This document shows positions 1-32,000 of a stretch of DNA of 32,000 nucleotides, piece by piece. A program made the translations under genes and the position numbers. The stretch is taken from contig NC_014537.1 in assembly GCF_000148385.1 (NCBI RefSeq), forward strand, positions 1,170,001-1,202,000, read 5' to 3'. How positions within the stretch are numbered: position 1 is the stretch's first letter; each line of letters starts with the position of its first letter. The notes under the pieces were generated by a model. It saw nothing but the letters and a program-made list of their open reading frames with translations. It searched no databases and had not been told where the DNA came from. Origin of the DNA: Vulcanisaeta distributa DSM 14429 (lineage in GTDB: Archaea > Thermoproteota > Thermoprotei > Thermoproteales > Thermocladiaceae).

Positions 1-1
1 T

Positions 2-283
2 GTCGATGAGGTATTCAATAGGTTGGGTGCGGGTAGTGGATTAGTGGCTATTGGTATTGATGAGGTTAAAAAAGCACTTGAGTTTGGTGCGGTAGAGACG
101 TTGATAGTGCTTGACGAGACCTATAAGGAGAGGGGTGGTGAAATGAGGGAATTAGTTGGTATGGTGTTGAGGACGAGAGCTAACCTTGTGATAATACCGT
201 CAAGTACCGAGGGTGGTGAGAAATTGAGGGGCATTGGTGGTGTTGCCGCGTTGCTAAGGTTTCCTATTTCTTCTCAGCCTTAG
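2..283 (+). CDS. C-terminal fragment of a Pelota (Dom34)/aRF1-family protein (eRF1 domain 3); the 5' end lies outside the window
   Basis: The frame is open from nt 2 (VDEVFNRLGAGSGLVAIGIDEVKKALEFGAVETLIVLDE...EGGEKLRGIGGVAALLRFPI). The G-x-DEV-x-AL-x-GAV-x-LL block and the GGIAALLRF-type C-terminus are typical of archaeal Pelota and fit aRF1 less well. Confidence 0.65.
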   Translation, partial: VDEVFNRLGAGSGLVAIGIDEVKKALEFGAVETLIVLDETYKERGGEMRELVGMVLRTRANLVIIPSSTEGGEKLRGIGGVAALLRFPISSQP

Positions 284-665
284 TTATCTCGCTCTTTGGC
301 GACCCCTGGTTTATTATCTGCGTTATCTTATCATAAGCCTCCAGGATAAGTACCATTGACTTAACGAGTTCATTTATCCTATCAATGTCCTTAGTCTCTT
401 TAAGCTCGTTATTAATCATTACAAGTCTTTCATATAGCGTGTCTCTAATGTCCATGAGGCCGTACCTAATCATGACCTCCTTCTCCTCGGCATCGGACCT
501 AACGATGACCACGGGCCTATCACAATTCGCACAGTAGTACTCACCGGTTTTCAACCTTAGTAGCGGAGTACCGCAGACTGGGCATGTGTAGCTGGTCAGT
601 GTTGCCCCGGCCCTAATTAATTGCGCCATTTTCTTGGCAACCAAGTCCCTACTACTGACACTCAC
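264..665 (-). CDS. UPF0148 / Sjogren-syndrome-autoantigen-1-like zinc-ribbon protein
   Basis: MAQLIRAGATLTSYTCPVCGTPLLRLKTGEYYCANCDRPV has a CPxC...CxxC zinc ribbon preceded by a GATL helix, as in archaeal UPF0148 proteins. A TATA-like CTTATAAA (689-696, read on the minus strand) lies ~24 nt upstream of the start. The 3' end overlaps the Pelota-like gene by 20 nt (convergent). Confidence 0.7.
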   Translation of the reverse strand: MSVSSRDLVAKKMAQLIRAGATLTSYTCPVCGTPLLRLKTGEYYCANCDRPVVIVRSDAEEKEVMIRYGLMDIRDTLYERLVMINNELKETKDIDRINELVKSMVLILEAYDKITQIINQGSPKSEITKAEKK

Positions 666-752
666 GTTGCTAAACCTAATGCAACCTGCTTATAAACCCA
701 ACGAAGCAATGCCCAAGTTAAGTATTTTAAGGCCTTGATTAAACTCTTCGTT

Positions 753-806
753 AAGTGATGAGTGACATGCCATGTGACTGGTGATCGATCCTGGGGTACC
801 TGATCC
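753..806 (+). ncRNA. Candidate C/D-box sRNA (2'-O-methylation guide)
   Basis: C box GTGATGA is at 755-761, followed by a 12-nt spacer and a D'-like GTGA at 774-777. A degenerate C' TGATCG sits at 782-787, followed by a 12-nt spacer and D box CTGA at 800-803. A TATA-like TATTTTAA at 723-730 lies ~23 nt upstream of the predicted 5' end. The element sits in the gap between two minus-strand genes. The D' and C' boxes are imperfect. Confidence 0.4.
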
Positions 807-814
807 ATTGCCAA

Positions 815-2482
815 TTATTTCAATTGACCATAAGTCCTCCCAAGCCAGTATCCCCTTGCTATGGCTTTTCCTATTGATGGTTGGTCTCTGTAAACACTGT
901 GAATCACCACATCGGCCTTTACGGACTCTGGCGACTTTACGAACTCAACACCCAACTCCCTATACTTCTCCATCAATAGGTATGCCCTAGCCCTATCGAG
1001 ACCCCTAAACACATTATCCGTAACATAAACCTCATTACGCCTAACCCACTCAAATACGTAATCTTGATATGCATAGAGGTTGGAATCAAGGAGTATCCTC
1101 AAACCCCTGTAATCCTTAAACTCGGGTTGGCGTTCCTTAGGCACGGCATAAATAACATTACCTCCATCATCCTTAAACTCTGTGTTAAGATAAACCTTAA
1201 CGCCTAACCCCTTCAGCTCCCTCTCGTAATAATCCACAAGCCTCATGAATTCAGCCCTCTTATACGGATCCCTGATCTCATTAAGTTGTCCACCAAGCTT
1301 ATCACCCTTTTCATAAAGTTTCACATCAAAACCCCGTAAAGCCAATATACGTGCCGCCTCCATACCCATTAACCCACCACCAACGACAACGACTTCGCCG
1401 AACCCCTTAGGCGGTGTAGGAAGCAGTTCCCAACCAAGTTCTGGATTAACATCACACCTAACCTCCCTAGTGGCTAGTAACCTACATGATTGATTACACC
1501 TAATGCACGGCCTAATCGGCATGTTAAGCCTAACCTTAATCGGCCAATCAGGGTCAGCGAGTAATTGCCTGCCAATGACAACGGCATCCGCGACCTCAAG
1601 GACCTTCACGGCATCCTCTGGCGTAGAGATAGAGCCTACCAGGAATAGTGGTAATTTAGTCGTTGATCTAACAACCTTAGCCTCATCAATGAAGCTCGGT
1701 CTTTTATAGTAAAAGGGCATTGAGCTTCCCAATGGTCCGTCCCTACCAGCCGATAGATGAACGTAATCAAGTAATCCCTCAACCCTCTTAATAATTTTGG
1801 CAACCATCTCTGGTGTCAAGCCCTCGTTGTCGAACTCGGTAACTGAAATCCTCAGGCCAATGGGTATGGACACCACACTCCTAACCTCTTTAAGAAGCTC
1901 CTCAAGGAATATAACGCCATCCCTATACCTATCACTCCTCCTATTTACGGCCGGCGATAGAAATTGAGCTATTAAATATCCGTGCGCTCCATGAAGCTCA
2001 ATACCATCAAAACCACTCCTTTCAGCCCTAATGGCCGCCTTAACGAAATCATTAATGACCCTATTAATGTCATCCTCACTCATCTCCCTAACCGGTTCAA
2101 GCAATGGCACGTTAGATGGGGCTATCGGTGTATTATTCCATATTAAGTCCCTCCTGGTCTTCCTACCAACATGAACCAATTGAACGAATATTTTGGTCCC
2201 AGCATTATGAATAGCCTCCGTTAGCCTCGCGAACTTGGGTATTAGGTCATCGCTATATAGACCGAGTTGGTTCGGCGTACCCCTGGCATCAACCCTATTT
2301 ACATAGGTATACTCAGTTATTATTAAGCCAACGGAGGCCCTCCTAACGTAATACATTACTAACTCCTCTGTTGGGTAACCCTCGGGTGTTGCTAAGTTTG
2401 TGGCCATTGGTGACATGACGATCCTATTACTTAATTCGACGTCACCCACGGTGATTGGTTCAAATAATTTATTAAACGACAT
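815..2482 (-). CDS. Old-Yellow-Enzyme-family NADH:flavin oxidoreductase (2,4-dienoyl-CoA-reductase-like) with a Cys cluster and a C-terminal dinucleotide-binding domain
   Basis: The N-terminal TIM-barrel OYE motifs are present ([44 protein letters not shown]). There is a Cys cluster CIRCNQSC...C, then a Rossmann motif [14 protein letters not shown]. At 555 aa, the C-terminal domain is shorter than in full-length 2,4-dienoyl-CoA reductases. Confidence 0.85.
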
Positions 2483-2605
2483 AGCTCATTGCGTTAGGGC
2501 GTAGTTGGGATATAAAGCACCCGCCCCTATTCATAAATTATTGATCCTTACGACTCTTAAAATTAGCCGGGATAAGTTAATAATGGGAGTTGGTAATGCC
2601 AATAC

Positions 2606-3448
2606 GTGGAGTATAGGGTATTTGGCAAGACCGGTGTTAAGGTATCCATAATAGGCATGGGCACGTATTACGACCCGGGCTGGATAGTATTATCAAGGCT
2701 CGGTATAAGACCTGGTTACGAGAGAAAGCTCAAGGCCTTAAGAGTTGGTCTAGAGGGAGGCATCAACTTCATAGATACGGCGGAGATATATGGGTCGGAA
2801 CCGCTGGTTGGCGAGGCTATTAAGGGTTTTAACAGGGAGGAATTGTTCATAGCCACTAAGGTCTGGCCAACACATCTTAGGTATGATGCCGTCATTAAGG
2901 CTGCGAAAAGAAGCCTTGAAAGGCTCGGTGTTAAGTACATAGACCTATACCAAATACACTTCCCTAATAGGAGAGTCCCAATCACGGAGACCATGAGAGC
3001 CATGGAGTATTTAGTCGATAGTGGCTTAATAAGGTTCATAGGACTTAGTAACTTCAGTCTTAATCAAATTATTGAAGCTCAGAATGCACTGAAGAAGTAC
3101 GAAATCGTCTCCATCCAAATGCCCTATAGCCTAATGGATAGGAGAATTGAGAATGACATAATACCGTATGCGAGGAAAAATGGCATGGCAGTGATAGCGT
3201 ATTACCCACTTGGTCATGGAAAACTCATTAGTAGGTTTCCAAGGGATGCCCTGGAAATGATAAGTAGGAACCATGGTCAAAAGACCGTAGCCCAAATAGT
3301 GCTTAATTGGATAATTAGTAAGCAGGAACATGTATTTCCAATACCTAGAGCCTCGAATCCTGACCATGTTGGGGAGAATCTAGGCGTTGCTGGTTGGAGA
3401 TTAACTGAGGATGAAATCAAATACCTTGAGAGCATTAAGTTTTCCTAG
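2606..3448 (+). CDS. Aldo/keto reductase family oxidoreductase
   Basis: It has the AKR hallmarks GMGTY...GINFIDTAEIYGSE, LFIATKVW, YIDLYQIHFP and IGLSNF. The start codon is GTG. Confidence 0.9.
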   Translation: MEYRVFGKTGVKVSIIGMGTYYDPGWIVLSRLGIRPGYERKLKALRVGLEGGINFIDTAEIYGSEPLVGEAIKGFNREELFIATKVWPTHLRYDAVIKAAKRSLERLGVKYIDLYQIHFPNRRVPITETMRAMEYLVDSGLIRFIGLSNFSLNQIIEAQNALKKYEIVSIQMPYSLMDRRIENDIIPYARKNGMAVIAYYPLGHGKLISRFPRDALEMISRNHGQKTVAQIVLNWIISKQEHVFPIPRASNPDHVGENLGVAGWRLTEDEIKYLESIKFS

Positions 3449-3499
3449 TTATGGATAGAGCGTTATTAATTTAAGTGCGTTCGTAATTACGAAGAATGT

Positions 3500-4273
3500 A
3501 TGTCCTCTATTCAATTTAATAAAATAATGCTTTGGAATGAGGAGGGAATTGGCGTCATCGCCATTAATAATGGTCCAGAAAATGCCCTTAGCCTTGACGT
3601 AATAATGCAGCTGACAACAGCATTAACAGTGGCTAATAACGATAATGGTATTAATTGGGTGGTCATTACAGGGACCGGCGGCTCATTCTTTACCGTTGGT
3701 ATCCCCTGGGATTCCATAACGCCTGACTATGCCTCAATTAAGGAGTTAGTGAGGGGCATTAAAGCCCTAGTCTCTGTCATAGCTGTTATGGATAAACCCG
3801 TAATAACAATACTCAATGGGTCAGCGATGGGTTTAGGGATGGAACTAGCCCTTGTGAGTGACCTGGTGATAGCTCCGCCTGACGTGTATATGTGCTATCC
3901 AGAGGGTATTGTTGGCATACCAATGCCGCTTGGGGCTAAGGTTATTCTTGAGAGGATGCCCAGGTATAAAGCAATAGACGTGCTCACTGGATCACCCCTG
4001 GCGATTACTGAGGCTGCTAATTATGGGATTGTTCATATAATCAATAGAGAAAATCTTTTCGGAGATGCTAAGAACATCATTAAAGGTCTGAGGTTACAAC
4101 CACCCATAAGGCATCAACTGGTTGATTGGGTTAAGGCAGGCATTAACGCCATAGACTCGTTATATCTAGATGCGGTAGTATCAACATTAATGGACCAGGG
4201 CAGGCGTAATGAATTATTAAAGGCCGTAAAAAATGCAAGGTTAAAATGCGTCTCTAAGTATAAGGGTACGTGA
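3500..4273 (+). CDS. Enoyl-CoA hydratase/isomerase (crotonase) family protein
   Basis: GVIAINNGPENALS...VVITGTGGSFFTVG...PVITILNGSAMGLGMELALVSDLVIA matches the crotonase oxyanion-hole and fold motifs. Confidence 0.8.
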   Translation: MSSIQFNKIMLWNEEGIGVIAINNGPENALSLDVIMQLTTALTVANNDNGINWVVITGTGGSFFTVGIPWDSITPDYASIKELVRGIKALVSVIAVMDKPVITILNGSAMGLGMELALVSDLVIAPPDVYMCYPEGIVGIPMPLGAKVILERMPRYKAIDVLTGSPLAITEAANYGIVHIINRENLFGDAKNIIKGLRLQPPIRHQLVDWVKAGINAIDSLYLDAVVSTLMDQGRRNELLKAVKNARLKCVSKYKGT

Positions 4274-4306
4274 TTTTTTAAGTGAAGGGTCTGGATCAAC
4301 TTTGAT

Positions 4307-5737
4307 TTAAATATAGTTTGTATAGAAGTAACTAAATATTGATGCCGATAACAATAACAACGCAGCACCCCATGAAACCCCTATGAATGGTCCATCACTT
4401 ATTGGGTTCAGGGCAAGCGATAATGCTATGATTATTATTGCCAAAATAGCCGTTACATAACCAATAATTGATGCCGCCGGCTTACTCAATACCCATGAGG
4501 TGGATTTGGCGCTTTCCGCCTTACCTCCGTTTAAAGCCTTATCCCTAACACTAACCCAAGATCTATGGGCCACGTATATGCCGGCGATTATTATTACTAA
4601 CGGCGGCAGCATCACGAGGGTAGCCCATGACGGGTTAACAGGCACTCCAGGCTGTATTGCACTCCACACGCTTAGTTCGATGAGCCAGGTTAAGCCGATT
4701 AGGGCTAGGGCGAGGATACCTGGCCTATCAAGTGGATGTAGCTTATCGTTCCTATCTAATGCGGGTATTATCAGTAGTATTATTACTGGAACAATCATTG
4801 ACAGTACTTCATCAATCTTAAGCCCAAAGGGCATGTCGAGCATCTTATAAATAAATAGGAAGAACCAGGGTGGATAGGCTGGTACTGCGGCGGCCTGGGG
4901 ACTAGTCGGCGATGGCCCTGGATGTGGCGAAAAGAGTATTGGTATGCTTGGATAAACACTGGGAAGTGCCAGTATTGATGGTATGAGTATTATTATTCCC
5001 CAGGTCATAAAAACTAATGCAACCATGTATATGAAGTTCCTGGGCCACCAAGGCGGTAAATCGTTATTATTCTTATTAATTACAGCTGGAGCCTTATACC
5101 CAGCATCTTTTAACCTCGGCATTAATCCATTCTCCTCAGCCAGGTAGAAGTGGAGTAGGAATAGTAGTATTATGGCCGCAGCTATGGTTATGTGCCAGGC
5201 TAGAAGCCTTGAGAAGAGATCGAGCTCTGTGCCATTGCCGAAGACGATAGGTATTAATGACTGTAAGCCTAATGCCGTTAATAACCCTCTACCTACGTCC
5301 ACAGCGTCGGTAGCCAATACGTCCCCAGTCAGTGAATACCCAATAAATGCTACGCCGAGGGTTAATACGAACATTAATACACCAAGCACCCACTGGAATC
5401 CCCTTGGTTTCTTATAACCACCCTTAAGCATTACGTAAAGTCCATGCATGTATACGGCGAATATCATGATGTAAGCGCCGTATAGGTGTGATGAGAGTAT
5501 TATTGAGCCAAAGGGTACGTTATGTATTATCGACATTGTTGAGTTGTACGCATTGCTTGGTTCATAATAGAATAGAAGCAGCAACCCAGTTAGTACCTGC
5601 CAGGCAAGTGCGCTGGCTGAGATCCCGCCAAGCCAATACTCAATACTAAACATGTAATTAGGTACGCCCATGAAGGGCACATCCTTAAGGTGCAGAAGTT
5701 CGGCGAACCAATCTGTGAAGTCCCTCCTCTCGCCCAT
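4307..5737 (-). CDS. soxN: Cytochrome b subunit of an archaeal bc1-analogous complex (SoxN/SoxC-like), polytopic membrane protein
   Basis: It is a multi-TM protein with a cytochrome b N-terminal signature (WLGGISASALAWQVLTGLLLLFYYEPS; His-containing helices SSHLYGAYIMIFAVYMHG and LLAWHITIAA). It sits 4 nt downstream of a Rieske gene on the same strand. Confidence 0.75.
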   Translation of the reverse strand: MGERRDFTDWFAELLHLKDVPFMGVPNYMFSIEYWLGGISASALAWQVLTGLLLLFYYEPSNAYNSTMSIIHNVPFGSIILSSHLYGAYIMIFAVYMHGLYVMLKGGYKKPRGFQWVLGVLMFVLTLGVAFIGYSLTGDVLATDAVDVGRGLLTALGLQSLIPIVFGNGTELDLFSRLLAWHITIAAAIILLFLLHFYLAEENGLMPRLKDAGYKAPAVINKNNNDLPPWWPRNFIYMVALVFMTWGIIILIPSILALPSVYPSIPILFSPHPGPSPTSPQAAAVPAYPPWFFLFIYKMLDMPFGLKIDEVLSMIVPVIILLIIPALDRNDKLHPLDRPGILALALIGLTWLIELSVWSAIQPGVPVNPSWATLVMLPPLVIIIAGIYVAHRSWVSVRDKALNGGKAESAKSTSWVLSKPAASIIGYVTAILAIIIIALSLALNPISDGPFIGVSWGAALLLLSASIFSYFYTNYI

Positions 5738-5741
5738 GATA

Positions 5742-6533
5742 TCACCCCGTTATTGCTGGGTTTGTGTGCATTGTTACGGCGGTTGATGTCCCACTAATTG
5801 GTGATCCACCCTGTAAGTCGCCTAATGGATTGTTTACAACATCCTGTGTTGGGTTGTTGTATCCTGGGTGTCCGTAGATTACTGGTCCTACCATCTTGAC
5901 TGCGTAGAGTTGGTCGGTGCTCGGGTCCCACTCGAGGACCACCGCCGGCAACGGCCTAACAGTAGGACCAGTAACCACAGCACCACCCAAATAAGGATCA
6001 TAAGTAGAACCATGGCATGAGCAGTGAAGCACCTTATCCTTAGGACCTAATGCCGTGATTGTTTTATACCCAGGTGGGTAAAATGTGAGTTCCGGGAATG
6101 TACAGCCTAGGTGTTGACAGATTGCGCTGAAGGCTACTATGGACTTGCTTGGGCCGACACCACCAGGAAACTCATACTTAACACCATTCTGTGGAATAAC
6201 CACCGTGGTTGGTGGCACCTCGACTGGTTGATTATTGTCATTGCCAAGGTTTAATAGGAAATTGGGCTCATTATTGAGTGGGTATGGGAATAGGGCTATT
6301 GTTGGTTGGGCATTGACAGGTAACTTACTTGCCTTTATTGGGTTGCCATTCTCATCAACAAGCAATAATCTTGGAAATGAGCTAATGCCTATTGATGGCG
6401 GCATAAGGTACTCAAGGCCCCTAAGCATCCCAAGAACAACAGCGGCACCGGAGATGAATAACATGGCCTTAAGGAAGTCTCTTCTACCCATTGATAGGCC
6501 ACCATTGTTACGGCTGCTCCTTTCACTCATCAC
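5742..6533 (-). CDS. soxL: Rieske [2Fe-2S] protein with a Tat signal (SoxL-like)
   Basis: It has a twin-arginine signal (GRRDFLKAMLFISGAAVV) and the Rieske boxes CQHLGC and CSCHGS. The start codon is GTG, with a TATA-like TTTATAAG (6554-6561, minus sense) ~21 nt upstream. Confidence 0.85.
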   Translation of the reverse strand: MMSERSSRNNGGLSMGRRDFLKAMLFISGAAVVLGMLRGLEYLMPPSIGISSFPRLLLVDENGNPIKASKLPVNAQPTIALFPYPLNNEPNFLLNLGNDNNQPVEVPPTTVVIPQNGVKYEFPGGVGPSKSIVAFSAICQHLGCTFPELTFYPPGYKTITALGPKDKVLHCSCHGSTYDPYLGGAVVTGPTVRPLPAVVLEWDPSTDQLYAVKMVGPVIYGHPGYNNPTQDVVNNPLGDLQGGSPISGTSTAVTMHTNPAITG

Positions 6534-6577
6534 TAACGGTACTTAATACTTACCTTATAAATTTTACTTAAATGTTA

Positions 6578-6632
6578 TTATCCCAATTTTATCCCAATTT
6601 ATTCCTAATTAACACCTATTTTTATCCCTATA
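6578..6632. promoter_or_regulatory. Array of TTATCCC-type direct repeats between the divergent soxL and cbsA core promoters
   Basis: There is a perfect tandem TTATCCCAATT at 6578-6588 and 6589-6599. A degenerate third unit TATTCCTAATT is at 6600-6610, and a further TTATCCCTA lies at about 6622-6630. The array is flanked by the two TATA-like boxes (6554-6561 and 6649-6656). Confidence 0.4.
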
Positions 6633-6675
6633 TCAACATATGATAAGACTTAAATACCAGGATTAATCCCAACGT

Positions 6676-8019
6676 ATGATGAGGATCGGGCTAAGACTGG
6701 CTACAATACTTGCGATAGCCCTGGTCATAATAGTGGGTGTGCTAGCCATGGTATACCCAGTCCCATTGGCCCAGGCGCCATCGGGTATCGTGGCTTATAA
6801 GGTTGTTGGCAGCGCCAACTTAGCAGCACCAGGTACCGAAAGCTTCTGGAAGGAAATACCCGCATACAACGTATCCCTTGTGCCGAACTTATCGACGCAG
6901 ATGATACCAATTAGCTACAACGTACCAACATCAGGGTTAGTACCCTACGTATTAGTTAAGGCAGCATGGAATGGCACGGACATAATCATCCTATTGGAGT
7001 GGCCAGACCCGTATGGGCCAAGCTACGCAGGCCCTGCGGCAATAGCGGGCCCTGGTCACTGGCCCGTTGTTTATAATCCAAATGGGCCCCTTAACATGAC
7101 ATTCCTAAAGCTACTAACTGGTACGTTCCATAAGAAGTACTTCGTAATTAATGCAAGTTATGCGGTGATTAAGGGTTCGCCAAGACCGATGGAGTACGTA
7201 CTTGCTTATTTAGCTCCTCATTATGGTGTTTACTTCTATGGATATTACGTTAATTTAACGGACGGTCATTATTACCCTGATAGGGTAGCCATAATGTGGT
7301 ATATGGGTTCGCAGCAAAGTCCAAGCGATTGCATGAACATAGGCGGTCCGCACCCAGGTTATAAGATACCTGGTGAGCTTGGTCAACTTGCCCAGGCGTA
7401 TTTAGGGACAAACGTGGAGGAATACACAGGTGGCTCTCTGAGCTCTGGTGCAGCCAATATTTGGGAATGGATCTCAGGAGCCACTGACCCGCAGGGTGAT
7501 AACTTCAATTACTTCACTAATGTAACGTGGGACGTGGAGAACGGCATCGACCCAGCAGCTGCGCAACAATTTGCGTCAAATCCGCATGGGTTCTTCATAA
7601 ACTTATTCGTTAATCAGACGGGGCTTTATGACGTAGGCGATGGAGGTATTTGGTACCCAAATGCCACAGGCCCTGAGCCCGGTTACTTCAGTGGGTATAC
7701 TGGCGCTGTTTATGAGAATGGTTATTGGATAGTGGAGTTCGTTAGGCCGTTATCAGCGCCAATGCCCGATACGATAAACCTGGTGCCGGGTCAGACATAC
7801 GATGTTGCCTTCGCAGTTTGGATTGGCAAGGCCGGTGAGACCTCCTGGGATAAGTCAATATCGCCAAGCTTTATACCACTGACTATCTCCACATCGCCAC
7901 CACCATCACACGCTGTATCGGCAATACCCGCGGCGGTCTTAACGGTGGCTGTGATAGGGATAGTAATAGCGGTGGTGGCCATAGGCCTCGTATACTACTC
8001 AATAAGGAGGAGAGGGTGA
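6676..8019 (+). CDS. cbsA: Membrane-anchored extracellular glycoprotein, CbsA-like (candidate cytochrome b558/566 subunit A)
   Basis: It has an N-terminal TM/signal, a C-terminal TM followed by RRRG, and 9 N-x-S/T sequons. It lies next to a hydrophobic partner and divergent from the Rieske/cytochrome b pair, which matches the content of the Sulfolobus cbsAB-soxLN locus. A TATA-like CTTAAATA is at 6649-6656. The assignment is by architecture and context, not by an alignment I could run. Confidence 0.55.
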   Translation: MMRIGLRLATILAIALVIIVGVLAMVYPVPLAQAPSGIVAYKVVGSANLAAPGTESFWKEIPAYNVSLVPNLSTQMIPISYNVPTSGLVPYVLVKAAWNGTDIIILLEWPDPYGPSYAGPAAIAGPGHWPVVYNPNGPLNMTFLKLLTGTFHKKYFVINASYAVIKGSPRPMEYVLAYLAPHYGVYFYGYYVNLTDGHYYPDRVAIMWYMGSQQSPSDCMNIGGPHPGYKIPGELGQLAQAYLGTNVEEYTGGSLSSGAANIWEWISGATDPQGDNFNYFTNVTWDVENGIDPAAAQQFASNPHGFFINLFVNQTGLYDVGDGGIWYPNATGPEPGYFSGYTGAVYENGYWIVEFVRPLSAPMPDTINLVPGQTYDVAFAVWIGKAGETSWDKSISPSFIPLTISTSPPPSHAVSAIPAAVLTVAVIGIVIAVVAIGLVYYSIRRRG

Positions 8020-8028
8020 TTGAGCTAA

Positions 8029-9063
8029 ATGGATGCTAACATTATTAGTGGTAAAAATCATAACTATGTTCACGGAGTACTCAATAGAGATCAAACAGTA
8101 TTGGTGGCGTTATTCTCGGTATTATTTATCCTCTACTTCATATTTAGGGAGTTCCTATTCTACGTTGCGCCATTCATGCCAAGTACTGGTATTAATATGG
8201 CTGATCTAGAGCTCATTGGTACATTCTCTGTGTTTGGGCTTGAGGTGGTTATACCATTCATGCTATACTTCATTAGAATACCACTTAGTAGGATTTACTT
8301 CCTGGTCACCGTGTTAATGCTGTGGGGAGGCACATTACTCAGTATTCTTTATCCAATGTATTACATGACTATTCCATGGGTAATAGGTAGTCTCGTCTAT
8401 GCTGCGTTGACCGTATTATCGCTAATAGCACTAGTCTATGAATTGAGAATTAAATCGTTGCCATTAGCACCACTAATTCTTCTTCAATTAATATCTCTAG
8501 CACTATACATCGCTAACGTATTAACGGAATACTTCGCATTTTCCCTAGGTGGATTAAGCCCATACCTAGTCTACCCAATGCTCTATCTAGCAGGTATTGG
8601 AGGTGTAGTACTTCTCATATATAGTATATACATATTAATTATTAATAGAATCAATACAAAGTTGATTTTGGGCTATGTGTCGGCGGCCGTACTAGGCCTA
8701 TTGATGGCATATCCCCTTTACTCATTGACAATTTATAATAGCTTCATGTCCCACATAATGTCCATGGTATTTGCCATGGGTTTAGGAATACTCGCACCTC
8801 CATCCTCAATGCCATTGATTGCGGTATTTATTGGGATTTACACGTATTCAATAATTGCCCTGGTAATAAGCGGCATAATGAATAAGATGCCCATGCATTA
8901 CTTAATTGCCGTTGCCTCACTTATCTACGTGACCACCGCATTCATAGAGCATGCAATAATCGTAATATTTGCTGCAGTACTAACAATAACCAACCTAATG
9001 ATATACCTAAGCATCACCAGTAAGGCACAGGCCATGGGTAATGACCATGCGGATATTTCATAG
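8029..9063 (+). CDS. cbsB: Highly hydrophobic polytopic membrane protein, CbsB-like
   Basis: It has roughly 9-10 predicted TM helices and almost no soluble segments. It starts 9 nt after the CbsA-like gene. Confidence 0.5.
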   Translation: MDANIISGKNHNYVHGVLNRDQTVLVALFSVLFILYFIFREFLFYVAPFMPSTGINMADLELIGTFSVFGLEVVIPFMLYFIRIPLSRIYFLVTVLMLWGGTLLSILYPMYYMTIPWVIGSLVYAALTVLSLIALVYELRIKSLPLAPLILLQLISLALYIANVLTEYFAFSLGGLSPYLVYPMLYLAGIGGVVLLIYSIYILIINRINTKLILGYVSAAVLGLLMAYPLYSLTIYNSFMSHIMSMVFAMGLGILAPPSSMPLIAVFIGIYTYSIIALVISGIMNKMPMHYLIAVASLIYVTTAFIEHAIIVIFAAVLTITNLMIYLSITSKAQAMGNDHADIS

Positions 9064-9427
9064 ATACCTAGTTTACGTAACCAAGGATGTAGGTAGGAGG
9101 GTTAGGTATCCGGGATCAGTGAGACTATGTAATAATGAGGGTAGGGTATTAAGGCTTAGGTTGAGGTATGGCGGACCATTCACTAAGACGGGGCTTGAGA
9201 ATTACGTAACCTACGTAGCACTCGTTAGTAATGATATTATTGTAAGTAATAAGTCTATTGAAAGCGAAGCATTTCAACTAAGTCCTGGCGAGTGCATTAA
9301 CTTTGACGTTGAGTATGAGGTAAGTGGTGAATTGGCTGATGAATTGGATTTTGTTAAGCTTAAGATGATTAATGATGGCTTGCTTAGCGTTGGTGGTTTT
9401 CAATTCGACGTAATTACTGAGGATTAG
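9041..9427 (+). CDS. Hypothetical soluble protein (128 aa)
   Basis: The ORF overlaps the 3' end of the CbsB-like gene by 23 nt, which suggests co-transcription. I recognise no motif. By position it could correspond to the small extra gene that follows the Sulfolobus cluster, but that is speculative. Confidence 0.45.
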   Translation: MTMRIFHRYLVYVTKDVGRRVRYPGSVRLCNNEGRVLRLRLRYGGPFTKTGLENYVTYVALVSNDIIVSNKSIESEAFQLSPGECINFDVEYEVSGELADELDFVKLKMINDGLLSVGGFQFDVITED

Positions 9428-9869
9428 AGTTATCACTAAGTTTTAAGCTCTCCTTAATTAATACGTATAGTTCGTCCCAATGCTTATAGGCATTATCCTC
9501 TATGAAATAAACATCACCATACCTTAAACCAAGTCTCTTAACCAAGCCATTCTTCTCAAGCAATTCCAGGTGGTGCTTAACCGTCTTATAATCCATATTC
9601 AACTCCTTAGCAATTCTATTGATGTTTGTTGGCCTCTCCCTGAGCAACAGCAATATCTTAGACCTAATTGGTCCGCCCCTCGACTCAACAAGCAACCACC
9701 TAATTCGAGCATACATGGGACAGGTATGTATCATCTTATCAGTAACCCCATCATTACTTACATGATCTCTATCGTTGTTCATTATTGATGCATCATCATT
9801 CATTTCGCCCACTAGTAATGCTAGGAAGGGCATTATTAAGCTTTTAATGAGTTCACCAAGGGCTATCAT
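9414..9869 (-). CDS. ArsR/SmtB-type winged-helix transcriptional regulator
   Basis: IRSKILLLLRERPTNINRIAKELNMDYKTVKHHLELLEKNGLVKRL is a classic ArsR-type HTH. The hydrophobic and acidic N-terminal ~45 aa may be upstream of the true start (internal ATGs are present). The protein has only one Cys (HTCPMY). Confidence 0.75.
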   Translation of the reverse strand: MIALGELIKSLIMPFLALLVGEMNDDASIMNNDRDHVSNDGVTDKMIHTCPMYARIRWLLVESRGGPIRSKILLLLRERPTNINRIAKELNMDYKTVKHHLELLEKNGLVKRLGLRYGDVYFIEDNAYKHWDELYVLIKESLKLSDNSNPQ

Positions 9870-9954
9870 TAAACCTTATCAGTAATCAATTGGTTTAAAT
9901 ACTTAATTATATGCATATCAATATATTTATATTTATTTTTATTTAAAAGAATTC

Positions 9955-9968
9955 ATTTAAATTTAAAT
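9955..9968. repeat. Palindromic 14-mer ATTTAAATTTAAAT, copy 1
   Basis: This is an exact 14-nt match to 10668-10681. It is built from overlapping ATTTAAAT palindromes and lies upstream of the TATA box TTTATAAA (9976-9983). Confidence 0.5.
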
Positions 9969-10011
9969 AGAAACATTTATAAACATACGCACTTCATCTT
10001 GCTGACCAGGT

Positions 10012-10107
10012 ATGTGCATGCCAAGTCCATACATGACTAAGAAGAAGGATAAGGAGAATGTTAAGGCTGAGGATAGGAGCAAGCAGGAGACGCAGGTTAA
10101 GGAGTAA
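10012..10107 (+). CDS. Candidate small ORF (31 aa, Lys/Glu-rich): MCMPSPYMTKKKDKENVKAEDRSKQETQVKE
   Basis: The ATG lies 28 nt downstream of a good TATA box (TTTATAAA, 9976-9983), which is leaderless-type spacing. The ORF is below the ORF-track cutoff and I recognise no homology. Confidence 0.25.
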   Translation: MCMPSPYMTKKKDKENVKAEDRSKQETQVKE

Positions 10108-10215
10108 GTGCTACCTAAAAGTGATTACCGTACTTAAAATACTCACCTCTATATCTCCTACTGTGCAGAGACTGCATTGCCTCTCCGCTTTTAAAGGGAA
10201 TCCATGTAAGTCTAC

Positions 10216-10653
10216 GTGATGAAATTACTTATTTTAATCACCAACTCAACGTTGGATCGATTATTAACGTTAGGCACGATAACTCTTGGTGCAGTTAGTA
10301 TGGGTCATGAGGTTGCCATTTACGCCACGCAGTCTGCATCTTTTGCATTCCTTAGGAATTATGCAGATAAAATCGGTAATTATAACGGTGATTCTTCATT
10401 AGAAGTGTTAGTTAATGGTGTCGTTAATGGCTATAACAATGCCGTAATTAATGGTAAATTTTTCAAGTGGTATGAAATGATTAAGCAGGCCAAGGAGATT
10501 GGTAATGTGAGAGTTTACGTTTGTACCCAGCCCTTTGAGTTGGCAGGTATTAAGGTTAGTTTGGGTGATTTTCTTGATATAGTTGATGAATTGGTTATGA
10601 TTGGTAAATACATTGAGCTGCTTGAGTGGTGTGATAAGTCGGTCTCATTGTGA
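10216..10653 (+). CDS. DsrE/DsrF-like family sulfur-relay protein
   Basis: It is ~145 aa with a Rossmann-like start (KLLILITNS), which I read as typical of DsrE-family proteins, and a candidate active-site Cys in VRVYVCTQPFELAGI. A TATA-like TTTTAAAG is at 10189-10196, 20 nt upstream. A TusA gene lies next to it. Confidence 0.65.
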   Translation: MMKLLILITNSTLDRLLTLGTITLGAVSMGHEVAIYATQSASFAFLRNYADKIGNYNGDSSLEVLVNGVVNGYNNAVINGKFFKWYEMIKQAKEIGNVRVYVCTQPFELAGIKVSLGDFLDIVDELVMIGKYIELLEWCDKSVSL

Positions 10654-10667
10654 ATTTGAATAAATTT

Positions 10668-10681
10668 ATTTAAATTTAAAT
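10668..10681. repeat. Palindromic 14-mer ATTTAAATTTAAAT, copy 2
   Basis: This is an exact match to 9955-9968. It lies ~40 nt upstream of the tusA TATA box TATATAAA (10720-10727). Confidence 0.5.
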
Positions 10682-10749
10682 GAATACTGAACTGTGCAAA
10701 AACAGCACTGATTTAAGGCTATATAAAGCATTACGTTAGTTATAATGTC

Positions 10750-10995
10750 GTGAAATTCGAAAAGGTGAATAACAATAGGTATTTATTGGATGCCCGGGGT
10801 TATGCCTGTCCATACCCTCAAGTCTTTACGTTGAAGGCCATTAAGGAATTGAAGGAAGGTTCGATAATGGAGGTTCTCGTTGATAACCCAGCGAGTTGTG
10901 ACAATGTACCGGCGGCTGTTAGGAAGCTTGGTCATGAGGTTCTTGAAGTTAGGCAGGAGAGTAATTACTGGAGGATTATAATTAGGAAGCGGTGA
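10750..10995 (+). CDS. tusA: TusA/SirA-family sulfurtransferase
   Basis: It has the CPxP active-site motif in LDARGYACPYPQV within an ~80-aa two-layer alpha/beta-sized protein. The start is GTG, with TATATAAA 22 nt upstream. Confidence 0.85.
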   Translation: MKFEKVNNNRYLLDARGYACPYPQVFTLKAIKELKEGSIMEVLVDNPASCDNVPAAVRKLGHEVLEVRQESNYWRIIIRKR

Positions 10996-12737
10996 TGGAG
11001 ATGAGGGATGATAGGATAAGGGTGTTTAGGGAGAGACTAGATAAGTACCTGGATCTTGGGATTAACCTATTGTCCCTTGCCATTGGCTGTTCAGTTAAGG
11101 TTGACCTATACGATACGTTATACCCAGCCCTCTCACTCGTTAACAATGAAATAGCTAAGTTAAACATAGAGATACAGCCTAGAGAGGACGTAGCCGTGTT
11201 AAGGAGTAACGGTGATTACTCACTGGTTAGGAGGATATATGATATAACTGGTAATGGTGTAAATAAGGATGAATTAGTTAGTATTAATCCATCAGTGGCA
11301 TTGCTGTTACTGCAGGTTCACCAGTCACGTGCATCATCGCCGAGGGAATTTGCAAGTTCAATAATAAGCCTATATAGGAGGTTGGGTAGTTCGCCTGTTA
11401 GGGTTAGGATTGGTAAGGGTCACTCTATAGTCTCGACTAAGGAGAAGGCTGAGTTTGCCCTCATCGATTTCATAAGTACGAAGAGTGGTGATGGGTACTT
11501 ATTGGCTAATAATGATACGATACAGATAATTGACCCGACGGAGGACCCAGGTAGTTATAGGCAGGTGGCTACCGCAGTAAGTAATGCGTTGAATGACCTA
11601 TTCATAAAGGGCGTGTATAGGGATATAACGATATACCCAGTCTATGATGCGCCAATTGAGGATTTAAAGGAGAAATTAATGAAGAATTTTAGGGAATTTA
11701 GCAGTAAGTGGGACCTTCAATTAAGTACTGATGTGCAACAGCCAAGGGTTAATTACCTATTGATGGGCGCCACCGTGGTTGGTACATTAGATAGGGAACC
11801 ACCAATGTTCTACGACAACATTAAGGCCGGCTTTAAGATACTTATTACTAGGCCCTTTGGTGAGCTTTCCATAATATCTACGTATTTAACGGCTCATGTT
11901 GATGAGTCAATAATGGATGAGCTTGAACGTAACGTGATGAGTATTGAGGATCTTGAGAAATTGAAGATAAAAATAATGGACATACTCTCAAGACCTAACA
12001 TCGAGATAGCCAGAGTAATAAGTAAGTACCTACCTGAGATAGGTGAGGCGTTTAGGGAGGATGAGCATATAGCAGCCACAATAGATGTATCAGGACCCGG
12101 CATATTTGTATTCAAGGAGCTGGCCGAGCAGGCCAATGTCGATGTTGCACTATACAATATACCATTGATATCGCCTGAGGTTGCGAGATTCGCCGCTGAG
12201 CACTACATAATTACAGATGCCACAGCAGGTACTAATGGGGCTATAGCAATTGTGGCTAGTAAGGATGTTATTGACTCGATTGTCAGGGATTTAAGGGGTA
12301 TTGAGGATGTTCAGCCCATGGTGATTGGTGAGGTAATGGGTAAGGGGTCTGGCAGGTTATTCGTGCCTGATTACGTAACGAGGTACATAACGAGTAAATC
12401 ATTATTGATGAAGCTCACTATGAACATTGATGTATTAAGAAGCCTAAGGAGACAGCAGGTTAAGTGTGAAAAGGTGAGGGTTGAGGCGAGGGTATTCGGT
12501 AATGTGCAGGGTGTTGGTTTTAGACCAACACTACGTAGGCAAGCCCTATCCCTTGGATTAACTGGGTATGTGAGGAACCTTCCAGATGGTTCGGTTGAGG
12601 TGGTCGCTGAGGGATGTAAGGAGGATGTAATGGCTCTCATTGAGTGGATTAGGTCAAGCCCCGTTGGTTCTGTTGAGACTATAAATTACGTCATTAAGCA
12701 ATACTTTGGTGAGTTTGAGGATTTCGAAATAAGGTAA
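10992..12737 (+). CDS. SelD-like PurM-superfamily ATP-utilising enzyme fused to a C-terminal acylphosphatase domain
   Basis: The N-terminal loop AIGCSVKVD parallels the SelD GAGCGCKIS loop (Cys, then Lys three residues later). The PurM/SelD Asp/Asn motifs are present: EDVAVL, IIDPTEDP, NALNDLFIKG, IDVSGPG and TNGAIAIV. The C-terminal 90 aa carry both acylphosphatase signatures (VFGNVQGVGFR; GYVRNLPDGSVEVVAEG). The start (GTG 10992 or ATG 10995) overlaps the tusA stop (TGATG). Confidence 0.75.
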   Translation: MMEMRDDRIRVFRERLDKYLDLGINLLSLAIGCSVKVDLYDTLYPALSLVNNEIAKLNIEIQPREDVAVLRSNGDYSLVRRIYDITGNGVNKDELVSINPSVALLLLQVHQSRASSPREFASSIISLYRRLGSSPVRVRIGKGHSIVSTKEKAEFALIDFISTKSGDGYLLANNDTIQIIDPTEDPGSYRQVATAVSNALNDLFIKGVYRDITIYPVYDAPIEDLKEKLMKNFREFSSKWDLQLSTDVQQPRVNYLLMGATVVGTLDREPPMFYDNIKAGFKILITRPFGELSIISTYLTAHVDESIMDELERNVMSIEDLEKLKIKIMDILSRPNIEIARVISKYLPEIGEAFREDEHIAATIDVSGPGIFVFKELAEQANVDVALYNIPLISPEVARFAAEHYIITDATAGTNGAIAIVASKDVIDSIVRDLRGIEDVQPMVIGEVMGKGSGRLFVPDYVTRYITSKSLLMKLTMNIDVLRSLRRQQVKCEKVRVEARVFGNVQGVGFRPTLRRQALSLGLTGYVRNLPDGSVEVVAEGCKEDVMALIEWIRSSPVGSVETINYVIKQYFGEFEDFEIR

Positions 12738-12847
12738 TCAGTTCGATGATTAATATGCATGATCCATACCTTATAAACCCATCGACTCAGTTAATAATCA
12801 GTACATGTAATAAGTATTTTAATATGTATGTATGATATTAATTAGGT

Positions 12848-13096
12848 GTGGTTGATATGAGTAATGTCATTGATGTTAGGGGTCTTCAATGCCCAACACC
12901 AGTTACAATTGTCGCTAATGCGGTGGATAAGGCTGAGGCAGGGTCGACGCTTACGGTAATAACGGACGACTTCATATGCTTCATGATGATACAGAGGATA
13001 TTGAAGATTCTCAATGTGGAGATTAGGGAGGCTGTGCAGTTGGATGATGGTAATTATAGAATAGTCGTCATTAAGTCTCCTAAAGGTACTCAATAA
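12848..13096 (+). CDS. tusA: Second TusA/SirA-family sulfurtransferase
   Basis: It has the CPxP motif in DVRGLQCPTPVT. The likely true start is ATG 12857, preceded by GGTG. Confidence 0.8.
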   Translation: MVDMSNVIDVRGLQCPTPVTIVANAVDKAEAGSTLTVITDDFICFMMIQRILKILNVEIREAVQLDDGNYRIVVIKSPKGTQ

Positions 13097-13145
13097 CTTA
13101 TAATGGCATTATTTTTAATCTCTCAGTAATAAGTACGTATATTCA

Positions 13146-13964
13146 ATGCCGACAGTAGCCTTTAAGGTGTTTTATGATGGATCATTATTTAGTGGATTTA
13201 CAGGTAGTACTAACTCCATTGAGTATTACCTGAGGAGGGCCATTAGGTATTTCATTAAAGACTTTAAGCTAAGCAAGGCCTCGAGGACAGACCCAGGGGT
13301 TAGCGCTATTGGTAATGTAGTCTCGATAAATTACATTGACAGTATTAGATTAGTACCTGGCATGTTGAATTCCAGGTTACCAAATGGAATTAGGGCATGG
13401 GCATGGGCTGAGGTTGACGAAGGTTTTCGTGCAAGGGCCGCGGTGTCTAGGACCTATGTTTATGTAATGCCCTGGCTTTATGAGGATATTGATTTAATGA
13501 GGAGTGCAGCGAAATTGTTTGTGGGTGTTCATGATCTATCGAATTTTCAGGTTAAGGAGAAGGGTGTGCCGACCACGGTGATGATAAATAACGTTAATAT
13601 TGAAAGGTTTGGCGATTACCTGGTCTTTATAGTCATTGGTCGCGGGTTCAGGAATAAGATGATTAGGAAGATTGTCAATGCACTTAGGATGGTTGGTTCT
13701 GGAATATTGACTATTGATGAGTTACGGGACTTAATAGAGTTGAGGATTAGAAAGCCAATACCACCTGCACCACCCTACGGATTATTACTGCTTAATGTGA
13801 ATTACGGCGATAGGGAGCCAAACTGGGTATTAAGTGTTGATGATATTTCCTACGTAATTAACTACTTAGTAAATAGGTGGTATAATTCACTATCTAATTC
13901 CTTTATTATTTCAAAAATTCTTCATGATTTTATGGATATAAATAAATTATTTAGTCGTATTTAA
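13146..13964 (+). CDS. truA: tRNA pseudouridine synthase A (TruA/Pus family)
   Basis: It has an FKVFYDGSLFSGF-type N-terminus and the catalytic motif SRTDPGVSAIGNVVS (compare RTDxGVHA). The length is typical of archaeal TruA. Confidence 0.85.
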   Translation: MPTVAFKVFYDGSLFSGFTGSTNSIEYYLRRAIRYFIKDFKLSKASRTDPGVSAIGNVVSINYIDSIRLVPGMLNSRLPNGIRAWAWAEVDEGFRARAAVSRTYVYVMPWLYEDIDLMRSAAKLFVGVHDLSNFQVKEKGVPTTVMINNVNIERFGDYLVFIVIGRGFRNKMIRKIVNALRMVGSGILTIDELRDLIELRIRKPIPPAPPYGLLLLNVNYGDREPNWVLSVDDISYVINYLVNRWYNSLSNSFIISKILHDFMDINKLFSRI

Positions 13965-14022
13965 ACATAACATGGACCAAATGTTTAAATAATAAATAAA
14001 ATAATATGCATACGGGAGTTTT

Positions 14023-14709
14023 GTGGCATATTTCGACATCGACATAGCCTGCAGGGAAGGGTTTGGTGAACGTAAGTTAGTCTCAATGATTCAACAACGG
14101 ATTAACTCCCTGCCCTGGGACTTAGATCTTAATGAGCAGGATTTTCTAACGGGCTATGCCTACCAGGATTTGAGATATTACTTATTATATAAGTTTGGAT
14201 TGCTTAATTTGAGTAATAATGATGCATCATATGAGTTATGTAAAAGGATTTTGAGGAACGAGGAACAGGTGACGAAAATAGTTGATGAATGGTTTAATTG
14301 GTGGGTTATTAAGTGGAGACAGAGGGTTAAACTTGTCTTTAGTGAGAATGAGCAGTTGAATAATGAGAACAATAATAACGCTAATCCTCAGTCTAATGCT
14401 GACGAATTACTTAAGAGTATTCCTAAGAATCTAGTTGATAAGTTACGTAGAGAGATAATCGTGGAATTAATAAGGCAGAACGAGGTTTGTAGCCTTGATG
14501 TGGTTTCAGACTTCATATTAAGGACCACACTTAGTGAGTTGATTAATGAGTATGGTAAGGATGGCACGTTGAAATTAATATCGACAAATATCACGAGCAT
14601 ACGCTTAAGGCTACTAAAGAAAATAATGGAAATAAGAGATTCCAATCAGCCACTCGTGATTCTCAGGGTTAGAATCAGCCCATCGCAGACATACCAAGGA
14701 ATCTCGTAA
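14023..14709 (+). CDS. Hypothetical protein with an Asn-rich low-complexity linker
   Basis: The 228-aa ORF starts with GTG. It has two helical-looking halves joined by NNENNNNANPQSNA. The next gene (radical SAM) starts 5 nt later. I recognise no motif. Confidence 0.5.
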   Translation: MAYFDIDIACREGFGERKLVSMIQQRINSLPWDLDLNEQDFLTGYAYQDLRYYLLYKFGLLNLSNNDASYELCKRILRNEEQVTKIVDEWFNWWVIKWRQRVKLVFSENEQLNNENNNNANPQSNADELLKSIPKNLVDKLRREIIVELIRQNEVCSLDVVSDFILRTTLSELINEYGKDGTLKLISTNITSIRLRLLKKIMEIRDSNQPLVILRVRISPSQTYQGIS

Positions 14710-14714
14710 CACCA

Positions 14715-16259
14715 ATGAACGCATACCAAAAATCTTACAGGAAAGGAATGATTAAGGTAGCCATTGCTTACCCATCAAATGCCAGAGTAGCCCTTCAATC
14801 ACTATCAATACACATAATCAGGAAACTATTAAATGAGCATTCAAACGTGTATTCAGACTTCGTATTTATAGGCGATGACGGTAAATCCCTAACTAAATCA
14901 CTTAGGGATTTCGACATAGTGATATTTTCAGTGCATTATGAACTTGATTACCCACGTATACTAAAGATGATGGAGTTAAGCGGTATAAACCCATATAATT
15001 CCCAAAGGAGTATTGATGATCCATTAATTGTGTTAGGTGGACCAACATTAATGGCAAATCCTGAGCCAATGGCGCCGTTTGCTGACATAATGCTCATTGG
15101 CGATGCTGAGGTGCTAATTCCTCAACTTATTAGTCATTATATGGAGTATGGTAAGAATATTGATAGTTATATTGGTCCAATGGGCTTTTACGTGCCAAGC
15201 ATTGGCAGGCATACCGTAACCAAGGCATTCGTAAAGGATCTTTCATACTCAATTAGGTTAATTCATGATACGGCAATCGAGTTAGGCCTGGGTAATGTTA
15301 AGTCAATATTTAGTAATCCGGCGGTTCTCGAGGTTATGAGAGGCTGTCCGAGAGGGTGCTTGTTCTGTATGGAGGGCTTTGTTAGTAGGCCTGTTAGGTT
15401 TGCTGATATTACTTCTATTAAGGGATTGATACTTAGGGATTTGGGTAGGAACGGAATAATTAATGGTGTATCCTTAATAGGTCTCTCCGTGACTGATCAT
15501 CCAGGTTTTAAGGAATTAATGAACTTTCTAGTAAATGAGTTAAAGCTTAACGTTTCTGTTCCTTCCCTACGAGTTGACACATTAGACAGGGACATTATTA
15601 GGTTAATTGCGAAGGGTGGTCAAAGGGTTCTCACAATAGCCCCTGAATCGAGTGAAAGGTTGAGGAAGGCATTGGGTAAGGGGTTTTCGGACGATGACGT
15701 TGTTAAGATAGCTATGGACGCAGTAAGTGTGGGTATTGATCATCTAAAGCTTTACTTCATGGTTGGATTACCAGGTGAAGGCGATGAGGACATAAAATCA
15801 ATAGTTAATCTCTTAACGAGACTTAGGAGGTTAGGCATTAAGCATTCACTTTCAGTTAATCCATGGATACCAAAGCCACATACCCCACTACAATGGTTAC
15901 CAATGGCTGATGATAAGGTCATTAACGATAGAATTAAAACTCTAAGGGATGCACGAACATATGATGAGTTTTCAACATACAATGTGCTTGACGCCAAGGT
16001 TCAGGCATTGCTAGCGCTTGGTGATAGGGACGTTGGCAACTTAATATTTGAGGCATCATTAACGAACCTTGATAGGGGCTCCTGGAGAAGATTACTTAGG
16101 AAGTACGAGAACTTACTTAATAAGTACGTGTACTCATGGAAACCACTTAATGGTGAATTACCCTGGAGCCACATAAAAATTCCAGGTGCTGAGGAGGAAA
16201 ATCTTAAATCATTATTATTTAAGTACGTTAACGAAGTTGGCATTAATCTTCCTACTTAA
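14715..16259 (+). CDS. Radical SAM enzyme with an N-terminal B12-binding-like (flavodoxin-like) domain
   Basis: The CxxxCxxC cluster is in VMRGCPRGCLFCMEG. The N-terminal region (VAIAYPSN...FDIVIFSVHYE...LVLGGP) is typical of the B12-binding-like domain found in class-B-like radical SAM proteins. Confidence 0.85.
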   Translation: MNAYQKSYRKGMIKVAIAYPSNARVALQSLSIHIIRKLLNEHSNVYSDFVFIGDDGKSLTKSLRDFDIVIFSVHYELDYPRILKMMELSGINPYNSQRSIDDPLIVLGGPTLMANPEPMAPFADIMLIGDAEVLIPQLISHYMEYGKNIDSYIGPMGFYVPSIGRHTVTKAFVKDLSYSIRLIHDTAIELGLGNVKSIFSNPAVLEVMRGCPRGCLFCMEGFVSRPVRFADITSIKGLILRDLGRNGIINGVSLIGLSVTDHPGFKELMNFLVNELKLNVSVPSLRVDTLDRDIIRLIAKGGQRVLTIAPESSERLRKALGKGFSDDDVVKIAMDAVSVGIDHLKLYFMVGLPGEGDEDIKSIVNLLTRLRRLGIKHSLSVNPWIPKPHTPLQWLPMADDKVINDRIKTLRDARTYDEFSTYNVLDAKVQALLALGDRDVGNLIFEASLTNLDRGSWRRLLRKYENLLNKYVYSWKPLNGELPWSHIKIPGAEEENLKSLLFKYVNEVGINLPT

Positions 16260-16748
16260 ACTTATGGATTCATAGAATTATTGCACTTTTGATCTTCCTC
16301 AAATGATACCTGTATGTCATACCTATACGGATCTTACCCTATATCACGCTATTCAAATGGGCTTTAAGACCAAAAGGGTAGGTTCTTCAGTAATCTCAAG
16401 GCCATTAATTTCATTTATAGCGTTAATGGTTACATTATTTATTGTTCTAATTTCTTCATATCACCATTAATACCTAAGGTAGTATAGTGACCACATGCTT
16501 ACGCTACCCAATCATTAACGAGAACTTCTCAATGATGCTGATTTAGAATTTTAATATTCAGTAAACTCGTATCCTTAACTTGATGTGTGCTTAACGAATT
16601 TTCAACTTTGTTAAGGGAGGCTGAATGATGAAGAATTAACAATAATTATGAATCAGACATATACGTACTGGGCTTCCTGGATTAGGTGTACCGTATAACC
16701 TATTAATTTATTTAAATAGTTGTTAAGTTGTTTGGAGGGTTGAGAGAA

Positions 16749-17429
16749 ATGAGTAGACGTAGATTTGAGGTGGCGCCATTGAGTATTTATGGGACATCAA
16801 CAATAGGTGTTTATATATTTACAAATAATACCCTGACAATAGTGCCGATGGATGTCCCCGATAAGGTCGTTAATTCAATAAGGGATACACTTGGTACGAG
16901 TGTTCTTAAGGCATCACTTGCTAAGTCGCCGTTAATAGGCATTTTCATGGTTGGTAATGATAATGGGGTGTTGGTGCCGAGCATAGTTACTGAGGATGAG
17001 GTAAATGAATTGAAAAAGAATGGCCTTAACGTGTCGATAATACGCACAAGATACACAGCCATTGCCAACTTAATACTGACGAATAATAGGAAGACCATAG
17101 TATCACCAATAATTGAGAAGGAGTACGTAGGGTTGATAAGGGATACATTAGGCACGGAGGTAATCGTAGACGAGGTTTGCGGTACTTACCTGGTGGGCTC
17201 AATTGCGGTGGCTAATGATAAGGGCGTCTTACTAAGCCCTGAGGCTAAGGATGAGGATGTGAGGAAGGTAAAGGATTACTTCGGGTTAACCGTAAATGTG
17301 GGCACGGTTAATAGAGGTAGGAGTTTCCTCAGGGGTGGGCTTGTGGTTAATAATAATGGTGGCTTAGTGGGTAGTGACACCACTGGTTTCGAAATAGTGA
17401 GGATAATGCAGGTATTCGGTGGTGTGTAG
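16749..17429 (+). CDS. eif6: Translation initiation factor 6 (aIF6)
   Basis: The sequence shows pentein-repeat character (YGTSTIGVYIFTNNTLTIVP, SPLIGIFMVGNDNGVLVP, AIANLILTNNRKTIVSP, YLVGSIAVANDKGVLLSP). I prefer the ATG at 16749 over the TTG at 16728 given in the ORF track. Confidence 0.9.
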   Translation: MSRRRFEVAPLSIYGTSTIGVYIFTNNTLTIVPMDVPDKVVNSIRDTLGTSVLKASLAKSPLIGIFMVGNDNGVLVPSIVTEDEVNELKKNGLNVSIIRTRYTAIANLILTNNRKTIVSPIIEKEYVGLIRDTLGTEVIVDEVCGTYLVGSIAVANDKGVLLSPEAKDEDVRKVKDYFGLTVNVGTVNRGRSFLRGGLVVNNNGGLVGSDTTGFEIVRIMQVFGGV

Positions 17430-17431
17430 GA

Positions 17432-18886
17432 TCACCCAGCCAGCTCCCTAGCCTTACTAAGGCACTCCTCACCAAGCTTATGGGCACTCACCAGCAAATC
17501 ACTTATCAATTTCTCAACCCTAGCCCTTAACTTACTTGGTATTACGTCCATGTTCACATACGTCATATACTCATCATAATCAATAACCCTGGCCTCGCTG
17601 GAATCCCACCTCTTAACGACATCAACCGCAAGGTCTATGTAGAGGATATTACTGCCAGTGAATTCTATGGGTGTATTAACATTTATGTAAATGCCCTTGG
17701 GCCTCCATGCATGATCAACATAGACGTGGGTTAGGTATTCATTATTAATTGCGGAGCAGGTTATTGCCATATCGCCTTCCTCCTTTGGAATACCGAGACC
17801 ATCAAGGTAACCACCACCTCTCAACCTACGCAATAAAACAATATCGTCAGGCTCAAGCTTAAGTACATCGGCATTACCAAGCTTAATGACCTCACCACTT
17901 GGCTTAATATGCACAATACCGACCCTATACCTCCTACTCATTAACTGCCTCATGAACTCAACACTAAACCCAGCCCTATCGTTACAGCGACCAAGCAATG
18001 CCTCAACGAGATCCAACAACGCGGTGTTCCGCTTTAAAGTCTTATACGTGTGATGACCCATTATTGTCGGCATAACGTTATTCCTAACATTATCGAGCAA
18101 GATCTTAGCCCTACCATTAAGCATAACCTCAATAATGCACTCACCATCCTGGAGCACCGTGTATGGAGCCGACGACTTACTAGTCGACTCAGCCTCATTA
18201 AGTGTACTTATCGCTTTCTCAATTTCCTTAACAGCCTCATCCTCACTTAGGAACTGAGCACTACTCCTCCACTTGATACTATAGCCTCTCAACCTACCAA
18301 CGTACTTAAGACCAACCTTGAGCAGCGTCTGCCTAACCTCATAATCCCTAATGTGCCTACTGAATAATACGGTACCACTACCCGGCACTATAGAGACGTA
18401 CTCAGTATCAACCCTAACGCCGGGTATAGCCACCAACTCATCACTTGGGTAAACCCTAGTCCTACTTATAACGACAGGGATCACATCACCATCACTATAC
18501 ACGCCACCCGGCGCCCTGAGTACAGCCTTAACGCCATTACCAACATCAACGAAGTAATCACCATTAATGACGTTTACGACACCCATGACGACCCTATGAA
18601 GAGGAACCACGGACCTCCAGATCAATGCCTCCTCCTCAACAACCCTAAGCAGGTTATTAACAACATCATTAACTGCACCGCACCTACCCATTACACTCAA
18701 CGCCCCAGGGACCCTCTCAGAGTCCTTAATTGTGACGTCAGGCGCGGAATTATCAACATTAATATTAAACCTATTGATTATCACATCAGAGGCCTGAACA
18801 ATGGTATAACCAAGATCAAGCACCAACTTACTAATGGCAGTGGCATACTTACCCCTAATCCTAACCCTATAATTATATCCACCCAC
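17432..18886 (-). CDS. FAU-1-family RNA-binding protein / probable RNase E/G-like ribonuclease
   Basis: The N-terminus VRIRGKYATAISKLVLDLGYTIVQAS matches my recollection of the conserved FAU-1 start (IRGIYATALTKLLLD..F.IVQPS). The ~480-aa size fits. The start codon is GTG. The gene is convergent with aIF6, with a 2-nt gap. Confidence 0.7.
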   Translation of the reverse strand: MGGYNYRVRIRGKYATAISKLVLDLGYTIVQASDVIINRFNINVDNSAPDVTIKDSERVPGALSVMGRCGAVNDVVNNLLRVVEEEALIWRSVVPLHRVVMGVVNVINGDYFVDVGNGVKAVLRAPGGVYSDGDVIPVVISRTRVYPSDELVAIPGVRVDTEYVSIVPGSGTVLFSRHIRDYEVRQTLLKVGLKYVGRLRGYSIKWRSSAQFLSEDEAVKEIEKAISTLNEAESTSKSSAPYTVLQDGECIIEVMLNGRAKILLDNVRNNVMPTIMGHHTYKTLKRNTALLDLVEALLGRCNDRAGFSVEFMRQLMSRRYRVGIVHIKPSGEVIKLGNADVLKLEPDDIVLLRRLRGGGYLDGLGIPKEEGDMAITCSAINNEYLTHVYVDHAWRPKGIYINVNTPIEFTGSNILYIDLAVDVVKRWDSSEARVIDYDEYMTYVNMDVIPSKLRARVEKLISDLLVSAHKLGEECLSKARELAG

Positions 18887-19043
18887 GAAAAAATACTCGT
18901 ATCAAGGGCTAAAAATAATTTATGACCATGCAACTCAGGGACACATGCCATACCTTATGTATGAAGTGACTATTAAGCCGAGAAGTAACACTGAAAGTGC
19001 TGATGGGAATGCGAGCATAAGTACCAAGCCAATGACTGGTTGC

Positions 19044-19274
19044 TTAACGGCTAGATAAAACAGATAGTAGTAAATAAACTATGAGAAATAGAATCATAAG
19101 AATACTAATAATCATACTCCATCTACGTCCCTCACTACTTGGGATCCTAGGCAGCTTAATGGCGACAAATAAAAGCACTAGAAATGTTAAAAACGCTATT
19201 AATCCCGCAAAATTATACGTGTTAATCACCCACGTTATTAAAAAGATCAAGGCAATGGCCAGGTAAAGAATCAT
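19044..19274 (-). CDS. Small hydrophobic membrane protein (2 TM), possibly the 5' part of a frameshifted gene
   Basis: The protein has two clear TM helices. A further TM-like segment is encoded in another frame just past the stop (see findings). Confidence 0.35.
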   Translation of the reverse strand: MILYLAIALIFLITWVINTYNFAGLIAFLTFLVLLFVAIKLPRIPSSEGRRWSMIISILMILFLIVYLLLSVLSSR

Positions 19275-19373
19275 GAGCCTTCAGTTCATTACGGTAATAC
19301 GGCAATTAAACTCCTGGCGGCTCATATATCAAATTAATACGAAGCCAGTAAATCAATTTCTTTCCATTATGAA

Positions 19374-19856
19374 TCATGATTGAGTCTCAAAAGTGCTCCT
19401 TGCTAAATTCACGAGGGCTTCGATATCGGGCAGATCTCTTCTAACTTGGTCAGGTCTAAGCCTTGCCTCATGAAATCCCTCCACGTGTAAAAACCATGCC
19501 CGTCCCCACCACCACCTGACCTCCCTCTTACCAAGCCTATCTGCGGCGTCATCCACAGCATCAAATAGTAATTGCGCTGTCCACCTACCAATCTCAGACG
19601 CTCTCCTCGCCTCGTCTAGGCCTAGGATTATGGCGATCGCCTTGATGGCCTCCTCAGCCGCCTTGTAGAGCTTCTCACTGGCCTGCACGGGATCCTTCTC
19701 GATTAAATTCCTACCTTCATTTAGGAATTTTTCTGCGAGTTCAAGATGCGCTTTACTCGTTGTTAATGGGTCAAGCGATAATGCCTTTGATATTAGGTCA
19801 ATTATGTCAATGCCCCTTTTCTCCGCCTCATCGAGTATCAGCTTTGGGATTTCCAC
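19374..19856 (-). CDS. PaREP1-family protein (HEPN-superfamily-like)
   Basis: LYKAAEEAIKAIAIILGL...RWTAQLLFDAV...WWWGRAWFLHVEGFHE is typical of the crenarchaeal PaREP1 family. It contains an R-x4-H motif (RAWFLH, nt 19485-19502). Confidence 0.7.
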   Translation of the reverse strand: MEIPKLILDEAEKRGIDIIDLISKALSLDPLTTSKAHLELAEKFLNEGRNLIEKDPVQASEKLYKAAEEAIKAIAIILGLDEARRASEIGRWTAQLLFDAVDDAADRLGKREVRWWWGRAWFLHVEGFHEARLRPDQVRRDLPDIEALVNLARSTFETQS

Positions 19857-19917
19857 AATTTACATTGGTGATGCAAAGTTAAAAATGTTTGTTCATGCAA
19901 CGTTAGTACCTTATTAA

Positions 19918-20661
19918 TTGAGGTGTTACTATATTGACGTGAGCATTAAATGCATTGTCTCTGGTCAGAAGGGTGGTGTTGGTAAGAGCACACTGACGAT
20001 ATTGACCACGATGGCTGCACCAGCGCTTGGCATTAGGTTAGCCGTTATCGACTTAGCCATGGGTAATCCAAGCACATCGCTTAACCTACTTAGTGGTGTG
20101 CCAAGGCATACACTGGCTACCTACGTGATTAACGCATCTAAGGTTAGTGAGGTAATTCATATTGTTTCAACGGAGCATGGACCTGTCTACCTGGTGCCTT
20201 CTGGGCATGGTGATTTAGCGCTTGTTAACGAGTATGGTGATTTTAGGGATAAGTTGGACTCGTTGATTAAATACTTAATTGATAGGGTTAAGGTTGATAA
20301 TGTAGTTATTGATTTTCCATCATTCGAGCCCAACTTAGACCATGTATTTACCGAGGCGTTGAGTATGTGCGATACTGTTTATCCAGTGGGCATTCAGGAC
20401 CTTGGCTCAGTAATTGCACTGAGGAATCTCCTGCATTTCGTTAGGAGACTCTCGATTAATGTTGGTCGTCCTGTGATTAACATGTTTAGGGAGTCCCTGG
20501 GTAAGCAGTGGGTTGCTGCTGTTGGTAAGCTGGTCGGTTTAGAACCTGATGTGGTTCATTATGATCCCTGGGTCATTAGGTGGGTTCATGATGGCGTTGG
20601 TCAGTATGGGGTTGGCGTTAGGGAGGCCTTGACATACGTAATCAAGGAAATTCTAAGTTAG
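19918..20661 (+). CDS. ParA/MinD-family P-loop ATPase
   Basis: It has a deviant Walker A motif, SGQKGGVGKST. The true start may be GTG 19939. No ParB-like partner is visible. Confidence 0.75.
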   Translation: MRCYYIDVSIKCIVSGQKGGVGKSTLTILTTMAAPALGIRLAVIDLAMGNPSTSLNLLSGVPRHTLATYVINASKVSEVIHIVSTEHGPVYLVPSGHGDLALVNEYGDFRDKLDSLIKYLIDRVKVDNVVIDFPSFEPNLDHVFTEALSMCDTVYPVGIQDLGSVIALRNLLHFVRRLSINVGRPVINMFRESLGKQWVAAVGKLVGLEPDVVHYDPWVIRWVHDGVGQYGVGVREALTYVIKEILS

Positions 20662-20712
20662 TAGTTATTACGCAAAATGGTTTTAAGGCATTAATTATTA
20701 ATCATTAGTGCG

Positions 20713-21567
20713 GTGTCCGTTGAGGAGTTTCGAGGCATTACCGTGGATTCTGAGGATGGCGAGAGATGGCTACTTATTGCTGATACTCACGTAGGCCTTG
20801 AGGTTGAGCTTGGTAAGAAGGGTGTTAGGATACCCAGCCAATCAGCCAGGATCGCACAACTGGTTCTTGACTTTGCCGAGAGGGCAGGAGCAACTTCATT
20901 GGCTATATTAGGTGATGTTAAGCATGAGATAGCGAGTATAGTCGAGAGCGCTAGGGAGGTCAGGGAATTCCTTGACAGGATTAGTGGTAAATTCAATAAG
21001 GTGGTTCTGGTCAAGGGTAACCATGATGGTAACCTAGACCTAATACTCAGCAGTAACGCAAAGCCCAATGTGTACCTCATAGACTCCAGGGGCTTCATGA
21101 TAAGGAGTAGGGATGGCAAAAACCTCCTCTTACTTCATGGAAATTCAAAGCCTAGGGTTGAGGATTTCATGAATGCGGACGTGATAATAATGGGGCATAC
21201 CCACCCAGCCATACTCATCCAGGACGTGACTGGCTACGTAATGAGAGCACCAGTTATCGTTAAGGTACGAGTTGATAAGTCCGTGTTCGGCAAAAACATG
21301 TATAACACCGAAGTAGGCGCCACGGGCACCATGAATATAATAGTACTACCAACATTCAACCCACTGACCGTGGGCATGGACGTGTTCGAGATATTCCCAA
21401 AGGACCTTGTTGAGGTTGAGACAATATTACATTATGCACGCACCTGGGAAATACTAAGTAATATTGAGGTTTACCTGACGGATATGACGTACCTCGGCAC
21501 GATGGACATACTGGCTAGAATAAGGGAGGAGATTAGCGAGGGTGGTTACGACGTTAGTTGGTTATAA
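20713..21567 (+). CDS. Calcineurin-like metallophosphoesterase (archaeal SbcD/Mre11-related small phosphoesterase type)
   Basis: The metallophosphoesterase motifs are present: LLIADTHVG, ILGDVKH, VKGNHD, LLLHGN and IMGHTHPA. Confidence 0.8.
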   Translation: MSVEEFRGITVDSEDGERWLLIADTHVGLEVELGKKGVRIPSQSARIAQLVLDFAERAGATSLAILGDVKHEIASIVESAREVREFLDRISGKFNKVVLVKGNHDGNLDLILSSNAKPNVYLIDSRGFMIRSRDGKNLLLLHGNSKPRVEDFMNADVIIMGHTHPAILIQDVTGYVMRAPVIVKVRVDKSVFGKNMYNTEVGATGTMNIIVLPTFNPLTVGMDVFEIFPKDLVEVETILHYARTWEILSNIEVYLTDMTYLGTMDILARIREEISEGGYDVSWL

Positions 21568-21692
21568 GAAATTGAATAAACGACATCCTAATAAAATTAA
21601 GAGATGATGATGATAAAGCAGTATTTCTTAAGTACTAAGCTAATTTATTCTTTCAATTTACAATTTAAGAATAGCCGGAGTAAAAAAGTCCC

Positions 21693-21998
21693 TTGAAAAT
21701 AAGTATTTTGATGTCTATGAAATTAAGGCTGAGGTACCCAATCACGGTAATCTTAATGATAGCCATCATTACTGCGATCTTCGTTGCAATGGTAACAGCT
21801 AACATAGGTCTCAGCCAAAGCTACATAACACCATTTAAGGTAATTACTACAAAATTAGCGTTAATTGAATATTTCAGCGATAGTGGTACTGGGCATCCTG
21901 TGTTATTAATTCACGCGTACATGAATGGGCAGCCCATTAAGGTCCATTCGCCTTTACCCCGAGGCATATATACACGATTGGTTACTACGAGGGCTTAG
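21693..21998 (+). CDS. Hypothetical N-terminally membrane-anchored protein; the reading frame appears to continue in another frame to 22168
   Basis: It has an N-terminal TM (YPITVILMIAIITAIFVAMV). A protein-like ORF in the -1 frame spans 21941-22168 and overlaps the 3' end (see findings). Confidence 0.35.
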   Translation: MKISILMSMKLRLRYPITVILMIAIITAIFVAMVTANIGLSQSYITPFKVITTKLALIEYFSDSGTGHPVLLIHAYMNGQPIKVHSPLPRGIYTRLVTTRA

Positions 21999-22233
21999 GC
22001 ACCGTATATATTAACCTAAGTAATCCGCTAATCATGAGAATTGCCGGTGAGTGGTATGGCAATTACAGCGATGCAATATGGCCGTCACCGATAACCTTCA
22101 TAACATATACAGATAATCCATCTAAAGTATACGTGGAGGTAGTCACCATCCCATATCCACCCAGCTAATGTATAATTATTATTCCCATTAAACCCTAACA
22201 ATTTAATAGGCCTTAATCCTGCTTATTGCATGT

Positions 22234-22905
22234 ATGAAGTTACCAATATTAATCATAAACATGAAAGTGTACCCTGAGGTGCTCGGTAAGAGGGCTCTTG
22301 AGCTTGCTAAGGTCGCTGAAGCTGTGTCCAGGGAGTTAGGTGTGTCCATTGCCGTTGCCCCACCAATTACTGAGCTTAGGCTTGTGGCTGAGAACGTGGG
22401 AATACCCGTGTATGCCCAGGGTGCTGATCCAGTTGAGCCTGGGGCTAGGACAGGGCATGTACCGCCTGAGTTCATTAAGGAGGCCGGGGCGTCGGGAGTA
22501 ATACTTAATCACAGCGAGAATAGGCTCCTCCTAAATGACCTTGGCTGGCTCGTTAACAGGGCGAAGAACCTCGGCCTAGAGACTCTCGTGTGTGCGCCGG
22601 ACCCATACACGAGCGCGGCTGCCGCTGCCCTTGAGCCAACGGCAGTAGCAGTTGAGCCACCCGAGCTTATTGGCACTGGTAAGGCCGTAAGTAGGGAGAA
22701 GCCTGACGTCATTGTGAAAACCGTGGAACTCGTTAAAAGAGTTAACCCGAGCATTCCGGTCATCACGGGGGCCGGTATTGAGAGCTATGAGGATGTTAAA
22801 AGGGCCGTTGAACTTGGGACACAGGGAGTCCTGGTAGCTAGTGCCATTGTTAAGGCGAGGGATTGGAGACAGAAGATTATGGAGTTAGCCAAAGCATTAC
22901 ATTAA
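22234..22905 (+). CDS. tpiA: Triosephosphate isomerase (archaeal short type)
   Basis: It is ~223 aa. The motifs [48 protein letters not shown] and PVITGAGI match archaeal TIM. Confidence 0.9.
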
Positions 22906-23136
22906 TCTATCTATACAGTCTTGGTTAAGTTTATAAGGTTACTATATTTGCTATATAAAGTATTGAATCCACGTATAAGCTTGTTAAGCAAGGCACGTAA
23001 TAGCCACATCTTTCACTGGCTCACTGCTTAGTAAAGGTATGCCCAAGGGTGGGTACGAAAATTGTAGTGCATGTTCTGGGACCTGGCATATTAGATGGAA
23101 GGATTCTTGCTCAGGTTAAGCCCATGGCCATTAATC

Positions 23137-23718
23137 CTACTCAAACCTAGACCTACTACCCTCTACCTCCTTCTCCAATCTCTCAACGAGTATCTTAACC
23201 TCATCACTCACATTAACAGTCCTCATGGCATCCTTAGCCCTGTTCAGGTAATCCCTAGCCTTTAAGTAAAGGCTTCTATCATCATAAGCAATGGCATTTT
23301 GGAGATACATAAAGCTAAGCATTGCCAAACCAGTCACGTAACCCTCCGAATCCCTGTCAGCAAACCTCAGGGCATCCTCATGTCTCCTAATCAATTCCTC
23401 ATCAATGGACCAACCGTTGCCGGGTGATATAAAGACCGTCCGCTCAACTCTCCTCTTTAATATTGGTATCATAACGCCATGGTTAATTAAGTACCTGTTT
23501 AGGAGAATAAGACCAACGCCAACAACGACAGCACCCACCGGAATGCTTAGGTAAGATGATAGGACAGCATTATGTAAGACGTGTTGGAGGGAGTACTGAG
23601 TGAGTATATAGGCACCAGTGCCAATTAGGGCTATTAATAGCAAGAGCAATGCGTATTTAAGCCTTGATATTCTCTCATTAGTAATCTCAATCTCCTTATA
23701 AATCACCTTCTTCCCCAT
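23137..23718 (-). CDS. Hypothetical membrane protein (2 TM) with a C-terminal helical soluble domain
   Basis: Two TM helices are followed by a helical, TPR-like stretch (YVTGLAMLSFMYLQNAIAYDDRSLYLKARDYLNRAKDAM). I recognise no family. Confidence 0.5.
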   Translation of the reverse strand: MGKKVIYKEIEITNERISRLKYALLLLLIALIGTGAYILTQYSLQHVLHNAVLSSYLSIPVGAVVVGVGLILLNRYLINHGVMIPILKRRVERTVFISPGNGWSIDEELIRRHEDALRFADRDSEGYVTGLAMLSFMYLQNAIAYDDRSLYLKARDYLNRAKDAMRTVNVSDEVKILVERLEKEVEGSRSRFE

Positions 23719-23810
23719 ACGTAAGCCATGCGTATTGGATTCCCTTTTTAAACCCAGCTAAATAATTATGCCAAAATTGAATGTATTATGAGTCTCCTGA
23801 TTAGCATTTA

Positions 23811-23847
23811 AGTTCCGGGGTAGAACTAAGTTCTCCGGTGCGGAACT
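23811..23847. other. Nested inverted repeat / imperfect 14-bp hairpin
   Basis: The outer stem pairs AGTTCCG (23811-23817) with CGGAACT (23841-23847). The inner stem pairs GG(T)AGAAC (23819-23826) with GTTCTCC (23830-23836). It lies ~110 nt downstream of the aconitase stop and ~95 nt upstream of the 23718 start codon. Confidence 0.35.
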
Positions 23848-23954
23848 GGGGAGTTGAATCATTAAGTTAAGTCTGGACTAATTCATGTAGGGCAAGCCTA
23901 AGCATAATTTAAAAACTGAACTTTTAAATTATATTATCAGGAGATGGCTAGAGG

Positions 23955-26687
23955 TTATGGCTGTGCCCCTCTCTGGCGGTGCCTCTTAATTATTTGCCTA
24001 AGCACATACTGCAGTATGCCTCCATTGAGGAAGTACTGAACCTCCATCGGCGTGTCAAGCCTCACTAGGAGCTTCGTCCTAACAACCCTACCGTCGGGCT
24101 TATGAATAACGAGGTCCACGGTCTGCCTAGGCTTTAATCCCTGGGACAGCCCTATTATGTCGAAGGTCTCGTCACCCGTTATACCGAGTTTATCCACGTC
24201 CTCACCCTCCATGAACTGAAGCGGTAATATGCCCATCTCAACCAGGTTACTCCTGTGTATCCTCTCGAAGCTCTTCGCAATGACAGCCTTTATGCCCAGG
24301 AGCTTCGGGCCCTTCGCAGCCCAGTCCCTTGAGCTACCGGCTCCATAAGTCTGACCAGCAAGTATTATTAGTGGTACATTCTCCTCCTTATACTTCATGG
24401 CCGCATCAAACACAGTCATTAACTGCCCATCGGGCCAGTGAATCGTGTAACCACCCTCAATGACCTTACCACCCATCTTATTCTTAACACCCCTGCTCCA
24501 GAATGCACCCCTGACCATAACCTCCCAATTACCCCTCCTAGTACCGAAGGTATTGAAATCGCTTGGCTTAACGCCAAGTGATATCAAGTACTTACCCGCA
24601 GGTGAGTCCGCGGGTATTGAGCCCGCCGGTGATATGTGGTCCGTGGTTACGTTATCACCAAGCACCAACAACGCCCTAGCACCAACTATGTCCTTAACCT
24701 CTACAAGCCTATCTGGGTCAAAATCGTCAAAGAACGGTGGTCTCCTTATGTACGTATTCTTTGGATTCCACTGATACAGGTCGCCACTTGGCGCCTTTAA
24801 CGTGTTCCACTCATCAGGTACTAAGTCGCCAATCTTGGTATACTTCTCGGTGAATTCATCGGGCGTTACATACCTCTCAACATAGCTCCTAACCTCATCA
24901 TCACTAGGCCACAGGTCTTTCAGGTAAACGGGCTTACCGTCACTGGTATATGTCACTGGTTCCCTTGTTAAGTCCTTATTAACGGTACCTGCCAATGCAT
25001 AAATGACAACCATGGGCGGCGAGGCCAGGTAATTAGCCCTGACGTCCGGGTGTATCCTGCCCTCAAAGTTCCTATTGCCAGAGAGCACTGCCGCCGCAAC
25101 TAGGTCATTCTCCCTAATAGCCTTAACCACAGGCTCTGGGAGTGGACCTGTATTGCCTATGCAAACCATGCATCCAAAGCCCGTTATGTAAAAGCCTATC
25201 TTCTCAAGGTACTGAAGTAGCCCCGACCTCCTTAGGTACTCCTCAACAACCCTAGAACCAGGTGCCAGCACAGTCTTAACGTATGGAGGCGGTGAGACAC
25301 CAAGCTCAACAGCCCTCTTAGCGACCAAGCCAGACGCCATTAATAGGTATGGATTACTTGTGTTTGTGCAGCTTGTTATTGCGGCAATGGCCACAAACCC
25401 GTCCTCAAGCTCCACCTTCTTACCATCAAGCTCTATGACAACTTTCCTCCTGCCACTTATGTTCCTCTTCTTGTTCCTATCCTCAATGACTGGTTCAATG
25501 CTCTTAGGCACGTCGCTCAAGGATCTCCTCTGCCACGGGAGTGAGGGGCCGGCGAGGCTCGGCTCTATGGCTGATAGGTCAATACTAATTACCTGGCTAT
25601 ACTCAACATCACCCTCCTTCGGTGAACCAAAGACCCCCTGTTCCATGAAGTACCTCTCAACAAGTGATATTAACCATTCATCCCTACCAGTAAGCCTTAG
25701 GTAAGCCAGCGTCTGTTCATCCACTGGGAATAAGCCAGTGGTTGCCCCATACTCAGGGGCCATATTGGCTATCGTTGCTCTATCGGGTATGGGCAACTCC
25801 TTAACGCCCTCACCAAAGAACTCGACGAACTTATCAACCACGTTATACTTCCTAAGGGTCTCGGTTACGTATAGGACTATGTCCGTAGCCGTGACACCAA
25901 GCCTCGGCTTACCATAGAGATAAACACCAACAACCTGCGGTGGCAATACAGCTATTGGCTGACCAAGGAGCGCGGCCTCGGCCTCAACACCACCGACACC
26001 CCAACCAACGACGCCAAGCCCATTGATCATTGTTGTGTGGGAGTCCATGCCAACGACAGTGTCGAAGTAGGCAAGCCTCTCACCGGGTCCGAGGTCCTCG
26101 GTCATCACGACCCTGGCAATGTGCTCAAGGTGTACCTGGTGTATAATACCGGTGCCTGGTGGGAATACCCTGAAGTTCCTGAAGGCATTCTGAGCCCACT
26201 TAAGGAACTCATACCTCTCCGCATTCCTCTCAACCTCGAGCTTAATATTCAACTTAACCGCGTCAGGCCTACCCCAGTAATCAGCCTGCACGCTGTGGTC
26301 TATTATCAAGTCAGTCGGCACCTGTGGATTAATGACCTTTGGGTCAATGCCGTATTTAGCCACAATCTCCCTCATCACTGCCAGATCAACTAGGGCAGGT
26401 ACTCCCGTGTAATCCTGCATTAGGACCCTCGCAACCTTTATCGGAACCTCCTTAGTACCTGGATTCTTCGGGTTCCAATGGAGTAGATTCTCAATATCCT
26501 CCTCAGTGATTGCCTGCCCGTCGTAATTCCTAAGCAGGTTTTCTATGAAGACCTTAATCGTGTATGGGAACCTGGCAATATCAAAGCCCTCCCTCTCAAG
26601 CGCCTTTAATGAGTAATAACGAACTTTGATACCGCCAACATCCATCGTGCTTAATGTATTCCATAGATTAGGCAGGTTCTTGGCCAC
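23955..26687 (-). CDS. acnA: Aconitate hydratase (aconitase A type)
   Basis: It is 910 aa. Aconitase motifs are present, including LLMQDYTGVPA-like VLMQDYTGVPALVDLA, IDHSVQ, GVVGWGVGGVEAEA, ITSCTNTSNP, GCMVCIGN, NRNFEGR, and SSRDWAAKG with IAKSFERIHRSNL. Confidence 0.95.
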   Translation of the reverse strand: MAKNLPNLWNTLSTMDVGGIKVRYYSLKALEREGFDIARFPYTIKVFIENLLRNYDGQAITEEDIENLLHWNPKNPGTKEVPIKVARVLMQDYTGVPALVDLAVMREIVAKYGIDPKVINPQVPTDLIIDHSVQADYWGRPDAVKLNIKLEVERNAERYEFLKWAQNAFRNFRVFPPGTGIIHQVHLEHIARVVMTEDLGPGERLAYFDTVVGMDSHTTMINGLGVVGWGVGGVEAEAALLGQPIAVLPPQVVGVYLYGKPRLGVTATDIVLYVTETLRKYNVVDKFVEFFGEGVKELPIPDRATIANMAPEYGATTGLFPVDEQTLAYLRLTGRDEWLISLVERYFMEQGVFGSPKEGDVEYSQVISIDLSAIEPSLAGPSLPWQRRSLSDVPKSIEPVIEDRNKKRNISGRRKVVIELDGKKVELEDGFVAIAAITSCTNTSNPYLLMASGLVAKRAVELGVSPPPYVKTVLAPGSRVVEEYLRRSGLLQYLEKIGFYITGFGCMVCIGNTGPLPEPVVKAIRENDLVAAAVLSGNRNFEGRIHPDVRANYLASPPMVVIYALAGTVNKDLTREPVTYTSDGKPVYLKDLWPSDDEVRSYVERYVTPDEFTEKYTKIGDLVPDEWNTLKAPSGDLYQWNPKNTYIRRPPFFDDFDPDRLVEVKDIVGARALLVLGDNVTTDHISPAGSIPADSPAGKYLISLGVKPSDFNTFGTRRGNWEVMVRGAFWSRGVKNKMGGKVIEGGYTIHWPDGQLMTVFDAAMKYKEENVPLIILAGQTYGAGSSRDWAAKGPKLLGIKAVIAKSFERIHRSNLVEMGILPLQFMEGEDVDKLGITGDETFDIIGLSQGLKPRQTVDLVIHKPDGRVVRTKLLVRLDTPMEVQYFLNGGILQYVLRQIIKRHRQRGAQP

Positions 26688-26740
26688 GATGATATAACTA
26701 ACTCATTAATTTTTAATATTTGCCCTTTAAATTAGCGAAA

Positions 26741-28186
26741 TCACTTCGCAAATTGATTATACCCGGAGGCGTTAACGTTGTAGTAAGTTAGGTCCCAGGT
26801 AGGTGGTGCACTTAATTCGAACGGTATCATGTAACTAGCCGGTAGTGTTGCGGTGGTTCCATTTAGGAATGTCACCTGCATGTCGAACATCGTCCCATTA
26901 AACACATAGTCATATATTGGGTACTTCGTGTATGCATACTGGAATTCAAGCTGTGTATACGTTGCAAAGAATGGCGTCCCACTATACGGTATTGCATGTA
27001 TCCATAGCTGGCTCGTGTTATAGTCATAAATCTCGAAGACTATCTCCTTAGCCGTAATGTTATAATAGATCATCAATTTAAGTAGTGTATTGTTTGGTGT
27101 TGGTATGCCGGGTAGCACCGCTGGGTTCATCGTAGTCTCGTTGAAGTAGTAATGGGCTATGCAGTTCTTACCAGGTACGTACCAGGGGGCGATGGTACCA
27201 TTCGGGTCTAGGTCAACACCTACCTGGAAGAATCCTACACATGATGACCTAGTGGCTCCGTAGTAATTCATGGCATTTATCTGGAAACTCAATATGCCGA
27301 CCTGCGGTGTGTTCCAGTACTTAAGTAGTACGAGGGCCGTTAGATTATAGAATGGCGGTAATAACGTTGTGAGAAGGCCTGATCCCTGTCCATAACCCTC
27401 CATATTATTATACTTCTGTAGGTAAATCGGTATTTCCAGGCTCGTGACTATTATGTCTGTGTAATAAACAGTCCCGCTGGTAGTGATTATGGCTGCCGTG
27501 TAGTAATTACCTGCCTCGGGTACGGAAATCACAAAGGGAGGTTCATCGGTCTGGTCCACGAATACCTGCATCACCCAACCAGCGGTTTTATTATACGGCG
27601 TACTGGCATTAAACACATTAACCATTATGAAGACCCAACCCGGTGGATAAAGCGCACCTGAAAGACTTGATAGGGATATCACGGGTTTGAGATCCGTTAA
27701 GTTTGGACCAGCCCAAACATAGCCGTCGGCCACACCTATGATTGCCACGGGCTCGTAATTACTATTCACAAGGCCAAAGAACCCACTGCCACCACTACCA
27801 TAATAAATTGCCACCTGGAATGATAGGAATTGATCACCCCTAACTATTAATGATGGATTAACAATGTCAACCTGGGGCTCATTATTCATGGCTGTGGACT
27901 CTAGCGCAGGTTCGCCCCAATAATTGGGTTGGGTAACTATTACCGGTGTTTGTCCGCTGATGGGTATCCATCCATAATAGCTTAAGGGCTCGTTGACATA
28001 CTCAAAATTAGACACATAGGCAAAGGCGCCCGTAAGCGATGCCGCGGGTGCCATTCTCGGCAATGGTTCGTGCACTCGCACCTGTTCATGACGAGGCGTG
28101 TAGGCATATATCATTAATATGGTCGTGAGTATTACTGCCATTGTTATTATCATTATTTTTATGGCTTTCCGGTTACCCTTTGTCAT
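26741..28186 (-). CDS. Predicted extracellular, N-terminally anchored glycoprotein of unknown function (Tyr/Asn/Thr-rich, beta-rich)
   Basis: It has an N-terminal TM/signal anchor (IKIMIITMAVILTTILMIYAY) and about 12 N-x-S/T sequons, with no further TM helices. I could not assign a catalytic motif. Confidence 0.6.
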   Translation of the reverse strand: MTKGNRKAIKIMIITMAVILTTILMIYAYTPRHEQVRVHEPLPRMAPAASLTGAFAYVSNFEYVNEPLSYYGWIPISGQTPVIVTQPNYWGEPALESTAMNNEPQVDIVNPSLIVRGDQFLSFQVAIYYGSGGSGFFGLVNSNYEPVAIIGVADGYVWAGPNLTDLKPVISLSSLSGALYPPGWVFIMVNVFNASTPYNKTAGWVMQVFVDQTDEPPFVISVPEAGNYYTAAIITTSGTVYYTDIIVTSLEIPIYLQKYNNMEGYGQGSGLLTTLLPPFYNLTALVLLKYWNTPQVGILSFQINAMNYYGATRSSCVGFFQVGVDLDPNGTIAPWYVPGKNCIAHYYFNETTMNPAVLPGIPTPNNTLLKLMIYYNITAKEIVFEIYDYNTSQLWIHAIPYSGTPFFATYTQLEFQYAYTKYPIYDYVFNGTMFDMQVTFLNGTTATLPASYMIPFELSAPPTWDLTYYNVNASGYNQFAK

Positions 28187-28232
28187 AAATTAAGTTATTA
28201 TTTAGTATTATTTTAAATTTTACTATTTAAAT

Positions 28233-28889
28233 TCAATCGCCGATCATTGATTTCTCCTCTGCAGTTACTTCTTCCTCTGAGTCTACGTGTAGTCTCCTTG
28301 TTTGTATGCCATCAGGTGTTAGGAGCACCATCTTTACTGATGCTCCATCCTCGCCAAACCTCGTTAAGTACCTAAGTAGTACCTTATTTGCTAGGACTAT
28401 GCCTATGTGCTGTGTCTTACCATTCAGTGAGACACTCTGGTGGTAATGCCAAATCTCCTTCCTTGTTATTATATTGAATTGTTTAACTATTGAGTCCTTA
28501 TAATCATCGAGAACCAGGTTATAAATGCTTAATACCCTCCATATTCTCTTCGTCGGGTTTATCTCCCCGTAAATGACCACGACAGGCCTCTCGGTCTTCT
28601 TATCCTTAACCCTTGACTGGTAAATGGCCGTTATCACGGGCTTTGAATCAAGCATCAATAAGTCCTTAATTGGTTGCCTATACCTAATCACGGCGGCCAT
28701 AAACGGCATTAATAACCTAAACCTAAACTCCACACCATTCGGTATCTTCACACTATCGAAATTACAATTATAACAGTGAATTCTCACGATGGCCGGTGAT
28801 GGCTCTATTAACCTCCTTATGAAATCCTGACCTTCCTCAATGAGTTCCTCATTACCTACCTTCTTAGATTCATCATTAATAGCCATCAA
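28233..28889 (-). CDS. Hypothetical cytoplasmic protein (218 aa)
   Basis: It is a clean ORF on the same strand as, and 46 nt upstream of, the glycoprotein gene. It has acidic termini and a CYNC pair. I recognise no family. Confidence 0.5.
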   Translation of the reverse strand: MMAINDESKKVGNEELIEEGQDFIRRLIEPSPAIVRIHCYNCNFDSVKIPNGVEFRFRLLMPFMAAVIRYRQPIKDLLMLDSKPVITAIYQSRVKDKKTERPVVVIYGEINPTKRIWRVLSIYNLVLDDYKDSIVKQFNIITRKEIWHYHQSVSLNGKTQHIGIVLANKVLLRYLTRFGEDGASVKMVLLTPDGIQTRRLHVDSEEEVTAEEKSMIGD

Positions 28890-29185
28890 TATTCTATCAC
28901 CTTTAGAATTTATTAAATTTATGGTTCATAATGATAATATTGTTCTATGGAAAATATGCAGATTTTGCACCTTACAAACTACTTTTTAATTGGTCCATGA
29001 ATTTAATAATTGTATGGCGAAGTACGAATTAAGGAGGTATATAACGTATGGGCAATTAATTATGTGGCCTAGGTTAATCGTGAATATTAAGGATCATGTG
29101 AAGATTATGTTCGTAACGAACCTATCAAATAAGGGTGAGATTAGGAGCATTAGGTGTTCAAGGATTGAATTAATAAAGCATAGAC

Positions 29186-30172
29186 CTATTGCCCAGTAGA
29201 CTTCAGGGAATAAACAATAACCTCCTTATTACCCCTAATAATGACCTGCCTCTGAATCAAACCCTTCCTAATCAAAATACTCAATGCATTCCTAACAGTC
29301 CTGCTTGGAAGCATGGTCTTTTCAATGATCTCCTTCTGTGTTAATTGACCCTCATACTCAAGGATCTTAAGTATGAACTTAGCGCTAGGCGGCAGGTCCA
29401 TGTTTGCCAACAGGCTTATTTTCTTTTCATAACGTCCAATGGCGCTCGAGACCTCACCAACCCTAATGAGCTTGAGTGGCTTCCCAGACGTTATCTTGAC
29501 CTCATTACCAACGTAAGTCCTGATACTACCATCAATTATCACCTCAACCCTAGACCTGGAAATTAAGTCCCTTATAGTGATTATGGAATCGCTGGGCACT
29601 ATGACGGGTACGCGGGCTAAATTCGTACTATTAACGGGCACTATCTCAAAGACCTGAGCCCTCGAGTGTATTAATGGGCCGCCCGCCGACATTGCGTATG
29701 CGGTGGAGCCCGTGGGTGTTGATATTATTAAGCCATCAGCAACGTCATGCCATAAATACTCATTATTCACATATAGACTATACTCAAGAGTTATTGCACT
29801 CCTGGCTGGGAAAATGGCAACCTCATTTATAGCATTTGGCAATTTCTTTCCCTTCGCATTCACGGAAAGCCTGAGTATCTCCTCAATATCATAATTGCCA
29901 CTCATTATTGTTGATAATGCCTTATCCAGGTTTGTTATGTCCACGGAATTCAAAAAGCTTAATCCAAAACCAACCGTGAGGACAGGGCCTTCCCATGAGT
30001 TTAACTTATGGAGGTTCATGATTATGAATTTATCGGTTCCGACAATACCTATGACATCGTAACCACTAACATCATCGTTTAATTCCGTAACGATACTGAA
30101 GGACGAATAATCATCAATAATCTTCTTAACCTCATTAACAACACTGGGCATGGTTACCAATAGACCCCTCAT
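29186..30172 (-). CDS. nadK: NAD kinase (PpnK/NadK family) with a C-terminal winged-helix DNA-binding-like domain
   Basis: The NadK core motifs are present (NAINEVAIF; DGLIISTPTGSTAYAMSAGGPLIH). The GGDG motif is degenerate (IVGTDKFII). The last ~70 aa (LPPSAKFILKILEYEGQLTQKEIIEKTMLPSRTVRNALSILIRKGLIQRQ, nt ~29189-29410) look like a MarR/TrmB-type wHTH. Confidence 0.8.
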   Translation of the reverse strand: MRGLLVTMPSVVNEVKKIIDDYSSFSIVTELNDDVSGYDVIGIVGTDKFIIMNLHKLNSWEGPVLTVGFGLSFLNSVDITNLDKALSTIMSGNYDIEEILRLSVNAKGKKLPNAINEVAIFPARSAITLEYSLYVNNEYLWHDVADGLIISTPTGSTAYAMSAGGPLIHSRAQVFEIVPVNSTNLARVPVIVPSDSIITIRDLISRSRVEVIIDGSIRTYVGNEVKITSGKPLKLIRVGEVSSAIGRYEKKISLLANMDLPPSAKFILKILEYEGQLTQKEIIEKTMLPSRTVRNALSILIRKGLIQRQVIIRGNKEVIVYSLKSTGQ

Positions 30173-30266
30173 CTTTGTTAATTATAGAATGCTATAGGAA
30201 TTTATTTTTTACTACGATGACCTCGAGAATGTATACCTTAAAAATGCAGACAATTAAACGCGTGGG

Positions 30267-30521
30267 ATGCTGATAACAATAATCGTGGGGATACTCGGAT
30301 TACTATTCATTGCCGTGGGCTGGGTACTTGCACTGGGCGATGTACCACCCCTCAGATTAACAATTCCATACCTAATAGGTAGTACCCTACTCACGGTATA
30401 CTCAGCACTTAATTGGAACCTAATATTCCTAATACTAAATGGCGCCGCAACAGCCCTCTCAGCCATAAACCTAGTAAGGAGGATTAGAATGAACAAAGTT
30501 AATACCAAAGACCATGGATAA
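30267..30521 (+). CDS. Small membrane protein (3 TM)
   Basis: It has three well-formed TM helices with a basic C-terminal tail. I prefer it over the mirror ORF 30254-30547 on the minus strand. It overlaps the convergent 30471-31076 gene by 51 nt. Confidence 0.45.
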   Translation: MLITIIVGILGLLFIAVGWVLALGDVPPLRLTIPYLIGSTLLTVYSALNWNLIFLILNGAATALSAINLVRRIRMNKVNTKDHG

Positions 30522-31076
30522 AGCCATAAGCTCAAGCACCAAATCACCCCTTACCACATACATATCACTACCATTACTTAACAACCATGATATTGACGAC
30601 TCAAGGACCAAGGTACCCCTCGAAGTACCCCTACCCAGTGCCACTGTGCATTTACTCTTATCATTATTAAGCACCGCAATTGTATATACCGCTCCAGGGG
30701 CCACTTGATACTCAAGCATGATCTCCATCATATTAACTGCACTAATTACTTTGGTCCTGGCGAAATTCAATAACGCTAATGCCTCATCAATACTCTTCAC
30801 ATTGCCAATTCTTTTCATGGTGCTTATTACGGTTGATAATATGCCCCTCGCAGTACCCCTTTGGATAGGTATTGCGCCTTTGTAAGGCAGTAATGATAGG
30901 ACAATGGAACCCCTAACCATGCATGTGCTATCCACTGAGATTATGATACTACGCGGAGGCACATTACAATCATTAACCTTAACTATCTCCTCACCAAATT
31001 CCCTAATTACATTAATTAACCATTGAGGTGGTTCACCAAGTATGTAAATCAAGAGCTGACCACCATCCTCGTGCAC
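30471..31076 (-). CDS. Hypothetical protein (201 aa), probably co-transcribed with rpoL
   Basis: It has a GTG start 14 nt downstream of the rpoL stop. I recognise no motif. Confidence 0.5.
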   Translation of the reverse strand: MHEDGGQLLIYILGEPPQWLINVIREFGEEIVKVNDCNVPPRSIIISVDSTCMVRGSIVLSLLPYKGAIPIQRGTARGILSTVISTMKRIGNVKSIDEALALLNFARTKVISAVNMMEIMLEYQVAPGAVYTIAVLNNDKSKCTVALGRGTSRGTLVLESSISWLLSNGSDMYVVRGDLVLELMALSMVFGINFVHSNPPY

Positions 31077-31090
31077 TTAGTGTTTCATAC

Positions 31091-31366
31091 CTATGGCGAA
31101 CCTAAGAACCCCTTCTCTAACTCCTCAACATCCCTCAATATCTCATTCACAGCCTCCTTAATAACATCAAGTGGCGGCCTTCCCTTAGTCTTTATCCTAA
31201 ACCGAACATTCTGGGTCAGTGGGTGATCAACATCATACATTGCATACTCAACATCAGGTCTCTTGAGCAGGTACTCAATTAATGGTGCGAATAATGTGTA
31301 CGTCTCTCCCTGCACCACAGCCTCCAGGTAATTGTCCTCGGCCTTTACAATGCTTATCTTAATCAC
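31091..31366 (-). CDS. rpoL: DNA-directed RNA polymerase subunit L (Rpo11)
   Basis: The size is ~90 aa. The pattern ...VVQGETYTLFAPLIEYLL...VEYAMYDVDHPL...VRFRIKTKG..PLDVIKEAV matches the Rpo11/RpoL fold signature (GEDHTLGN-type loop, Y.v.HPl). The start codon is GTG. Confidence 0.8.
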   Translation of the reverse strand: MIKISIVKAEDNYLEAVVQGETYTLFAPLIEYLLKRPDVEYAMYDVDHPLTQNVRFRIKTKGRPPLDVIKEAVNEILRDVEELEKGFLGSP

Positions 31367-31440
31367 GAAATCAATGTGGAATAAGTAGTAAAATAAAAGC
31401 TTTAGCTCTGGCTTAAATGTAATACATTGAGCGCATAACC

Positions 31441-31495
31441 AAGTGATGACAACCCCCGGAACAGACCAATGAAGAATTCACGTACCGACTGACCA
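31441..31495 (+). ncRNA. Candidate C/D-box sRNA (2'-O-methylation guide)
   Basis: C box GTGATGA is at 31443-31449, followed by a 12-nt spacer and D' CAGA at 31462-31465. After a 3-nt linker comes C' ATGAAGA at 31469-31475, then a 13-nt spacer and D box CTGA at 31489-31492. A TATA-like CTTAAAT at 31412-31418 lies ~23 nt upstream. It sits in the 256-nt divergent intergenic region. Confidence 0.5.
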
Positions 31496-31622
31496 CACCT
31501 AACCTACGTTAATGCCTAACTTCACACAAATTCATCACAAATACAGCACTTAACGTTGATCATTCTTAGAAGGCTCAAAATACCTTTATTACTAAACTAA
31601 ACAAATTCTTCCTTGATAGTTT

Positions 31623-32000
31623 ATGCGTGTTAGTGAGTTAAGAAGAGGTGGCACCCGTGGTTCTGGGTATGTTTACGTTCTCATTGGTAATGAGCTTGTT
31701 CATGTTTCCGAGGTCGGTAAACTCGTTAAGCATGATGGTGATGAGTACGTATATGAAATACCGAGCAATATCCCGTCCTGGATATTCATATTTCACTTCA
31801 GTAGGAGTGGTTATGGCAGTGTCACTAGGTGCCCACTTGGTAATTACGTAAATACGGTGGACTATACAAAGTGTGAGAGTAAAGCTATCGAGGATGCGGT
31901 AAATGATTGGTTAAGTGATGTTAATTTCAGAATAAAAAATCCTAAGTTGAGGGGTCTCTTGAATGAGTTATTTAGTGAGTTCGTGATAATGGCTAATGAA
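31623..32000 (+). CDS. Hypothetical protein, 5' part (runs off the window end)
   Basis: An ATG at 31623 opens 126 codons without a stop to the window edge, which is why it is absent from the ORF track. An in-frame stop lies at 31617-31619. A TATA-like TTTATTA is at ~31585-31591. The composition is more protein-like than the overlapping track ORF 31648-31851. Confidence 0.45.
   Translation, partial: MRVSELRRGGTRGSGYVYVLIGNELVHVSEVGKLVKHDGDEYVYEIPSNIPSWIFIFHFSRSGYGSVTRCPLGNYVNTVDYTKCESKAIEDAVNDWLSDVNFRIKNPKLRGLLNELFSEFVIMANE

Follow-up and report, generated by a model that had tools for sequence, protein, structure and literature searches.

The 581-residue protein encoded in a four-gene cluster of Vulcanisaeta distributa DSM 14429 is, on its profile match, a member of the published archaeal SelD-like family NF038049, and its residues indicate that the catalytic set of SelD is kept: a mobile Cys-x-x-Lys loop, metal-/ATP-binding Asp residues and an Asn. 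The arrangement of its gene with those of TusA and acylphosphatase recurs among archaea far beyond chance. By analogy with SelD, we give about an even chance to the reading that the SelD-like module uses ATP to activate sulfur brought by the relay, and does so for an essential, housekeeping purpose. This interpretation is a rediscovery: Li et al. 2014, BMC Genomics 15:908 (PMC4210487), had already described the SelD-like family, reported its fusion to acylphosphatase for all Thermoproteales and its proximity to SirA/TusA and COG2210 genes, put forward the thiophosphate hypothesis and included a Vulcanisaeta locus in Figure 4. The family, fusion, neighbours, Cys-x-x-Lys/Asp/Asn residues and hypothesis are the same, with no essential difference. 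The first-pass annotation of this DNA had presented the cluster as an uncharacterised, new candidate module. The module is real and its SelD-like reading stands, but the novelty does not, the family, its context and the thiophosphate idea having been published in 2014 and curated in the NCBI annotation models as NF038049, so that the discovery value is small; the suggestions drawn from the neighbouring truA and ArsR genes also fell. The papers searched, up to 2026, contained no biochemical test of the family.

Layout of the locus

The window, that is, the whole stretch of DNA analysed, comprises 32,000 nt (NC_014537.1:1170001-1202000), and positions are counted from its first letter. The four co-directional genes claimed for 10216-13096 were all found as + strand open reading frames where they had been placed, encoding a DsrE-like protein, a TusA with a CPYP motif, the SelD-like/acylphosphatase fusion and a TusA with a CPTP motif (Table 1). 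The claimed TGATG overlap between the stop of the upstream TusA gene (tusA1) and the SelD-like start agrees with the sequence as read (TGA 10993-10995, ATG 10995-10997), a GTG at 10992 also being in frame, and overlapping or near-abutting junctions recur among the 35 loci in which a TusA gene precedes the SelD-like gene on its own strand. Read in this way, tusA1 and the SelD-like gene are a translationally coupled pair, the sole one in the cluster; the dsrE-like gene, the downstream TusA gene (tusA2) and truA apparently have a TATA-like box each.

Table 1. Features of the cluster and its divergent neighbour (window positions)
Feature	Position	Strand	Basis
ArsR/SmtB-type winged-helix regulator, divergent from cluster	9414..9869	-	HTH_5 PF01022, 42.8 bits
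DsrE-like protein, 145 aa, conserved Cys103 (nt 10522-10524)	10216..10653	+	PF02635
Upstream TusA (tusA1), 81 aa, YedF-type, predicted active-site C20 in CPYP (nt 10807-10809)	10750..10995	+	PF01206
GTGATG stop/start overlap, tusA1/SelD-like gene	10992..10997	+	sequence read
SelD-like/acylphosphatase fusion protein, 581 aa	10992-12737	+	NF038049 + PF00708
SelD-like PurM-superfamily ATPase domain (predicted), residues 1-480	10992..12431	+	NF038049, motifs, predicted fold
Family-specific ~100-aa insertion, residues 68-172, between D66 and D175 motifs	11193..11507	+	conservation
C-terminal acylphosphatase domain, residues ~495-581	12474..12737	+	PF00708; catalytic Arg (GVGFR), Asn (YVRN)
Downstream TusA (tusA2), 82 aa, C15 in CPTP (nt 12890-12892)	12848..13096	+	PF01206

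The cluster had been said to lack hdr, sox, lipoate-binding, selA, selB and ybbB genes. In agreement with this, domain searches of open reading frames of at least 90 aa found no hdr, sox, dsr, apr or lipoate-binding (lbpA) gene in the 32-kb window, and domain and profile searches found no selA, selB, ybbB or yqeB/yqeC there. With no hdr-like or lipoate-binding domain in these reading frames, the locus does not qualify as an sHdr-type sulfur-oxidation cluster.

Family, active site and predicted fold of the SelD-like enzyme

The match to NCBIfam NF038049 (SelD_rel_HyperS, 'SelD-related putative sulfur metabolism protein') reaches 707-708 bits against a cutoff of 250, with residues 11-476 covering model positions 2-464 of 465. 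When profiles of the classical families were compared, SelD came out best, as the SelD-like assignment had it: PRK14105 gave 42.8 bits (cutoff 291), TIGR00476 27.2 bits (cutoff 125) and the hypE model TIGR02124 20.2 bits (cutoff 251.6), the ThiL and PurM models gave no match in the profile search, and Pfam AIRS and AIRS_C gave none even at E<=10. With scores so far under the cutoffs the protein does not qualify as a bona fide SelD, nor, with its low hypE score and its C-terminal acylphosphatase domain, as a HypE.

Residues C33, K36, D66, D175, N198, D202 and D365 are invariant among the family sequences (n=74). The claimed SelD-type Cys/Lys loop is present as G32-C33-S-V-K36 (C33-x-x-K36 at nt 11088-11099) and is invariant in the 74 members; its best local alignment in E. 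coli SelD, short and with E=0.07, is SHGAGC17GCK20I at residues 12-21. Alignment by hhalign equates N198, D202 and D365 with N87, D91 and D227 of the E. coli enzyme, and D66 and D175 were assigned as the D51-like and D68-like residues through motif order alone. The PurM-superfamily fold and the flexible Gly-rich Cys-x-x-Lys loop are common to the SelD-like protein and SelD/SPS (TIGR00476, PRK14105; PDB 3u0o, 2zod, 3fd5). In the AlphaFold model (pLDDT 91.4) residues 31-33 have low pLDDT, resembling the mobile loop of SelD. The predicted fold is nearest to the selenophosphate synthetases, ahead of HypE and ThiL: the top Foldseek match is human SPS1 (E=1.3e-17), followed by HypE (9e-15) and ThiL (5e-12), and identity to solved SelDs in structural alignments is 15-19%.

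Unlike SelD, the protein has about 100 extra residues between the D51-like and D68-like motifs, a degenerate sequence at the canonical GGHSI position (hhalign against E. coli SelD) and a fused, or in other lineages adjacent, acylphosphatase. The insertion carries the motif G141-K-G-H-S-I146, in which G143 is conserved in about 90% and the remaining five residues are invariant; aligned locally to E. coli SelD, the insertion falls best on the GGHSI strand, with a non-significant E=0.06. Because the GGHSI position is degenerate and the insertion is present, the active site may differ from that of SelD. The acylphosphatase domain scores 84.4 bits on PF00708 (cutoff 22.5) over residues 498-580 and matches the S. 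solfataricus acylphosphatase 2bjd (E=3e-22), with an rmsd of 1.0 A to the predicted model. All 53 copies, fused or adjacent, keep the catalytic Arg and Asn, and the fused domain is predicted to be catalytically intact.

Gene neighbourhood among archaea

The neighbourhood survey covered 81 SelD-like loci from many archaeal orders, and conservation in related genomes, on which the first-pass annotation had made its proposal depend, was found. In 57 of the 81 loci the distance from the SelD-like gene to a TusA gene is no more than 120 bp, and in 68 it is no more than 600 bp. Acylphosphatase is linked in 52 loci, fused in 19 and as an adjacent gene in 33. Fusion occurs in 19 of the 21 Thermoproteales loci, the exceptions (L038 and L058) being split or frameshifted genes, and is confined to this order, outside of which the acylphosphatase is a separate adjacent gene; none is adjacent for the thaumarchaeal and Sulfolobaceae members in the survey. 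A YeeE/YedE gene (PF04143) stands directly upstream of the CPYP-TusA in 26 loci, although the window has none; a tandem rhodanese is nearby in 24 loci and an SQR-like gene lies within 6 kb in 8. The family also turns up in metagenome-assembled genomes (MAGs) whose labels give marine or groundwater Thaumarchaeota, Nitrososphaerales or Nitrosopumilales. The coupling does not hold everywhere, because the named Sulfolobaceae are usually without an adjacent TusA or acylphosphatase (TusA within 120 bp in 0/9).

The two TusA proteins belong, as far as their sequences group, to separate orthologous groups. CPYP is found in 35/35 directly upstream same-strand copies, 34 of which group together, and 34 of the 41 downstream copies form a group in which CPxP is variable. 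In the window the upstream protein scores 84.3 bits and the downstream one 60.1 bits on PF01206 (cutoff 28.6). TusA1 stays below the cutoff of the single-domain YedF model NF008242 (73.9 bits vs 79), and on TIGR03527, the SirA+DsrE fusion, it scores 41.4 bits against 110, matching model positions 1-68 of 194. The true start of TusA2 is likely the ATG at 12857, about 30 nt upstream of which there is a TATA-like box.

The DsrE-like protein is a marginal PF02635 match (24.8 bits vs 22.7; PF13686, 16.7 bits) with an insertion of about 16 aa peculiar to Vulcanisaeta and no CGxC. It groups with DsrE proteins elsewhere that score 76.9 bits, the Cys103 column being conserved, and is probably what Li et al. 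2014 called the 'Prx-like COG2210' neighbour. A DsrE gene lies within 3.5 kb of the SelD-like gene in 15/81 loci, 10 of them in Thermoproteales. The ArsR gene had been thought a possible regulator of the cluster, a suggestion left unsupported by a homolog that adjoins the SelD-like gene in only three of the 81 loci (the window, L001 and L033) and a protein with a single Cys. The RNA-modification sink hinted at by truA found no support either, as truA adjoins the cluster in just two loci, that of the window and a second one from Vulcanisaeta, and apparently has its own TATA-like promoter.

To the 2014 picture the survey adds many more lineages, the two TusA groups, the separate acylphosphatase genes, the 100-aa GKGHSI insertion, the YeeE/YedE and rhodanese linkage, and the listed essentiality of the S. 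islandicus ortholog. The partners so named for in-vitro reconstitution are the CPYP-type TusA, the second TusA, the acylphosphatase and the YeeE/YedE transporter or rhodanese.

Proposed sulfur activation and rival readings

Homology suggests the use of ATP, the sulfur substrate and the product of the SelD-like enzyme alike. The CPYP-TusA would hand sulfane sulfur to Cys33; in other lineages the sulfur would perhaps come from the neighbouring YeeE/YedE importer, rhodanese or SQR-like enzyme, and in the window the DsrE-like protein alone could act as a further relay. On the SelD analogy ATP would convert the sulfur to a phosphorylated, activated form, which would be thiophosphate or else perthiophosphate bound to the enzyme or to TusA, and the second TusA, or a rhodanese, would pass on this product or the sulfur. 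The acylphosphatase may hydrolyse a phospho-intermediate or by-product, making the reaction irreversible, although a simple SelD-type reaction offers it no obvious role, which counts against the thiophosphate reading. So does the lack of a known thiophosphate acceptor enzyme in these archaea, from which SepSecS-like or SepCysS routes were reported missing by Li et al. 2014. A precedent is cited in PMC6770646: when selenium is deficient, the mammalian Sec pathway forms thiophosphate.

Supplementary Data 4 of PMC6249222 lists the S. islandicus gene M164_2661 (COG0709/arCOG00643) among the essential ones. COG/arCOG, protein size and synteny point to its membership of the SelD-like family, and its orthologs are Saci_2268 and SSO2635. 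S. islandicus is a heterotroph and is not grown on sulfur; the essential listing in such an organism makes a housekeeping supply of sulfur for biosynthesis more likely than a role in dissimilatory sulfur respiration. In a bolder form, which we regard as possible but rather doubtful, the SelD-like enzyme, the acylphosphatase and the two dedicated TusA proteins would make up an essential ATP-driven route from relay-bound sulfane sulfur to thiophosphate, or to perthiophosphate on a protein, as a general donor of sulfur for biosynthesis in many archaea, the GKGHSI insertion rebuilding part of the active site. Such a route would be the sulfur counterpart of the selenophosphate pathway. If thiophosphate or a related species is made, it would be a new biological sulfur donor and would shed light on the divergence of selenium and sulfur pathways. 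The interest of the family lies in a full SelD catalytic set conserved in many archaeal lineages reported without selenium use, together with the essential listing in a model Sulfolobus.

What counts against sulfur is that YedE/YedF-type partners are those tied to selenium in bacteria, where YedE and YedF co-occur with SelD (PMC5322559) and SirA/DsrE (YedF) proteins are its partners, as TusA and DsrE-like proteins are neighbours here. A cryptic selenium pathway, in which the enzyme would make selenophosphate or another selenium donor from YedE/YedF-type delivery for an unrecognised use of selenium, would agree with the retention of every SelD catalytic residue, with the YedF-type CPYP-TusA, close to the YedF cutoff, and with the YeeE/YedE-family gene that precedes it in other loci; SelD-dependent pathways are still being newly found (bioRxiv 10.1101/2022.04.13.486033). 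Nevertheless we consider it improbable. The SelD cutoffs are far off, the remaining conserved neighbours (rhodanese, SQR-like, DsrE) are classical sulfur enzymes, and the S. islandicus gene is listed as essential under laboratory culture. Crenarchaeota had been taken not to use selenocysteine, and no known selenium trait is reported in any sequenced crenarchaeote (PMC4210487); SelD-like hosts are reported to be, unlike those of SelD, without Sec, selenouridine or Se-cofactor traits. A canonical Sec or selenouridine pathway, which would have explained the cluster trivially, was not found in the 32-kb window. The bacterial layouts of a transporter with a TusA-like protein, YedE/YedF and YeeE/YeeD (TsuA/TsuB), are matched in the 26 PF04143 loci; two-domain YedF is a SirA-DsrE fusion, whereas TusA and the DsrE-like protein are separate genes in the window. 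YeeE/YeeD, shown to act in thiosulfate uptake for assimilation (PMC11073785), is without a SelD-like partner, unlike the archaeal module.

The pairing of a PurM-superfamily ATPase with an acylphosphatase domain is common to HypE/HypF and the SelD-like fusion, and a HypE/HypF-like or acyl-phosphate chemistry can be conceived in which the acylphosphatase provides an acyl or carbamoyl phosphate, or edits one, while the PurM-type domain modifies, with ATP, a Cys-bound group of TusA or its own; we think this unlikely. HypE has its own Cys at the C-terminus, whereas the SelD-like protein ends in the acylphosphatase domain and has no YrdC- or Kae1-like domain, and domain searches found no such carbamoyltransferase domain in the window. 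HypE is nonetheless the second-closest fold and the only other classical family matched, HypF has an acylphosphatase domain too (4g9i, 3vth), and the linkage of catalytically intact acylphosphatase in 52 loci fits. The thaumarchaeal and Sulfolobaceae members, which have none adjacent, do not, and the N-terminal Cys-x-x-Lys loop is reported as SelD-specific within the superfamily (PMC4210487), where Model 1, an acyl-thiophosphate, resembles the acyl-phosphate reading.

It is also improbable that the enzyme is an accessory of dissimilatory sulfur metabolism, be it the reduction of sulfur or sulfate in connection with APS reductase and DSR (the 2014 model) or oxidation of the sHdr type. Co-occurrence with AprAB in Thermoproteales, with DSR, PspE and Fe-S oxidoreductases nearby (PMC4210487), speaks for it, as do the SQR-like genes of eight loci and the DsrE/TusA pairs that operate in sHdr clusters (PMC4175335, PMC11094781); against it stand the essential listing in cultured S. 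islandicus, the occurrence of the family in MAGs labelled as Thaumarchaeota, Nitrososphaerales and Nitrosopumilales, and the absence of hdr, lbpA, dsr, apr and sox from the window. In the DsrE3A/DsrE2B/TusA relay of Metallosphaera cuprina, likewise crenarchaeal, DsrE-family and TusA proteins with active-site Cys stand side by side (PMC4175335). Unlike the Sulfolobales hdr-cluster relay, the cluster is not accompanied by hdr, lbpA or dld genes, its DsrE-like protein matches PF02635 only marginally, and the predicted partner is an ATP-dependent PurM-superfamily enzyme. Finally, an incidental clustering of functionally unlinked genes would accord with translational coupling limited to one pair, with the apparent TATA-like boxes of the dsrE-like gene, tusA2 and truA, and with the Sulfolobaceae loci. 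It is highly improbable and effectively refuted by the 81-locus statistics, in which adjacency of TusA and acylphosphatase and gene order are conserved over many archaeal orders, with fusion in one.

Identity of the large protein and organisation of the cluster

The four co-directional ORFs of the cluster lie exactly where the first-pass annotation had placed them. The largest encodes an enzyme of the NF038049 family ('SelD-related putative sulfur metabolism protein') with SelD-type residues and fold, whose relay partners are conserved and whose acylphosphatase is intact.

Features of the cluster and of its surroundings in the window
Feature	Position	Strand	Characteristics
DsrE-like protein, 145 aa	10216-10653	+	PF02635 24.8 bits, cutoff 22.7 (marginal)
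TusA1, 81 aa	10750-10995	+	CPYP motif; TusA match 84 bits
SelD-like/acylphosphatase fusion, 581 aa	10992-12737	+	NF038049 707 bits, cutoff 250 (residues 11-476); acylphosphatase 84 bits (residues 498-580)
Family-specific insertion relative to SelD, ~100 residues (68-172)	11193-11507	+	between the D66 and D175 motifs
TusA2, 82 aa	12848-13096	+	CPTP motif; TusA match 60 bits
228-aa ORF	14023-14709	+	no Pfam/NCBIfam match; kept only in Vulcanisaeta (L038)
B12-binding-type radical SAM protein	14715-16259	+	TIGR03960 247 bits, far under cutoff 462; abuts 228-aa ORF
PaREP1/PaREP8-family protein	19374-19856	-	116 bits

When the N-terminal 480 residues of the SelD-like protein were scanned alone, the SelD models PRK14105 and TIGR00476 gave 42.8 bits (cutoff 291) and 27.2 bits (cutoff 125), and the hypE model 20.2 bits. 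The ThiL and PurM models did not match this segment, nor did Pfam AIRS and AIRS_C even at E<=10, so that the assignment to the PurM superfamily rests on NCBIfam and on the predicted fold. Sequence and profile searches against PDB chains gave marginal matches only (HypE 0.04, PurM 0.27, SelD 0.5-0.6) and were unable to rank the families of the superfamily; hence, Foldseek was run on an AlphaFold model. The model, obtained with 74 homologs, is confident (mean pLDDT 91.4), only residues 31-33, including Cys33, and the inter-domain linker being poorly defined. Selenophosphate synthetases headed the ranking against the PDB, with human SPS1 (E=1.3e-17) followed by Leishmania SPS, and HypE (9e-15), E. 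coli SelD (5e-14) and ThiL (5e-12) at lower ranks. The C-terminal domain superposes on the S. solfataricus acylphosphatase at 1.0 A. Residues C33, K36, D66, D175, N198, D202 and D365 are invariant in 74 family members, and a profile alignment equates N198, D202 and D365 with N87, D91 and D227 of E. coli SelD. The best local match of the N-terminal segment in that enzyme is SHGAGC17GCK20I, which is short and not significant alone and agrees with the published alignment. On the profile scores, the fold and the SelD residues, the protein therefore stands as SelD-like and not as ThiL, HypE or PurM, as had been proposed from the sequence. It is 92% identical to the homolog P0001 and 85% identical to the V. 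souniana protein, which places the window in a Vulcanisaeta.

Within the insertion lies the motif G141-K-G-H-S-I146; five of its residues are invariant in the family alignment and the sixth, G143, is conserved at ~90%. The position of the SelD GGHSI motif is degenerate in the family (around residues 240-250). Locally, the insertion aligns best with the GGHSI strand of E. coli SelD (E=0.06), and a self-comparison, run to see whether it is half of the N-domain, duplicated or displaced, gave E=0.07; neither value is significant. Judged from sequence, the insertion may reflect a rearranged or partly duplicated N-domain. The sections consulted of Li et al. 2014 make no mention of an insertion of ~100 aa with GKGHSI.

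The overlap described between the tusA1 stop and the SelD-like start was seen at the junction GTGATG, where the TGA (10993-10995) overlaps both candidate starts, and translational coupling is limited to these two genes. TATA-like AT-rich boxes ~25-30 nt 5' of the starts of dsrE-like, tusA1, tusA2 (ATG at 12857) and truA suggest separate leaderless transcripts. The Vulcanisaeta DsrE-like proteins (window, L001 and L038, the latter two being family loci from other genomes) contain an insertion of ~16 aa (VLVNGVVNGYNNAVING) that their homologs in Pyrobaculum, Thermoproteus and Sulfolobaceae lack and that probably accounts for the marginal Pfam score. The cluster is followed 3' by truA, the 228-aa ORF, the radical SAM gene, eIF6, TIM and aconitase.

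Distribution of the family and its conserved neighbours

A scan of GTDB species genomes gave 80 family loci, 81 with the window. Neighbouring ORFs were called in all of them and labelled with iterated domain profiles, that for acylphosphatase being built from domain envelopes only; the YeeE/YedE, rhodanese and SQR-like groups were derived by unsupervised clustering of all neighbouring ORFs. By record titles the family now reaches far past the two orders covered in 2014 and takes in Acidilobaceae, Caldisphaera, Desulfurococcales, Pyrodictiaceae, Ignisphaera, Thermofilaceae, Methanomethylicia, Hydrothermarchaeales and Baldrarchaeota. Further members come from MAGs that bear the names Thaumarchaeota, Nitrososphaerales or Nitrosopumilales, of marine or groundwater provenance in some cases, from two MAGs named 'Halobacteria' and from a single contig with the label Acidobacteriota.

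Many contigs are cut short, and the neighbour counts over the 81 loci are therefore lower bounds: a TusA lies within 120 bp of the SelD-like gene in at least 57 and within 600 bp in at least 68, the acylphosphatase is fused in 19 (all Thermoproteales) and a separate adjoining gene on the same strand in 33, and a YeeE/YedE sulfur-transport protein (PF04143, 163 bits), a tandem rhodanese (121 bits) and a DsrE-like protein occur within 3.5 kb in 26, 24 and 15 (10 of the last in Thermoproteales), with an SQR-like flavoprotein within 6 kb in 8. The TusA and acylphosphatase figures answer in the affirmative whether the neighbourhood is conserved in other genomes. All 53 acylphosphatase copies retain the catalytic Arg and Asn. 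An upstream TusA adjoining on the same strand has CPYP in all 35 cases, 34 of which cluster together, and the downstream copies, with a variable CPxP, cluster together in 34 of 41; the two are different orthologous groups. Combination of the neighbour counts with these groups gives the conserved core order YeeE/YedE, CPYP-TusA, SelD-like, acylphosphatase and second TusA, with or without rhodanese. The comparative data sharpen the list of partner proteins worth testing with the enzyme.

Proposed sulfur activation and its alternatives

According to Li et al. 2014 (BMC Genomics 15:908, PMC4210487), a 'SelD-like' family exists in Sulfolobales and Thermoproteales. Its Thermoproteales members all have a fused acylphosphatase-like domain, and SirA-like (PF01206) and 'Prx-like' COG2210 genes adjoin the family's genes, with rhodanese nearby; the enzyme was hypothesized there to make a thiophosphate compound from sulfur species and ATP, and Figure 4 includes the Vulcanisaeta distributa locus. 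The 'Prx-like' neighbour is probably the DsrE-like protein described here. Since family, fusion, neighbours and hypothesis were all in that paper, the first-pass annotation was a correct independent rediscovery: its interpretation as a sulfur- or selenium-activation module is partly supported, and its presentation as a new candidate does not hold. Reviews of 2022 and 2026 still call the function speculative, and the crenarchaeal family goes unmentioned in Mariotti et al. 2015. In the experimental literature on the family and its orthologs we found only a 2D-gel identification of SSO2635 and a Tn-seq essentiality call, and no biochemical study.

In the mechanism that we favour, the CPYP-TusA would deliver sulfane sulfur to Cys33 of the SelD-like enzyme, which would spend ATP in the SelD fashion to give a phosphorylated sulfur species. 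The second TusA or a rhodanese would act downstream of this step, and the acylphosphatase would hydrolyse a phospho-intermediate or by-product. ATP-dependent sulfur activation in general is, in our judgement, an evenly poised proposition; that the product is specifically thiophosphate or perthiophosphate is tentative.

The conserved core parallels, in unfused form, the selenium-linked bacterial set YedE, YedF and SelD, in which YedF is a SirA-DsrE fusion (PMC5322559); on the YedF equivalog, TusA1 of the window scores 73.9 bits against a cutoff of 79. In agreement with the earlier reading, ORFs of >=90 aa in the 32-kb window showed no hdr, sox, dsr, apr, lipoate-binding or selenium-pathway domains. 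A cryptic selenium pathway appears improbable. Acyl-phosphate chemistry of the HypE/HypF kind is unlikely. Chance clustering of the genes, set beside the neighbour counts, is hardly credible.

S. islandicus, for which Tn-seq results are available, is a heterotroph. Its gene M164_2661 (COG0709, arCOG00643) is listed as essential, with Saci_2268 and SSO2635 as orthologs (PMC6249222, Supplementary Data 4). SelD-like proteins carry COG0709 and Sulfolobales are without true SelD, according to PMC4210487, and SSO2635 is a COG0709 'hypothetical protein' of 52.5 kDa. COG0709, the size of SSO2635 and the locus position point indirectly to M164_2661 as the SelD-like ortholog. Essentiality in a heterotroph speaks against a dissimilatory accessory role, which we hold to be quite improbable, and argues for a housekeeping sulfur supply rather than dissimilatory sulfur metabolism. 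SSO2635 was found in spot P8 of a 2D gel stained with Pro-Q Diamond for phosphoproteins, shared with FadD-1 (PMC2739297, Table 3); the spot fits a phosphorylated enzyme intermediate, although it is ambiguous and far from proof.

Lineage variants and non-conserved neighbours

Two neighbours to which a role had been ascribed were not retained. The truA gene, taken as a hint of an RNA-modification sink, adjoins the cluster in 2/81 loci and was rejected as a functional partner; ArsR, suggested as a dedicated regulator, adjoins in 3/81 loci and has a single Cys, which leaves that role unsupported. Only the window and L038, both Vulcanisaeta, have the series truA, 228-aa gene and radical SAM gene after the cluster; in L001, also from Vulcanisaeta, a rhodanese takes its place.

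Named Sulfolobaceae are usually without adjoining TusA and acylphosphatase; a divergent rhodanese is frequent among them, S. acidocaldarius being an example. In the locus of this species (L082), the stretch 1-4524 encodes SoxE, COX1/COX3 and Rieske domains and the SelD-like gene lies just downstream, at a position that fits the tag Saci_2268, as we take it from the locus numbering. A cytochrome b / Rieske / EB_dh-type cluster is likewise found 5' of the cluster in the window, where 4307-9063 encodes cytochrome b, Rieske, an EB_dh-type haem protein and a 344-aa membrane protein without family match. Such respiratory genes do not form a conserved neighbouring cluster across the 81 loci, and their proximity in two orders may be coincidence.

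Eleven loci from MAGs labelled Thaumarchaeota, Nitrososphaerales or Nitrosopumilales (L046, L047, L050, L056, L057, L060, L064, L065, L069, L070 and L074) present a distinct variant, in which the SelD-like gene is usually followed by two TusA and then, in most, by a tandem rhodanese, with no adjoining acylphosphatase. The second TusA is divergent and upstream in L046 and L047, and in several of these loci the opposite strand encodes YeeE/YedE ~2.3 kb upstream. To judge from record names, some of these MAGs come from non-thermophilic settings, marine or groundwater, which clash with the family's label of 'hyperthermophilic sulfur-reducer'. In L033 (CBDCMH010000005.1, 406 kb, labelled Acidobacteriota bacterium MAG), the SelD-like gene is accompanied by a divergent ArsR-type gene and an adjoining TusA, with acylphosphatase and a second TusA ~1 kb downstream; the contig either records horizontal gene transfer to a bacterium or is archaeal and was mislabelled or misbinned.

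In L038, from the draft of Vulcanisaeta sp. JCM 14467, the SelD-like gene (10001-11740) is broken into pieces of 229, 233 and 88 aa and the radical SAM gene (13712-15268) into three. Another assembly of the same strain has an intact 578-aa SelD-like protein (P0004), and the split genes are most likely draft frameshift errors, not pseudogenes.

Follow-up and report, generated by a model that had tools for sequence, protein, structure and literature searches.

The SelD-like/acylphosphatase fusion protein of Vulcanisaeta distributa: a predicted second PurM-type N-domain and a candidate role in archaeal sulfur trafficking

Acylphosphatases (AcyPs) are normally encoded by single small genes. To our knowledge, the only characterized case in which an AcyP domain works with a PurM-fold partner is that of HypF (AcyP-Zn-YrdC-Kae1) and HypE, which synthesize the cyanide ligand of [NiFe]-hydrogenases. 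A different way of combining PurM-type domains is found in PurL (FGAR amidotransferase), a single-chain pseudo-dimer of the order A1-B1-A2-B2 with one functional active site. Two bacterial systems are relevant for the gene context: SelD-YedE-YedF contains a true SelD, and the element that it handles is thought to be selenium; YeeE/YeeD (TsuA/TsuB) serves thiosulfate uptake and assimilation without any SelD.

An archaeal family of SelD-like proteins was described by Li, Jiang, Ni, Liu and Zhang (Li et al., 2014, BMC Genomics 15:908; PMC4210487), who reported an AcyP fusion in all SelD-like proteins of the Thermoproteales and drew the locus of V. distributa DSM 14429 in their Figure 4. They placed the family in a separate clade whose host organisms lack all known selenium traits, proposed thiophosphate or acyl-thiophosphate chemistry while considering a selenium role not fully excludable, and already listed the SirA/TusA and 'Prx-like' (DsrE-like) neighbors as well as the conserved Cys, Lys and Asp residues (PMC4210487). 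As late as 2022 and May 2026, reviews term the function of SelD-like proteins speculative, and our literature search for experimental follow-up on SelD-like, thiophosphate, TusA, DsrE and Sulfolobales found none. The initial annotation of the locus had treated the fusion as not described, which is superseded by the paper of Li et al., by a dedicated NCBI family model and by the JGI names for relatives, which read 'selenophosphate synthase/acylphosphatase'. The SelD-like/AcyP fusion is thus already known, published in 2014 and named in NCBI annotation, and matters little as a discovery in itself because it was published and annotated and this very gene was figured.

The window, the whole 32,000-nucleotide stretch of the V. 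distributa DSM 14429 genome that we analyzed, carries the fusion gene among three genes with predicted sulfur-related products:

10216..10653, + strand: DsrE-like protein, the 'Prx-like COG2210' neighbor of Li et al. (PF02635, 24.8 bits, cutoff 22.7)
10750..10995, + strand: TusA/YedF-like sulfur-carrier gene with the Cys in a CPYP motif (PF01206, 84 bits)
10992..12737, + strand: SelD-like/acylphosphatase fusion gene (NF038049, 707 bits; PF00708, 84 bits)
12848..13096, + strand: second TusA-like gene, downstream, with a CPTP motif (PF01206, 60 bits)

The fusion gene is an uninterrupted open reading frame of 581 codons (10992..12737, + strand), beginning with GTG 10992 in the list of open reading frames, whereas the deposited genes start at ATG 10995 (GenBank, 580 aa) and ATG 11001 (RefSeq, 578 aa). 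Its product is 100% identical to ADN50627.1/WP_245522581.1 of V. distributa DSM 14429. Residues 11-476 matched profile positions 2-464 of 465 of NF038049, the curated NCBIfam equivalog HMM "SelD-related putative sulfur metabolism protein" (SelD_rel_HyperS), with 707.1 bits and E = 8e-213 at a cutoff of 250 bits. All of the family's invariant motifs are present, namely GC[AS]VK, R-x-D, GKGHSI, NNDT, N-x-x-N-D, D-[VI]-[ST]-G-P-G and T-x-G-T-N-G, and the set is invariant or nearly so across family alignments of 46 and 48 sequences. The fusion protein is, with virtual certainty, the representative of the archaeal SelD-like family in V. distributa DSM 14429, and the protein itself shows no difference from the family of Li et al. 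(2014). A low-complexity repeat protein of 1864 aa (P0385), with eight matches to profile positions 125-193, was dismissed as spurious.

The domain order, partly shown and partly modeled, starts with an N-terminal helix and a flexible G-C33-x-x-K36 loop and continues with N1, N2, an AIRS_C-type domain, a disordered tether and the AcyP domain:

11085..11099, + strand: G32-C33-S-V-K36 loop, counterpart of the catalytic Sec/Cys-x-x-Lys loop in SelD (motif, weak alignment)
11157..11492, + strand: N1, the 'insertion', aa 56-167, predicted PurM-type N-domain (AF2 model, Foldseek)
11493..11801, + strand: N2, canonical AIRS-type N-domain body, aa 168-270, with D175 (NNDT), N198 and D202 (PRK14105 match from 175)
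11802..12425, + strand: AIRS_C-type C-domain, aa 271-478, with D365 (TIDVSGPG) and T411-x-G-T-N-G416 (HMM alignments)
12426..12470, + strand: flexible linker, aa 479-493 (pLDDT, continuous frame)
12471..12734, + strand: acylphosphatase domain, aa 494-581, with the loop V-Q-G-V-G-F-R511 and N529 (PF00708, PDB 2bjd)

The intact C-terminal acylphosphatase domain that had been proposed from the sequence was borne out by the Pfam search, in which PF00708 matched aa 498-580 at 84.4 bits (cutoff 22.5; E = 7e-24). The phosphate-binding loop VFGNVQGVGFR511 (VQGVGFR, aa 505-511) and YVRN529 (aa 526-529) supply the catalytic Arg511 and Asn529. The nearest solved structure is the stand-alone AcyP from Sulfolobus solfataricus (2bjd; phmmer E = 3e-22), with which the domain shares about 50% identity as well as the catalytic Arg loop and Asn, and onto which the model superimposes with an rmsd of 0.9 Å and a TM score of 0.95. 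Judged by these residues and matches, the domain is a genuine AcyP with its catalytic residues intact, differing from the stand-alone enzyme in being tethered to the C-terminus of a SelD-like enzyme. The tether is disordered over 12-15 residues, with pLDDT < 50 for aa 479-490. Among fused and adjacent AcyPs, both catalytic residues are nearly always kept.

A fusion of this kind could be an artefact of a frameshift or an assembly error, or a meaningless chance read-through of a housekeeping acylphosphatase into an unrelated neighbor. The disordered linker would fit such an origin, as would the frequent 4-nt overlap of the two genes outside the Thermoproteales, where a single-base change could fuse them. 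Against this, the junction region (12400-12470) contains neither a stop codon nor a homopolymer run and the frame is continuous; the same in-frame fusion occurs in 18/18 complete Thermoproteales loci from five genera, in about 40 protein clusters of 562-586 aa and in two independent complete Vulcanisaeta genomes. These observations refute the frameshift, which the initial annotation had named as a caveat. Elsewhere, 32 other archaeal loci encode the AcyP separately, downstream of the SelD-like gene; in nearly all of them the two genes are immediate neighbors or overlap, often with the 4-nt start/stop overlap (one further separate-gene locus, cut by a contig end, is not within the 32). Counting fused and adjacent genes, SelD-like and AcyP are linked in 51/80 loci, and because the adjacency is conserved across many archaeal orders it cannot be chance. 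We regard an artefact or accidental joining as hardly credible.

The family also ranges wider than the Sulfolobales and Thermoproteales of Li et al. (2014). We found it in MAGs labelled Desulfurococcales, Acidilobales, Pyrodictiaceae, Ignisphaera, Thermofilaceae, Nitrososphaerales, Hydrothermarchaeales and Methanomethylicia, and many of these added lineages now show the adjacent AcyP gene. An adjacent AcyP is absent from the Sulfolobaceae and from most of the ammonia-oxidizing Nitrososphaerales; since the family occurs there without it, the AcyP may not be obligatory.

Next, we examined how the SelD-like part relates to SelD itself. The best Foldseek matches of the model in the PDB were selenophosphate synthetases (SPS1/SelD, E = 3e-17), and hhalign of the family against a SelD profile gave a probability of 99.3% and E = 1e-20; this profile is small, being assembled from PDB alignments and the tail of representative-search matches, and a search for SelD homologues to widen it returned only close enterobacterial sequences (77-94% identical). 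Aligned with E. coli SelD alone, the family matched only over residues 195-393. The family profile against the PDB gave marginal HypE and SelD matches (E = 0.016-0.2), and phmmer with the full protein against the PDB returned AcyP matches only, with nothing for the first 480 aa. The scores for the SelD models lay far below their cutoffs, with TIGR00476 at 27.2 bits (cutoff 125) and PRK14105 at 42.8 bits (cutoff 291), the match covering only aa 175-455. At the gathering cutoffs, the V. distributa protein has no match to Pfam PF00586 (AIRS) or PF02769 (AIRS_C); five relatives checked singly score 25-29 bits for AIRS_C (cutoff 23.1) and show weak AIRS matches, and AIRS_C matches 19/48 family members at E <= 1. 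Membership of the PurM superfamily is nevertheless clear at the level of the predicted fold, and the SelD-like core first proposed for this gene was upheld by the NF038049 and Foldseek results. By these comparisons the fusion protein is not SelD, from which it differs in having only ~16-19% identity and a core of 480 aa versus ~345 aa, and SelD is the nearest characterized relative of its PurM-superfamily part, the N-terminal 480 aa.

Candidate catalytic residues can be followed across this distance. No variation was seen in C33, K36, D66, D175, N198, D202 and D365 among 46 family members. GCSVK lies at aa 32-36, which puts the Cys33 codon at 11088-11090, exactly as first annotated. G32, C33, V35 and K36 are invariant in the 46 sequences, and GCxxK is retained by most more distant full-length relatives. 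An hhalign alignment, colinear but weak (E = 0.002-0.03), pairs the loop with E. coli G16-C17-G-C-K20, the spacing from K36 to D66 is 30 residues as compared with 31 from K20 to D51 in E. coli, and the lower pLDDT of 70-75 is as expected of a flexible loop. The flexible N-terminal Cys-x-x-Lys loop is shared with SelD/SEPHS, with Cys and never Sec in the inspected SelD-like sequences.

The metal- and ATP-binding Asp/Asn positions had been read as retained in EDVAV, IDPTEDP, NALNDLF and IDVSGPG; two of these agree with HMM alignments, EDVAV is a candidate by motif, and IDPTEDP is probably to be replaced. HMM alignments equate N198 and D202 (NALNDLF, aa 198-204) with E. coli N87 and D91, and D365 (IDVSGPG, aa 364-370) with D227. 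By motif, by spacing and by the start of the SelD-model match at 175, the likely equivalent of E. coli D68 is D175 in the invariant NNDT (aa 173-176), not D181 in IDPTEDP (aa 180-186), which corresponds to E. coli D75. D66 in REDVAV (aa 64-69) resembles D51 by motif only, R-E-D-V-A-V as compared with R-D-D-A-A-V, a pattern R-[DE]-D-x-x-V common to both families; the invariant D159, 16 residues before D175 (a hairpin spacing, 17 in SelD), is an alternative candidate.

A large extra segment separating the first Asp motif from the second had also been reported, as about 120 aa at residues 70-185 without a counterpart in SelD. The segment exists, but spans ~aa 73-167, about 95 aa, and a counterpart is suggested by its predicted structure. 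The isolated AF2 model of N1 (aa 56-167; pLDDT 90.5) is a β-α-β-α-β-β module with R64-x-D66 and the invariant G141-K-G-H-S-I146. In Foldseek searches of the PDB its top 17 matches were all PurM-superfamily chains (HypE, ThiL, PurM), and SelD and PurL followed lower in the ranking; E values began at 1e-4, TMq was 0.50-0.58 and the alignments covered 105-120 of 112 columns. Generic α/β matches such as FtsZ appeared from E ~2e-3. The paper of Li et al. (2014) does not discuss the extra ~95 aa or their PurM-N-like fold.

N2 is the canonical AIRS-type N-domain body, with Pfam AIRS matches mapping to ~191-265 in family members, and the two modules carry complementary motifs: the GGHS-like motif is kept by N1 and lost from N2, and D175, N198 and D202 are kept by N2. 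N1 β5 (155-163) is joined through a tight turn to N2 β2 (168-177); in the canonical SelD dimer, β2:β5 pairing forms an 8-stranded barrel (PMC7595633). In a weak alignment the GKGHSI of N1 pairs with the SelD GGHSI motif, and the alignment to SelD 1-165 is colinear. An hhalign internal-repeat test of N1 against N2 found no similarity (probability 0.6%), a HMMER search of the N1 profile against the PDB gave nothing significant, and no statistically significant resemblance to SelD was seen in the sequence of the first 170 residues; the idea of a duplication therefore rests on the predicted fold and the weak colinear alignment. On that footing, the extra segment looks like a further N-domain of the PurM type, duplicating the enzyme's own and not of foreign origin, and an N-N-C single-chain pseudo-dimer is a reasonably likely architecture. 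SelD/SEPHS has no such extra N-type domain, into which the GGH[ST] motif would be displaced. PurL provides a precedent for an internal duplication that makes a PurM homodimer single-chain, and its structure 3d54 is among the N1 matches; in the predicted model, the SelD-like protein differs from PurL in duplicating the N-type domain only, with no second C-domain. If confirmed, N-N-C would be a new domain arrangement in a textbook enzyme superfamily.

The prominence of HypE among the N1 matches, where it ranks first, bears on a further reading, in which the protein is a HypF/HypE-like module. The AcyP would hydrolyze a carbamoyl or acyl phosphate, the group would pass to Cys33 or to a TusA thiol or persulfide, and the PurM-type domain would then dehydrate or activate the adduct with ATP, for example from thiocarbamate to thiocyanate or in thiocarboxylate formation. 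HypE ranks just below SelD in the fold and HMM searches, the PDB matches include AcyP domains from HypF as well as the HypE-HypF complex, the AcyP catalytic residues are intact, and HypF-HypE, the only characterized AcyP/PurM-fold pairing, is a fair precedent, as the initial annotation had argued: both systems join an AcyP module to a PurM-fold ATP-dependent enzyme acting on a cysteine-bound sulfur species. However, the HypE model TIGR02124 gave 20.2 bits against a cutoff of 251.6, the reactive Cys sits near the N-terminus as in SelD whereas that of HypE is C-terminal, and the HypE C-terminal Cys motif is missing at the end of the SelD-like part. Of the HypF architecture (AcyP, zinc-finger, YrdC, Kae1-like), the gene has the AcyP only, and the YrdC/Kae1 domains needed by HypF are absent from the conserved neighbors, where the zinc-finger was not seen either. 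The AcyP also matches stand-alone AcyPs (E = 3e-22) far better than HypF (E = 1e-7), and the gene context is that of sulfur trafficking, not [NiFe]-hydrogenase maturation. We consider this reading improbable.

That context starts directly upstream. The stop codon of the TusA-like gene overlaps the start of the fusion gene (TGATG), with a TATA-like 'tatataaa' upstream, so the TusA/YedF-like gene and the fusion gene are probably co-transcribed. The best NCBIfam match of the carrier is YedF PRK11018, at 73.9 bits against a cutoff of 79. TusA-like genes recur upstream or downstream of SelD-like genes: related loci contain TusA (62/80), YeeE/YedE (PF04143; 27 loci), two-domain rhodanese (~20), DsrE-like (~10, neighboring the SelD-like gene) and SQR-like genes (5-7). 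With the bacterial SelD-YedE-YedF and YeeE/YeeD systems they share the TusA-family carrier, YedF being its best match, and a YeeE/YedE Sulf_transp protein beside a SelD-type enzyme. They differ from SelD-YedE-YedF in that the archaeal partner is SelD-like, not true SelD, and no YeeE/YedE gene lies in the window. YedF-like and YedE-like neighbors would fit selenium handling just as well.

The protein might accordingly be a divergent but genuine selenophosphate synthetase that serves, with its YedF-/YedE-like partners, an unrecognized archaeal selenium-utilization trait. SelD is its closest characterized relative, with a Cys-x-x-Lys loop and corresponding candidate ligands, the upstream TusA scores best as 'selenium metabolism protein YedF', YeeE/YedE genes recur nearby in related loci, and Li et al. 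cannot fully exclude a selenium role (PMC4210487). The SelD equivalog models argue otherwise (27 bits versus 125 and 43 versus 291), as do the separate clade and the organisms without known selenium traits (PMC4210487); the rhodanese, DsrE-like and SQR-like neighbors point to sulfur, and no Sec was seen in the loop among the sequences inspected. A selenium role seems very unlikely to us.

The explanation that we judge best overall, with about even confidence, is a SelD-like enzyme of sulfur activation with an AcyP partner. N1 and N2 would pack like the two N-domains of the SelD homodimer to form one composite ATP site. Sulfane sulfur would be delivered on the co-transcribed TusA/YedF-like carrier, fed in many lineages by YeeE/YedE, rhodanese or DsrE-like proteins, handed to Cys33 and phosphorylated from ATP, as SelD does with selenide, yielding thiophosphate or an enzyme-bound perthiophosphate. 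The AcyP would hydrolyze a labile phospho-anhydride intermediate or by-product and thereby pull or proofread the reaction. Among these parts, an ATP-dependent role in sulfur trafficking is somewhat favored, and thiophosphate as the product is a tentative proposal. The specific role of the AcyP as a partner hydrolase is doubtful: thiophosphate is not an acyl phosphate, which counts against that role.

We know of no enzyme whose job is the synthesis of thiophosphate, and many TACK archaea lack cysteine desulfurases, the usual sulfur-mobilizing route. It is conceivable, but on present evidence a long shot, that an N-N-C pseudo-dimer with an obligate AcyP and a YedF-like TusA constitutes a thiophosphate or perthiophosphate synthase, the first in biology to be dedicated to this task. 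The AcyP linkage in 51/80 loci, the YeeE/YedE and rhodanese context and the indication of a second N-domain sharpen the experiments to be done. The SelD-like/TusA/AcyP module is conserved over much of the TACK archaea, ammonia oxidizers included, and such a synthase, if real, would supply activated sulfur to biosynthesis in these organisms.

The SelD-like/acylphosphatase (AcyP) fusion gene is an uninterrupted reading frame of 581 codons from GTG (window positions 10992-12737, plus strand), and the junction of its two halves (12400-12470) contains neither a stop codon nor a homopolymer run. All motifs listed by the initial annotation were found in the fusion protein, encoded on the plus strand, where that annotation had placed them:

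aa 32-36, GCSVK (Cys33 codon at 11088-11090)
aa 64-69, REDVAV
aa 180-186, IDPTEDP
aa 198-204, NALNDLF
aa 364-370, IDVSGPG
aa 505-511, VQGVGFR
aa 526-529, YVRN

The sole Pfam domain in the protein is PF00708 (aa 498-580; 84.4 bits, cutoff 22.5; E = 7e-24), and the NCBIfam model NF038049, "SelD-related putative sulfur metabolism protein", covers the first 476 residues (707 bits, cutoff 250). At 100% identity, the protein matches both ADN50627.1 of V. distributa DSM 14429 (580 aa, labelled "acylphosphatase") and RefSeq WP_245522581.1 (578 aa, with the NF038049 name); its V. moutnovskia counterpart is 92% identical. Calling such a fusion undescribed was wrong, because this very gene and architecture were already published (Li et al., 2014; BMC Genomics 15:908, PMC4210487) and annotated. 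That study defined the SelD-like family in Sulfolobales and Thermoproteales, stated that Desulfurococcales are without it, reported the AcyP fusion for every SelD-like protein of Thermoproteales, showed the V. distributa DSM 14429 locus in its Figure 4, and named SirA (TusA)-like and "Prx-like" COG2210 proteins as neighbours. It put forward two models for the synthesis of thiophosphate or acyl-thiophosphate, with the AcyP domain hydrolysing a product. The function was still speculative in reviews of 2022 and May 2026, and our literature searches found no experimental follow-up on the family.

In a collection of 5.8 billion proteins, relatives bearing PF00708 formed about 40 clusters with lengths of 562-586 aa, drawn from Vulcanisaeta, Caldivirga, Thermocladium, Thermoproteus and Pyrobaculum, and those from other lineages were about 465-495 aa long and lacked PF00708. 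We compared 80 genomic loci, one genome per species, which fell into three arrangements:

18 loci: AcyP fused in frame, all complete Thermoproteales loci
33 loci: AcyP a separate gene shortly downstream, many lineages (32 clear cases and L013, a Thermoproteaceae contig ending before the stop codon)
29 loci: no AcyP within 3 kb, chiefly Sulfolobaceae and Nitrososphaerales

An artefactual fusion is ruled out by the 18 in-frame Thermoproteales fusions and the uninterrupted junction, and we regard the reading that the fusion is irrelevant or artefactual as extremely improbable. By MAG or record label, the separate-AcyP loci include Acidilobaceae, Desulfurococcales, Pyrodictiaceae, Ignisphaera, Thermofilaceae, Caldisphaera, Hydrothermarchaeales, Methanomethylicia, one Thaumarchaeota MAG and others; very often in these loci, start and stop codons of AcyP and the SelD-like gene overlap by 4 nt. 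The catalytic Arg loop and Asn are kept in nearly all fused or adjacent AcyPs. AcyP is one small gene per genome, so its conserved adjacency and fusion are a textbook "Rosetta-stone" signal pointing to functional coupling of the SelD-like protein and AcyP. This association is far wider than reported in 2014 (PMC4210487).

Several loci deserve separate mention. In Vulcanisaeta sp. JCM 14467 (L034, NZ_BBDM01000002.1, 6001-11250), the SelD-like, AcyP and radical SAM genes each gave tblastn matches split into several pieces out of frame, which suggests frameshift errors in the draft assembly; an intact 578-aa protein (P0004) comes from the same organism. The sole locus with a bacterial label (L031, CBDCMH010000005.1, a MAG labelled Acidobacteriota) has the order SelD-like gene, TusA, AcyP about 1 kb downstream, second TusA and SQR-like flavoprotein, and could stem from horizontal transfer or from wrong binning of an archaeal contig. 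In Nitrososphaerales/Thaumarchaeota of ammonia-oxidiser lineages (L042-L074), two tandem TusA genes follow the SelD-like gene, rhodanese and YeeE are often next, and AcyP is absent; glycosyltransferase, UbiA and PAS genes recur as well, probably as lineage-specific synteny.

The sequence similarity of the SelD-like part to SelD is remote. No PDB relative was found for the N-terminal part by phmmer, the family profile gave only marginal PDB matches to HypE and SelD, and hhalign against a small SelD profile (probability 99.3%, E = 1e-20) was confident over about residues 185-462. AlphaFold2, given 46 sequences, produced a model of high confidence (mean pLDDT 91.7, pTM 0.79), with a disordered tether at residues 479-490 and an AcyP domain superposing on S. 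solfataricus AcyP at 0.9 Å. Its best PDB matches were selenophosphate synthetases, namely human SPS1 (3fd5, E = 3e-17) and the Leishmania, Aquifex and E. coli SelD proteins, followed by HypE and ThiL. The SelD equivalog cutoffs were far from reached (27 bits against 125; 43 against 291), and we consider it improbable that the protein serves a cryptic selenium trait. The SelD loop and ligand residues have the following putative equivalents, all invariant across the family alignments:

N198 and D202: E. coli SelD N87 and D91 (HMM alignments)
D365: E. coli SelD D227 (HMM alignments)
D175, in the invariant NNDT: E. coli SelD D68 (the SelD model match starts at residue 175)
D181, in IDPTEDP: E. coli SelD D75, in IVDNP (motif and spacing)
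C33-x-x-K36: E. coli C17-x-x-K20, and R-E-D66-V-A-V: R-D-D51-A-A-V (colinear alignment with weak statistics)

The spacing from K36 to D66 is 30 residues, against 31 in E. coli SelD. The Asp/Asn motifs proposed for metal and ATP binding are present, with the IDPTEDP Asp reassigned as above. A more distant clade of 420-520 aa proteins (P0290-P0332) matches the profile over its full length starting at the Cys loop, carries GC[AGST]GK where the SelD-like family has GC[AS]VK, mostly lacks NNDT and GKGHS, and may bridge SelD and the SelD-like family.

The insertion reported between the first two Asp motifs is real, albeit shorter than the claimed 120 or so residues (about 70-185): some 95 residues (aa 73-167) between the D66 and D175 strands are extra relative to SelD. 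This segment characterises the family as a whole and is not peculiar to the V. distributa protein, with an invariant G141-K-G-H-S-I146 motif and D159 in the family alignments. It was modelled at pLDDT >90 as β76-83, α92-98, β102-110, α117-132, β138-148 and β155-163. When aa 56-167 (N1) was modelled alone (pLDDT 90.5) and searched against the PDB, the first 17 hits, and the majority of the first 50, were PurM-superfamily chains matching over 105-120 of the 112 residues, led by HypE (2z1u, E = 1e-4, TMq 0.56-0.58) and followed by ThiL, PurM, SelD and PurL; unrelated α/β domains such as FtsZ entered only from E ~2e-3. HypF/HypE-like carbamoyl or acyl chemistry seems unlikely to us. Greedy hhalign of aa 28-167 with SelD 1-165 was colinear throughout and placed GKGHSI on SelD GGHSI (E. 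coli 138-142), both with weak statistics, and the canonical AIRS-type N-domain (N2, aa 168-270) has lost GGHSI at that position, reading STDVQQP instead. Together, the model matches, the colinear alignment and the split motif indicate the order Cys loop, N1, N2 and C-domain (aa 271-478). N1 is likely a PurM-type N-domain keeping D66 and GKGHS, and N2 keeps D175, N198 and D202, with D365 in the C-domain. In the SelD homodimer, β2:β5 pairing of two N-domains forms an eight-stranded barrel, and ATPase activity requires dimerisation (PMC7595633). In our model, a four-residue turn links N1 β5 (155-163) to N2 β2 (168-177), and strand 68-72, absent from the model of isolated N1, probably pairs with the core. 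We regard an N-N-C pseudo-dimer as the likely architecture.

The fusion gene lies in the following cluster:

9414-9869, minus: ArsR-type regulator
10216-10653, plus: DsrE-like
10750-10995, plus: TusA/YedF-like, its stop overlapping the start of the fusion gene
10992-12737, plus: SelD-like/AcyP fusion
12848-13096, plus: second TusA-like

Where translation of the fusion gene starts is ambiguous (10990-11003): the in-frame candidates are GTG 10992, ATG 10995 and ATG 11001, of which GenBank annotates ATG 10995 and RefSeq ATG 11001, not the GTG. The upstream TusA stop (TGA, 10993-10995) overlaps these candidates, suggesting translational coupling. An AT-rich stretch (10716-10752), with a TATA-like "tatataaa" some 25 nt ahead of the TusA start, resembles an archaeal promoter for a leaderless tusA/selD-like-acyP transcript. 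Of the 80 loci, 62 have TusA near the SelD-like gene and 27 have a YeeE/YedE "Sulf_transp" membrane protein there; about 20 have a two-domain rhodanese, about 10 a DsrE-like protein, 5-7 an SQR-like flavoprotein and 5 a PALP enzyme. Judged from sequence, these recurrent neighbours form a sulfane-sulfur/thiosulfate trafficking set, paralleling the bacterial SelD-YedE-YedF association. With 199 clusters at 50% identity among 1.84 billion proteins, the family is small, yet it reaches most TACK lineages, aerobic ammonia oxidisers included. This spread speaks for biosynthetic sulfur activation rather than a dissimilatory role.

Other genes of the window were as follows:

4307-5737, minus: cytochrome b, opening a cluster of respiratory appearance (4307-8019)
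5742-6533, minus: Rieske protein
6676-8019, plus: EB_dh (ethylbenzene-dehydrogenase-like haem) domain protein
8029-9063: 344-aa polytopic membrane protein, no Pfam match
9041-9427: overlapping 128-aa ORF, no Pfam match; these two lie directly upstream of the ArsR/DsrE/TusA cluster, and the synteny of this ORF with the ArsR gene extends to another Vulcanisaeta (L001)
14023-14709: 228-aa ORF, no Pfam match
14715-16259: 514-aa radical SAM protein with Radical_SAM_N2, syntenic like the preceding ORF in Vulcanisaeta sp. JCM 14467
19374-19856: PaREP1/PaREP8-family gene, one of a repetitive group that Thermoproteales genomes typically carry

Our analysis establishes the fold, which residues are conserved, that AcyP is intact, and that the gene is genetically coupled to AcyP and TusA. 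As a possible mechanism, TusA would hand sulfur to Cys33, and ATP in the N2/C site, to which N1 would contribute the completing elements, would phosphorylate the sulfur delivered to Cys33, much as SelD does with selenide, yielding thiophosphate or a perthiophosphate. AcyP might hydrolyse a labile phospho-anhydride intermediate or by-product. The fusion noticed in the initial annotation is confirmed, with one Asp assignment and the extent of the insertion corrected, and its interpretation is partly supported; the claim of novelty fails. The remaining interest of the family lies in its chemistry, in the much wider coupling of SelD-like proteins to AcyP, and in the likely N-N-C pseudo-dimer architecture.
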